From Myxococcales bacterium (lineage in GTDB: Bacteria > Myxococcota_A > UBA9042 > JABWCM01 > BTVJ01), in contig BTVJ01000058.1 of the NCBI GenBank assembly GCA_045863395.1, forward strand, positions 1 through 46,626: a DNA stretch of 46,626 bases, read 5' to 3'. The notes beneath the pieces were generated by a model, which made no database searches, was not told the origin of the DNA, and saw only the letters and a program-made list of their open reading frames with translations. Position 1 is the first letter of the stretch, and each line of letters opens with the position of its first letter. This document shows positions 1 to 46,626 of this stretch, piece after piece. The position numbers were made by a program, and so were the translations under genes.

Positions 1-3000
1 TCCTCCGGCTCGTCGGGGCACTCGTCCTGGTCGTCGGGGACGCCGTCTCCATCCGCGTCACGGTGCTCCGGCGACCACATGACCCCAGCGAAGACGCGGA
101 AGTCCGGGGTCCCCACACCATGGGCCAGACCGACGCCCGCCCCTCCCGTCACGTACAGGTTGCTCGCGACCGCCCCCTTGAGCCCGAGGCGCGTCTCGAA
201 GGGGGACTCGGCGGCGTTCTCGAACGGCGCGGAGGTCCCCGTGGCGCCCCCGATCTCCCACTGGATGGTCAGCGGGTCGATCACGTTGTAGGAGGCCGCC
301 CCCTCGAAGAACAGCTCGTCTCCGAAGTGCACGTTCCGCACGTCGCTGCCGCCCCGCACCGCGTAGCCCAGGTTCAGCGCCAGCTTCATGCGCCAGAACG
401 TGTAGTCGGCCACCAGGCGGAACACCCCGGTCACCGTGCCAGCGCCCGCGAAGTCGTCGGAGTTGCCCGTGGGGAACGTCACGGTGGGCACCGCTGCCAG
501 GCCGAAGCCGGCGGTCTTGCGCCAGTCCAGGATGCGGAACTTGATGTGCAGCGCCAGGTCTCCCATGGTCGTGCTCGGCAGGTCGAGCCCCTCGAAGCTG
601 CCGAGCATGGCGAAGTTGACCGGGACGTTGAGCGACGGCTGCACGAAGTCGAACAGCGTGATCGACAGGAGGAGGTTGCCGGTCAGCATGTCCCCGACCA
701 CCGAGTCCACCTGCTCCCCGTCCCGGTAGAGCACCAGCGGGTCCTTGGCGTAGTCCAGCAGGAAGCCCACCGAGTAGTCGAGGTGCGTGCCTGTGTCGGA
801 CCCGAAGGCGGTGATGAAGTTGCCCGTCCCGGCCGCCGGCTTGAACCGCTGGGCGTCCAGCGTCTGGGCGTCGGCGCCCGTCGTCGTGAGGGTGATGACG
901 ACCGCCAGGAGCGCGCGGCGCCGGACCGCGATGGCGAGGAACAGCGCGAGGAGTCCCGCCAGCCACGCGCGGCCAGAGTCTCCCGAAGAGTCTCCGCCGG
1001 TCTCGCACCCTCCGCCCCCGTAGAGGTCGCCCGAGTGCTCGTCCACGTAGACCTCCTTGCAGGGCGGCTGGACGGCCTCGCAGGCGTCCCCCTCACCGTC
1101 TCCATCGCAGTCCGCCTGGTCGGGGTTGGCCACGCCCGGGCAGTTGTCCACGTCGTCCGGTACGCCGTCTCCGTCCCCGTCATAGCACCCGGGCTTCGGC
1201 TCCTGACACTCGTCGCCGACCCCGTCCTGATCGCAGTCCGCCTGGCCCTCGTTGGGTGTCCTGGGGCAGTTGTCCGTCCCGTCGGGGACGCCGTCGTTGT
1301 CGGAGTCGGTGTCCAGGAAGTCGGGCAGCCCGTCCCCGTCCGTGTCCTTCGGCGGAGTCTCCAGCGCCGCGTCGCCCGCCTCCTGTGCGTCCGGGAGGCC
1401 ATCGTCGTCCGAGTCCAGATCCAGCAGGTTCCTCGTGCCGTCCCCGTCGGCGTCCGGGACGGACCCGGCCAGGGCGGCGTTGTACGCGATCAGCATCTCG
1501 TCCTTGTCCGAGATGGAGTCTCCGTCTGCGTCCAGGTCGAGGAAGTCGGGCTTGCCGTCCTTGTCCGTGTCGACCGGCGGTGTCGTGAGATCCGAGTCTC
1601 CCGCCTCGTCCTTGTCCGGCGTGCCGTCTCCGTCCGCGTCCGGGTCCAGGTAGTTGGGGACCCCGTCGCCGTCGAAGTCACCCGTCCCTTCGTCACCGTT
1701 GCTGATGGTGTCGTTGTCGTCGTCGCCGTCCGGGTCGATGGAGTCGTCGTCGCAGAAGTCCGCGATCCCGTCTCCGTCCGAGTCCGTCAGAGATTCCTCC
1801 GAGTCCGGGATCCCGTCGTTGTCCGAGTCCGTGTCCAGGTAATTTGGAATGTCGTCGCCGTCGCAGTCTCCGGTGCCCTCGTCCGCGTCGAGGAGGCCAT
1901 CGTCATCCGAATCCGTGTCCAGGTAGTCCGGTGTCTCGTCGTCGTCTGAGTCTACCGGAGGAGTCGCCAGATCGCCGTCGCCCGCCTCTACCGAGTCCGG
2001 GATGCCGTCCCCGTCCGAGTCCTTGTCCTCGTCGTTCGGGATCTTGTCTCCATCCGGGTCGCCCGTGCCCTCGTCCACGTCGCTGATCGTGTCGCCGTCC
2101 GTGTCCTTGTAGCCCACGACCACCGGATCGCTCTCGGGGCTGGCGGTCTTCCCCGGTGCTTGCGCCGTCGCCCGCACCACCTGGCCCACCGCCAGCGGGG
2201 CCACCGTCACGCTCCACGCCCCGTTGGCCGCCGTCCCCGTCCCGGCAAGCGCGCCGTCCACGCGCACCGTGATCGCCGTCTGGTTCGCCTCCGTCGTCGT
2301 CCCCGTCACCACGGTGTCCAACTGCAGGAGCGGCGCGAGGATCACGGGCTTCGCCGACACGAGCGGAGCCGAGACGACCACCTCGAAGCTCGGCAGGCTC
2401 TCCGCCTCGCCCGGCGCCTGGGCGGTCGCCGTGACCACCGTCCCTTGCACGAGCGCGGGCAGCGTGGCGGTGAAGGTGCCCGCGACGACGGTGGCCTGCC
2501 CGGTGGCGAGGCCGCCGACGCGCACGCGGATCACCGTGTTGTCGGCCTCGGTGCTCGTGCCAGAGACCACCGTGCCGCCAGCATACAGCGGGGCAGTCAC
2601 GGTGGGGGGATCCGAGCGGAACAGCACGACGACCGGGGCCGACGCAGGGCCCTCCTGCTTGCCCGGTGCCTGCGCCGTCGCCGTCACCACCTGCCCGCCG
2701 GCCAGAGCAGGCACGGCGACGGTCCAAGTCGCCGGTGTCAGCGCGGCTTCGCCGGCCTTGATGCCGTCCACGAAGACCCGAATCACCGTCCCGGGCGCTT
2801 CCGCGCTGGTCCCGGCGACGACTGTGTCACCCTCCACCAGCACGCTCGTGATCGTGGGGGCGTTGGAGGTGGTCTGGAGTTGCACGACCACGGGCTGGCT
2901 CGGGTCGCTCTTCGCCTTTCCAGGCGCCAGCGCCGTCGCCGTGATGGTGTCGCCGGGGAGCAGGCCGCCCACGGCAAGCGTGAACGCCTTGTTGGACACA

Positions 3001-5795
3001 CTCGTCGTGCCGAGGGTCACGCCGTCTCGCAGCACGTCGACCACGGTCCCGTCCACCGTCTCGTCCACCGTGCCGCCGATGAGCGCCGACGTGTCCCAGA
3101 TGGGCGTGTTGAGCACGGGCGTCGTCGTCTTGACGAGGACCGTCGCCGTTGCCGGTGCGCTGACCTTCTTGCCCTCGGCCTTTGCCGTGACCGCGACCTT
3201 CGCCCCGCCGGCGAGGGGCACCACCGCTGCCTTCCACGTCCCGTCCGCGCCCGAGGCGACCGTCGCGACGGGCACCCCGTCCACCGCGACCGTCACGGGC
3301 GTCCCCGCCGCCTCGGCGACGGTGCCCTCCACCTGCACCGCTCCCTGCACCAAGGGCGTCACCAGCGTGGGCGTCGCCGTGACGGGCCGGAACTGGACCG
3401 TCACCTCCGGGGAGGCGAAGCTGGTCGCCTTGCCGTCCGCCTTGGCGCGCGCGAAGAGGACGTCGCCGGCCGCCATGCCCGCGGGGCTCTCGATGCCGAA
3501 GGCGCCGCCGCTCGCGAGGGCCACGCCGAGCTGCTCTCCGTTCCGGTAGACGAACACGGGCGTGTCGTCGAGCTCCGCCACGGTTCCCACGATCAGCGGG
3601 TCGTCGTCCCACACGGGCGTCGTGATGGCCGGCGTCTTGGTGCGCGCGAGCACCACGACGGGGATGGAGTCCACGCTGGTCTGCTTGCCGGCCGCCTTGG
3701 CCCGCGCCGTGACTACCTGACCCGCGGTGAGGCCGCCAGGGACCGTGATCGCCCAGGCGTCGCCGAGCACGATGTCCGTGTCGACGATCACGCCGTCGAC
3801 GAGCAAGGTCAATGCGACGGGCGCCGCCCCCACTGTGCCGCTGACCAGCGTGTCTCCCTCGACCAGGGGCGCGGCGATCACCGGGGCAGGCGTCAGGTCG
3901 CTCTCGACCACGACCACCGGCGCAGACTCAGGGCTCTGTGCCTTGCCTGCTGCCTTTGCCGTGGCCACCAGCACGTCCCCGGTCGTGAGCGCCCCGGCGA
4001 CAACGGACCAGTTCTTCGACTTGGCTGTCCCGGCCCCAACCACCTCGCCGTTGCGCAGCAGGGTCACGAGGGCGCCGTCGTCCTCGTCCAGGGTGCCGCT
4101 CACCACTGTGTCCACCGACGTGACCGGCGCCGTGATCACCGGGGCCTTCGTCGGCGCCTGGACGACCACGGCGGCGCTCAGCTCGCTCTTCGCCTTTCCG
4201 GGCGCCGTCGCCGTCGCCCGCACCTGCTGCCCGGCCACCAGGGCGGCGACGAGGTCCACGCACCACTGGCCCCCGGCGGCGATGGTCGCCCCCGCCGGCA
4301 GCCCGGCGACCTGCAGCTCGACGCCGGTCCCGTCGGCCTCGACCGTCTCACCGCACACTTCCAGTGCGCCCGCGAGGAGCGGGCCCGCGATCACGGGCGG
4401 CAGGGTCTTGTCCTTCTGCACGACGGCCACGGTGGGGGACGGGAAGCTCACCGCCTTGCCGGGCGCCTGGGCCGTGGCGAAGAGCAGGTCGCCCGGGTCG
4501 AGGGCCCCCGTCGAGATGGTGAAGGTCCCCCCGCCGGAGACGCCCGTCGCCGCCACCGCCCCGTTGCGATACAGCGTGACCTTCGCCCCATCGGGCTCGC
4601 CGACGAGAGCGCCGGAGACGCTCGTCGCCGTGTCGTAGACCGGCGCCGTGAGCGATGGCGCGGTCGTCCGCACCTGCACGGTGAGCGGTCCGGCCATCGG
4701 GCTCGCCTCGTAGTAGGGGTAGGTGGCACGTGCCGTCACCGCCTGGCCTACGGAGAGGGTCGCCGCGACACCCCAGAGGCCATTGCTGATGGCGCTCGTC
4801 CCCAGCGCGGCCCCGTCGAGCTGGACCTGGACCTGAGCGGCCGAGCACGGCACGCCGCACAGGGTCAGCGGCTCGGTCACGGGTCCGAGCGCGATGCGGA
4901 CGGGCCCCTGCGGCGACCCGTGGATCAAGTCCAGCCCCGAGAGCCCCTCGACGACGCTCGGCGCGATGGTGACGCACAGGTTGTCGCCTACCCCGGTGAT
5001 CGCTGCCCCGGCAGTGCAGCAGGAGTCCCACACCCAGGAGAAGGACCCCGTCGCCAGGTTGTAGCTCGACGTGGCGTCCTGGGGGTCGTCCGCCACGGCG
5101 AGGGTAGCCGTCGGCGGCAGCCCCGCGACGCTCAGGCTCACGCTGCCCCCCGACCCATCGTCGGGCGCGTCCAGCAGGATGACCAGCGCCAGCGCGCCGG
5201 TCCCGTCCCGGTGCAGCAGCAGGGCCCCCCGGTCGGCGACCTCCAGCCCTGTCGAGGCGCTCGCCTGGCTCACCTGGTCCCACGCGTAGAAGGCGTCGAC
5301 CGGGTCTTGCCCAGTGACCGGGAACACGTCGAAGCCCTTGCCGCCCTGGCTGACGGTGAACGCAGTCATGTCGCAGGCATAGGTCCCCTGGACCTGCACG
5401 TCCGTGGCAAGGACGGGCTCCTGGATCGCCGGCGCAGGCAGCGCCTCGAGTACCGTCCCGACGTTGGATCGCGCCGGCGTCGGGTCGCCAGGCTCCGTCG
5501 CGACCGCCCACACCACGTCGCGCCCCACCAGCGGCGCGACCGTCAGAGACCACGCTCCGGCCGCGATGGTGGGGCTGGCCGGCACCTCGATCCCGTTGAC
5601 GACGACCGTGATCTGTGTCCCCGGCGGCGCGCCCGGCGCCAGCTCTCCGCTGACCGTCGTCGCTCCGGCGCCCAGTGGCGTCGTGAGGCTGGGTGGAGCC
5701 GCGGCCGAGGCGGGGAGCGCCAGCAGCGCGACCAAGGTGAAGGCGAGCGCCAGGCGTGTGCGGCGCTTCCGGCTGTATGTGATCAAGTGCTTCAT
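1..5795 (-). CDS. Giant surface protein (AgmC/TraB-like, >1930 aa, C-terminus off window): signal peptide, about a dozen Ig-like repeats, TSP3-like Ca-binding repeats, internal MYXO-CTERM-like segment, outer-membrane beta-barrel, more TSP3 repeats (OmpA domain probably beyond the edge)
   Basis: Translated by hand; absent from the ORF track because it has no stop in the window. ATG at 5795 gives MKHLITYSRKRRTRLALAFTLVALLALPASAAAPP. ~90-aa repeats ending in ATAxAPGKxxSxxSxPVVV span ~2120-5700. DxDxDGxPD / DNCP repeats span ~1080-2110. These are followed by GGGGC..AWLAGLLALFLAIAVRRR, then LDAQRFKPAAG..GVGTPDFRVFAGVMWSP (barrel-like) and DADGDGVPDDQDECPDEPE at the edge. Confidence 0.85.
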   Translation of the reverse strand, partial: MKHLITYSRKRRTRLALAFTLVALLALPASAAAPPSLTTPLGAGATTVSGELAPGAPPGTQITVVVNGIEVPASPTIAAGAWSLTVAPLVGRDVVWAVATEPGDPTPARSNVGTVLEALPAPAIQEPVLATDVQVQGTYACDMTAFTVSQGGKGFDVFPVTGQDPVDAFYAWDQVSQASASTGLEVADRGALLLHRDGTGALALVILLDAPDDGSGGSVSLSVAGLPPTATLAVADDPQDATSSYNLATGSFSWVWDSCCTAGAAITGVGDNLCVTIAPSVVEGLSGLDLIHGSPQGPVRIALGPVTEPLTLCGVPCSAAQVQVQLDGAALGTSAISNGLWGVAATLSVGQAVTARATYPYYEASPMAGPLTVQVRTTAPSLTAPVYDTATSVSGALVGEPDGAKVTLYRNGAVAATGVSGGGTFTISTGALDPGDLLFATAQAPGKAVSFPSPTVAVVQKDKTLPPVIAGPLLAGALEVCGETVEADGTGVELQVAGLPAGATIAAGGQWCVDLVAALVAGQQVRATATAPGKAKSELSAAVVVQAPTKAPVITAPVTSVDTVVSGTLDEDDGALVTLLRNGEVVGAGTAKSKNWSVVAGALTTGDVLVATAKAAGKAQSPESAPVVVVESDLTPAPVIAAPLVEGDTLVSGTVGAAPVALTLLVDGVIVDTDIVLGDAWAITVPGGLTAGQVVTARAKAAGKQTSVDSIPVVVLARTKTPAITTPVWDDDPLIVGTVAELDDTPVFVYRNGEQLGVALASGGAFGIESPAGMAAGDVLFARAKADGKATSFASPEVTVQFRPVTATPTLVTPLVQGAVQVEGTVAEAAGTPVTVAVDGVPVATVASGADGTWKAAVVPLAGGAKVAVTAKAEGKKVSAPATATVLVKTTTPVLNTPIWDTSALIGGTVDETVDGTVVDVLRDGVTLGTTSVSNKAFTLAVGGLLPGDTITATALAPGKAKSDPSQPVVVQLQTTSNAPTITSVLVEGDTVVAGTSAEAPGTVIRVFVDGIKAGEAALTPATWTVAVPALAGGQVVTATAQAPGKQEGPASAPVVVLFRSDPPTVTAPLYAGGTVVSGTSTEADNTVIRVRVGGLATGQATVVAGTFTATLPALVQGTVVTATAQAPGEAESLPSFEVVVSAPLVSAKPVILAPLLQLDTVVTGTTTEANQTAITVRVDGALAGTGTAANGAWSVTVAPLAVGQVVRATAQAPGKTASPESDPVVVGYKDTDGDTISDVDEGTGDPDGDKIPNDEDKDSDGDGIPDSVEAGDGDLATPPVDSDDDETPDYLDTDSDDDGLLDADEGTGDCDGDDIPNYLDTDSDNDGIPDSEESLTDSDGDGIADFCDDDSIDPDGDDDNDTISNGDEGTGDFDGDGVPNYLDPDADGDGTPDKDEAGDSDLTTPPVDTDKDGKPDFLDLDADGDSISDKDEMLIAYNAALAGSVPDADGDGTRNLLDLDSDDDGLPDAQEAGDAALETPPKDTDGDGLPDFLDTDSDNDGVPDGTDNCPRTPNEGQADCDQDGVGDECQEPKPGCYDGDGDGVPDDVDNCPGVANPDQADCDGDGEGDACEAVQPPCKEVYVDEHSGDLYGGGGCETGGDSSGDSGRAWLAGLLALFLAIAVRRRALLAVVITLTTTGADAQTLDAQRFKPAAGTGNFITAFGSDTGTHLDYSVGFLLDYAKDPLVLYRDGEQVDSVVGDMLTGNLLLSITLFDFVQPSLNVPVNFAMLGSFEGLDLPSTTMGDLALHIKFRILDWRKTAGFGLAAVPTVTFPTGNSDDFAGAGTVTGVFRLVADYTFWRMKLALNLGYAVRGGSDVRNVHFGDELFFEGAASYNVIDPLTIQWEIGGATGTSAPFENAAESPFETRLGLKGAVASNLYVTGGAGVGLAHGVGTPDFRVFAGVMWSPEHRDADGDGVPDDQDECPDEPE

Positions 5796-5910
5796 GATGG
5801 CAGCCCCACGGCGTCGGGATGGACCGGTCCGGTGGCGCCGAGTATAGATGCAGCGGGCATGTGCGCCAGTTTTCGCCCCGCCCCCGGGGCCGTTGGCGCA
5901 GGGAGGACAG

Positions 5911-6819
5911 ATGGGCGATCAGACGCGGGGCGCTCCAGACCTTCAGGGCGTTCAGGTCGTTCAGGGCGTTTTGATCATTGGCTGCGGGTTCTCGGGCCTC
6001 GCCATCGCGCGGCTCCTGCGGTCTCGCGGGATACCTGCCCTTGGCACCACCCGGTCTCGGGCGCGCGCCGGCGAGATCCTCGCCGCCGGCGCCGAGCCCG
6101 TGGTCTGGACCGCTGGGGAGCCGCTGCCGGCGACCCTCGCCGGGCGCTTCGACGCCGTGGTGGACACGGCGGGCCCGGCGTGGCGCACCGGCGAGGACCC
6201 GACCGAGGCCATCCTCCGCTCCGTGGAAGGGCACCCGCTGCGCCGCTTCGTCTACCTGAGCAGCACCGCGGTCTACGGGGATCAGGGCGGCGGCGTCGTC
6301 GACGAGGACACGCCGTGCGTCCCCGCGAGCCCAGCCGGCGAACGCCGCCTGGCCGTTGAGCGCATGCTCCTGCGACGAGCCGACCTTCCGGTCACCATCC
6401 TGCGCCTCCCGGCCATCTATGGCCCGGGCAGGGAGGGCCTGGTGGGCCGCATCCTGCGGGGGACGCACGCGATCATCGGGACCGACGGTGGCTACGGTAA
6501 CCGGATCCGCGTGGAGGACCTGGCGACTGCGTGTCTCGCGGCCATCGAGCGCGCGACGAGCTCCGTGTACGTGGTCGCGGACGACGAGGCCGCGACCCGA
6601 GGCGAGGTCGCCGACGGGCTCGCGGAGCTGCTTGGAGCGCCCCGCCCGCCCCGCGTCACCCGCGAGGAGGCCCTCCGCTCCATGGACCCGAGCGTCGTCG
6701 CCATGTTCAGCGACAGCAAGCGCCTGTGCAACGCGCGCATGAAGCGCGAGCTGGGCGTCACCCTCCGCTACCCGACGTGGCGCGAGGGCTTTGCCGACCT
6801 GGTCGCACGTCGCGATTGA
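5911..6819 (+). CDS. NAD-dependent epimerase/dehydratase, atypical SDR (YeeZ-like)
   Basis: Motifs LIIGCGFSG (Rossmann), YLSSTAVYGD, LRLPAIYGPGR, RIRVEDLA, KRLCNARMKRELGVTLRYPT. GGAGG lies upstream of ATG 5911. Confidence 0.85.
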   Translation: MGDQTRGAPDLQGVQVVQGVLIIGCGFSGLAIARLLRSRGIPALGTTRSRARAGEILAAGAEPVVWTAGEPLPATLAGRFDAVVDTAGPAWRTGEDPTEAILRSVEGHPLRRFVYLSSTAVYGDQGGGVVDEDTPCVPASPAGERRLAVERMLLRRADLPVTILRLPAIYGPGREGLVGRILRGTHAIIGTDGGYGNRIRVEDLATACLAAIERATSSVYVVADDEAATRGEVADGLAELLGAPRPPRVTREEALRSMDPSVVAMFSDSKRLCNARMKRELGVTLRYPTWREGFADLVARRD

Positions 6820-6844
6820 ACGGGTTGCGCGCGCGGCGTATCAT
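6816..6844 (+). promoter_or_regulatory. Putative sigma70 promoter of the 6883 lipoprotein gene
   Basis: TTGAAC-N17-TATCAT; GGAGG at 6871 precedes GTG 6883. Confidence 0.55.
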
Positions 6845-6882
6845 GGGTCGTTACTCGCGCATGCGCCCCTGGAGGTTCCCTC

Positions 6883-8697
6883 GTGAGACGTCTGAGCAGC
6901 GCGCCCCGCGTCCTGGCCCTCGGCCTGCTGCTCGCCGCCTGCGGTGACTTCTCCAACAAGCAGCTCGACACACTCTTCGCGCCAGGAGCGCCGCCCACGA
7001 CCGGGGCGCCCGGCTCCGCCGACGGCGCCGCGTCGGCAGACCAGCCGCTGCTCACGTTGCCCCTGGCGCCGGTGCCCTCGCAGCTCATCGCCCGGTACCA
7101 GACCCCCTTTGCGCTCCAGCTCTCGGTGCCGGGAGCGCAGGACGTCTGCTGGGAGATCGGGGATGGGGAGCTTCCGGCGGGGCTGACGCTGGATGTGACC
7201 GCGGGCCTGGTGTTCGGCAAGGCAGCGGCGCCCGGTGGGCAGCAGAGCCAGGCGACCGTGCGCGCCTTCTCGCCGTGCTCCGGGGAGCGTGTGGCCGAGG
7301 GCGCGGCGACCCTGACCTTCATCGCGCCCGGGGTGTGTACCGGCGGCGGCGCCTGCGCCGCGGACGAGGTCTGTGCGCCGGACGGGGCGTGCCGCGTGGA
7401 CCTGGGCGCCCAGTGTCCGTCGCTGGTCGGTCCCGGGCTCGTCGCCGAGCTGACCGGCGCAGGGCCGGGCCTCCACTCCTTCGAGCGGGTGACCGTCGTC
7501 GCACATGGCTTCTCGTCGGACCCCGCCGCTCCGCAGAGGGTCCTGAGGCTGCGCTCCGGCGACCAGGAGCGGACGCTGCTCTACGAGCTCCCCGGTGGGC
7601 TCGAGCTCCCCGTCGCGGACGGCGACGTCATCGACCTGCGCCTGCAGGTCGGGCCTGGCGACGGCCGCTACCTGCTCGTCCGGACCCAGCAGGGGGACCA
7701 GTCCTTCCAGCTCGCGGCGCACGCAGGGTCCATCGACGGAGCCCACCTGTGGGCGAGCATCTGCGCTGGCCTCAAGCACTGTCCGTTCCTGCTGGGGACC
7801 GACGTGGCGCTGACGGCGGGCTGCAAGGGCCCGTCGGCGTGCAGCGGCACCCCGTTCGGGCTGCGGGTCAAGTCCGCGTCCAAGGTCGTGCTCGCGGGGG
7901 AGCAGGCGTCCTGGCTGCTCTCCAACGACGGGATGCCCCTGTACGTCGCCCTGCTGGCGGACGCATCGACCTACGACGGCTGCGGCGACGCGGGCGCCGA
8001 TGTGCTCACGTACCTGCTCCTCGAGGGGAGCCGACCGCACCCGGTCCTGGAGTTCGTGGACCCGGACGTGGTCCTCGGGGCCGTCCCGCGCCGCGTCGTC
8101 CTCTCCGGCGCCCGGAGCATGCCTGCCGCGCCCACCGGCACCATCGACAAGTGGCTGTGGAGCGTGGCGACTCCGTCGGGCTCCCCGGTCACCACAGTGG
8201 GCGACGGGCCCACCTTGGAGCTCCCGCTCTACCTGGTGGGCGACGTGGACGTGCGCCTCGCCGTCCAAGAGGGCAAGCCGCCCCAGACCTCACCCCACGA
8301 GGCTGGCACCCGCCTGCGGGTCCGGCCCGGCAGTGGCCTGCACGCCGAGCTGGTGTGGGACGATCCGGCGGTGGACCTGGACCTCGTCGTGCGACCTTCC
8401 GCGGCGGCCGAGTCGCTGTCCGAGCGTGCCCGGCCTTCGTGGGCTGCCAAGGGGGCGCTGGTGGTCTCCGAGCCGGAGGGCGCCCCCCTGGAGGTGGTGC
8501 GGGTCGCGGCCGATGTCCTGGGCCCGGGGCCCGTCCACTTCTCGGTCATGGCGCACCCGACCCGCGCGCTGCCATCCGCCCGCCTCCGCGTCTGGCTCAA
8601 CGGAGAGGCCGTCGTGGACCTGCCGGAGGTCCCGCTCGGGTCCGCAGAGTCCCTTGGCGAGCCTCCGACCTCCGTCGCCGTCGTGACGCTGCCCTGA
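6883..8697 (+). CDS. Putative lipoprotein with Ig-like (putative Ig / PKD-like) and Cys-rich segments
   Basis: Lipobox LLLAAC; GELPAGLTLD motif of putative Ig domains; CTGGGACAADEVCAPDGAC; PKD-like VVLSGARS..WLWSV. Confidence 0.65.
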   Translation: MRRLSSAPRVLALGLLLAACGDFSNKQLDTLFAPGAPPTTGAPGSADGAASADQPLLTLPLAPVPSQLIARYQTPFALQLSVPGAQDVCWEIGDGELPAGLTLDVTAGLVFGKAAAPGGQQSQATVRAFSPCSGERVAEGAATLTFIAPGVCTGGGACAADEVCAPDGACRVDLGAQCPSLVGPGLVAELTGAGPGLHSFERVTVVAHGFSSDPAAPQRVLRLRSGDQERTLLYELPGGLELPVADGDVIDLRLQVGPGDGRYLLVRTQQGDQSFQLAAHAGSIDGAHLWASICAGLKHCPFLLGTDVALTAGCKGPSACSGTPFGLRVKSASKVVLAGEQASWLLSNDGMPLYVALLADASTYDGCGDAGADVLTYLLLEGSRPHPVLEFVDPDVVLGAVPRRVVLSGARSMPAAPTGTIDKWLWSVATPSGSPVTTVGDGPTLELPLYLVGDVDVRLAVQEGKPPQTSPHEAGTRLRVRPGSGLHAELVWDDPAVDLDLVVRPSAAAESLSERARPSWAAKGALVVSEPEGAPLEVVRVAADVLGPGPVHFSVMAHPTRALPSARLRVWLNGEAVVDLPEVPLGSAESLGEPPTSVAVVTLP

Positions 8698-8715
8698 CGC
8701 AGCGGGAGGCGTGGG

Positions 8716-9537
8716 TCAGGCGTCTCCCTCCTCCAGCAGGCGGTCCAGCTCCGCTCGAATCAAGGCCTCGGCGCGCTCGCCGACCAGGTGACGCACGGCC
8801 GCCGCGATGCGGTCGTCGATGCGCGCAGATGCCTGCTCGCTGAGTCGCGCCGCGCCCAGCTCGGTGACTTGGGCGCTCAGCTCGGCGATGCGGGCGTCCA
8901 GCTCGGCGAGGCGCCTGTCCGCCTCGGCCGCGCGGGAGTCCAGTGCGGCGAGGCGGGCCTCGGTGACCTCACGGTCGCTCTCCCCGATGGTCACCCTGTG
9001 GCTGTCGGCCGCCAGCCCCAGCTCCGCCAGCCTCGCCTCCACGACCCTGCCAGCGGTCGTCGCCGCCAGCTCCACCACCAGCCGCTCGACGGAGGCCCGT
9101 TGGTGCTCGTCCTGAACGTTCGCCGGTTGCTCCGCCGCGTTCTCGGCGATGCGGGTGGCCCGAGGCGCTGCTGGGGGGGCGGAGGACGGCCCGACGACGC
9201 GCCGGACCAGCGCGAGGAAGGTCGCCCGGTCCAGCGGCTTGGCCAGCGTCGCGATGGCGCCTGCCGCGGCGCCTGCCGCGGGATCCGCCTTCGCCTGGGG
9301 CGGAGTCAGCACCGCGACCGGGACGCGGCCGCGGAGCTGCCGGGCCAGCTCCACTCCGCCTCCTCCGGGCAGGAGCAGGTCCGCGAGCACCAGGGAGGCG
9401 CCCCTCGCGAGGGCCGCCTGCGCTGCGTCCGGGACAGTCGACGAGAACGAGAGGTCCACCTGCTCGCCCGCGAGCAGGAGACGAACGAGGGTCTGGGTGG
9501 CAGGGCTCGCATCCGCGAGGAGAACGTGGCGTCCCAT
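8716..9537 (-). CDS. Response regulator receiver domain protein with C-terminal coiled coil
   Basis: HVLLADAS, LVLADLLLPGGGGVELARQL (phosphoacceptor D), VLT, LAKPLD, then a heptad-rich tail. Start is 9537 or 9564; the longer ORF-track start overlaps rnpB. Confidence 0.75.
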   Translation of the reverse strand: MGRHVLLADASPATQTLVRLLLAGEQVDLSFSSTVPDAAQAALARGASLVLADLLLPGGGGVELARQLRGRVPVAVLTPPQAKADPAAGAAAGAIATLAKPLDRATFLALVRRVVGPSSAPPAAPRATRIAENAAEQPANVQDEHQRASVERLVVELAATTAGRVVEARLAELGLAADSHRVTIGESDREVTEARLAALDSRAAEADRRLAELDARIAELSAQVTELGAARLSEQASARIDDRIAAAVRHLVGERAEALIRAELDRLLEEGDA

Positions 9538-9568
9538 GCAGTCTCGCGTGGCTGGCTGGCTCATACCG

Positions 9569-9990
9569 TCGGAGGGGCAGCCGCAGTCGCCCGTAAGCCG
9601 AGTTCTGTCCCCCGCGTCGGTTGCCCTCCGCGGGGTGATGGCCATTCGTCTGGGAGCCGCGTTGCCGCGACCCTCGAGCGATCATACCCGGGAGCTCGGG
9701 CGGGCCGCCCTCTCCGGACCCGAAGGTCCGGGCGCTCCTCTATTCGATCTTGCTCCGGGTGGGGTTTGCCGCGCGCGACCGTCGCCGGCCGCGGCCGTGA
9801 GCTCTTGCCTCACGCTTTCACCGTGACGCGCCGGCCTCTCGCGAGGCGGGCACGCCGACTGCTCTCTGTGGCACTTTCCTTGGGGTTGCCCCCACTGGAC
9901 GTTATCCAGCACCCTGCCCTGTGGAGCTCGGACTTTCCTCCAGCGCTCGCGCGCCAGCGGCCATCTGTTCGGCTGCGGCTGCCCCTCCGA
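9569..9990 (-). ncRNA. rnpB: Ribonuclease P RNA, bacterial type A
   Basis: Minus strand has GAGGAAAGTCCGAGCTCCACAGGGCAGGGTGC, GGAAAGTGCCACAGA, GGTGAAAG, GGCAAACCCCACCCGGAGCAAGA and ACAGAACTCGGCTTA. Ends are complementary (P1). The mature core is probably ~9583-9976. Confidence 0.97.
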
Positions 9991-10037
9991 GGGAACGAAC
10001 CGGATCATTCACCATGATGTCATCGGGCCCTGGCGCC

Positions 10038-10781
10038 TCACCCGGCGGACGCCTGCGGGGCCGCCGGATCCCTGTGCTGCTCCACGAACATGAAGCGTTG
10101 GCACGACGGGCAGTTCAGGATCGTCTCGAACTTGAGCAGCTCGATGAGCATCTGTGGGGGGACCCGCCGGTTGCACCCGAGGCAGGTTCCGTCCCTGCTC
10201 ACCTCGACGACACCCACGCCGTTGCGGGCGGCGACGATGCGCTCGTAGCGGCGGACGACCTGGACGGAGAGGCGCTTCCGGCCCTCCTCCTTGCGGGCGT
10301 CGATCTCGCCGATGCGGCTCTCCAGCTCGCTCAGCTTCTCGGCGTTGGTGTCCTCCTCCTGCTTCAGCTCGGCGCGGAGCTCGTCGAGCTTGGCCTGCTC
10401 GGTAGCGATGCTGACCTTGAACTCCTCGATGGCATCGAGGAGCTTGAGGATCTCTTCCTCCTTCTGCTGGTTGGACTTGCGGAGGAACTCGATCTCCTTC
10501 TGCGCCGCCACGAACTCCTTGGACTTGGCGATGGCGGACAGCTTGCTCTTGGCCGACTTGACGCGCTCCACGTCGTCCTTGAGCTCGGTGTTCTTCTCGC
10601 GGTACCACTTCTCGGCCTCCGCGAGCTTCTTGCGCTTGTCCTCCATCGCCTCCTCGCCCCGGGCGAGGATCTCTCTCAGGCGCTCGAGCCGCGCTCGCAG
10701 TGCGTCGCGGGCATCCGAGTACACGCGGATCTCGGTGTCCGCCGCCTGAAGGGTCTTCAGTGCATCGAGCGTGTCCTTCAA
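10038..10781 (-). CDS. C4-type zinc-ribbon coiled-coil protein (DUF164 / HP0958 / CT398 family)
   Basis: TTG start after GGAGG gives LKDTLDALKTLQAADTEI; long coiled coil; C-terminal CLGCNRRVPPQ..CPSCQRFM. Confidence 0.9.
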   Translation of the reverse strand: MKDTLDALKTLQAADTEIRVYSDARDALRARLERLREILARGEEAMEDKRKKLAEAEKWYREKNTELKDDVERVKSAKSKLSAIAKSKEFVAAQKEIEFLRKSNQQKEEEILKLLDAIEEFKVSIATEQAKLDELRAELKQEEDTNAEKLSELESRIGEIDARKEEGRKRLSVQVVRRYERIVAARNGVGVVEVSRDGTCLGCNRRVPPQMLIELLKFETILNCPSCQRFMFVEQHRDPAAPQASAG

Positions 10782-11032
10782 ATCAGGCCTCCGTGAGCTG
10801 TCACTGGCCGCCCGTGCGCGTGGCGCCGCGCAGAGTGTCGACCCCTGAAACGGGAAACGGCGCCAGAGATCTGGCGCCGTTCCATCGTCCACCCCGGTGT
10901 TGCGCAGCCACTGCGCAACCCCTGGCCTTCGTTGCATGCCTCTCCGGTCATCCTTCACACCGCGAGTGCCCGCCAGCGCCGGCCCGCCATTCCGTCCTGC
11001 CTGTCGCCCCGTGGATGGAGCGATCTCGACTC

Positions 11033-11104
11033 TGGGCCCACCTGGATTCGAACCAGGGACGTGACGGTTATGAGCCGCCGGCTCTACCGCTGAGCTACAG
11101 GCCC
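11033..11104 (-). tRNA. tRNA with CAT anticodon, most likely tRNA-Ile2 (lysidine-modified); CCA not encoded
   Basis: GGGCCTGTAGCTCAGCGGTAGAGCCGGCGGCTCATAACCGTCACGTCCCTGGTTCGAATCCAGGTGGGCCCA folds as a cloverleaf. The GGGCC acceptor stem is typical of Ile2, and initiator features (C1 mismatch, 3 G-C anticodon pairs) are absent. Confidence 0.93.
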
Positions 11105-11128
11105 ACTTGGCTCTTTCGAGCGGCACGT

Positions 11129-11157
11129 ATCCTATGACCGCGGAACCGCAAGGTCAA
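11129..11157 (-). promoter_or_regulatory. Putative sigma70 promoter for the tRNA (and downstream zinc-ribbon/rnpB region)
   Basis: Minus strand TTGACC-N17-TAGGAT, about 25 nt upstream of the tRNA 5' end. Confidence 0.6.
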
Positions 11158-12097
11158 GCTCCATGTCCTGCGCGGGCCCCAAGGTACGCCACTGGGGGCC
11201 GTGGCAGTCGGACTTGAACGGACAGCGGACGCACTCCGCCACGTCGTCCGTCCGCGGGAACGCGTCCTCGTCTGCGACATTGCGCGCAGGGTCGCGCAGC
11301 GCGGCCTTCATCTCCGCGATGCTGGCCCGCATCGCCTGCTGCACGTCGACGAGCCGGGCCTCGTCGATGCGCCGCTCGTGCCCCTTGGCCAGCCCCAGGT
11401 TGTACTCGATCGTCAGCACCTCGTCCGGCGTCGCCCCCCACCTCAGTGTGGCGAACAGGGCGTAGCAGGCGAGCTGCACCGGGTCGGGCTCGTCGGCCCA
11501 GTGCCCCGTCTTCCAGTCGACGATGCACACGGTGCCGTCCGCGCGACGCCAGGCCACGTCCGGCACCACCCAGACCTTCGTCCCCTCGAAGTCGAAGCTC
11601 TCCATGCCCTCGACGGACAGCCACGCGTCGCGAGGGATCCCCGCCAGCTCTGCTGGGAAGGGAGAGGCGTAGAAGGCGCTCAGGCAGGCCGCGACCTTGT
11701 CGCGAACGGCCCTCCACTCCTCGTCGGGGAGCTCCTCGCCGTAGTAGAGCTCGAAGAGATCCGTGGTCCCCTTGCGGCCCCAGCGGCCGGCGCGCCCGCT
11801 CCGGTAGTCGTCACGGAGCTGGCGCAGCGCCTCCTCCTGGGCCTGCTCCTCCGGCGGGAGGCACCCGGCACGGAGCCCCAGGAGCGCCTCCTCGATGGTG
11901 TCGTGCACGACGGTGCCCGCCCACATCCAGCGGCTCTTGAGCTTCTTCAGGAGGTAGATGCGCCGCGTCCGCTCGTCGGCGTCGCGATCCCAGCCGTTCC
12001 AGGACCCGTAGTAGTTGTACCAGTACTTGCGACCGCAGGTGCGGAACATGGAGTCCCGGGAGCGGGACCAGGTGAGCTCGTTCACGAGGCGACCCAT
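11132..12097 (-). CDS. PD-(D/E)XK nuclease, AddB/Cas4-like with putative Fe-S cysteines
   Basis: WSRSR..TCGRKYWY, GTVVHDTIE, PDVAW..IVDWKTG, QLACYA, CVRCPFKSDC (1+3 Cys arrangement). Confidence 0.85.
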   Translation of the reverse strand: MGRLVNELTWSRSRDSMFRTCGRKYWYNYYGSWNGWDRDADERTRRIYLLKKLKSRWMWAGTVVHDTIEEALLGLRAGCLPPEEQAQEEALRQLRDDYRSGRAGRWGRKGTTDLFELYYGEELPDEEWRAVRDKVAACLSAFYASPFPAELAGIPRDAWLSVEGMESFDFEGTKVWVVPDVAWRRADGTVCIVDWKTGHWADEPDPVQLACYALFATLRWGATPDEVLTIEYNLGLAKGHERRIDEARLVDVQQAMRASIAEMKAALRDPARNVADEDAFPRTDDVAECVRCPFKSDCHGPQWRTLGPAQDMELDLAVPRS

Positions 12098-12173
12098 GGC
12101 CTGCACCATAGATCGCGCCGCTGCGAAACAGCAAGCACCTTGACGCGGCCGCTCCCGTCGGCAGGATGGGTCC

Positions 12174-12950
12174 ATGGCTCGCCCCACCACCCTCCGGTAC
12201 CGCTGCGGCTCCTGCGACAACCTGCTGGCGGCGCCCTCGCGCTGGTCCGGGCGCTCGGCAGTCTGTCCGCGGTGTGACGCCACCCAGGTCGTGCCCACCC
12301 AGGACGATCCCCTGGCCGCTCGCCCCGTGGCCGGGAGCGCCCCCACCGTCGCGGGCCCGTCCCTCACGGAGCTCGTGCGCATCGCCCCGGGGCCGGCGCC
12401 GCGGCGATCCCGCCGCGCCTGGATCTGGGCGATCCTCCTCCTTGGCATCGGCGCGACGGCCTTCGCCGGCTGGCACGTCTGGCGGACGCGCTTCGCCCCG
12501 GAGGCCGTGGCCCGCCGCAACGCCGTCTCGTCGCAAGGGCGCGTCGCCTGGCCCCGCCTGGCCAAGCTGGAGAAGAACAACGCCCGGAACCCGACCGACC
12601 GGCGCGCGGCGCGGCGCCTCGCCGCCGCCTACGAGCGGGTCATCGAGGACGCGGGTCCGCGGGGCGCCAAGGGGATCGTCGGCGTCTACAACAACGCCGC
12701 GTGGCTGTACGCGACGACCCCGGTCGAGTCGGTCCGGGACGTGAAGCGGGCCCTCCGGTACGCGGAGACGGCGGTCCAGCTCTCCGGCGGCGAGGAGGCG
12801 GTGTTCCTGGACACCCTGGCCGAGGCGCTCCATCGGAACGGTCAAGTGGCAGAGGCCGTGCGGGTCGCGGAGAAGGCCGTGGCGCTGCGCCCCGACCTGG
12901 ACGACCTTCGCGAGCACCTGGAGACGTACAAGGCGGCCCTCCCCCCTTGA
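12174..12950 (+). CDS. Zinc-ribbon / single TM / TPR protein
   Basis: CGSC..CPRC at the N-terminus; TM WIWAILLLGIGATAFAGW; TPR-like NNAAWLYAT..LDTLAEALHRNG..AEKAVALRPD. Confidence 0.75.
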   Translation: MARPTTLRYRCGSCDNLLAAPSRWSGRSAVCPRCDATQVVPTQDDPLAARPVAGSAPTVAGPSLTELVRIAPGPAPRRSRRAWIWAILLLGIGATAFAGWHVWRTRFAPEAVARRNAVSSQGRVAWPRLAKLEKNNARNPTDRRAARRLAAAYERVIEDAGPRGAKGIVGVYNNAAWLYATTPVESVRDVKRALRYAETAVQLSGGEEAVFLDTLAEALHRNGQVAEAVRVAEKAVALRPDLDDLREHLETYKAALPP

Positions 12951-12998
12951 CACGTCAACCCGCCGCCGCGTCGCCCCGTTGGTCGAGCCCCCTTGCGG

Positions 12999-13027
12999 TT
13001 GCCACCCAGGCGCCCCGCCGGTATCCT
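12999..13027 (+). promoter_or_regulatory. Putative sigma70 promoter of the ATPase-helicase operon
   Basis: TTGCCA-N17-TATCCT, followed by GGGAGG and TTG at 13057. Confidence 0.5.
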
Positions 13028-13056
13028 GCCGTGCCACCACCACCCGGGAGGGACCG

Positions 13057-13911
13057 TTGGGCACCGACACCAAGGCCGTAATCAAGCACGTCGAGGGCCT
13101 GGCCTCGGCGTTCAAGGACCTCGCCGCCGCCGCCCGCCAGCTCGCGAAGCTGGACCCCGAGCTGGAGCGCAACGTGTGGGTGGCCGACGCGGCGCTCGTC
13201 TCCGCGGAGAAGGCGCTGTCCACCGTGGGCGCCGTCGTGCCCCTGGCGGACGCGCGAGCCTGGGTGGGCGTTCTGCGCCAGCGGGTCGACGCGCTCAAGG
13301 ATCGGGCGCGCTCCCAGACCGCGGCTGCCCTGTCCCGGGAGCTGGCGGCGTTGGGCCTGGGCCTGGAGGGGACCATCCCGGAGCTCCGCTGCGGCGTGCT
13401 CACCCTGGAGCTGGTCTTCGAGCGCGCAGAGGTGCGGATCCACTTCGGGCCGCGCATCGCCCAGCTCGCCAAGGCGCCGCTCGACGCCAAGGAGGCGGCG
13501 GCCGCGGTCAAGGCGGCCCTGGACGCCCTGTCGCCGGCCCCGCTGGACGAGCCTGCGTACATCGCGGAGGTCCACGGGGCGTGGCGCCGGGCGTGCCTCC
13601 TCGGCGGCCAGGACACCGCCACCGGCGCGACGGTCCCCATCGTCGCCGTGCTCGATCAGATGGCGTGGGGTCGCCAGAGCGCCCGGTTCCGCGCCAACCC
13701 CACGCGCGAGAGCTTCGAGGGCTACGGGCGCGTGCAGCTCGCGTGGGATCTCTACCGCCTGTCGCTCCGCACGCACGGGGACCTGGAGCTCAAGCTGACC
13801 GTCGCCACCCGAGAGCAGACCCGCTCCGAGGCCGAGAACCTGTGGGTCCCGCGCACGGCCCGGGGGGAGGGCACCCACTTCGCAGGCGTGGCCTTCCGGA
13901 GGACCGCATGA
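13057..13911 (+). CDS. Hypothetical protein, first gene of the ATPase-ATPase-helicase operon
   Basis: TTG start with GGGAGG RBS; 284 aa; helical N-terminus; stop overlaps the next ATG (ATGA). No recognised domain. Confidence 0.75.
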   Translation: MGTDTKAVIKHVEGLASAFKDLAAAARQLAKLDPELERNVWVADAALVSAEKALSTVGAVVPLADARAWVGVLRQRVDALKDRARSQTAAALSRELAALGLGLEGTIPELRCGVLTLELVFERAEVRIHFGPRIAQLAKAPLDAKEAAAAVKAALDALSPAPLDEPAYIAEVHGAWRRACLLGGQDTATGATVPIVAVLDQMAWGRQSARFRANPTRESFEGYGRVQLAWDLYRLSLRTHGDLELKLTVATREQTRSEAENLWVPRTARGEGTHFAGVAFRRTA

Positions 13912-15170
13912 CGGTGCCCATCGAGCGCCCCCTCGCGCGCCGCATCATCGAGACCGTCGGCGCCTACGGGGCGCCGCCCGAGTGGGGCTTCCAGCTCTTC
14001 AGCGCCGGCATCGGCCCCTACCTGGACGTCCTCGACAAGGACTACCTGGGCGACTTCATCGCCGGGGGCGGGGCCTCCTTCAAGCTCGTGGTGGGGGCCT
14101 ACGGCGGCGGCAAGACCCACTTCTTGTATTCGGTGCGGGAGCTGGCGTGGCGCCACCGTTACGCGGTCGCCTACGTGCCCCTGTCCGCGGAGGAGAGCCC
14201 GCTGCATCGACTGGAATTGGTCTACCGCGCCATCGTGCAGAGCCTGACGCCGCCGCTGGAGCCCGAGGAGCTGTTTCGCGGGGCGGAGCGCGGCTTCGAC
14301 GCCTTCTTGAAGAGCTGGCTCGCGGAGACAAGGGCTCGCCTGGCCGCCGAGGGGCTGACCGGGACGGAGCTCAAGGCCGCGCTGCTCGCCGAGGCGGGGC
14401 GCAGCCTGGACGAGGTGGAGAGCGTCAACTTCTGCCAGGCGGTGCGCCACCTGGTCGAGGCGCTCGTCGAGGGCCGCGACGACGATGCCCTGAACGTCCT
14501 CCAGTGGATCACGGTGCAGGGCTACGACCGCATGACCCACAAGCAGTATGGCATCCTGCACCCGGTGGACCGCAGCCACGCCTTCTCGATGATCCGCTCG
14601 CTGGTCCGGTGGGTGCGGAACCTGGGCTACACGGGCCTCGCCATTCTCTTCGACGAGGCGGAGCAGGTGCCGAGCCTGTCGAGCAAGCAGCGCGAGATCA
14701 TGCTCTCCAACCTGCGCGAGATCGTCGACGAGTGCGGCCACGCGGCCTTCCGCAACGTGCTGATCCTGTACGCCATCCCCGACATGGGCTTCTTCGAGGG
14801 GCGCTCCAACGTGTACGAGGCGCTCAAGCAGCGCATCTCGACCGTCTTCGACTTCGTCAACCCCACTGGCGTGCGCATCGACCTGGAGCGGGTCATGGGT
14901 GGGGAGCCGGTCGCGCTCCTGCGAGAGATCGGCCAGCGCCTCGCGGACATCTTTCAGGCTGCGTTCGCCGTGACGCTCGCGGAGGATCGGGTCGCCCTGG
15001 CCCTGCGCCTGGTCGCCGAGGCCGCCTACGAGCAGCGCTTCGGGGACATCGGGTACAAGCGCGTCTTCGTCCAGGGTGCGGTCCGGGCGCTCCACAGCCT
15101 GCGCGCCCTTCCCGATCTGCGCCCGGATGAGGCGTGGGCGGCGGGCATCGTCGCGGGGGCGCCGGCGTGA
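13908..15170 (+). CDS. P-loop ATPase, DUF2791 / BrxD / Shango SngB-like
   Basis: ASFKLVVGAYGGGKTHFL (Walker A); GYTGLAILFDEAE (Walker B); ELVYRAIV motif; ATG 13908 after GGAGG. Confidence 0.8.
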   Translation: MTVPIERPLARRIIETVGAYGAPPEWGFQLFSAGIGPYLDVLDKDYLGDFIAGGGASFKLVVGAYGGGKTHFLYSVRELAWRHRYAVAYVPLSAEESPLHRLELVYRAIVQSLTPPLEPEELFRGAERGFDAFLKSWLAETRARLAAEGLTGTELKAALLAEAGRSLDEVESVNFCQAVRHLVEALVEGRDDDALNVLQWITVQGYDRMTHKQYGILHPVDRSHAFSMIRSLVRWVRNLGYTGLAILFDEAEQVPSLSSKQREIMLSNLREIVDECGHAAFRNVLILYAIPDMGFFEGRSNVYEALKQRISTVFDFVNPTGVRIDLERVMGGEPVALLREIGQRLADIFQAAFAVTLAEDRVALALRLVAEAAYEQRFGDIGYKRVFVQGAVRALHSLRALPDLRPDEAWAAGIVAGAPA

Positions 15171-16525
15171 GCCTCCGCCGCGGCTCCCAGGTGATGCACC
15201 CACGGTGGCACCGCGGCGTCGTGGTGGACACGCGCCACAAGGGCTTCGACGTGCTGGTGCGCTTCGGGAGCGAGTCGGTGTGGGTCCGCGCCTCGGAGCT
15301 CCGCGCCGAAGCGGAGCCCGAGGTGCCGCCCGAGCAGCTCGCCCGCGCCCGCGCCGCGCGCATGGACCGGGAGCGGCGGGACAACCCCGGGCGTCTCCAG
15401 GACCTGAGGGGACTCTTCGAGGCGCTCCGGTTGGGCATCGTGCCCCACGGCGCCATCGTGGACTGGACCTTCGGCCGGGACCGGGAGGTGAGCGCGATAC
15501 AAGGGTGGCTCGCGGACCAGGCCTACGGGTCCCTGGTGCTGGAGGGCGCCTACGGGAGCGGCAAGACCCACCTCCTCGAGGTGCTCTACGCCAAGGCCAT
15601 CGCGATGGGCTACGCGGTGACCCGCGTGGGCTTCGACCCCACTGAGGCTCCGGCCGCCTTCCCGAAGCGGGTGTACCGCCGCATCGTCCGGGAGGTGAGG
15701 GTCCCCGTCGGTGGTCGCGTCCTCGGGTTCCGCGAGGCGCTGCGGGAGGCCGCGTCGAGCGATGCGGTCCGCGGTCACCCGGTGCTCGGGCCCGCCCTGG
15801 AGCGTATTCGTAGCGGGAAGATGACCGCGAAGAGCTGGGAGGCGCTGGAGGGGCGCGACAGCGGCGCGGACGACGTCAGCGGGCTCCACGACTACACCAC
15901 GACCGCCAACATCTACTGCAACATCCTGTCGGGGCTCGGGAACCTGTTCGTGCAGGCCCACGGCGCGCTCGGCTTCCTCGTGCTCCTCGACGAGGTGGAG
16001 ACCGCCCAGACCTGGCAGTACCACTACCAGTGGAGCCGCGGCATCAACCTGTTCCACGGGCTGTCCTTGACCGCCAACGACCACCCGGAGCTGCTGGACG
16101 AGGCCGTCGTGAAGCGCAAGGACGGCTACCGTGGAGCAGAGACGGGCCTCGTCTATTCGGGGCACAACCGGGTGCCCTACCTGTGGTCGCTGCCCAGCTA
16201 TCTGAAGGTCGTGTTCGCGATCACCCCTGGGGCGTTCACGAAGCGCTTCCTCGACTGGCACCCGGAGCAGCCGGTCCTGACCCTGTCCACGCTGCCGTCG
16301 GACAGCGTGGGCCAGCTCTTCGAGCGTCTGGCCGACGCCTATGAGCTGGTCCACGGGCTCTCTGTGGACCGCCCGGGCCGCGACCTGCTGCTGTCGCTCG
16401 CCAGGCGAAGGTCCCAGGACGGCACGACGCGTGTGACCATCAAGGCGATGATCGAGGCGCTGGACTTTCTGCGCTTCCACCCCGGGCGGCCCGCGAAGGA
16501 CCTGCTCGACGAGCCCGCGTGGTAG
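15167..16525 (+). CDS. Second DUF2791 / BrxD-like P-loop ATPase with small N-terminal SH3/Tudor-like domain
   Basis: FEALRLGIVP..GRDREV, LEGAYGSGKTHLL, GFLVLLDEVE. N-terminal VMHPRWHRGVVV..VLVRF. GTGA overlap with the previous gene. Confidence 0.8.
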   Translation: MSLRRGSQVMHPRWHRGVVVDTRHKGFDVLVRFGSESVWVRASELRAEAEPEVPPEQLARARAARMDRERRDNPGRLQDLRGLFEALRLGIVPHGAIVDWTFGRDREVSAIQGWLADQAYGSLVLEGAYGSGKTHLLEVLYAKAIAMGYAVTRVGFDPTEAPAAFPKRVYRRIVREVRVPVGGRVLGFREALREAASSDAVRGHPVLGPALERIRSGKMTAKSWEALEGRDSGADDVSGLHDYTTTANIYCNILSGLGNLFVQAHGALGFLVLLDEVETAQTWQYHYQWSRGINLFHGLSLTANDHPELLDEAVVKRKDGYRGAETGLVYSGHNRVPYLWSLPSYLKVVFAITPGAFTKRFLDWHPEQPVLTLSTLPSDSVGQLFERLADAYELVHGLSVDRPGRDLLLSLARRRSQDGTTRVTIKAMIEALDFLRFHPGRPAKDLLDEPAW

Positions 16526-18102
16526 ACGAGGTCGCGCTGACGGCGCGGCTCCGGCGTCGCCTGGGATCACTGTGGCAGCCGCTCTTCGGGCGCTTCGGGC
16601 GCCTGACTCCCATCCAGCTCGCGCTGATGCCCGCGCTGCTCTCCGGGCGCGACGCGCTGGCCTGCGCGCCCACGGCCAGCGGCAAGACCGAGGCGGCCGT
16701 CGCCCCGGTGGCGCTCCGGCTCCGGGAGGGGAGGGCCGGGGGCATCCGCGCCCTCTGGGTGGTGCCGACCCGGGCGCTGGTCAACGACCTGGACCAGCGC
16801 CTGCGCGGCCCGCTCCGGGACGCGGGGCTGACGCTTGGCGTGCGCACGGGCGACCGGCGCGAGGTGCGGGCCGGGCGCCTGGAGGACCTGGTCGTCACGA
16901 CGCCCGAGTCCCTGGACTCCATGATCTGCCGGATTCCCGACGCCTGGGGCGGTCTCCAGGCGTGCGTGCTCGACGAGGTCCACCTGCTCGACGGGACGCC
17001 CCGGGGCGACCAGCTCCGCGTGCTGCTGCAGCGCCTCCGCGTCGCTGCGTCTGGAGGTTTCCAGTCCGTGGCCCTGTCCGCGACGCTGCACGATCCAGGG
17101 GCAGTGGCCGCGCGCTACCTGGGCGGGGATGCCGCCGTCATCCAGGTGGGCGGCGCCCGCACCCTGACGCAGACCGTCGTGGGCTCGTTGGAAGAGGCGG
17201 TCGCGACCCTGCGCGCCGAGGAGCGGCACAAGGCGCTGATCTTCGGGAACACCCGCCGGGAGGTCGAGGAGGCCGCCGTCGCGCTCCGGGCTTGGTGGCC
17301 GGGCGACCGCATCGCCGTCCACCACGGCAGCCTCGCCCGCAAGGAGCGCGAGAGCGTCGAGGCTGCGATGCGGTCGTGGCGCTGGGGCCTCCTCGTGGCG
17401 ACGACGACGCTGGAGCTCGGCGTCGACATCGGGGATCTGGACGCGGTGGTGCTGCTTCGCCCCCCGTCGAGCCCTTCGTCCTACCAGCAGCGAATCGGGC
17501 GCGCCAACCGGCGGGAGGCGGTCATCCGCGTGATTGGCGTGGCCACGACGGAGGCTGAGGGCGAGGTGTTCGCGTCCCTGGCCGACCTGGCCCGTGACGG
17601 CGTGGTCGAGGCACGCGGAGATGCGCCCGACCCCTCGGTGCTCGTTCAGCAGACGCTGAGCATCGCGTATCAGCGCCGGGCGGGCGTCCCGTCCGCGGAG
17701 CTCTCGGCGCTCCTCGCGCCCATCGATCCGGGCGGTCTCTTGCCGTCGGTGCTCGCGTGGCTGGCGGACGAGGGCTGGCTACGCCGTGTGGCGGATCGCT
17801 ACGCCCCCACGGATCGCACCATGGACCTGGGGGAGCGCGGCACTTTGCACTCCAACATCCCCGACTCCCGGGAGCTGACGCTGGTGGACACGACGACCGG
17901 GCGCCCCCTCGGGCAGCTCACGACCGGGGCGACTCCCGGCTCGCGGCTCCTCTTTTCGGGGCGCGGCTGGCTGGTGCTCTCCGTGAGCGGCACGACGGCG
18001 ACGGTGGCGCCCATCCCGCGGGAACAGGCCGTGGCGTGGTTCGGCGCGCGCTCCGAGGTGGGCGCCTTCCGGTGGCTGCTGCCGCCGGAGCTGCGTCAGT
18101 AG
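16519..18102 (+). CDS. Lhr-like SF2 DEAD/DEAH helicase (BrxHI / Shango SngC-like)
   Basis: LTPIQ, APTASGKTEAA, PTRALVND, TTPESLDSM, LDEVH, SAT, HHGSL, ATTTLELGVDIGD, QRIGRANR. Confidence 0.9.
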   Translation: MVDEVALTARLRRRLGSLWQPLFGRFGRLTPIQLALMPALLSGRDALACAPTASGKTEAAVAPVALRLREGRAGGIRALWVVPTRALVNDLDQRLRGPLRDAGLTLGVRTGDRREVRAGRLEDLVVTTPESLDSMICRIPDAWGGLQACVLDEVHLLDGTPRGDQLRVLLQRLRVAASGGFQSVALSATLHDPGAVAARYLGGDAAVIQVGGARTLTQTVVGSLEEAVATLRAEERHKALIFGNTRREVEEAAVALRAWWPGDRIAVHHGSLARKERESVEAAMRSWRWGLLVATTTLELGVDIGDLDAVVLLRPPSSPSSYQQRIGRANRREAVIRVIGVATTEAEGEVFASLADLARDGVVEARGDAPDPSVLVQQTLSIAYQRRAGVPSAELSALLAPIDPGGLLPSVLAWLADEGWLRRVADRYAPTDRTMDLGERGTLHSNIPDSRELTLVDTTTGRPLGQLTTGATPGSRLLFSGRGWLVLSVSGTTATVAPIPREQAVAWFGARSEVGAFRWLLPPELRQ

Positions 18103-21100
18103 CAGTAGCCGCAGATCGAGCAGGCGTCCGAGCAGCAGTCGCCTGCGGAGACACAGATCGAGTCGCAGTAGCAGTTGCCGGCGTAGGAGTAGGAGTCGCA
18201 GTTGCCCGCGCAGCCAGTACCCGTCGACCCCATGCAGTAGCCGCAGTTGTCGCAGGCGTCGTTGCAGCAGTCGCCGAAGCCGACGCAGGCGCTGTCGCAC
18301 CAGCACCCGTCCGGTGCTTGCGAGCCGCAGTTGCCGGCGCAGCCGCCGCAGCCGCCGCCGCAGGACTTGCAGGCCGTGGCGCAGGCGGCGTCCCAGATCA
18401 CGGAGCAGCACTCGGGCTTCTGGGCGCAGACGCAGGACTCGCAGGTGCAGCCGGCGCAGGTGGGGTTCGCCCAGGCCTTGCACCCGTCGCTCTTTGGGCA
18501 CATCTCCGGGAAGGCGCAGTCGTCCGCACACGTGAAGCAGTCCTCATCGCCGTTGCACTCGCCGTCACCGCACACGGGGAAGAAGCAGTCAGTGAGGAGC
18601 TTCACGTCGTCCACGAAGATGCCCCCCCCGTCGTGCGCCCAGGCCGTGTTGTCGGCGATGGCGACGAGCTGGAGCCGCACCACCTTGCCGCCCCACTTCT
18701 TCAGGCTCACCGACTGGTTGGTCCACGCGGTGCTCGGGCTGAGGGAGCTGCTCGACCAGGCGAGCTCCTGCTTGCCGTCCACGAGCACGCGCACCTCCAG
18801 GTCGGCGTCGTTATCGGAGTCCAGCACCAGGTCGAAGGTCAGCGCGAGCGTGTAGCTCGGGGGCAGGGCCAGGAGCCCGGTGGTCAGCGAGCTCGTGGCC
18901 GGACCGAAGTTCATGTCCCCGGTCGTCGTGCTGCCGAACCAGAGCGAGCGCAGCCCTGTCTTGGCCTTGGCCGTCGTGAGCTGGAAGCCTCCAGCAGTGC
19001 TCGAGTTCACGATGGTCACGGCGCCCTCCAGCTCCTCCAGCGACTCGAAGCCGAGCGCCAGGATGGGCCCCTCCGGGCAGCAGCCCTCGTCCGCCGCCGG
19101 CCCGTGCTTGCACAGGTGGCCGAACCCGCAGGTGTCCGCCGTACAGGGGTCATCGTCGTCACACTCGGCGTCCTGCTCGCAGCAGGCCCCCGGGTTCACG
19201 CACTGGCCGACAACGCACAGGTCCTCGGTGCAGTCGTCGTCGTCGACGCAGTCCGCGTCCGCGGCGCAGCAACCTGGCACAGCCTCGTGGGTGCAGAGGC
19301 CCCCTGCCACCGGGCAGGAGTCCGTCGTGCAGGGGTCACCGTCGAAGCAGTCCAGGTCGGCCTCGCACGTCTGGAGCCCGCAGTCCTCGCCGCAGCCGAG
19401 CTGGCAGGCAGCGACGCACGTGGCGTCCCACGCGACGGAGCAACAGAGCGGGTCTTTCGCGCACACGCACTCCTCGCAGGCGCACCCGTCGCAGCCGGGC
19501 TCCGGCCGCGCCTGGCAGCCCGCGTGCTCGAAGCAGCCGCCGCAGGTGCCCTGGCACAGGGCCACGCAGTCTGCGTCCCAGGCCGTGTTGCAGCAGTAGC
19601 TGTCCTTCTGGCAGGCGCACGCCTCGCACACGCACCCGCCGCAGGTGGGCTCGGAGCCCTTGACGCACCCGCTGGAGAGAGGGCAGGTCCCGCAGTCGCC
19701 GGGGCAGGTGGCGCAGTTCTCGCCGAAGCTCGGCTCGCAGGCCGTGTTGCCGCAGTGGGCCTCGCAGACGTTTCCATAGCAGGCGGTCCCCTTGGCGCAG
19801 GTCCCGCAGGAGCCGCCGCAGCCGTTGTCGCCGCACTGCTTGCCCGCGCAGCTCGGCGTGCAGGGGCACATGCCGCAGGCCGAGCAGGCGTCCGCGCAGC
19901 AGTCGCCGAAGCTCACGCAGGACGAGTCACACCAGCAGCCGCCCGCGCTGCCGCCACAGTTGCCGACGCAGGAGCTGCCGCCACCGCCGCCGCACACGCT
20001 GAAGTAGTCCGAGCAGCAGTCGCCCCAGAGAGAGCAGGAGGAGTCGCAGTAACAACTGCCGCTCGGAGACGAGCCACCGCAGTTGCCCGCGCAGGAGTTG
20101 GCCCCGCCGCCCCCGCCACCGCAGTTGGTCCCGCACTGGCTGCACTCGTCCACGCACAAAGAGTCCCAGGCGTTGTTGCAGCAGTATGGGTCCATGCCGC
20201 AGACGCAGGACTCGCAGGCGCAGCCGCCGCACCCGGGGCTGTTGCTCTGGGTGCAGCCCCCGTCGGGTGGGGTGATCACGGGCCCGCAGTCCATGCCGCA
20301 GTCACCCTTGCACAGGCCGACGCAGGACTCGTCCCAGTGGACGTTGCAGCAGAACGGGTCGAGGGCGCAGACGCAGCCCTCGCAGGAGCAGCCGCCGCAG
20401 CCGGGCTCTTCCGTCGGCTTGCACCCCGACGTGCACACCACCTTGCCGCCCTTGCACTGGCCACCCTGGCAGGTCTCGCCCTCGGTGCACCCGTTCTTGT
20501 CGTTGCACGGGTCGCCCTCCGAGAGTGTGACGGTCTTGCAGAGGCCCGTGTCGGGGACGCACTGGGTCACGTCGCAGCCCGTGTCCTTGGACGTGTCGCA
20601 CTTGGGGATGGTCGCCGGGTCTGGCTTGCAGTAGCCGCCCAGGCACCGGGTGATGCCGTCGCACAGGTTGCCGTCCTCGTAGGGGGCGCAGTCCGCGTCT
20701 GTCTCGCAGGTCGGGCAGGCCGGCTCACCCGCCTTGCACTCGCCGTCCTCGCAGAAGTCGCTGGCCGTGCACACGTCGCCGTCCTCGCAGAGTCCTGACT
20801 TGGGGAGGTACGTGCAGCCGGTCTTGGCGTCGCAGCCGTCCGCCGTGCAGGGGTTGCCGTCGTCGCAGGTCTTGGGCTTGCCCGCGCACACGCCACCCGC
20901 GCAGGTGTCCCCCGCCGTGCAGGGGTTGTCGTCGTCGCACGCCGCCTTGTTGGGCGAGGAGACGCAGCCGGAGACCGGGTTGCAGGCGTCGTCGGTGCAG
21001 GGGTTGTCGTCCTCGCAGGTCTTCGCGGCGCCAGCGGTGCAGGCGCCCTCCTGGCACGTATCGCCCACGGTGCACTGGTTGCCGTCGTCGCACGGGCTGC

Positions 21101-21434
21101 CGTTGTCCGCCGCCACCGCGGCGCAGGCGCTCGTCTCCGACAGGCAGGCCGCCTTGGTGCAGGGCGCGAGCTCGCCGAGGATCGCCACGCAGTCCGCGTC
21201 TGCCTTGCAGGGGGTCCCGGCGTCCGGTGCAGGCCCGGTGTCCGGGGTGCCCGTGTCCGGCTCGCCCACGTCGGGGGCCCCCATGTCCGGTTCGCCCACG
21301 TCCTCGATGAGTTGGACGTCGTCGGCTGCCCCCGTGTCCTGCGCGCCGGCCGCACTGCCGGCCTCGTCAGGGCACGCGGTCAGCGTGGTTGCCAGCAGCG
21401 CGGCCAGAGCGGTCGACAAAAGGCGCATGGACAT
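18096..21434 (-). CDS. Large cysteine-rich lipoprotein (CDDGNPCT-type repeats, somatomedin-B-like repeats, other Cys repeats, one beta-sandwich domain)
   Basis: ATG 21434 after GGAGG; lipobox TLTAC; repeated CDDxNPCTxDxC; CxGNCGG..CxCDSxCxxxGDCCxD four times; PxCxGCxCExCVC..CC..WDxxC five times. Confidence 0.85.
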   Translation of the reverse strand: MSMRLLSTALAALLATTLTACPDEAGSAAGAQDTGAADDVQLIEDVGEPDMGAPDVGEPDTGTPDTGPAPDAGTPCKADADCVAILGELAPCTKAACLSETSACAAVAADNGSPCDDGNQCTVGDTCQEGACTAGAAKTCEDDNPCTDDACNPVSGCVSSPNKAACDDDNPCTAGDTCAGGVCAGKPKTCDDGNPCTADGCDAKTGCTYLPKSGLCEDGDVCTASDFCEDGECKAGEPACPTCETDADCAPYEDGNLCDGITRCLGGYCKPDPATIPKCDTSKDTGCDVTQCVPDTGLCKTVTLSEGDPCNDKNGCTEGETCQGGQCKGGKVVCTSGCKPTEEPGCGGCSCEGCVCALDPFCCNVHWDESCVGLCKGDCGMDCGPVITPPDGGCTQSNSPGCGGCACESCVCGMDPYCCNNAWDSLCVDECSQCGTNCGGGGGGANSCAGNCGGSSPSGSCYCDSSCSLWGDCCSDYFSVCGGGGGSSCVGNCGGSAGGCWCDSSCVSFGDCCADACSACGMCPCTPSCAGKQCGDNGCGGSCGTCAKGTACYGNVCEAHCGNTACEPSFGENCATCPGDCGTCPLSSGCVKGSEPTCGGCVCEACACQKDSYCCNTAWDADCVALCQGTCGGCFEHAGCQARPEPGCDGCACEECVCAKDPLCCSVAWDATCVAACQLGCGEDCGLQTCEADLDCFDGDPCTTDSCPVAGGLCTHEAVPGCCAADADCVDDDDCTEDLCVVGQCVNPGACCEQDAECDDDDPCTADTCGFGHLCKHGPAADEGCCPEGPILALGFESLEELEGAVTIVNSSTAGGFQLTTAKAKTGLRSLWFGSTTTGDMNFGPATSSLTTGLLALPPSYTLALTFDLVLDSDNDADLEVRVLVDGKQELAWSSSSLSPSTAWTNQSVSLKKWGGKVVRLQLVAIADNTAWAHDGGGIFVDDVKLLTDCFFPVCGDGECNGDEDCFTCADDCAFPEMCPKSDGCKAWANPTCAGCTCESCVCAQKPECCSVIWDAACATACKSCGGGCGGCAGNCGSQAPDGCWCDSACVGFGDCCNDACDNCGYCMGSTGTGCAGNCDSYSYAGNCYCDSICVSAGDCCSDACSICGYCY

Positions 21435-21558
21435 GGGGAAGCCTCCAAAGCGGGCAGCGGGAGTGCGGACCAACCTAGCATCGGCCGGCTGTCGCATCAA
21501 GCGGGCCCCGCGCGGTGGCGGGCGGAAGATCGCGGCGGGGACTGGGGGGCTCGATCGC

Positions 21559-22365
21559 TCAGAGGGCGGCGACGCGCGTCCAGGCGCGGTGCTCCTCGGC
21601 CAGGGGCAGGGCGCGCGACGCCGCGAGCACCACCTCGGCGTAGGCCGCCGTCTCGGGGGTGTCCACGTCCTGCCAGAAGTCGTCGCGGCCGATGGGGTGG
21701 ACCAGGGCGAGGTCAGCGCGGCCAAGGCGCCTCATTCCGTCCGACAGGGAGCAGTCTCCGCGGGCGGCCCGCTCGGCGGCCAGGGCGTCGAACAGCCCGC
21801 CCGTGCACGAGAACAGCCCCGTGTCGATGCAGTCGTAGGTGGTCAGGTCCTTGCCGATGGCCGCGATGCGGTGGCCGTCGGTGCACACCTTGGTCGCGTC
21901 GTCCATGTCGAAGATGGAGCCCAGGTCCGGGTCCACGGCCAGCACGACGCCGCCCTCGGGGGGGCTGACGCGGGCCATGGCGTGGACCATGCCCGGCGAC
22001 AGCACGTGATCCGACATGGTCAGCAGGAAGGGACCCTTGACATGGGGCGCGGCGCACAGAACGGAGACGCCGTTGGACAGGTTCCACTCCACATTGTGGA
22101 TGAAGTCTACTCCAACGCTCAGCCCCTCGAAGCGCCGGGTAGCGGCGACGATCTCGTCGGCCCGGTAGCCGACGACCACGTGCACGCGCTCGATGCCAGC
22201 CTCCTCCAGGACGGAGAGGGTCCGGTGAAGCAGGGGCCGCCCTCCGACCGTTCTCAGTGGCTTGGGGATCTCGTGGCCGTTGAGGCGGGAGCCGAGGCCC
22301 GCCGCGAGGATCACCGCCTCGCGCGCGACGGGTCTGGACGGGACGGCGTAGAGCTTGGTGGGCAT
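21559..22365 (-). CDS. Nucleotidyltransferase, closest in motif pattern to inositol-1-phosphate cytidylyltransferase (IPCT) / LicC-like CTP transferases
   Basis: AVILAAGLGSRL, PKPL, NGVSV, FLLTMSDH, DATKV, IGKDLTTYDCIDTGLF, WQDVDTPE. Confidence 0.8.
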   Translation of the reverse strand: MPTKLYAVPSRPVAREAVILAAGLGSRLNGHEIPKPLRTVGGRPLLHRTLSVLEEAGIERVHVVVGYRADEIVAATRRFEGLSVGVDFIHNVEWNLSNGVSVLCAAPHVKGPFLLTMSDHVLSPGMVHAMARVSPPEGGVVLAVDPDLGSIFDMDDATKVCTDGHRIAAIGKDLTTYDCIDTGLFSCTGGLFDALAAERAARGDCSLSDGMRRLGRADLALVHPIGRDDFWQDVDTPETAAYAEVVLAASRALPLAEEHRAWTRVAAL

Positions 22366-22453
22366 CGGATGGCTCCGCGTGACTCGACTGCTGGTCCGGA
22401 GGACCTCCCAGGGTCGCTCCGGGGGCCGCATTGTGCGCGGCGGACTGCCCGTG

Positions 22454-22470
22454 GGCAAGATTCGTTCCAG
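22454..22470 (-). promoter_or_regulatory. Putative sigma54 (-24/-12) promoter for the nucleotidyltransferase
   Basis: Minus strand CTGGAACGAATCTTGCC = GG-N10-GC, close to the TGGCACG-N4-TTGC consensus. Confidence 0.5.
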
Positions 22471-22620
22471 CACACTCCGAGGAGAGGGCAGCGCGCGGTG
22501 CCCCAGGCTCCACGCGCTCGGGTGCCCCCCTTGGGCCGCGACGGGCCCCGACGACCGGTGGAGGAGCGTTGCTCCAATGCCCCCCTGGCATTTCGTCGGC
22601 GGATGGGCGAAGCTCGGCGC

Positions 22621-23823
22621 ATGGCCAGGACGCTCACCCTCATCGTCATCCTCCTCTCCGCGTGTCGATCCAGCGATCCCGCTCCCGCCGCACCGGCGCA
22701 AGCGCCCGCGGCCGCCCCCGCGCCCCGGGCGACGCCACTCGTGGCCCCGCTCGACGACCGGGGCATGCTGGAGGCGCGCCCCGCCCGCCGCAAGGAGTCC
22801 ACCCGCTACGGCGCCATGACCCAGGACAACCTGTTTCTGGTGGCGCGCTGCGGGGACGCGGTCCGGGCGCCGGTCATGGTCGGCGTCCTCGATCTGCCCT
22901 ACGACAACCCCAAGGGCTTCATCGCCGTGGCGGAGGTCGCCGCCGAGCAGGCGCTGGGGCGAGAGGCTCCCCCCGAGGGCTGCGCCTGGAGGGAGGCGAG
23001 CTACTGGGCGCGCGACGAGCCCGCCCGGGGCGACTGGGTGGTGCGCTACCCCGCGACGCCCGGTCTCGGCACGCAGGTCTTCTGGGTCCCCGACGAGGGG
23101 GCGCCGGTCTTGCGGGAGGCCACGTCCATGCCGACGTCCGCCTACGTCTCGCGCCTGCTGCGGGTGGCCGCCTACCAGGCGGACGTGGCGGAGGACCCCG
23201 ACAAGGCCCTCGATCTGATCGAGGCGGCGCGGGCCCTGGATCCGCGGAGCAGCGACGCAGCAGAGCTGGAGGGGGAGCTGCTGGCGGCCCATCGTCCGGC
23301 GGACGCGGTCCGGCGCATGGACGCCTTCATCGCGGAGCACGGGTCGAGCCTCAACCTGGACGCGACGCTGGCGACCGCGCTCTTGGAGGTGGGCACCGAG
23401 GAGGCCGTGGCGCGGGGCGAGGGGCTCATCGCGGCCGTTCTCGAGAAGGACCAGGGGAACCTGAAGGCCCTCGCCCTGCGAGGTGAGCGGCTGCGCGCCA
23501 AGGGCGACGTGGCTGGCGCCATCGCCGCCTACGAGCAGGCCATCGCCAACCACCCGCTGGACCCGTCGCCCCGCTACAACCTGGCGACCCTGCTCGTGGC
23601 CGCCCAGCGCCCGGACCAGGCCCTGGAGCACCTTGGGGCGTACCTGGACGCCTTCCCGGAGGATCCGGACGCCCTCTTCGTGCGGGCCGGGCTGCTGGCG
23701 GATCGCGGCGATCTGTCGGGTGCTGCAAAGGATCTCGCGGTGTTGCAGCGGGTTGCCCCCGACGACCCGCAAGTCCGAGCCTTGGCGGTGCGCATGGAGG
23801 CGCTGCGCGCGCCGGAACCCTGA
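22621..23823 (+). CDS. TPR-repeat lipoprotein
   Basis: MARTLTLIVILLSAC lipobox; Pro/Ala linker; C-terminal TPRs (AIAAYEQAIANHP, YNLATLL, ALFVRAGLL). Confidence 0.8.
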   Translation: MARTLTLIVILLSACRSSDPAPAAPAQAPAAAPAPRATPLVAPLDDRGMLEARPARRKESTRYGAMTQDNLFLVARCGDAVRAPVMVGVLDLPYDNPKGFIAVAEVAAEQALGREAPPEGCAWREASYWARDEPARGDWVVRYPATPGLGTQVFWVPDEGAPVLREATSMPTSAYVSRLLRVAAYQADVAEDPDKALDLIEAARALDPRSSDAAELEGELLAAHRPADAVRRMDAFIAEHGSSLNLDATLATALLEVGTEEAVARGEGLIAAVLEKDQGNLKALALRGERLRAKGDVAGAIAAYEQAIANHPLDPSPRYNLATLLVAAQRPDQALEHLGAYLDAFPEDPDALFVRAGLLADRGDLSGAAKDLAVLQRVAPDDPQVRALAVRMEALRAPEP

Positions 23824-23955
23824 CATGCGTGTCGTCGCTGCATCGCGGCATGACACCGGTGTCGCGATGGGAAGCGCGCGGCTGGCGCCGTGAGGGCGCA
23901 TTGCGTTGGAATCACAGCCACACTCCGCCGCAGCCGTCCGGGCACAGCCGTTGCA
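23821..23955 (+). promoter_or_regulatory. Putative sigma54 promoter with two upstream palindromic activator sites
   Basis: GGCACAGCCGTTGCA at 23941-23955 (GG-N10-GC); TGACA-N4-TGTCG at 23821 and 23851. Confidence 0.55.
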
Positions 23956-23992
23956 GCCGGGCGCCCGGCGACGGAAGACGAGGAGTGAGGTC

Positions 23993-25801
23993 ATGGAAGC
24001 GGAACATCGGCGCCGGCCCTGGCAGGCGCTGACCCATCCGGGCTGGCTGGTTGCGCTGGCCGCTCTCGTGCTCAACGATCATCTCTTCAAGGGCGCCGGG
24101 ATCCTCCCCGGCTGGCTGACCGGCAAGCTGAGCGATCTGGCGGGCCTCGTGGTGGCCCCTGCGCTGGTCGCCGTGCTGCTCGGCGCGCGGACGCGGCGCG
24201 GCCTCGCCCTGGCGCACGCCGCCGTGGGCCTGGTCTTCGCGGCGATCAACGTCTCCCCGGTCGCGGCGGGGGCCTTGGAGTCCCTGACCGCGCTGGGTCC
24301 GCTGCCCTGGCACATCGTCGTCGACCCCACGGACCTCATCGCGTTGCCGGCCCTCGCCCTGTCCTGGATGATCCTCGACGGTTGGCGTCCAATCGCCAGC
24401 GTCCTTCTCTCTCGTGCGGCCTTTGGCGCTGGCGTCCTCGCCTGCATGGCCACGTCGCCCCCGGATCCAGGCCCGGACAACTACACCTTCCGCATGGACA
24501 TGACCGCCAACATCGCCATCGCCAACCGGAGCGGGCACGAGGTCCTCGTGCGCGTCCGGTCCCTGCGCCAGACCATGGTCCTCGACTGCGCGGCCGTCGC
24601 TGCGGACCCGGTGGGCACCCTCTCGCGGGAGGCCTTCGGGCCGGCGGTCACCTGGGCTTTGGCGGATGACCAGGCCTTCTCGCTCACCGACGACTTCGTG
24701 TGGGGGTACGGCACGTGGCGGGAGTGCGCGGCCTGGATCATCGACGGGCCCGGGCTGCCGGAGCGCCTCGTGTGGATCCTGACCAGCGAGTACCCGGAGA
24801 CCAGCCTCCCCTCCACGGCGTCGACTGCGTCCGCCGTCCGCACCATCTTCGTGGACACGGCGGGCGATGGCCTCGAGTTCTCTGCTCACCCGGCCCTCTC
24901 CGAGGCCCCTGAGCAGGTGCCGCCGTCGCAGCCTCCCACGTGCAGCGCCGCCGCGGAGCTGGGCGGCGTCGCCTGGAGCAAGCCGCTGCCCGCCGGCGGC
25001 GGGATCCTGCTCGACGTGCAGACCAGCCCCGACGGGTGCTCGCGCCTGGACCTCGGCTTCTCGACCGGGGGCCTCAAGGCCCGCTGGTACGTGTGCCACC
25101 CCGGCGTCGAGCTGCCCTTCGTGGTTGGTGAAGCGCTGGACGTGCGCGACGCGAAGAGCGGAGGCCCACCAGGGATCGTCGAGGCGGTCCGCGTCGCGTC
25201 CGACGCCTGGACCATGGTGCTCGGGCGGGGCACCGGGCTGCCCGTCACCCTGTCCGGCGTGACACTGGAGGTCACGCCCTCTGGCGCCTGCGGCGTCGTC
25301 TCTGGTGACTGCGGCGCGTCCATGATCGCGCACGACGTGGCGCTCGCCGATGCTGGGGAGGGGACCTCCGGGCTCGCCCCGCGGACCTTGGTGCTCCACG
25401 GGGGCGGCACCGTGCACGTGGTCAGGGCGGCCTCGGCCATCGTGGCGGACACCGCCTGCGAGGGCTCCCTCGTCGCGCCGGGCCTCACGGTGGAGACGGT
25501 CGTCTCGGTGCCCGCGGGGGACGTGGACGCCGGGTCCACCGACGGCGGCTCGGACGCCGGCTCCACGGACGGCGGCTCGGACGCCGGCTCCACGGACGGC
25601 GGGGCACACGACGGGGGCGAAGTGGAAGACGGGGCCGACGCAGGCGGCGCCGACGATGGCGCGGGCGGCGACGATGGCGCGGGCGGCGACGACGGGGGAG
25701 CGGCGGACGGTGGCGCCGATGACGGCGATGCGGCCGGAGCCGTCGACGCGGGCGAGGACGGGGGACCCAACGACACGGAGGCTGACGATGCGAACGGCTA
25801 G
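23993..25801 (+). CDS. Membrane-anchored hypothetical protein: N-terminal multi-TM domain, Cys-containing extracytoplasmic region, acidic Gly/Asp tail
   Basis: LVLNDHLFKG..GKLSDLAGL..VDPTDLIALPAL TM block; GVLACMATSPP; DAGSTDGGS repeats at the end. Confidence 0.7.
   Translation: MEAEHRRRPWQALTHPGWLVALAALVLNDHLFKGAGILPGWLTGKLSDLAGLVVAPALVAVLLGARTRRGLALAHAAVGLVFAAINVSPVAAGALESLTALGPLPWHIVVDPTDLIALPALALSWMILDGWRPIASVLLSRAAFGAGVLACMATSPPDPGPDNYTFRMDMTANIAIANRSGHEVLVRVRSLRQTMVLDCAAVAADPVGTLSREAFGPAVTWALADDQAFSLTDDFVWGYGTWRECAAWIIDGPGLPERLVWILTSEYPETSLPSTASTASAVRTIFVDTAGDGLEFSAHPALSEAPEQVPPSQPPTCSAAAELGGVAWSKPLPAGGGILLDVQTSPDGCSRLDLGFSTGGLKARWYVCHPGVELPFVVGEALDVRDAKSGGPPGIVEAVRVASDAWTMVLGRGTGLPVTLSGVTLEVTPSGACGVVSGDCGASMIAHDVALADAGEGTSGLAPRTLVLHGGGTVHVVRAASAIVADTACEGSLVAPGLTVETVVSVPAGDVDAGSTDGGSDAGSTDGGSDAGSTDGGAHDGGEVEDGADAGGADDGAGGDDGAGGDDGGAADGGADDGDAAGAVDAGEDGGPNDTEADDANG
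25526..25603 (+). repeat. 27-nt tandem repeat, about 3 copies (DAGSTDGGS), in a low-complexity linker
   Basis: gacgccggstccacsgacggcggctcg repeated. Confidence 0.8.
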
Positions 25802-27320
25802 CTGGATCCTCCTGGTGGCGCTCTTCGGGTGCGGGGACTCCGACTCCAGCGGCGGGAGTGCCGCGGGCGGCACCGGCCTCCCCGGGGACAACGGCTTCAC
25901 GCAGCCCGGCGCGCAGGACTTCGGCGAGTTCCGGAAGATCCTGGAGGACGGCAAGATCCCCGGACCCGACACGCTGGACCCCCTCGGCTTCTTCGCCGAG
26001 CACAAGCTCGACTACCCTGCGGCGGACTGCGGCGCCAACGTGTGCGCCCACACGATGATGGCGGTGGCGGACAACCTGCTGACGGGCTCGGCGGCGACCG
26101 TGCTCCAGCTCGGCCTCAACTCGCCGCTGACGCCTGACACCCTGGACCGCCCGCCGCTCAACCTGGTGCTGTCCGTGGACCTGAGCGGCTCCATGGAGGG
26201 CGAGCCCATCGAGGCGCTGCGCTCGGGGCTCACCCGCATGTTGGAGTACCTGGAGCCCGAGGACCGCATCTCTCTCGTGGGCTGGTCGGACGAGGCCGAG
26301 GTGATCTTCGAGTGGCTGGGGCTCGAGGAGAAGGCCGCCATCCAGGCCGCGATCCTGGACCTGAAGCCCAGGGCCGCCACAAACATCTACGATGGGCTGT
26401 TCACGGCGTATCAGGTCGCCTCTGCGCACATGGACCCGGCGCGCCAGAACCGGGTGGTGCTGCTCAGCGACGGCGTGGCGACGAGCGGCATCAAGAGCCC
26501 GGTCAAGATCAAGTCCCTGGCCGCTGGCTGGGCCGCGGAGGGCATCGCGACCACCACCATCGGCGTCGGCACGGCCTTCGACGCCACTATCATGAGCGGC
26601 GTCGCGGAGGTGGGCGCGGGGGCCTACTACTTCCTGGAGGACCCTCTCGCCGTCAAGGAGGTGTTCACCGAAGAGGTCCTGACCTTCCTGGTGCCGGCCG
26701 CCCTGGACGTGCGCATCGACGTGTCCATGGCGGAGGGCTACGACATCCAGGAGGTCTACGGGACCAACGGCTGGGTCGGGGCGGCGTCCGGTGGGACCAT
26801 CGAGATCCCCGCGCTCTTCCTGGCCGGGCGCAAGACGTCCGTCGAGCCCGTCGAGGGCGGGCGCCGGGGCGGCGGCGGCGCCATCCTCTTCAAGCTCGCG
26901 CCGCGCAAGAAGGCCAAGAAGCTCGACGAGCCCAACCAGGTTGCCAGCGTGGCGCTCCAGTGGGTGGACCCGGCGACCGGTGACCCGCAGCAGCAGCTCC
27001 TGGCGGTGGACAACCCCAACGAGCCTGGCGTCGTGCCATCGGGTGGGTGGTTCAGCACCAAGACCGTGGAGAAGGCCTTCGTGATGCTCAACATCTACGC
27101 GGGCCTCAAGCTCGCGTGCACGAGCGCCGGGGCAGGCTCCCCCGAGGTGGCCCGCACCGTGCTTACCGATCTCAGGGCGCGGGTGACCGCGTGGAACGAG
27201 ACCTGGCTCGACCCGGACATCTCCGCCGACGTGGCGGTCATCGACAAGTTCCTCGCCAACCTGGGGGCGGTCACCACCGACATCAAGCAGCCCGTCCCCT
27301 CCAACTGGCTCTGGTACTGA
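25788..27320 (+). CDS. von Willebrand factor A domain lipoprotein (YfbK-like)
   Basis: Lipobox LFGC; LNLVLSVDLSGSM (MIDAS DxSxS), TNIYDGL, VVLLSDG, TTIGVG. Confidence 0.88.
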   Translation: MRTASWILLVALFGCGDSDSSGGSAAGGTGLPGDNGFTQPGAQDFGEFRKILEDGKIPGPDTLDPLGFFAEHKLDYPAADCGANVCAHTMMAVADNLLTGSAATVLQLGLNSPLTPDTLDRPPLNLVLSVDLSGSMEGEPIEALRSGLTRMLEYLEPEDRISLVGWSDEAEVIFEWLGLEEKAAIQAAILDLKPRAATNIYDGLFTAYQVASAHMDPARQNRVVLLSDGVATSGIKSPVKIKSLAAGWAAEGIATTTIGVGTAFDATIMSGVAEVGAGAYYFLEDPLAVKEVFTEEVLTFLVPAALDVRIDVSMAEGYDIQEVYGTNGWVGAASGGTIEIPALFLAGRKTSVEPVEGGRRGGGGAILFKLAPRKKAKKLDEPNQVASVALQWVDPATGDPQQQLLAVDNPNEPGVVPSGGWFSTKTVEKAFVMLNIYAGLKLACTSAGAGSPEVARTVLTDLRARVTAWNETWLDPDISADVAVIDKFLANLGAVTTDIKQPVPSNWLWY

Positions 27321-27348
27321 GGCCGCCGGCAGGGCACAATCCGGCGCC

Positions 27349-28347
27349 ATGGAAACGATCTCCGCCGAGGCCCGGGACCTGCACGCGCGCGCGCTCGTCA
27401 TGGACCTCCACGCCGACACCCTGATCCCCATGCGCGCCATCGGGTACGACCTGACGGCGCGCCACTCCCCCTTCGCCTGGACGGGCAAGCACTTCGGGCA
27501 CTGTGACCTGCCGCGCTTCGCCGAGGGTGGGGCCACGGGGCAGGTGTTCGGGCTGGTGACGAGCCCCATCCCCGAGCGCGGCTGCTTCGACGCCACCATG
27601 CGCCAGATCGAGCTGCTCAAGGGGGTCGCCACCGCCCACCCGGACCGCCTGCGGGTGTGCTGGACCGCCGGCGACCTGGACGCCGCGAAGCGCGACGGGG
27701 TGCTGGCCGCCTACTTCGGCATCGAGGGGGCGCACAACCTGGAGGGTGACGCCGACAACGTCGGCCGGTTCGCCGACGCCGGGGTCCGCGCCATCGGGCT
27801 CGCGCACTTCAGCAAGAACGCGGTCTGCGCGCCGGCGAAGGGGCGCGGGGCGGACAACGACGCGCCGCTCACGGATCTCGGCCACCAGGTGGTCGCCGCC
27901 ATGGGTGAGCGCCGCGTCATCGTCGATCTGGCGCACGTGGGGCGCCGGGCTTTCTTCGACGCGCTCGGGTGCGCTCGGGGACCCGTGATCGTCAGCCACA
28001 CGGGGGTCGCGGGTGTCACGCCCCACTGGCGCAACCTGGACGACGAGCAGATCGAGGGGGTGGCCGCGACCGGCGGCGTCGTCGGCATCATCTTCGCGAG
28101 GCGGTTCGTCGGGGGGCGCACCATCGACCACGTCCTCGCGCACATGGACCACGTGCGCAAGGTGGTTGGCGCCAGCCACGTCGGCCTCGGCAGCGACTAC
28201 GACGGGGCGGTGGTGCCGGTGCGGGGGCTGGAGGACGTGGCGACCCTGCCGCGAATCACTGATGGCCTCCTGCGGCTCGGGTGGTCCCCCGACGAGGTGC
28301 TGGCGGCGCTCGGCGGCAACGTGCGGAGGGTGCTGGCGGCCCACTGA
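27349..28347 (+). CDS. Membrane dipeptidase family (peptidase M19)
   Basis: DLHADT, GIEGAH, IVDLAH, VSHTG, RNLDDEQI, HVGLGSDYDG, GGNVRRVL. Confidence 0.92.
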   Translation: METISAEARDLHARALVMDLHADTLIPMRAIGYDLTARHSPFAWTGKHFGHCDLPRFAEGGATGQVFGLVTSPIPERGCFDATMRQIELLKGVATAHPDRLRVCWTAGDLDAAKRDGVLAAYFGIEGAHNLEGDADNVGRFADAGVRAIGLAHFSKNAVCAPAKGRGADNDAPLTDLGHQVVAAMGERRVIVDLAHVGRRAFFDALGCARGPVIVSHTGVAGVTPHWRNLDDEQIEGVAATGGVVGIIFARRFVGGRTIDHVLAHMDHVRKVVGASHVGLGSDYDGAVVPVRGLEDVATLPRITDGLLRLGWSPDEVLAALGGNVRRVLAAH

Positions 28348-28356
28348 GCTCCCGCG

Positions 28357-30900
28357 TCACGGGGTAGTCGCCGGCCTCCACCGCGGGAGCACGGACGCGG
28401 ACGCCGCGACGGCGAGGCCCACCAGCAGCGCGTTGCAGAGCGCGAACACGAACAGCGGCACCGCGTGCATCGTGAACCAGTGGTTGTCGAGCTCGTACTC
28501 GAAGCTTGCGAAGGCCCCGAACGCCTGGATGAGGAAGGCGCCCGCCAACGCCGCGGCCAGGGGGCGCAGGCTCGCCGCGTCGCCGGAGGCCACCCGCTGG
28601 TGGACGGCGGCGGCGACCAGCACGAGCCACGGGGCCAGGTGCTGGGCGAGGATCAGCGCGAAGCCCTCCCCGAGGTTCAACGCCTCGCGGGTCGCGGCGA
28701 AGGCGACGGTCACGTCGATGGCAGAGAAGGACCACCCGTACCCGATGGCCAGGAACCAGGACTGCCACGCCAGCATGACCAGGGCGGCGGCCATGGGCGC
28801 GCTCCCCCGGCCCCGGGAGCGGACGCCGGAGAGCGCGTAGGCCGCGCCCGCGAGCAGGACGAGCAGCAGGACCCGCGCGTCGAGGCTCAGGGCCCGGTAG
28901 AGCACGAGCGCCGTCGCGAGCACGAGGTCGAGGCGCTCCCCCGAGGTGGCGGCGCGGGGGAGCAGCAGGAAGGGGACCACGAGGGCCGGCAGCACCGCCT
29001 TGACGAGCCACGGGAGGCTCAGGGCGTGGCACAGGGCGGCGGCGACGCCCACCGCGACGAGCGTGAGCCAGGGGAGCCAGGCGCGGCGGCCTCGGAGCGC
29101 CAGGGCGCCCACCGCCACCAGCAGGGCGGCGTTCGCGGCGATGGTGCTGGCCGTGGTGTCCTCCAGGCGCCCGTCTCCCTCGGGGAGCAGCGCGGGGGAC
29201 ACCGCGCGGAGGGCCGCGAGCGCGGCGAGTGCGCCACCGACGCGCAGGAGCGCCCCCCGGTCCCGCCGGTGCGCCCACGCGACCAGACCGAGGGCGGCGA
29301 CGAGCAGCAGGCCCCAGGTCTGCTCCAGAGGCCCGTAGGGCCAGCGCATGACGCTCTGGCCAAGGAACAGCACCAGCACCGCCCACGCGACCCACTCGGG
29401 GCGCGCCTCCATCAACGTCCGCGAGCGCCGCACGAGCCACACGATGACCGCGAGGGCCGCGACTCCGCTGGCCACCAGGGGGCCGTGCCAGGCGAGGTGG
29501 CCCCATGAGCGCCCCAGCTCTCCGAGCAGCCAGACGACGGTGAACTGCCAGTCGGCAAAGACAAGGAGCGCCCAGGACAGGGCTCCCCAGGCGAGGGCTG
29601 GGCGCAGCGGGGCGGGGGCGCCCGACTCCCTCGCCAGGAGCCAGAGCAGCCCGACCATCAGCGCCAATCCCAGGGCCATGCCGGTGGCGCGCTTGCCGGA
29701 GCGGCCCTCCTGGGTGGCGGCGAGCAGCGTCTGGAGGAGGCCCATGCCGTTGGACGCGAGCACGACGGCCTGTTCGGTGCGCCCCTGATCCAGCTCGAGC
29801 AGGGCGCGATCCGGGGAGCCGTCCGCGGGAAGCTCCAGCGCACGCCCGATCATGGCCAGCGAACCTTCGGCGTAGCGGTGACGCGCCGCGAACTGGGCGA
29901 CCACCTGGGCCGCCTGGGCTCGCGCGTCCAGGGTGAGCAGCGCGAAGCTCGCCGGGACCTCCGCGGTCCGCGGTGCGCGCACGCCCATCAGCGCGGCGAG
30001 GGTTGGCGCCAGGGCGTTGAGGGGCTGCTCGATCCGCTCGCACGGTGCAATGCCCGCCCCGGCCACAGCGAAGGGGGCGCGGCGGGCCTCCTCCTCTCCT
30101 CCGCCGTGGTTGCCGGCGAGGGTCGCCCCGTGGTCCGAGGTCAGGAGCCACGTACCCCGGTCGCCGAACCGCTCGACGAGGGCGCCGACCCGCGCATCGA
30201 TGGCCGCCGCCCGCCGGGCGTAGAAGCTCAAGGACCCGTCCGGCTCGCGGCTGTGGGCGCCGTGGGCGTGGGCGGCCTTGTCGGTGCCGACCACATGGAG
30301 GATGATGACGTCCCACCGTGGGTCGGCGAGGACGCGCTCCGCCTCGTCGAAGATCTGGGCGTCCGTCGCGATCATGTCGTCGTCGGCACCCTTGTAGAAC
30401 CCCGTGTCCGGGATGGACAGCGTGTGCTCTGCCGTGACCCCGAAGAGCTGCGTCCAGGACGCATCCCCGAGCAGCGCGATGCGCCGCCCCGTGTCCCGGA
30501 GCAGGGCGAGCACGCTCTCGTCCTCGAAGGGCTCTGCGTCGAAGTTCTTGAGGGACCACGAGATCGATGGCGTCATACCCGTGCCCATGTTGAGCACCGA
30601 CATGGTCGTCAGTGTCATCGGCGGCGTCACGGAGACCCCGGAGGCGCCGCGTGCGGCCAGCCGGGACCAGTGGGGCATGATCGCCGGGTCGGACGCGATG
30701 TCCTCTCGGAGGGCGTCGACGACCACCACCACGAGGCGGTCCGTCAGGGCCTTGCCGACCCGGGGCGATGCGGCGGTGGGCGGTGGAGCCGGGCGCTCCG
30801 CCAGGTACAGGTCGTGGCCGACGTGTCCGAGGGCGACCACGGCGGCGAGGGTCGCGGCCGTTGCGAGAATCGCGCGTCTGCGGAGGGCGTTTGCATCCAA
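28357..30900 (-). CDS. Alkaline-phosphatase-superfamily membrane enzyme resembling GPI ethanolamine-phosphate transferases (PIG-G/PIG-O/Gpi7-like)
   Basis: N-terminal TM; VVVVDALRED, PPMTLT..GTG, LLGDASWTQLF, WDVIILHVVGTDKAAH, TSDHG, GNHGG; then a large multi-TM C-terminal domain. Confidence 0.8.
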   Translation of the reverse strand: MDANALRRRAILATAATLAAVVALGHVGHDLYLAERPAPPPTAASPRVGKALTDRLVVVVVDALREDIASDPAIMPHWSRLAARGASGVSVTPPMTLTTMSVLNMGTGMTPSISWSLKNFDAEPFEDESVLALLRDTGRRIALLGDASWTQLFGVTAEHTLSIPDTGFYKGADDDMIATDAQIFDEAERVLADPRWDVIILHVVGTDKAAHAHGAHSREPDGSLSFYARRAAAIDARVGALVERFGDRGTWLLTSDHGATLAGNHGGGEEEARRAPFAVAGAGIAPCERIEQPLNALAPTLAALMGVRAPRTAEVPASFALLTLDARAQAAQVVAQFAARHRYAEGSLAMIGRALELPADGSPDRALLELDQGRTEQAVVLASNGMGLLQTLLAATQEGRSGKRATGMALGLALMVGLLWLLARESGAPAPLRPALAWGALSWALLVFADWQFTVVWLLGELGRSWGHLAWHGPLVASGVAALAVIVWLVRRSRTLMEARPEWVAWAVLVLFLGQSVMRWPYGPLEQTWGLLLVAALGLVAWAHRRDRGALLRVGGALAALAALRAVSPALLPEGDGRLEDTTASTIAANAALLVAVGALALRGRRAWLPWLTLVAVGVAAALCHALSLPWLVKAVLPALVVPFLLLPRAATSGERLDLVLATALVLYRALSLDARVLLLVLLAGAAYALSGVRSRGRGSAPMAAALVMLAWQSWFLAIGYGWSFSAIDVTVAFAATREALNLGEGFALILAQHLAPWLVLVAAAVHQRVASGDAASLRPLAAALAGAFLIQAFGAFASFEYELDNHWFTMHAVPLFVFALCNALLVGLAVAASASVLPRWRPATTP

Positions 30901-30972
30901 GGGGTCGGGCTCCGGGTCCCCGGCACAGGTGCCCTGGGGAGCGTCGGATCAAGTAGCGGAATGGTGACACCC

Positions 30973-31701
30973 ATGCAACAGATATGGACCGCGGCGACGC
31001 TGGCGGTGGGCCTCACGCTCCTGGCGACGGACGCTCACGCACAGGCTGCGAGGCGCCTGGACGGGGATCAGGCTCGCACCGTGGAGCAGGTGGCCGTGAC
31101 CCGGTCGGGCACGGGGCTGCTCCTCAGCGCGTGGCGGCTCGCGACCCCGGGGGAGCCCGTGCTCGCCGTCGTCCGGCGCAAGGACGACCTGGCCGCCGTG
31201 TGGCTGACCGGCCGCGATCTGAAGTTCGAGGCCCACGGGGTGGCCGAGCTGCCGCTCCTGGACGGGCTGGTCGATGACCTCGCCGTGCGGGACGTGACCT
31301 CGCGGGATCTCGACGGCGACAAGGCGCCGGAGGTCGTCGTCACCGTGGAGGGGCGCAAGCCCTTCTACGGCAAGGGGGACTCGGAGACCCACGCCCTCTA
31401 CGTGCTCGGCGTGCAGAGGGACACCCCGGTCCTCCAGTTCGCTCACGAGCTGCGCTTCCAGGGCACCATGAAGCAGCGCTGCGAGAGCCACAGCCACGCC
31501 CGCGCCATGGAGATGACCGCCGAGGATCTGCTCGGTGACGACCACGCGGACCTGCGCGTGACCGTCAAGGAGTCGCGCCGCGACTGCGCGGCACCGTCCG
31601 AGCCCTGCTCAGGGGAGGAGCACGTCTGCAAGACCGTGAACACCCAGACCCAGGATCTCTGGATCTGGAAGGACGGCGCCTATCACCGGAGCGACGAGTG
31701 A
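30973..31701 (+). CDS. Secreted hypothetical protein
   Basis: Signal peptide MQQIWTAATLAVGLTLLATDAHA; FG-GAP-like DLDGDKAPEVVV. Alternative start at 30961. Confidence 0.7.
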   Translation: MQQIWTAATLAVGLTLLATDAHAQAARRLDGDQARTVEQVAVTRSGTGLLLSAWRLATPGEPVLAVVRRKDDLAAVWLTGRDLKFEAHGVAELPLLDGLVDDLAVRDVTSRDLDGDKAPEVVVTVEGRKPFYGKGDSETHALYVLGVQRDTPVLQFAHELRFQGTMKQRCESHSHARAMEMTAEDLLGDDHADLRVTVKESRRDCAAPSEPCSGEEHVCKTVNTQTQDLWIWKDGAYHRSDE

Positions 31702-31717
31702 CCCGTCTCGGTGCGCC

Positions 31718-32641
31718 GTGAAGGTCATCGACCGGACCTTCCTCGCGCTCGGGGTGTTGCTCCTCGGCACGCTCCTGTTGCCCGTGGTGGACGAGGCGGG
31801 CAGGCTCGCGGCGCTCTCCGAGCTGCCAGGCGTCGCGCCGTTCTCGACGCTGGTGAAGGCGCTCTACCCGGCGCTCCTCGGGGCGCTGCTGGTGGTGCTG
31901 GCGCGCTCCGGCGAGCAGGCGCTGGGCAAGGGCGTCGCCGCGCTGGTCGGGTTCCTCTTGCCGGTGACGCTCCTCGACGGCAACCCCATCGTGGAGCTCG
32001 CCTACCTGGGCGCCTGGGAGGAGGCGCCCGGTCACCAGGTGCTGCTCGGCCTCGGCGTGGTGCTGGGCGCCGGGGGATGCCACATGGTGGGCCTCGGGGC
32101 GAGCCACTCCGTGGGGGCGCTGCTCGCCTCCGTGGGCGTCGCCCTCATGGCGGCCTACCACCTGGCCCCGCTGCCGAGCGGCGCGGTGCCCATCATCGTG
32201 ATCACCAAGGAGCTGGCTGGGGCATGGGACACCGGCGGCCTCGCGCTGCTCACCGCGTTGTTCAATCTGGCGCTGGCGGTGCTCCAGGCGGTGGTGTGCG
32301 TCCTCGCGCTGCTCTCCCTCCGCTCCGACGGGCGTGCCCGGAGCACTGCTGGCGCTGGGATCGTCGCGTGGGCCATCGCCGGCCTGATCCCCGCCATCGC
32401 GCTCCCCATCGTCGTCAAGGCCGGGCTGGCCGCCGGGGGAGGGGCCGAGGTGCTCTTCCTGGTCCGCCAGCTCCTGATGCTCTCCGCGCTGCTCATGGGG
32501 GCGCCCCTCGCCATCGCGGCGCTGGGGGTCGGGCTGTCGGCCGCCGATCCCCCCGGTGACCGCTTCGAGGACGCCGCGATGGCCGGCGACGAAGGATCAC
32601 TTCGCGACAGTGGACCCTTCGACGACCCGCCGCTACAATGA
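31718..32641 (+). CDS. Multi-pass membrane protein of unknown function
   Basis: About 8 hydrophobic segments; GC3-rich frame. Confidence 0.7.
   Translation: MKVIDRTFLALGVLLLGTLLLPVVDEAGRLAALSELPGVAPFSTLVKALYPALLGALLVVLARSGEQALGKGVAALVGFLLPVTLLDGNPIVELAYLGAWEEAPGHQVLLGLGVVLGAGGCHMVGLGASHSVGALLASVGVALMAAYHLAPLPSGAVPIIVITKELAGAWDTGGLALLTALFNLALAVLQAVVCVLALLSLRSDGRARSTAGAGIVAWAIAGLIPAIALPIVVKAGLAAGGGAEVLFLVRQLLMLSALLMGAPLAIAALGVGLSAADPPGDRFEDAAMAGDEGSLRDSGPFDDPPLQ
32611..32639 (+). promoter_or_regulatory. Putative sigma70 promoter for the selenoprotein gene
   Basis: TGGACC-N17-TACAAT, about 75 nt upstream of ATG 32713. Confidence 0.4.
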
Positions 32642-32712
32642 GCGGCCGTCTGGGGGCCCCGGACCCGGCCAGACAGGCCGGAGCGGCCCCTCTTCATCAC
32701 CTTGGTGACCTG

Positions 32713-34377
32713 ATGACCCATCGCTCCCTGCGTCGCGCCCGGTGGCTGGGCGCCGCGCTCCTGACCTACGCCATGGCGGCCTGCGGTGGGGCGGAGCAGC
32801 CCACCCCCGCTCCGCCCAAGGCCGTGGCGCCCGCCGCCAATGCACCCGCGGCCCCCGGCGAGCCGAAGGCGGCCGTGTCGCCTCCAGCGGACGCAACGCA
32901 ACACGCAGAGAAGGTCGCGCGGCCCGTGGACCGGGCGACGGGCGAGCCGCTCCCCGCTGAGCGCGTCGCGCGTCCCGTGGATCGGGTGACCGGCGAGCCG
33001 CTCCCGGGCAGGGTGCCGCCGGTCGCGCCGTCCGACAACCTGGGCACCGCCGGGCGCCCTGCGACGGACCTGGCCGTGCCCGGGCGCCCTGCGACGGACC
33101 TGGCCGTGCCCGGGCGCCCTGCGACGGACCTGGCCGTGCCTGGGCGGCCCCCGGTGGCTCCGGCGGACGCGGCCGCGCCACCCTTCGACCCCGCGACGGG
33201 GCGGCCCCTGCAGCGGGATCCGGTGCTCCACGCCGGCGTGCCCCAGGGCCTCGACGGGTTCAAGGACTTCGAGGGGCTGCGCATCGGCCTCCTCCACACG
33301 GCGAACCGGGTCGGCGAGCTCGACCCCTGTGGGTGACGAGTCAATCCGCTGGGCGGTCTTGCCCGGCTCGCGACCTGGCTCCAGACGAACCGTGAGAAGT
33401 GGGACGGGGTGCTCCTCGTCGACGCGGGGAACCTCCTCCACGAGACCCTGCGCCTCGACGAGGCGCTGCGACAGCGTGAGATCGACCGGGGTGAGATGTT
33501 CGTCGACACCTTCAACATGATGGGCTGGGACGCCCAGGGCCTGGGTGAGAAGGACCTGGTCGGCGGGCTCCCCCGCCTGAGGGCCCTCGCGAAGCGCGCG
33601 AAGTACCCGTTCCTGAGCGCGAACCTCGTCGACGCGAGGTCCGACGCCCTGCTTTTCACTCCGCGCGTGATCGTGCAGAAGGCGGGCGTGCGCATTGGCC
33701 TGTTCAGCGTCATGTCGCCTCGTTTTCGTGAGAATGAGCGCATCCTGCCCGAGATCGGCGCCAAGGTGACGGATCCCATCGTAGCGGCCAAGGAGCAGGT
33801 GGAGGCGCTGAAGAAGGAGGGGGCGCAGGTGTTTGTCGCCCTCGCCATGCTCGACAGCGGGCAGGCGGACCAGCTCGCGAAGGAGGTGCCTCAGCTCACC
33901 GCGGTGCTCGGGGCCCAGGAGGGCATGATGCTCAGAAGCCCCCGGGCCGTGGGCAGCACCTACCTGACCGACGCCTTCCAGAAGGGCAAGTACCTGAGCG
34001 CGTTGTCGCTGCTCATCCGCAAGGGGGAGACGGACTTCGTCTTCGAGGACCCGAACCGGCGCCTGTCCATCGAGCGCCGCATCGCGGAGCTGGACGCCCG
34101 CATCAAGGCCCGCGAAGCCGCCATCGCGGACGCCAAGGGCGACCAGGCGCGGGCGCGGAACCTCCAGTGGCTGGAGCAGAACCTGGCGCAGCTCCAGGGG
34201 GAGCGCAAGGCGGCCCAGGTCGAGCTGGACCACGCTGGCGAGGTGAAGCAGGGTCGGAGCCTCATCGCCTACGACTACCCGGAGATGTCCAAGGAGCTGG
34301 CCGACGATCCGAAGGTGCTCGCCCGGGTGGACAAGCTCAAGGCGAAGTACCCGGAGCTGAAGGAGCCGCGGCACTAG
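32713..34377 (+). CDS. UshA/5'-nucleotidase-like selenoprotein lipoprotein (554 aa, Sec at in-frame TGA 33334-33336)
   Basis: ORF-track entries 32638-33336 and 33409-34377 are in the same frame. Read-through gives LHTANRVGELDPCG-U-RVNPLGGLARLAT..LLVDAGN..YPFLSANL..RIGLFSV, an unbroken metallophosphoesterase-like fold. SECIS-like hairpin follows; lipobox AMAAC. Confidence 0.85.
33051..33140 (+). repeat. Perfect 30-nt tandem repeat x3 (GRPATDLAVP) in the Pro-rich linker
   Basis: cgggcgccctgcgacggacctggccgtgcc, three exact copies. Confidence 0.95.
33334..33370 (+). promoter_or_regulatory. Bacterial SECIS-like element
   Basis: TGA, 11 nt, then stem GCTGGGC / loop GGTCTT / GCCCGGC. The loop starts 18 nt after UGA and begins with G. 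Confidence 0.75.
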
Positions 34378-34470
34378 TGGGCTCCAAGCGGCAGCGGCGG
34401 GCTTCGGAGCGCAGGCCGCGACGCCCGGAGGCTCCATCGCGGCCCCCTCTGCCTCCTGCGGCCCCCTGAG

Positions 34471-35925
34471 ATGTCCCGCCTTCGCGCCCTCGCCCGCGAC
34501 ACCGCCATCTACGGCGTCTCGACCATCGTCGGGCGCCTGCTGACCTTCTTCCTTGTCCCGTTCTACACCAACGTGCTCGCGCCCGGCAGCTACGGCGTGG
34601 TCGCGACGGCCTTCAGCTACATCGCCTTCTTCGTGATCCTGTACGGCTGGGGCATGGAGTCGGCGTACTTCAAGTTCGCCTCCACCGGGGAGCTGGGCGA
34701 CGAGCGGGCGACCTTCGGGACCGCCCAGACGGCGCTCCTCGGCACGTCCGCGCTGTTCTCCCTGCTGCTCGTCGCCCTGGCAGAGCCTCTGGGTGTTCTG
34801 GGTGGTCTGGGCGAAGATGGCGCGACCATCGTCCGATTTTCTGCGGCTATTCTCTTCTTCGACAACCTCTCGCTGCTGCCCTTCGCCGTGCTCCGCCTGG
34901 CGCGGCGGGCAAAGCGGTTCGCGCTGCTGCGGCTGCTCGGCATCGTCCTCAACGTGGCGCTCAACGTCGTCCTGCTGGTCTGGCTGCGGCAGGGGGTGCT
35001 CGGCATCTTCATCGCCAACATCGCGTCGTCGGCGCTGGTGTTCCTGCTGCTCCTGCCCGAGTGGCGGGGGCGGTTCCGCTTCGCCATCGATCGGCCGGTC
35101 CTGCGCGCCATGGCGGCCTTCGCCCTGCCCTACATCCCCGCCGGGGCCGCGTCCATGGTGGTGCAGGTCATCGACAGGCCCATCCTGCTCGCGCTCATGG
35201 ACCAGGCCACCGTCGGCGTCTACCAGGCCTCCTACCGCCTCGGCATCTTCATGATGCTGGTGGTCAGCATGTTCGACTACGCGTGGCGGCCGTTCTTCCT
35301 CGCCCACGCCAAGGACCCGGACGCGCGCGAGCTCTTCGCCCGGGTCATGACCTGGTTCGTGGCGGCTGGCGGCTTCGTCGTCGTGGGAGTGTCGCTGCTG
35401 GTGCGGGATCTGGCGGCCATCGAGGTGTTCGGGCGGCGGCTGATCCACCCTGACTACTGGGGGGGCCTCGCCATCGTGCCCGTGGTGCTGCTCGGCTACC
35501 TGCTCAACGGCGTCTACGTGAACCTCATGGCGGGGGTCTACATCGAGAAGCGCACGGGGGTCCTGCCGTGGGTGACGGGCGCTGGCGCCCTGGCCAACAT
35601 CGTGGTCAACCTTGCGCTGATCCCGCCCATGGGCATGATGGGGGCCGCCGTGGCCACGCTGGTCGCCTACGCCGTCATGGCGGGGGGGCTGTGGCTCGTG
35701 GTGAGGCGCTTCTACCCGGTCGCCTACGAGTGGGGGCGGCTCCTGCGGGTCCTTGCGGCCATGGGCGTCGTGCTGGGGGTGTGGGTTGTCTGGCCCGACC
35801 CGCCCGACGGGGGCACTTGGCTGGGGATCCGCGTCGGGCTGATCCTGGCCTACCCCCTGGCCCTGGTGCTGCTCGGCGTGGTCGGGCGGGACGAGCTGGC
35901 GGCGCTCTCGCGCCTGCGGAGGTGA
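34471..35925 (+). CDS. Oligosaccharide flippase (Wzx / MOP superfamily)
   Basis: LARDTAIYGVSTIVGRLLTFFLVPFYT, IDRPIL, VGVYQASYRLG, NLALIPPMGMMGAAVATLVAY; about 12-14 TMs. Confidence 0.88.
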   Translation: MSRLRALARDTAIYGVSTIVGRLLTFFLVPFYTNVLAPGSYGVVATAFSYIAFFVILYGWGMESAYFKFASTGELGDERATFGTAQTALLGTSALFSLLLVALAEPLGVLGGLGEDGATIVRFSAAILFFDNLSLLPFAVLRLARRAKRFALLRLLGIVLNVALNVVLLVWLRQGVLGIFIANIASSALVFLLLLPEWRGRFRFAIDRPVLRAMAAFALPYIPAGAASMVVQVIDRPILLALMDQATVGVYQASYRLGIFMMLVVSMFDYAWRPFFLAHAKDPDARELFARVMTWFVAAGGFVVVGVSLLVRDLAAIEVFGRRLIHPDYWGGLAIVPVVLLGYLLNGVYVNLMAGVYIEKRTGVLPWVTGAGALANIVVNLALIPPMGMMGAAVATLVAYAVMAGGLWLVVRRFYPVAYEWGRLLRVLAAMGVVLGVWVVWPDPPDGGTWLGIRVGLILAYPLALVLLGVVGRDELAALSRLRR

Positions 35926-35927
35926 CG

Positions 35928-37067
35928 GTGACGACCGGCGTGGCGCTCCTCAACTTCGGTGGGCCGCGGACCGCGGCGGAGGTGGAGCCCTTCCTTTACA
36001 ACCTGTTCGCGGACCGGGACGTGATCCAGCTTCCGGTCGGTCGGCGCATCCAGGAGCGCATCGCCCGCCGCGTGGCGCGGCGCCGGGCCCCCGAGGTCAC
36101 CCACCAGTACGAGGCCATCGGCTACTCGCCGCTGGTGCCCGTCAGCCTGCGCCAGGCGGACGCGCTGCGGGCGGCGCTGCGGGAGCGCGGTCTGTTGGGG
36201 CCCCTCGCCGTCGGGATGCGCTACACCGCCCCGTGGACGCGGGACGCCGTCGGGGAGCTGCGGGCGGCCGGGGTCGACTCCATCGTCGCCCTCGCGCTCT
36301 ACCCTCACTACTCCATCGCGACCACCGGGTCCTCCTTCAACGACCTGACCCGCTGCCTGGTGGCCGCCGGCATGGGGGACGTGCCCGTGCATCACGTCCC
36401 CGCCTGGTTCCACCACCCGGGGTATCTGTCGGCGATGGCTGCGCGCATCCGGGCGGGGGTCGAGGCGCTCGGGGGCGACGTCCACCTGCTGTTCTCTGCG
36501 CACGGGCTGCCCTCGTCCTATGTGCGCAAGGGGGACCCCTACCAGGCGCAGGTGCAGGAGACGGTGCGGTCGGTCCTGCGGGAGCTGCGGTGGGGTGGGG
36601 GCGCGTCCCTGGCGTGGCAGAGCCGGGTGGGGCCCGTGCGCTGGCTCGCGCCGTCCACGGAGGGCGCGCTCGTGGCGCTGGGGGGCGCGGGGGTGACGAC
36701 CCTGCTGGTGGTGCCCGTGAGCTTCGTCGGCGACCACATCGAGACCCTGTACGAGATCGACGTGACCTACCGGGAGGTGGCCCGGGCGGCGGGCATCACG
36801 CGCTTCGCCCTCATGCCGCCGCTCGACGACCACCCGGACCTCGTCGCGTGTCTCGCCGACCAGGTTCAAGGGACCCTGCGGGGGGAGCGGGTGTGCGTCC
36901 GCTGCGCGCTTCCGCGGGAGGACGCCTGGCACTACGCGCGGCGCTGCCCCGACTGCCACTTCAGGAAGCCCCTCTTCGTGGTCCACGAGCAGGAGCGGCG
37001 TGAGCGCGCCCTGCTCGCGCGCGCCACAGTCCCCGGCGGACCGGGCCGCTCCGGGCCGTCCGCTTGA
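35928..37067 (+). CDS. hemH: Ferrochelatase with C-terminal Cys-rich extension
   Basis: GVALLNFGGP, FLYNLFAD, YEAIGYSPL, GMRY, LYPHYSIATTGSS, LLFSAHGLP, GDPYQ, WQSRVGPVRWL, FVGDHIETLYEID. Start at 35928 or 35922. Confidence 0.95.
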   Translation: MTTGVALLNFGGPRTAAEVEPFLYNLFADRDVIQLPVGRRIQERIARRVARRRAPEVTHQYEAIGYSPLVPVSLRQADALRAALRERGLLGPLAVGMRYTAPWTRDAVGELRAAGVDSIVALALYPHYSIATTGSSFNDLTRCLVAAGMGDVPVHHVPAWFHHPGYLSAMAARIRAGVEALGGDVHLLFSAHGLPSSYVRKGDPYQAQVQETVRSVLRELRWGGGASLAWQSRVGPVRWLAPSTEGALVALGGAGVTTLLVVPVSFVGDHIETLYEIDVTYREVARAAGITRFALMPPLDDHPDLVACLADQVQGTLRGERVCVRCALPREDAWHYARRCPDCHFRKPLFVVHEQERRERALLARATVPGGPGRSGPSA

Positions 37068-37093
37068 CCGCTTGCGCGCGCTCTTGCTAGCGT
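37064..37093 (+). promoter_or_regulatory. Putative sigma70 promoter for the RdgC-like pair
   Basis: TTGACC-N18-TAGCGT with extended -10 TG; AGGAG before ATG 37123. Confidence 0.45.
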
Positions 37094-37122
37094 CGCCCCC
37101 AGCAACGAACTCAGGAGACTCG

Positions 37123-37758
37123 ATGGGAGTGTACTCGGGCCCGATCACGTTTCGCCGCTTCCAGGTCATCGGCGACCTGCCCGACGGCTTCCGCGACCAG
37201 TACCTGGACGCCATCGCGCGCCGCGCCCACCGCGAGATCGACCCCGCGTCCGAGGACGAGCGCTCCTGGGGTTGGGTGTGCGTCGGCGACATCCTCGACC
37301 TGGACTTCATCCACGACAAGCTGCTCGTCGGTGACTACTACCTGCTCCAGCTCCGCGTCGACACGCTGAAGATCCCGCCCACCGCGCTCAAGATCCACCT
37401 CCAGCACGCGGAGAAGGAGTTCAGGAAGGCGCTCGGGCGCGAGAAGCTCAGCAAGGCCGACAAGGAGGACGTGCGGGACCGGGTGGTCAAGGCGCTGCGA
37501 AAGCGCGTGCTGCCGGGGGTCAAGGGCTTCGACGTGGCCTGGAACATCAAGACGGGCGTCGTCCGGCTGTGGACCCACGACAAGACGGTCGGGGACCTCT
37601 TCCAGGAGCTGTTCGTCGACACCTTCGGGCTGCGCATCGTAGCCCGCACGGCGTTCACCGCGCTGGAGTGGCTCGACGTGCCCGCCGGGTCGCAGGACGA
37701 GGCGCTCAAGCAGCCCGAGGCGGACTTCGTGGGCATCACGGAGCGGCGCGCCGCATAA
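37123..37758 (+). CDS. Recombination-associated protein RdgC-like, N-terminal half
   Basis: MGVYSGPITFRRFQV, ERSWGWV, LRVDTLKIP, LRKRVLP, FQELFVDTFGL; pattern of deltaproteobacterial RdgC-like proteins. Confidence 0.75.
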   Translation: MGVYSGPITFRRFQVIGDLPDGFRDQYLDAIARRAHREIDPASEDERSWGWVCVGDILDLDFIHDKLLVGDYYLLQLRVDTLKIPPTALKIHLQHAEKEFRKALGREKLSKADKEDVRDRVVKALRKRVLPGVKGFDVAWNIKTGVVRLWTHDKTVGDLFQELFVDTFGLRIVARTAFTALEWLDVPAGSQDEALKQPEADFVGITERRAA

Positions 37759-37770
37759 GGAGGGGAGCCC

Positions 37771-38292
37771 ATGGATCTCATCGACAAGGTCAACCAGACC
37801 CGCTTCCTCGGAAAAGAGTTCCTCACGTGGCTGTGGTACCGCAGCGACCGCCAGGAGGGCCTGTTTCGCGTCGAGGGGCAGCCCGAGACCTTCGAGCTGT
37901 GGCTCGACGACAAGCTGGTCCTGGACACGGCCATCGAGAAGGTGAAGGAGGTCAGCTCCATCCGTGGGGAGAGCCCCACCGAGACCGCGGAGGCCAAGGC
38001 CGCCCTGTCCATGGGCAAGAAGGTGGCCGAGGCGCGCCTGCGCATCGTGCTGGACCAGCGGGAGTGGATGGTGACCGTGAAGGGCGAGGACCTGGCCCTG
38101 GCAGGAATCAAGGTGCCCGCGCTCCTGTCGCGGGAGGAGGATGAGAAGGTGCTCGAGCGGCTGGAGCTCGTCGAGGAGCTGGAGCTGCTGCTCGACCGGC
38201 TCTACTCCGACTTCGTGCGGCTGCGTCTGGAGAAGGACCGCTGGCGTGCCGAGGTGGCCGCCATGCGCGAGTGGGTGGACGACCGTCGGTGA
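37771..38292 (+). CDS. RdgC-like partner protein, C-terminal-half-like
   Basis: FLGKEFLTWLWYRS, EAKAALSMGKKV; GGAGG RBS; directly follows the RdgC-like gene. Confidence 0.7.
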   Translation: MDLIDKVNQTRFLGKEFLTWLWYRSDRQEGLFRVEGQPETFELWLDDKLVLDTAIEKVKEVSSIRGESPTETAEAKAALSMGKKVAEARLRIVLDQREWMVTVKGEDLALAGIKVPALLSREEDEKVLERLELVEELELLLDRLYSDFVRLRLEKDRWRAEVAAMREWVDDRR

Positions 38293-39725
38293 TGGGCTCC
38301 CAAGGCACCGCGACGCCGGGCTGGGGCAGCCGACCAGAGGATGACCTCGTGAGGCGCCCGCGCATCAGGGAGGAGGTGCTCCGCTGGGCCCGCCGCCACC
38401 TCGAGCACGAGGTGGACCCGGTGGAGGTTGCCGAGCATGTGCGCGCCCTGGTGAGGCGGCAGCCGGCCCTGGCGCTGCGGGTGCTCGAGGATCTGCGCCC
38501 CCTCCCCCACGAGCTGCGGCTGCGGGTGCTGTGGTCGGTCCTCGTCGTCGAGCGCATGTTCCTGGTGCAGTATGGCGACGTGGCGAACCCTGTGGGTGCG
38601 GCGGAGGTCCAGCCGGTTCGCGAGCGCCTCGACGCCGTGCTGTCGGACCTGGTCGGGGTCCACAGCCGGCTCCTCATCCGGCGCCCCGAGGTCCTCGGGA
38701 ACATCGGGCAGACCGCGGTCCTGGCGCTGATCCTGGAGTCTCTGCCACCCTTCGGGACCGTGGACGACGACGACTGGATGACGGCGTTCATGACGCTGGC
38801 GCTGGTCAGCGAGTCCCTGGACCTCTCGGTGGACGCGGGCCTCGATCAGCGGGATCTGCGCCGCGCCCTCTACGCCTCCATGAGCCCTCGGGAGCTGTTC
38901 TGCGAGCTCCAGACCTATGCGCGCTTCCCCCCCAAGGAGCTCCTCGCCCAGATGATGGGCCTCCCGCGCCCGCTCACCGGGATGCTCCTGCCTTGGGTGG
39001 AGGAGCTGGCGCTTCGGCCCTGGGCGGACGACCTGCCCGGGTGGGGGTGGGGCCCCGTCCACGCCCTGCGGCTCCTGTCCTTCTGGGAGGCGCCCGCCGC
39101 GCTGCCGCCGCTGATGGCGCTCTTCGAGGCCGCGACCGCGAGCGGGGCCCCCGTCGACGACCCCCGGGACCTGTGCGTGGAGGTGCTCGACGCCCTCACG
39201 CGGTACGGGGAGCAGGCGGTGGAGCCGGTGCTGGACGCGCTGCGGCTGGCCGGTCCGGGGCGCCCCTATCGGCGCCGCGAGGTGCTGCTGGTCACGGTGG
39301 CGACGAGCCTCGGCGTGCTCGACCCGCGCATCCGGAGCCTGCTGGCCGCCTGCCAGGACCGGGACCCCGTGTGGTGGGCCGAGCGGGTGGCGGTCTACGG
39401 CGACCCGACCCTGCTGCCCGTGCTGCGGGGCAGGCTGCGGGCTCCGCGGCGGCGCACGGGGGAGCTGCTGGATCCCGACGAGGTCGACGCCATCCGCGGC
39501 GCCATCGAGGCCCTGTCCACCCAGGAGGGCCCGCCCGCGCTGTGCCAGAGCGACATCCTGGCCTTCTACAACCGCAGGGTCCCGCCCGGGCCCGACGTGG
39601 ACCCGGTGGCGGACCCGCGGGTGCAGGTGCTGCTCGCCGAGGCCGGGCTGGAGGGGCGGCGCGCTGCGCCCAGTCGGGCGCACGTCCCCGAGCTGCGCCT
39701 GCTGCTGCCCGACGACGAGATCTGA
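38292..39725 (+). CDS. Hypothetical alpha-helical (HEAT-like) protein
   Basis: TGATG coupling to the previous gene; Leu/Arg-rich helical repeats (ALPPLMALF, AVEPVLDAL, LLPVLRGRL). Confidence 0.65.
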   Translation: MGSQGTATPGWGSRPEDDLVRRPRIREEVLRWARRHLEHEVDPVEVAEHVRALVRRQPALALRVLEDLRPLPHELRLRVLWSVLVVERMFLVQYGDVANPVGAAEVQPVRERLDAVLSDLVGVHSRLLIRRPEVLGNIGQTAVLALILESLPPFGTVDDDDWMTAFMTLALVSESLDLSVDAGLDQRDLRRALYASMSPRELFCELQTYARFPPKELLAQMMGLPRPLTGMLLPWVEELALRPWADDLPGWGWGPVHALRLLSFWEAPAALPPLMALFEAATASGAPVDDPRDLCVEVLDALTRYGEQAVEPVLDALRLAGPGRPYRRREVLLVTVATSLGVLDPRIRSLLAACQDRDPVWWAERVAVYGDPTLLPVLRGRLRAPRRRTGELLDPDEVDAIRGAIEALSTQEGPPALCQSDILAFYNRRVPPGPDVDPVADPRVQVLLAEAGLEGRRAAPSRAHVPELRLLLPDDEI

Positions 39726-39745
39726 GGCGCTCGCGAGGTCCCCCC

Positions 39746-40492
39746 ATGGAGCGCCGCGAATACGAGACCATGTTCCTGCACGAGGACGTGCACTGGTGGT
39801 TCGTCGGGACCCGGCGGGTGATCCTCGCGCTGGCGGAGCGGGAGCTGCGGGGCCGGGCGGCGCGGGTGCTGGACGTGGGCTGCGGTACGGGCGCGACCCT
39901 GGCGGCGCTGGCGCGGGTGGTGGGGGCGGAGGGAGACGTTCGCGGGGTGGAGCCGGACGCGGGTGCGTTGGAGTTCTGCGCAAGGCGGGGACTCAGCGGG
40001 GTGGTGCAGGGGCGAGCGGAGGCGTTGCCCTTCGACGACGGGTCCTTCGACCTGGTTCTGGCCCTGGACGTCATCGAGCACATCGAGGACGACGCGGCGG
40101 CGGTGCGGGAGCTGGCGCGGGTCACGCGGCCGGGCGGCGCGGTCCTGGTCACGGTGCCCGCCCACCCGCTGCTCTGGAGCCGCCACGACGAGGCGCTCCA
40201 CCATGTCCGGCGGTATCGGCGCGGCGAGCTGGTGCGGGTGCTGCGCGGGGCGGGGCTGCGCATCGAGACCCTGAGCTGGTACAACACTGCGCTCTTGCCG
40301 GTCGTCGCGGCGGTGCGGCTCGGGCAGCGTGCGATCGCCGGGCTCGGGGGGGCCAAGGGGGTGCCCCGCAGCGACGTGTCCCTGCCGCCGCGCCCCGTCA
40401 ACGCGGCGCTGGGGGCGCTGCTCGGGGCGGAGCGCCACCTGATCGGGCGGCTGCCTTTCGGCGTGTCGCTCATCGCCTTGGCGCGGCGGTGA
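39746..40492 (+). CDS. Class I SAM-dependent methyltransferase (type 11)
   Basis: EDVHWWFVG, VLDVGCGTG, LPFDDGSFDLVLALDVIEH, LWSRHDEALHHVRRY. Confidence 0.9.
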   Translation: MERREYETMFLHEDVHWWFVGTRRVILALAERELRGRAARVLDVGCGTGATLAALARVVGAEGDVRGVEPDAGALEFCARRGLSGVVQGRAEALPFDDGSFDLVLALDVIEHIEDDAAAVRELARVTRPGGAVLVTVPAHPLLWSRHDEALHHVRRYRRGELVRVLRGAGLRIETLSWYNTALLPVVAAVRLGQRAIAGLGGAKGVPRSDVSLPPRPVNAALGALLGAERHLIGRLPFGVSLIALARR

Positions 40493-40564
40493 GGCGGGGG
40501 CGTGGAGGGCCTGGCGTGATTGACTGCGCGCGCACCACAGGGGGACAAGGTCGGGAGGATACTG

Positions 40565-43500
40565 ATGAAACCACGGGTGCTGGCGGGGGTGATGACGGTG
40601 CTCTCGGCCTGTGCGGCCCCTGGTTAGTCCGGCGTCGCCCACGCCGGAGGTGAGGATGTCGCGGGACTCGTCGACATTGCGGGGACCGACGCGCCCGACG
40701 GCAGCCCCCGCCTCGACCCAGGCGCTGATGCTGGCGCCGACGCCGTTGCCGCCGGCGCCGGCGACGGTGCCGCGGATGCCACCGCAGACCTTGCCGATGC
40801 CGAGACCTCGCCCACTGACGCCGGCGGTGCGGGGCCCGATGCCCTGGCGGACGCGAGCGCTGACGCCGCCGGAGACTGCCCCCAAGGTGGTGAGCAGCTC
40901 CCACCGCCCTTCGTGACACCGCGCCTCCCAGAGGCAGGCGGGGTCCACGTGGCCTGGGCGTCGCCCCCCTGGGACTGCGTGAGCGCGTGGACCCTCGAGG
41001 CCAGCGGCGCCGGCTCGGCGGGGCCGTGGGAGGTCGTGGCACAGGTCGCGCCCACGGACGCCACCCAGGGGACGGACGGCAGCCTGCGGTTCGACGTAGA
41101 CCCCACCCCGGGGTCCACCGTGCAGCTCTTTCGGCTCCAGGCCACGACGCCCGCGGGCACGCTGACGTCACCCCTGGGTGGTATCTCCCTGGCCGGCGAG
41201 CCCGACAGCCCGGTGTTCGACGTGCAGGGGCTGCGCCTCGCCCGAGCGAGGGACCTCATGGAGGCCGGGCTGCCCGTGGAGGAGGTCCTCGACGCCTTCC
41301 GGCTGACCCGCTCCATGCTGGTGACGCCACAGGTGGGCGAGGCCGAGTCCGTGGCCGTGGCTCTCGTCTCGGCGGGCCTGACCGACGTCCGGGTGGAGAG
41401 CGACACCCTGGTGGTCGGGCGCCTGACGCTTCAGGGCTACCCGGACCAGCTCGCGGCGGTCGGTGCGCTGCCCGGCGTCGCATCGGCGGACGTCGAGGTG
41501 GACCCGGCCCCCTCGGCCCCCGGCTCCACCGGAGATCCCCAGGGGTGTAAGGCGCTGCTCGGCGCCATCGGCCTCGGGGAGCACGACCCTACCGGGCTCG
41601 ACTACGAGGCGCCCCCGGTCGTGAGCCTCCAGGCGGTCGTCCTCGACCACAATACCGGGGGGCACGGCCCAGCCGTCGGTGCGGTGCTCCAGTGCGCGGC
41701 GACTCTGGGCGGTGCCCTGGGGGCGCCCATCGTCCCGCTCGTCCCGGCCTCCCCCCGCACCGGGCTGCTCGACGCCTTCCTGTCGGTCGCCTCCCAGAGC
41801 TTCGACATCCTCCAGGTGTCCATCTCGGGGCTGCCCGACCCGTGCTGGAGTGACGTGGCGGTCGCGGCGGCCATCAAGGACCGCCTCGTCGTCGCCGCCG
41901 CAGGCAACTTCGGCTACTCGTCCTACTTCGCCAACCTGAACCTGAAGGAGGACGACGCCACCGACTGCCCGAACCCGCCCTGCAACCACCGCCATCTGTT
42001 CGGCGTCGCGGGCCAGAGCCCCTACAGGCTGGTGGTGGAGGCCCCCGGCGCGACGATTCCCCCAACGGCGCTCTTCGTCGCCTGGGCGCCAGTGGACGGC
42101 CTCACCCTCGAGCTGTGGGTGTTCGACGCCGCCGGGGAGCTGCTGGCTCCACCGGAGAGCGGGGACGGCGGTCGGCTCCATTTCTCCCTCGGCCCGAAGG
42201 CGCCGCCGCTCGCCGACGGGACCTACCAGATCGAGGTGCGCTGGAAGAAGTCACCAGGTGCGGTGGCGGCGCCGACGACCCCATCCTGGTCGGCACCCCG
42301 TTGTCGAGTCACCTCTTCATCCCGACCACCTCGTCCCATGGCGTCTGGGGACTCGCCGCGCGTTCGGACGTCGTGACAGTCGGAGCCACGTGCCTCCAGG
42401 GCGCGGGCGGCGAGCCCTGCCCGGTGGGGGCCGACCCGGGCTCCGAGCAGGTCGCGCAGCTCTACTCCAGCCGGGGCCCCGGGGTGATCTCCATGCCCCA
42501 GGCCTTCACCGCCAAGCCGGACCTGGTGGCGCCGACGGGGCTCGCGTCGGAGGGCGGCACGTCCTTCGCGGCGCCCGCGGTCTCGGGCACGGCGGTGCTC
42601 CTGGCGGCGCGCCTCCTCGCCGGCTCCCGCGCAGCGATGAGCCCCGGGGAGCGGGCGGAGACACTCCGCGACGCGCCGCTCTCCTTCCGCGATCCGGACC
42701 TCGACCCCACGTGCTCCGTCTGCCTGGGGCACCCGCACGAGTCGGTGTATGGTGGGGGCACGCTGAGGGTCCCACCGTTCCGGTACACCCTGACCCCCAT
42801 GGTCTCGGACAGCCCGTCGAGCGACGCGGAGGGCTGGACCGCGCTCTTCGGGACCAACGCGTCCAAATGGACTCGCTCCTACCACGCGAAGGAGGAGGGC
42901 GCCCGCGAGGAGCGCCCCCACCCGTGCGAGTCTCCTGCGATGACCGACCACTACGAGTGGACGCCGGTGGCCGAGCCGGCGCTCCACCTGTGGCTCCATG
43001 CGCGCCCCGTCTCCGAGCCGGGGCCGCCGAAGCTGAGCTCGCTCGACGCCAAGACCCTGAGTGACGTGCATGTCGTGGACGCGCGCCTCTTCGGCTCCCG
43101 CACCTGGGAGGGGACGGCCGACGGCGCCGAGGCCACGCTCCTGTGCGGGGAGTACAAGGTGGAGGTGTCGGGGAAGCCCGCGGGTGGACTTCCCGAGGCG
43201 TGCGGCGCGGGCGTGTCCACACCGGTCCCGCCACTGAAGGAGTGGGCGGCGACCCCTTGGGCGCACTTCGAGGGCGCCATCGAGCGGGTCGGCGAGCTCA
43301 AGAAGGGCGCGGGCGCCATCGGCTGGACGGTCTCCGCGCCGGCGGACCCCGTGTACGGTCCGGTGCTGCACGCCGCGCTCGCGCCGCAGGCCGCCGGCGT
43401 AGTCTCCAGCACCGTGGGGCCCTACGTGCCCATCGGCGCCACCTTTGAACCCGTGGTCTACGCGGAGGTCGTGCCGACCCCGTGGCAGGAGGCTGCCGTG

Positions 43501-43683
43501 GTCCTCATGGGACCGGGCCAGGTCCCGGCAGCGCCGAACGCCGATTGCCACGGGATGCATCCAGGTGACTACCCCGGGGAGCAGCAACGGACGCCGGGGC
43601 TGACCATGCGCGGCTCCGCCAAAGGCGCCGAGCACCACGTCTCCGTGTGCGTCCCATCGAGCTGCGGCACCGAGTGCGACTGA
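40565..43683 (+). pseudogene. Interrupted S8 (subtilisin-like) serine peptidase lipoprotein: in-frame TAG at 40625 and a frameshift near 42250-42270
   Basis: GGAGG + ATG 40565 gives MKPRVLAGVMTVLSACAAPG*, in frame with ORF 40913-42376 carrying VVLD..GHG and VVAAAGN. The catalytic Ser region (KPDLVAP..GTSFAAPAVSG) is in another frame (ORF 42115-43683). Confidence 0.7.
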
Positions 43684-43701
43684 CGCCCCCGCGGGGCTGC
43701 G

Positions 43702-44256
43702 TCAGGGCTCCGTGCCCGGCGTGTGCCGGAGCAGCGTCAGCTTCGTGGCCTGGGCGCCGCCCACCCGGACGAGCATCAGGACCGGGGGGCCGGGCAGGGC
43801 GCGGGCAAACCACGCCTCGGTGACCGCCTCGACGCCGTTGGACGACTCGCTCACCGTGTAGTGCATGGCGTCGAAGCGCCCAGCGGGCACGTCGATCATG
43901 GCGTCGGCGAGGGTGGTGGCGTCGCGCGGGTACTCCGCGTGCGCGACCAGCTCGGCCCACGTCGCCGTGCTCGTCGCCGCCTCGCCGAGGGGCTCCCCGG
44001 TGGTGGCGTCGGCCACGGTCCTGGTCAGCGCGACCGTGTCGTCCCCGACGGCGCTCATCTCCATGCGCATGTGCATGGCGGGCTTGTCGGCCTCCTCCAG
44101 CAAGAACAGCCAAGCGCGGCCATCTGCCGAAGCGCCGCGGATCTGCGCCGCGGTGAACGGCGTTGGGGCGTGGGTGGGCGTGGGGGGCGGCGGTGTGGGC
44201 GGCGTGTGGGCGCAGGCGAACAGCGCGAAGACTGCCAGTGGGAGCAGGGACCTCAT
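43702..44256 (-). CDS. Small lipoprotein of unknown function
   Basis: MRSLLPLAVFALFAC lipobox; DVPAGRFDA..WFARALPGPPV beta-rich motif. Confidence 0.75.
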   Translation of the reverse strand: MRSLLPLAVFALFACAHTPPTPPPPTPTHAPTPFTAAQIRGASADGRAWLFLLEEADKPAMHMRMEMSAVGDDTVALTRTVADATTGEPLGEAATSTATWAELVAHAEYPRDATTLADAMIDVPAGRFDAMHYTVSESSNGVEAVTEAWFARALPGPPVLMLVRVGGAQATKLTLLRHTPGTEP

Positions 44257-44432
44257 GGGCGGGAGGTGTAGCACTCGGGGGCCTCTCGGCGCAAACCAGC
44301 GGCGACTGCATGTGAGGTCAGCAGACCGTGTCAGATCCTGCCGGTGCCGTCTCTAAGGAGAGTGCGGGTGGCGCTCGGTCGAGCGCAGCCCCATCCACTC
44401 CAGGTCGCTCGGCGACTCAGAAGGAGACTCCC

Positions 44433-46626
44433 ATGTGGGACAGGCAGTTGGTTCGGTGGCTCCGTGCAGCGGGGTCGATGCAGCGGGTCGGTGCATGGAT
44501 TGTGGCGCTCGTCTCCGGGTTCGCGCTCGCCGCGGGAGCGCCACTCGTTGGGTGCGAGGCCCAAGTCACCTCAGGAGAAGCGAGTGACGCGGACACCTGG
44601 TCGGAGGCGGACTCCCTCGCGCCGTCCGTCGATGAGGGCCTCAGCCTGGTGACACGGGAGGGTGAGCTGCTGTCGTGCGCGTCGCCATACAACACCTGCG
44701 GCGCGTCCACGGCGTCGCTGTGGGGCGTGACGGCCTACTCGAACGCCCCCCACCAGGGCACGACCACCCCCTGCAACGGGCTGGGCAGCCACGGCTACCA
44801 GTACCAGTGCGTCCAGTACGTCAACCGCTTCTTCATGGTGAACCAGATCCCCGGGCTCAATACGTGCTCCTTCACCGGCGTCGTGGGGAACGCCTGCCAG
44901 TGGTGGGCCAACGCCGCGACGTCCGGGACCAAGCAGAACACCTGCGGCCTGTCGCAGATCCCGACTGGGTCGACCAACATGCCCATGCCCGGCGACGTGT
45001 GGATCTATTACAACGGCACCTCCTGCTCGAGCTCCAACGTGGGGCACATCGCCGTGGTCCACAGCGTCACGGACCAGAGCGTGACCGTGATCGAGCAGAA
45101 CTGGGCCTGCAACGGCCTCTACACGCACTCGCTCACCAAGGGCGGATCATCGAGCTACCCGACCTGGACGCCGAGCGCGCGCGGCACCTACAAGGTCGTC
45201 GGGTGGCTCCGGCACCCCCACTTCTCCACCGACGAGACCACGGAGGCGAGCCCCCTGACTATCACGAACCAGTCGGACTTCGGCGGGGTGATCAACAAGG
45301 ACAACGACGAGGACTGGTTCAAGTTCAGGCCGGCCGACTTCATCGGGACAGGGAGCTCCCTGGCTGTGACGCTGACCGCGCGCCGCCGCGACAACTCCGG
45401 GTTCGATGCCCAGATGGACATCAAGAACAGCCAGAAGGTGTCTCTCGCTGACTATGGGACCTATCAGTACTATCGCAACGACGACGAGTACGACGTCGTG
45501 GCCGGGCACGCGACGGGGGCCAAGGTCACCGCCGTCATCCCGGCCGCCGAGAAGAACGACTGGTTCTATGTGAAGGTTCGCAGCTACGGCAGCTCCACCG
45601 GGCAATACAAGCTCACCAAGTCCTTCACACCGTCGGGCAGCGCCTCCAGCGGCGGCGGGTGCAGCTCTGTCGGGACCATCCCCGCGAGCGGTGGGACGGT
45701 CACGGGCACGACCTCGGGCGCGAGCGGGGCAGCTGGGACCTGCGGTGGCGGCTCTGCCCCAGAGAAGGTCTACGCCTGGACGCCCGCCGCGTCCGGCGTC
45801 GCCACCCTCTCCACGTGCAGCGGCACGAGCTACGACACGATCCTGTACGTGCGCTCAGGGAGCTGCGCGTCCGGCGCTCAGGTCGCCTCCGGCTGCAATG
45901 ACGACGCCTGCGGAGCGGGCTCGAAGGTGACCATCAGCGTCACGGCCGGCACCACCTACTACGTGTTCGTGGACGGCTACGGGAGCAACTCCGGCTCCTA
46001 CTCCCTCACCGTGACGCCGCCCGCAGCGACGGCCACGGGCACGTGTGCAGCTCCGTTGACGGTCGCGGCGAGCGGGGGCACCTACACCGGGACGACCTCC
46101 GGGAGCAGCTCGCTCCAAGGCGGCTGTGGCGGCGGGTCGGCACCCGAGAAGGTGTACGCCTGGACACCGGCGGTCTCTGGCGCAGCCACCATCTCCACGT
46201 GCTCTGGCACGGCCTATGACACGCTCGTGTATGTGCGCTCGGGGAGCTGCGGCACCGGCTCCGAATTGGCGGGCGGCTGCAACGACGACGCGTGTGGAGC
46301 GGGATCCATGGTGACCGTCAACGTCTCGGCCGGGACGACCTACTACATCATGGTGGACGGTTACGGCAGCAACTCAGGCTCCTACACCCTGACGGTGTCG
46401 ATGGCGGCCACGACGAGCTGCCCGAACAACTGCTCGGGCCACGGGACGTGCAACACGAGCACTGGGGTCTGCACGTGCACGGGCGGCTACACGGGCTCGA
46501 ACTGCGGGACGGCGCCCGTGGTGAGCTGCCCGAACAACTGCTCGGGCCACGGGACGTGCAACACGAGCACTGGGGTCTGCACGTGCACGGGCGGCTACAC
46601 GGGCTCGAACTGCGGGACGGCGCCCG
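44433..46626 (+). CDS. CHAP-domain (cysteine/histidine amidohydrolase) lipoprotein with PPC-like beta-sandwich domains and EGF-like repeats; C-terminus off window
   Basis: Translated by hand (not in ORF track). AAGGAG + ATG 44433; PLVGC; YQCVQYVNRFF, GNACQWW, PGDVWIY, GHIAVV, VIEQNW (CHAP); DEDWFKF domain; two ~120-aa YDTxxYVR..CNDD..YYxxVDGY repeats; CPNNCSGHGTCN..CTCTGGYTGSNC twice. Confidence 0.85.
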   Translation, partial: MWDRQLVRWLRAAGSMQRVGAWIVALVSGFALAAGAPLVGCEAQVTSGEASDADTWSEADSLAPSVDEGLSLVTREGELLSCASPYNTCGASTASLWGVTAYSNAPHQGTTTPCNGLGSHGYQYQCVQYVNRFFMVNQIPGLNTCSFTGVVGNACQWWANAATSGTKQNTCGLSQIPTGSTNMPMPGDVWIYYNGTSCSSSNVGHIAVVHSVTDQSVTVIEQNWACNGLYTHSLTKGGSSSYPTWTPSARGTYKVVGWLRHPHFSTDETTEASPLTITNQSDFGGVINKDNDEDWFKFRPADFIGTGSSLAVTLTARRRDNSGFDAQMDIKNSQKVSLADYGTYQYYRNDDEYDVVAGHATGAKVTAVIPAAEKNDWFYVKVRSYGSSTGQYKLTKSFTPSGSASSGGGCSSVGTIPASGGTVTGTTSGASGAAGTCGGGSAPEKVYAWTPAASGVATLSTCSGTSYDTILYVRSGSCASGAQVASGCNDDACGAGSKVTISVTAGTTYYVFVDGYGSNSGSYSLTVTPPAATATGTCAAPLTVAASGGTYTGTTSGSSSLQGGCGGGSAPEKVYAWTPAVSGAATISTCSGTAYDTLVYVRSGSCGTGSELAGGCNDDACGAGSMVTVNVSAGTTYYIMVDGYGSNSGSYTLTVSMAATTSCPNNCSGHGTCNTSTGVCTCTGGYTGSNCGTAPVVSCPNNCSGHGTCNTSTGVCTCTGGYTGSNCGTAP
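46415..46626 (+). repeat. Exact tandem duplication, 108-nt period, encoding EGF-like modules
   Basis: gagctgcccgaacaactgctcg...gggacggcgcccg is identical at 46415 and 46523. Confidence 0.95.

Follow-up and report, generated by a model that had tools for sequence, protein, structure and literature searches.

The four co-oriented genes at positions 13,057 to 18,102 of the window (the whole stretch of 46,626 nucleotides analysed here, from a Myxococcales bacterium) form a distinct and conserved module of four components that is related to the BrxD-BrxHI and SngB-SngC pairs, as the original prediction had proposed, and map onto no defined system. We consider, with about even confidence, that the operon encodes a resident, asymmetric ORC/Cdc6-like loader for an Lhr-like helicase acting in genome upkeep. 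The anti-phage function with which the original prediction led is weakened as the lead reading by the small number of defence neighbours and by an inheritance that looks vertical. To our knowledge, there is no solved structure and no demonstrated mechanism for the BrxD/SngB ATPases and their helicases, the loader role being a proposal. With four proteins and no effector, the module is small enough for that proposal to be tested directly, with sharp predictions: the arginine finger would be in ATPase A only, ATPase B would cap, and gene 1 would bind DNA. If the upkeep reading is true, it would point to an undescribed pathway of repair or conflict resolution, carried by roughly one in four of the sampled phylum genomes and by several uncultured phyla, and would reveal the housekeeping origin of a defence module; if the module is defensive, it would be a widespread system that PADLOC 2.0 misses.

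The operon and its genomic setting

All four open frames are intact, lie on the plus strand and are translationally coupled through the junctions originally described, i.e. ATGA at 13908, GTGA at 15167 and a 7-nt overlap at 16519. The features are as follows.

12999-13027, plus strand: predicted sigma-70-like promoter, TTGCCA-17-TATCCT
13057-13911, plus strand: gene 1, 284 aa, TTG start, GGAGG at 13047-13051
13534-13908, plus strand: predicted winged-helix-like domain of gene 1 (residues 160-284), from the fold search
13908-15170, plus strand: ATPase A, 420 aa, BrxD/SngB-like (PF10923) AAA+
15167-16525, plus strand: ATPase B, 452 aa, divergent paralogue of ATPase A
15176-15316, plus strand: UvrD/PcrA-type Tudor domain of ATPase B (residues 4-50), from profile matches
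16519-18102, plus strand: Lhr/BrxHI-like SF2 helicase (gene 4), 527 aa, catalytic motifs intact

The promoter that had been proposed was recovered (one site against 0.1 expected), and sigma-70-like sites are present within 150 nt upstream of gene 1 at 37 of 85 loci, where base-shuffled sequences gave 7.0 on average. No palindrome upstream of gene 1 occurs in more than four of the 85 regions; the lack of a shared operator that would suggest damage induction counts against a role in upkeep. The GTG start of ATPase B at 15167 is backed by its homologues, in which the N-terminal domain begins at the same position. The GC3 of the operon (0.92-0.95) is that of host genes. The cassette lies on the 5' side of tRNA-Met, whereas the 3' side of the tRNA is occupied by rnpB and a gene for a C4 zinc ribbon; integration of an island at this tRNA was rejected, GC and GC3 being host-like and a tRNA being present at 2 of 25 loci checked. 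The tRNA-Met and nuclease neighbours recur in another family of the same order. The Cas4-like PD-(D/E)XK gene (11135-12109) was considered as an effector, but two of the 92 distinct loci have it next to the cassette, and we regard it as a neighbour of ancestral origin. The operon is covered by reads from two metatranscriptome runs of a single study, which cover its neighbours equally and may derive from DNA.

Two unlike ATPases, gene 1 and the helicase

ATPases A and B match PF10923 at 156.6 and 58 bits, and the prediction that they are divergent paralogous P-loop ATPases holds (hhalign 99.9%, 339 columns, 19% identity). Both Walker A motifs named at the outset, GAYGGGKT and GAYGSGKT, are present, together with the Walker B motifs AILFDE and LVLLDE. 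In ATPase A, Walker A K69-T70, Walker B D249-E250, R309 and R385 are each conserved in 79 of 79 sequences; from their AAA+ position we take the last two to be a putative arginine finger and sensor-II. ATPase B likewise retains Walker A K133, Walker B D275-E276 and sensor-II R422 in 79 of 79, and the conserved arginine finger that is invariant in ATPase A is missing from it. Two unlike ATPases with such an asymmetry of motifs are compatible with the possible hetero-oligomer that had been suggested. Searches by sequence found no solved relatives of ATPase A. In the ATPase tree, the module falls into a separate clade with good support, distinct from canonical BrxD/SngB.

Similarity to BREX type 2 is evident in the tight linkage of a PF10923 ATPase upstream of an Lhr/Ski2-like helicase, and in the best PADLOC matches, which are BrxD (154.5 and 50.8 bits) and BrxHI. 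PMC12839542 places BrxD among the ORC/Cdc6-like ATPases and proposes that it loads BrxHI. The module differs from BREX type 2 in its two unlike ATPases (one with a Tudor domain), its predicted winged-helix protein, its separate clade and its inheritance by lineage. PglW, PglX, PglZ and BrxC were absent both from the 310 genes that flank 95 loci and from the called genes of the window, in a search that found them beside five of six control BrxD loci; the operon adjoins no TerB-like, pglX, pglZ or pglW gene and its ATPase is doubled, as first noted. Shango is similar in being a stand-alone operon in the order accessory gene, ATPase and helicase, and in being free of a nuclease. However, Shango has a single SngB in place of two ATPases (the SngB scores here, 66.5 and 25.4 bits, are under the BrxD scores), and the module does not appear to be typical of defence hotspots, as judged from two genes on each side. 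Gene 1 does occupy the SngA position, as had been claimed, and is unrelated to SngA: the SngA model matches the control locus L159 at 2e-95 and not gene 1. No SngA was found beside the 95 related loci, and no TerB Pfam domain among 150 relatives of gene 1. No description of the cassette was found in the literature searched, outside which most subscription papers fell; a listing in the supplement of PMC12839542 is possible.

Decay of a BREX or Shango system to an orphan remnant with no function of its own could explain why the scores with the BrxD equivalog NF033438 (158.9 and 52 bits) are far under its cut-off of 350, and why the helicase is devoid of the BrxHI C-terminal domain. Conservation has largely refuted this explanation, which is hardly tenable: the frames are intact, the catalytic residues are invariant in 79 of 79 sequences, the order is conserved over many phyla, and the module has a clade of its own.

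Gene 1 was described as unrecognised, and it indeed matches no Pfam, PADLOC or NCBIfam family; its own family comprises 699 clusters at 50% identity. Its model (pLDDT 97.3) has a three-helix N-terminus, a small beta-sheet domain and a predicted winged-helix-like C-terminal domain. It has no strongly hydrophobic segment, a further difference from Shango. The whole protein has no Foldseek match at E<=0.001, the Atlas search gave only unnamed clusters above TM 0.5, and the whole-protein VIA rows were set aside because they cover a generic three-helix bundle only. The best fold matches of the winged helix are those of ORC1/Cdc6 (7jpo_A, Z 5.8, rmsd 3.9, 82 aligned), but many other winged helices match equally well, and the Z scores are modest, within a range common for unrelated folds, a point against the upkeep reading. 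From the model, the C-terminal domain is predicted to be a DNA-binding module. Paralogous AAA+ subunits of the same clade with unequal arginine fingers, and a predicted winged helix with ORC1 and Cdc6 as top structural matches, would liken the module to ORC/Cdc6, to whose solved members no sequence match was found; it differs in that the winged helix is on a separate gene, that the client would be a monomer-type SF2 helicase and not an MCM ring, and that there is no known origin.

The complex model of gene 1 (residues 60-284) with ATPases A and B scores 0.54, against 0.00 for the best control and 0.00 once ATPase A is replaced; the mark for this score is reached by 116 of 157 solved pairs and 2 of 215 mismatched pairs, and at <=0.60 by 18 solved pairs and both mismatched pairs. 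Runs agree in at least 70% of contacts, and partner pLDDT is at least 84. The model is a weak indication that gene 1 may contact ATPase A.

The Tudor domain of ATPase B, which the original prediction did not include, is homologous to PF21196 and to the solved UvrD/PcrA C-terminal domains. These domains make up all of its top eight PDB matches (best E 2.7e-5), and PF21196 is detected in 22 of 76 ATPase B pieces at E<=0.1; the same profile also picks, weakly, the C-terminus of the host's own UvrD (domain E 0.15). The equivalents of His681 and Phe705 are invariant (76 of 76), the Trp684 position is aromatic in most sequences, and the Leu714 position is aliphatic. In contrast to UvrD/PcrA, the domain is N-terminal, is carried on an AAA+ ATPase, and has its own invariant Arg23 and Trp39. 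Neither register of the alignment shows a conserved equivalent of Lys712 (Arg at 27 or 7 of 76); this lysine (PcrA K712, UvrD K708) is needed for RNA polymerase binding, according to PMC5397179. No Tudor domain was found in 10 of 98 ATPase B sequences. Three of the five clear defence loci (L038, L042, L043) have a Tudor-less ATPase B; a link between Tudor loss and defence context is suggestive only, as L045, L058, L064 and L099 are also Tudor-less among ordinary genes and L041-L043 are kin. A helicase hairpin (about 452-460, VDxxTG[R/K]) resembling the PcrA helicase-interaction motif was rejected as the Tudor target: none of 74 helicases carries the strict motif, its glutamate is not conserved, and the hairpin remains where the Tudor is lost. 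Gene 1, ATPase A and ATPase B contain no strict motif either.

The last gene encodes an Lhr-type helicase, as predicted, in which DEVH and the full set of SF2 motifs are present; among solved structures, mycobacterial Lhr is the nearest relative, and 5v9x and 7lhl are the closest entries. Motifs I, II, III, V and VI (GK, DExH, SAT, TxExGxD, QRxGR) are conserved at 92-100% in 65 sequences. The PADLOC BrxHI model aligns at positions 21-528 of 698 with 236 bits (SngC, 198 bits), so that the helicase core and the domains after it are matched, and about 170 C-terminal positions (529-698) are absent. The helicase is shorter than BrxHI in 37 of 65 sequences, and 28 of 65 relatives are long enough for an Lhr-type C-terminal domain. 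It also differs from Lhr-Core in length (527 aa against 800-900) and in that the operon has no partner nuclease gene (MPE, RNase T).

Conservation and inheritance

The four-gene order is conserved in 58 of 80 database loci from about ten phyla, and all four genes occur together in 12 of 20 further loci of the phylum. All four are also present at L072, in a record titled Anaeromyxobacter dehalogenans. Gene 1, A and B keep their order in 24 of 25 class-level loci, the remaining one being cut by a contig end, and A lies next to B in 79 of 80 loci, the exception being cut. Relocation or absence affects the helicase more often than any other gene: among the 80 loci it directly follows A-B in 60 of the 69 with room to tell and is non-adjacent in the other nine, and no orthologue was found in G001, G003, G012 and G133, which all retain gene 1-A-B. 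The three-gene core can thus persist without the helicase, which therefore would be the usual client and not an obligatory part. These same counts speak for a unit of gene 1, A and B alone, an ATP-driven, DNA-bound remodeller or regulator whose target would be a protein reached by the Tudor domain, e.g. RNA polymerase, with the helicase as an optional passenger; the host RpoB has the TGE hairpin, a motif bound by PcrA (PMC8318588). This explanation is quite improbable given how often the helicase is directly next, its retention after operon splitting, an ATPase-helicase pairing ancestral to BREX-2 and Shango, and the missing Tudor lysine.

The cassette is present in 27 of 41 related genomes, and 65 of 251 phylum genomes have a solid match, single-copy in 62. 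Presence is clumped by host family (12/12, 15/23, 2/20 and 0/18), and whole families are devoid of the module, which is therefore not essential. Where the operon has split (G010, G028, G253, G043), orthologous parts are retained elsewhere in the genome, including the helicase in three genomes. The ATPase A tree, like that of RpoB, recovers families f5, f8 and f10, six genus/family pairs and the f4+f12+f14 group; deep branches are open or discordant with RpoB (G016; extra copies in G011 and G024). Recurring flanks encode a pseudouridine synthase, a Lon-like protease, NAD kinase, ClpP and SecDF. No orthologue was found on 72,556 plasmids or in 50,697 phages, collections that contain few elements from these phyla. 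Inheritance looks vertical, by lineage, at the family level. Across phyla the distribution is patchy and includes two archaeal records. An identity of 57% between phyla points to past transfer, which, like the deep branches of the tree, counts against the upkeep reading.

Genome upkeep or defence

In the upkeep reading, gene 1 would bind DNA through its predicted winged helix, and on it ATPases A and B would assemble into an asymmetric hetero-oligomer of the ORC/Cdc6 kind; the resulting complex would load or activate the Lhr-like helicase. ATPase A would give its arginine finger in trans, and ATPase B, without a finger, would cap the oligomer; the Tudor domain, on a long variable linker, may tether the complex to another protein, for which RNA polymerase is one candidate. 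The helicase would track 3'-5' and clear forks or RNA-DNA hybrids like Lhr, whose members are 3'-5' translocases working on such substrates (PMC7437997). Counted against upkeep are the missing or non-adjacent helicases, the losses of the Tudor domain and its lysine, and the fact that every relative of the ATPase-helicase pair characterised so far belongs to a defence system.

Possible, if somewhat doubtful, is a domesticated anti-phage or anti-plasmid system that would add a third branch to Shango and the tail of BREX-2. Gene 1 and the Tudor domain would act as sensors of foreign DNA or of a phage protein, the helicase would be set free by the ATPases, and the invader would be stalled by unwinding or by depletion of ATP. 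The closest profiles (BrxD, BrxHI, SngB, SngC) and the patchiness across phyla favour it, and Shango, likewise nuclease-free, protects modestly (10.1101/2022.11.11.516204). Clear defence neighbours occur at about 5 of 95 loci (L038, L042, L043, L067, L113) and ambiguous ones at about six more, including L032, L041, L090, L152 and the Cas4-like nuclease here; a PADLOC 'mad2' match at L041 was dropped, being a cyclopropane synthase by Pfam. The enrichment near defence genes anticipated for a defence system was largely not borne out: in a scan of two genes on each side, counted with no random-gene baseline, PADLOC matched 23 of 310 flanking genes, mostly through generic domains, and none at 77 of 95 loci. 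The single-copy, family-wide presence, the agreement of the ATPase and RpoB trees, the conserved housekeeping flanks, the host-like codon use and the retention after splitting also weigh against defence.

A gene-1 subfamily in four different families follows SMC-like and HerA-like ATPase genes that match the DndD and DndH models, which supports defence and, with the few defence-neighboured loci, counts against upkeep. An extended form of the upkeep reading, which we consider unlikely, would accommodate it: a chromosomal, ORC-like initiator, split between a winged helix on one gene and two unequal AAA+ subunits, whose UvrD-type Tudor domain would find transcription complexes, where the Lhr-like helicase would be loaded and R-loops or stalled forks cleared. 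A housekeeping loader would in that case have given rise to BrxD-BrxHI of BREX-2 and to Shango as defence derivatives, and gene 1 would be a portable adaptor that an unnamed SMC-HerA system has also taken up. The genome itself harbours two true BREX systems, both away from the operon.

The four-gene cassette and its distance from BREX and Shango

Re-reading of the sequence bore out the frames, translational coupling, Walker and DEVH motifs and promoter-like site first described for this cassette, which is formed by four genes:

13057–13911 (+), gene 1
13908–15170 (+), ATPase A
15167–16525 (+), ATPase B
16519–18102 (+), Lhr/BrxHI-like helicase

Both ATPases match PF10923, as anticipated, and among PADLOC profiles score higher with BrxD than with SngB, each far under the BrxD equivalog cut-off. 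The helicase scores 236 bits with BrxHI and 198 bits with SngC, and lacks the final ~170 positions of the BrxHI model. Gene 1 has no match in family-profile searches, PADLOC and Pfam included, and its unnamed family (699 clusters at 50% identity) gave no meaningful Pfam match among 150 members.

The cassette had been proposed as an undescribed relative of BREX type 2 and Shango (defined here after the accessible parts of PMC12839542 and 10.1101/2022.11.11.516204), and its distinctness from both holds. PADLOC detected no PglZ, PglX, PglW, BrxC or SngA among 310 flanking genes, two on each side of 95 loci with gene calls made in this analysis, and ATPase A forms a clade separate from canonical BrxD/SngB (support 99/99). 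As controls, six canonical BrxD/SngB loci were taken from the top PF10923 matches; five adjoin PglZ/PglX/BrxC, two of them in the window's own genome, and one adjoins SngA. Literature searches, whose scope excludes the supplement of PMC12839542, found no published description of the cassette, and the available text of 10.1101/2025.09.30.679545 does not cover it. The window's genome carries two BREX systems, both separate from the cassette:

Contig C43, about 57000–66481 (L148), canonical BrxD-BrxHI, PglZ, PglX
Contig C3, about 226000–238000 (L149), canonical BrxD-BrxHI, PglZ, PglX, with BrxC seen

The predicted conservation of gene order was also found: for ATPase A, 399 GTDB loci were confirmed, and in 58 of the 80 best the unit is complete and ordered; these 80 include 14 repeat contigs. 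Among these best 80, gene 1 is missing despite room in 2 and cut off in 2, and the helicase is missing despite room in 9 and cut off in 11. Record titles of cassette loci span Myxococcota, Desulfobacterota, Nitrospinae, WOR-3, Gemmatimonadota, Acidobacteriota, Poribacteria, Chloroflexota, Atribacterota and two archaea. Within the same class, 24 of 25 loci keep the order gene 1-A-B, the remaining one running off the end of its contig, and the helicase comes next in 17; a further 20 phylum loci picked from the match list comprised 12 complete cassettes, 4 with gene 1-A-B and 4 with gene 1 alone. Where operons are split, orthologous parts are retained elsewhere in the genome; in G028, a compared genome, the gene immediately downstream of the displaced cassette helicase encodes a repair helicase of the MrfA/HRQ1 type (L153:4195–8903). 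Four genomes (92–99% complete) retain gene 1-A-B and yielded no helicase orthologue, which makes these three genes the core of the module. A cassette acting as a helicase-independent remodeller appears improbable.

Gene 1, the paired ATPases and a proposed mechanism

Gene 1 is modelled confidently (pLDDT 97). Its predicted fold starts with a bundle of three helices, continues with a small sheet domain and ends in a domain that resembles winged helices in structure searches, with ORC1 and Cdc6 at the top of the list; the best match (Z 5.8, rmsd 3.9, 82 aligned) is tied with others. In a three-chain prediction gene 1 binding scored 0.54 against 0.00 for the control, and 0.00 once A was replaced. 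In a benchmark, passes at the level of 0.54 accounted for 18 of the 157 solved pairs, and for each of the two mismatched pairs, out of 215, that passed at all. The three-chain prediction lends weak support to binding of gene 1 to the ATPases; a sequence search found no similar complex among solved structures.

Walker A, Walker B and sensor-II residues are kept in both ATPases (79/79 sequences). R309 of ATPase A, the putative arginine finger, is invariant, whereas no arginine is conserved in the corresponding stretch of B (33/79 in the best column); the finger and sensor-II labels are ones we take to follow from AAA+ position. The accessible BrxD description in PMC12839542 was also used for these labels.

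ATPase B carries an N-terminal domain of ~45 residues in 88 of 98 sequences, and the top eight PDB matches of its profile are UvrD/PcrA C-terminal Tudors. The PcrA Tudor is described as binding a TGE hairpin that RpoB and UvrB share (PMC8318588), and this hairpin occurs in 17 of 24 host RpoB sequences scanned, that of the window's genome among them. The equivalents of H681 and F705 (PcrA numbering) are invariant, but the equivalent of K712, which PMC5397179 gives as required for PcrA Tudor binding, is unconserved; RNA polymerase is one candidate partner of the Tudor.

Beyond the motifs, we infer each step of the mechanism. In the most likely view, gene 1 would position an A/B hetero-oligomer on DNA, ATPase A would activate its neighbour in trans, ATPase B would cap the assembly and tether it through its Tudor, and the complex would load the helicase; forks and RNA-DNA hybrids are the substrates of its Lhr relatives (PMC7437997).

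Resident gene set or defence system

The cassette occurs in 27 of 41 related genomes. Among 251 phylum genomes, gene 1 matched in 67, of which 65 are solid and 62 of those single-copy, with presence clumped by family (12/12, 15/23, 2/20, 0/18). Families f5, f8 and f10, genus and family pairs and an f4+f12+f14 group are recovered in the ATPase A tree and the RpoB tree alike, in a quick search for which 2 of the 27 genomes yielded no RpoB and three sequences were partial; the deeper forks of the ATPase A tree are left open, one genome (G016) is discordant and two have second copies. Recurrent flanks are housekeeping genes, and the window itself looks core-genome-like, with host-like GC3. Features around the cassette are:

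9579–9976 (−), RNase P RNA (rnpB), core-genome cluster
10041–10781 (−), C4 zinc-ribbon coiled-coil gene, core-genome cluster
11032–11105 (−), tRNA-Met(CAT), core-genome cluster
11135–12109 (−), Cas4-like PD-(D/E)XK nuclease adjoining tRNA-Met (PADLOC Aga_Cas4-like, 2e-23)
12174–12950 (+), zinc-ribbon, membrane-segment and TPR protein, immediately upstream of and co-oriented with the cassette
18099–21434 and 3–5795 (both −), large cysteine-rich proteins of secreted type, with Dictyostelium-type and thrombospondin type 3 repeats

The tRNA-Met and nuclease neighbours are common to another family of the same order. No cassette orthologue was found in the plasmid and phage collections searched, which under-sample these phyla; the same plasmid search gave 656 plasmid records for canonical BrxD/SngB. 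PADLOC matched 23 of the 310 flank genes across 18 loci; these raw counts include related loci, which are not separate observations, and stand without a random-gene baseline. Judged by reading, five of the 18 loci (among 95 scanned) are clearly defence-like, about six are ambiguous and the others generic (kinase, UvrD, FtsK-like, primase-like, ABC, sigma-54 activator). The five loci keep a defence system as a serious though less probable reading, against which stand the clumped single-copy presence, RpoB-like tree groups, housekeeping flanks and lack of orthologues on the plasmids and phages searched. With most flank matches generic, the anti-phage label of the original prediction gives way to genome upkeep, to which we assign about an even chance.

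The nuclease/tRNA-Met arrangement beside the cassette recurs in one compared genome (G001), and the zinc-ribbon/TPR gene is not kept beside it in other loci. The cysteine-rich gene at 18099–21434 abuts the helicase stop codon.

Gene 1 in an SMC-HerA operon and further Tudor candidates

A supported subfamily (100; fast tree, 17 rows) unites four gene-1 homologues, each from a different family, which follow genes for an SMC/Rad50-like and then a ~490-aa HerA-like ATPase:

L170:1781–6362
L174:10332–13511
L176:10524–14795
L038:1806–8859

One of the four loci also keeps Tudor-less A and B. At L038, PADLOC scores the operon as DndD- and DndH-like. The operon, absent from the window's genome, is patchy and looks defensive, a candidate system; the placement of this subfamily within it points to gene 1 as a portable adaptor.

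Three small ORFs of the window's genome (L182–L184) end in a UvrD-like Tudor pattern, with weak matches (E 0.08–1.1):

Contig C15, 83164–83712
Contig C8, 157418–157966
Contig C1, 408641–409339

The two scanned had no Pfam match; the three are possibly further Tudor adaptor proteins.

A one-base deletion at 17576, in the helicase gene, appears in one contig of X2 and is not seen in X1 (two metatranscriptome runs of one study covering the operon), and is either a strain variant or an assembly error. Many of loci L088–L120 (records titled WOR-3 and other bacteria) have near-consensus sigma-70 promoters only 8–15 nt before the called gene-1 start, and this spacing suggests leaderless transcripts or very short leaders.

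What the first reader, a model, noticed from the sequence alone, without database searches (positions are those of the whole stretch)
28357..30900. Full-length bacterial homologue of eukaryotic GPI ethanolamine-phosphate transferases (PIG-G/PIG-O)
Seen: N-terminal TM, a catalytic domain with DALRxD, PxTxT (Thr nucleophile position)..TG, GDxxWxxLF, WDVxILHxxGxDxxxH, xDHG and GNHGG in order, then a long multi-TM domain containing WFLAIGYGWSFSAIDVTVAF. Known: this motif series and architecture are those of Gpi7/PIG-G and Gpi13/PIG-O (DALRxDF, PPTVT, GDDTW, LHYLGLDHIGH, GDHGM, GNHGG), and differ from bacterial EptA/LtaS, where the TM domain is N-terminal. Inference: a eukaryote-like lipid-to-glycan phosphoethanolamine transferase acting on an unknown bacterial glycolipid, relevant to the origin of GPI anchoring.
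Basis: partly seen in the sequence, partly recalled or inferred. Interest (0 to 1): 0.8.

Follow-up and report, generated by a model that had tools for sequence, protein, structure and literature searches.

The report
Full-length bacterial cousin of GPI transferases
This myxobacterial gene encodes a membrane enzyme that matches, along nearly its whole length, the eukaryotic enzymes that add phosphoethanolamine to GPI anchors; it belongs to a large unstudied prokaryotic family that probably decorates a surface glycolipid, although this bacterium shows no GPI pathway.

Summary
The 847-aa minus-strand ORF and all quoted motifs are real. The catalytic domain matches eukaryotic PIG-G at profile level (E 1e-48) and keeps a full two-metal site and Thr98. 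The whole predicted structure superposes on predicted PIG-G, PIG-O and PIG-N models with TM 0.70-0.76 over 710-760 residues. The membrane half's profile matches PIG-G's (score 43.7; shuffles at most 21; known homologues PIG-G and PIG-N score 37). It is one of at least 142 full-length relatives from Myxococcota, Planctomycetota and Thermoplasmatota. None of the prokaryotic rows in my trees nests inside PIG-N, -G or -O; they are sister to PIG-G/O or to all three, and the direction is unresolved (AU p 0.19 and 0.21). Against: no Pfam PIGO_PIGG or PigN hit, a TM-only structure search missed them, and no PIG-F, PIG-M/B/V or GAA1 was found (mostly silent controls). Best reading: a periplasm-facing lipid-headgroup-to-glycan phosphotransferase; donor and acceptor are untested. 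The scan noted this family before on other DNA (four notes).

The parts
28357..30900 (-). Gene for the 847-aa membrane phosphotransferase (P0002), apparently monocistronic: convergent neighbour ends at 28347, divergent neighbour starts about 30961
30802..30879 (-). N-terminal signal-anchor helix (aa 8-33) after a cytoplasmic RRR; puts the catalytic domain outside
   Evidence: positive-inside inference
29926..30744 (-). Alkaline-phosphatase-superfamily catalytic domain (aa 53-325): D62, T98, D207, H211, D256, H257, H265
30607..30609 (-). Codon of the predicted nucleophile Thr98 (aligned with the second Thr of PIG-G PTVT; Thr in 130, Ser in 11 of 142 relatives)
29707..29925 (-). Helical stalk (aa 326-398) between catalytic and membrane domains
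28390..29700 (-). C-terminal membrane domain, 15 predicted TM helices (aa 401-837), homologous to the PIG-G/O/N membrane region
28690..28755 (-). Conserved outward-facing loop aa 716-737 with D729 (D or E in 134 of 142), aligned with PIG-G FF.LGNSN...T.D.S.AY.G
28477..28485 (-). N806-H-W808 at the outer end of the last helix, aligned with the PIG-G/O R.HL..W and PIG-N GSWL motifs (W in 111 of 142)

Best explanation
An inner-membrane, periplasm-facing, two-metal (probably zinc) ping-pong phosphotransferase built like the eukaryotic GPI ethanolamine-phosphate transferases. The membrane domain holds a phospholipid donor. Thr98 attacks its phosphodiester, releasing diacylglycerol and forming a phospho-headgroup-Thr intermediate. 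The headgroup is then passed to a sugar hydroxyl of a lipid-linked glycan held at the same membrane face by the conserved outward loops (R669-D674, F716-D729, N806-W808). Donor most likely phosphatidylethanolamine (about 45% given transfer); acceptor most likely a surface glycolipid or lipid-carried polysaccharide unit, possibly inositol-containing. SHOWN: fold, metal ligands and nucleophile conserved, full-length homology, family and tree position. INFERRED: topology, transferase chemistry, donor, acceptor.
For: Metal ligands nearly invariant in 142 relatives: D62 140, D207 142, H211 142, D256 141, H257 142, H265 142. Whole-protein TM 0.75/751, 0.70/710, 0.72/721 (PIG-G), 0.71/730 (PIG-N), 0.75/760, 0.76/756 (PIG-O) between Atlas-predicted models. 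TM profiles: 43.7, 33.9, 28.3 against PIG-G, -O, -N; 25 block shuffles each gave means 13-16, max 21; reversed 13-14; flippase and LtaS-like TM controls 9-16. The PIG-G/O profile's single scored hit at E<=1e-10 in this genome is this gene, E 1.4e-23. Alternating K/R-rich inside loops put all three conserved TM motifs on the catalytic side. Glycan genes lie within the fetched loci in 28 of 53 loci of at least 11 kb (11 of 29 synteny groups) against 8.5% of random windows of this genome (biased, see against). One relative has three paralogues in 11 kb with a GT2, two GT4 and a methyltransferase. The genome makes PE (Psd) and inositol-1-phosphate. PIGN, PIGO and PIGG add EtNP to GPI mannoses (PMC8222316, passages); GPI synthesis is zinc-dependent and these enzymes carry alkaline-phosphatase-like zinc sites (PMC2172251, passages).
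Against: No activity data. P0002 hits only PF01663 (37 bits) and weakly PF01676, not PF19316 or PF04987; 1 of 58 relatives scanned had a weak PF19316 hit (E 0.041); no NCBIfam hit. HMMs of the eukaryotic TM regions did not rank this protein among 56,005 ORFs of the genome. The TM-only Atlas structure search returned no GPI-EPT (best TM 0.31), though its feature search ranked PF19316 and PF04987 clusters first at 0.76-0.78, lead level only. The TM-scores compare predicted models (query pLDDT 0.68). The closest solved fold of the catalytic domain is a hydrolase (NPP). The neighbour test is biased: the profiles were built from these neighbours, missed the window's own flippase, and the baseline is another genome. 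The gene's own neighbours are a dipeptidase and unknown proteins.
Confidence: 0.62

Rival explanations
1. A membrane-bound phosphodiesterase or phospholipase-C-like hydrolase: same chemistry, but water is the acceptor, so it trims lipid headgroups or phospho-substituents rather than adding them.
Against: A hydrolase does not need a conserved 15-helix domain that superposes on three transferase families; conserved outward loops match PIG-G/O/N motifs.
Confidence: 0.17
2. A transferase whose acceptor is a glycan on a surface (lipo)protein rather than a free glycolipid.
For: The three closest relatives (69-78% identity) run without a stop into a lipoprotein-like tail with an L-S-G-C lipobox, an acidic Thr/Ala-rich linker and carboxypeptidase-regulatory/VWA-like domains; the paralogue in this genome lies next to lgt.
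Against: Only 3 of the 17 close family members listed carry the tail; the window gene stops cleanly and this genome has only short 32-47% matches to the tail elsewhere; adjacency to lgt is a single case.
Confidence: 0.12
3. Part of a true GPI-like protein-anchoring pathway in this bacterium.
For: Two family members in the genome, inositol-1-phosphate synthase, three PIG-L-family genes, a borderline Peptidase_C13 hit (22.7 bits), and an IPCT-like nucleotidyltransferase 6 kb away.
Against: No match to PIG-F, Gaa1, PIG-M, PIG-B or PIG-V models in a 97% complete genome (four of these five searches rang in no control genome, so this is weak); PIG-L-family genes rang in 8 of 14 control genomes; the family is patchy within the phylum.
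Confidence: 0.04
4. Evolutionary rival: the prokaryotic long forms came from a stem eukaryote (after the PIG-N versus PIG-G/O duplication) into predatory bacteria and spread, rather than being the source of the eukaryotic enzymes.
For: Catalytic-domain trees rooted on short forms give (PIG-N,(prokaryotic long forms + PIG-G/O)) at 96/95 and 97/94; the long forms I could name are concentrated in Myxococcota and patchy (about 19 of 301 genomes by my reading).
Against: Short forms with the same core are widespread in bacteria and archaea, so the fold is prokaryotic in origin; the long forms are as deeply diverged as the eukaryotic paralogues; the concatenated tree separates all 27 prokaryotic from all 16 eukaryotic rows at 96/93; AU tests reject neither arrangement.
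Confidence: 0.25

Closest known systems
PIG-G/Gpi7 and PIG-O/Gpi13 (GPI ethanolamine-phosphate transferases 2 and 3; PF01663 + PF19316)
   Same: Architecture; Thr nucleophile; N-F and GD..W motifs; two-metal site; whole-protein TM 0.70-0.76; C-terminal TM motifs; 24-33% identity in the catalytic domain.
   Different: No PF19316 hit; outside both clades in all trees; no PIG-F match in the genome; no GPI mannoside acceptor known; membrane domain shorter.
PIG-N/Mcd4 (GPI ethanolamine-phosphate transferase 1; PF04987)
   Same: Architecture; TM 0.71 over 730 residues; the family consensus shares lsrd.E, lK..lP and sfW features with PIG-N's last helices; works without PIG-F as listed in PMC8222316.
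   Different: PIG-N has a Ser nucleophile in an S-R-P-G motif that the short prokaryotic forms share and this protein lacks; no PF04987 hit.
Bacterial lipid-headgroup transferases EptA/MCR-1, LtaS, YejM/PbgA
Nucleotide pyrophosphatase/phosphodiesterase (Xac NPP, ENPP4-7) and PafA
   Different: No polytopic membrane domain.
Uncharacterised short prokaryotic forms (520-620 aa; Chloroflexota, Bacillota, Thermoplasmata, Myxococcota, Acidobacteriota)
   Same: N-terminal TM, catalytic domain, stalk and about five C-terminal helices; TM 0.80-0.81 by their own length; share the G..FS.SA motif (score 25, P 0.009).
   Different: Lack about ten middle TM helices; Ser nucleophile; separate clade (99/94).

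Membership tests
GPI-EPT family (PIG-N/G/O), structural sense | N-terminal TM, luminal alkaline-phosphatase-fold domain, then a large C-terminal TM domain | tested here: met
GPI-EPT family (PIG-N/G/O), structural sense | Two-metal ligand set and Ser/Thr nucleophile | tested here: met
GPI-EPT family (PIG-N/G/O), structural sense | Homologous membrane domain | tested here: met
   TM 0.70-0.76 over 710-760 of 847 residues, predicted against predicted; profile scores above all shuffled and unrelated controls; TM-only structure search did not return them
GPI-EPT family (PIG-N/G/O), structural sense | Groups with GPI-EPTs against other prokaryotic relatives | tested here: met
   99/94 against nine short-form rows; no NPP or sulfatase rows in the careful trees
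PIG-G or PIG-O (orthologue) | Pfam PF19316 above cut-off | tested here: not met
PIG-G or PIG-O (orthologue) | Falls inside the PIG-G or PIG-O clade | tested here: not met
   G, O and G+O are each one side of a branch without prokaryotic rows
PIG-G or PIG-O (orthologue) | PIG-F/Gpi11 partner encoded | tested here: inconclusive
   no PF06699 match in the genome, but no control genome passed the cut-off
PIG-G or PIG-O (orthologue) | Transfers EtNP from PE to a GPI mannose | not testable with these tools
   needs biochemistry
PIG-N (orthologue) | PF04987 hit and Ser-R-P-G nucleophile motif | tested here: not met
EptA/LtaS-type transferases | TM bundle N-terminal to the catalytic domain | tested here: not met
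   one N-terminal helix only; EptA/LtaS layout recalled
GPI-anchoring pathway | Mannosyltransferases PIG-M/V/B and transamidase GAA1/PIG-K in the genome | tested here: inconclusive
   no match for PF05007, PF04188, PF03901, PF04114 with silent controls; borderline PF01650

The most novel reading that the evidence does not exclude
The eukaryotic PIG-G/PIG-O line descends from this long-form bacterial family (best sampled in Myxococcota) separately from PIG-N, and the bacterial enzymes put phosphoethanolamine on an inositol-containing glycolipid, so that a step of GPI chemistry exists in bacteria and predates GPI anchoring.
Probability: 0.15. Interest if true: 0.9.

Novelty: new variant of a known kind. 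Interest (0 to 1): 0.68.

Why it matters
I found no solved structure of any GPI ethanolamine-phosphate transferase by sequence and no paper describing prokaryotic full-length homologues in ten library searches. A prokaryotic family with the complete architecture, plus a shorter core form, gives a stepwise origin for these enzymes (short form, long form, PIG-N/G/O). It also offers single-subunit bacterial proteins for structure and mechanism of a family tied to inherited GPI deficiencies and antifungal targeting (recalled). It predicts an undescribed phospho-decorated surface glycan in Myxococcota, Planctomycetota and marine archaea.

Full report
Observation. The coordinates hold an intact 847-aa ORF on the minus strand, with codon-position GC of 0.75/0.54/0.93. 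The genome is 8.77 Mb, 70.9% GC, 97% complete; close relatives of the protein are labelled Myxococcales. The contig has the genome's GC and bacterial neighbours, and a public 6.5-kb contig spans the gene without a gap, so it is neither an assembly artefact nor eukaryotic contamination.

Family. The word-index search gave 36 proteins, 17 of them close full-length relatives at 40-100% identity. A profile over 1.84 billion representatives gave 951 hits at 1e-30, of which I saw the best 150; 142 sequences of 770-1000 aa formed my working alignment. Of 20 looked up, named clusters were Polyangiaceae, Nannocystis, Myxococcota, Planctomycetota or unassigned. In 301 genomes of the phylum 40 matched at 1e-15; about 19 of these carry long forms by my reading, a lower bound because only three candidates a genome were scored. 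In 351 genomes of the phylum of a Thermoplasmata archaeon 21 matched a PIG-G/O profile, most with 825-950-aa frames; their catalytic profile matches the bacterial family at 397 and their TM region weakly at the same C-terminal motif (24, P 0.03). The Atlas feature search adds a Verrucomicrobiota-dominated cluster. A shorter form (520-620 aa, about five C-terminal helices, Ser nucleophile) occurs in Chloroflexota, Bacillota, Thermoplasmata and Myxococcota. This genome has a second, divergent long form on C18.

Is the membrane half homologous? I collected 38 PIG-G, 20 PIG-O, nearly all fungal, and 13 intron-free PIG-N frames from 80 metagenome loci (PF04987 confirmed for 6 of 6 scanned). Profile-profile scores of catalytic domains: bacterial-G 325, -O 277, -N 238; G-N 168; O-N 114. 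For TM regions: bacterial-G 43.7 (P 7e-5, 117 columns), -O 33.9, -N 28.3, while G-N, known homologues, score 37.0 and O-N 30.0; 25 block shuffles per target gave means of 13-16 and a maximum of 21, reversed profiles 13-14; flippase and LtaS-like TM alignments gave 9-16. An unguided MAFFT alignment of the C-terminal 290 residues lines up the same motifs across all groups. The strongest evidence is structural: the Atlas model of the whole protein superposes on predicted PIG-G (TM 0.75/751, 0.70/710, 0.72/721 residues), PIG-N (0.71/730) and PIG-O (0.75/760, 0.76/756) clusters. The extramembrane part is about 400 residues, so over 300 membrane residues must be aligned. Against: both sides are predictions; the TM-only structure search returned none of them (best 0.31); eukaryotic TM HMMs did not rank this protein in its own genome; Pfam PF19316 and PF04987 are not hit.

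Tree. With 54 rows and 277 catalytic columns (LG+C20 PMSF), rooted on nine short forms, long forms and all GPI-EPTs group at 99/94, and prokaryotic long forms group with PIG-G/O to the exclusion of PIG-N at 96/95. Replacing seven rows by four archaeal long forms and one short form gave 99/94 and 97/94. AU tests reject neither N+G+O (p 0.19) nor bacterial long-form monophyly (p 0.21). A 43-row, 442-column matrix with the C-terminal helices added and the short forms left out splits 27 prokaryotic from 16 eukaryotic rows at 96/93. So the family is sister to PIG-G/O or to all three paralogues; no prokaryotic row sits inside a eukaryotic clade. PIG-N and PIG-G/O have long stems, PIG-O sampling is narrow, and I used 20-24 of 142 bacterial rows, so donor and order of events are open.

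Context. The gene stands alone between a convergent dipeptidase and a divergent secreted protein; a flippase and an IPCT-like nucleotidyltransferase lie 3.6 and 6 kb away. No neighbour is conserved across the family. Glycan genes occur in 30 of 73 loci, 28 of the 53 of at least 11 kb, 11 of 29 synteny groups, against 8.5% of random windows here; the test is biased upward. The genome has Psd, inositol-1-phosphate synthase, eight CDP-alcohol transferases and three PIG-L-family genes, a borderline C13 hit, and no match to PIG-F, Gaa1, PIG-M, PIG-B or PIG-V, with mostly silent controls.

Mechanism and rivals. The most likely function is transfer of a phospho-headgroup from a membrane phospholipid to a lipid-linked glycan in the periplasm through a phospho-Thr98 intermediate (0.62). 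Rivals are a lipid phosphodiesterase (0.17), a protein-glycan acceptor (0.12) and a real GPI-like anchor pathway (0.04). That PE is the GPI donor is recalled, not from a call.

Literature and earlier notes. I read passages of PMC8222316 (roles of PIGN, PIGO, PIGG, PIGF), PMC2172251 (zinc dependence, alkaline-phosphatase-like sites) and PMC10626005 (Myxococcus makes sphingolipids); other papers were seen as listings only. Ten searches showed no paper on prokaryotic full-length homologues; the library is incomplete. Four earlier notes of this scan report the same idea in marine group II archaea, a Thorarchaeon and a probable planctomycete. They led me to fetch the archaeal long forms. One says the membrane half matches nothing known; my results contradict that for this protein and, through the archaeal Atlas cluster (TM 0.70 over 741 residues to this protein), probably for the family, though I could not see those notes' sequences.

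Verdict. Observation confirmed, interpretation partly supported. It works like a GPI-EPT and belongs to the same structural family, but is not a PIG-G, PIG-O or PIG-N orthologue and is not part of a detectable GPI pathway. New variant of a known kind; interest 0.68.

Noticed in passing
window 32638-34377 (+): Two in-frame ORFs joined by one TGA after ...DPCG; read as selenocysteine it gives a UshA-like selenoprotein (NF041198 UshA_like_PCGU, 146 bits on the second part alone, cut-off 275).
   Followed up: partly
window 21562-about 22350 (-): Nucleotidyltransferase whose best NCBIfam match is the inositol-1-phosphate cytidylyltransferase half of IPCT/DIPPS (123 bits, below cut-off). DIPPS/PIP-synthase-like genes lie near family members in L035, L200 and L213.
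   Followed up: partly
P0003, P0004, P0005: The three closest relatives are fused in frame to a lipoprotein-like tail with a lipobox, carboxypeptidase-regulatory and VWA-like domains.
   Followed up: partly
G000:C18:22349-24700 (L001:8350-10700, -): Divergent paralogue (about 780 aa, Ser nucleophile, Cys-rich motif) between cysDN/cysC and lgt.
   Followed up: yes
L034:15247 to L035:7466 (G275): Three paralogues of three subtypes within 11 kb with a methyltransferase, GT2, two GT4 and a radical SAM gene, reminiscent of the eukaryotic trio.
   Followed up: partly
L169, L181, L192, L202, L204, L209, L214: HpnI-like hopanoid glycosyltransferase (266 bits, cut-off 310, tested on L181) and a GtrA-type gene recur beside one Polyangiaceae subfamily; one synteny group.
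   Followed up: partly
window 11135-18102: BREX-like block: two BrxC/D ATPases, a DEAD helicase and a PD-(D/E)XK nuclease.
   Followed up: no
window 34471-35925 (+): Wzx-type flippase 3.6 kb from the gene.
   Followed up: no
window 3-5795 (-), 18096-21725 (-), 44328-46625 (+): Large secreted repeat proteins with TSP_3, Dictyostelium CTDC and EGF/teneurin-like repeats.
   Followed up: no
L040:8577-9740, L043:7232-8491, L046: An Svf1-like lipocalin-domain gene lies next to family members in three loci.
   Followed up: no
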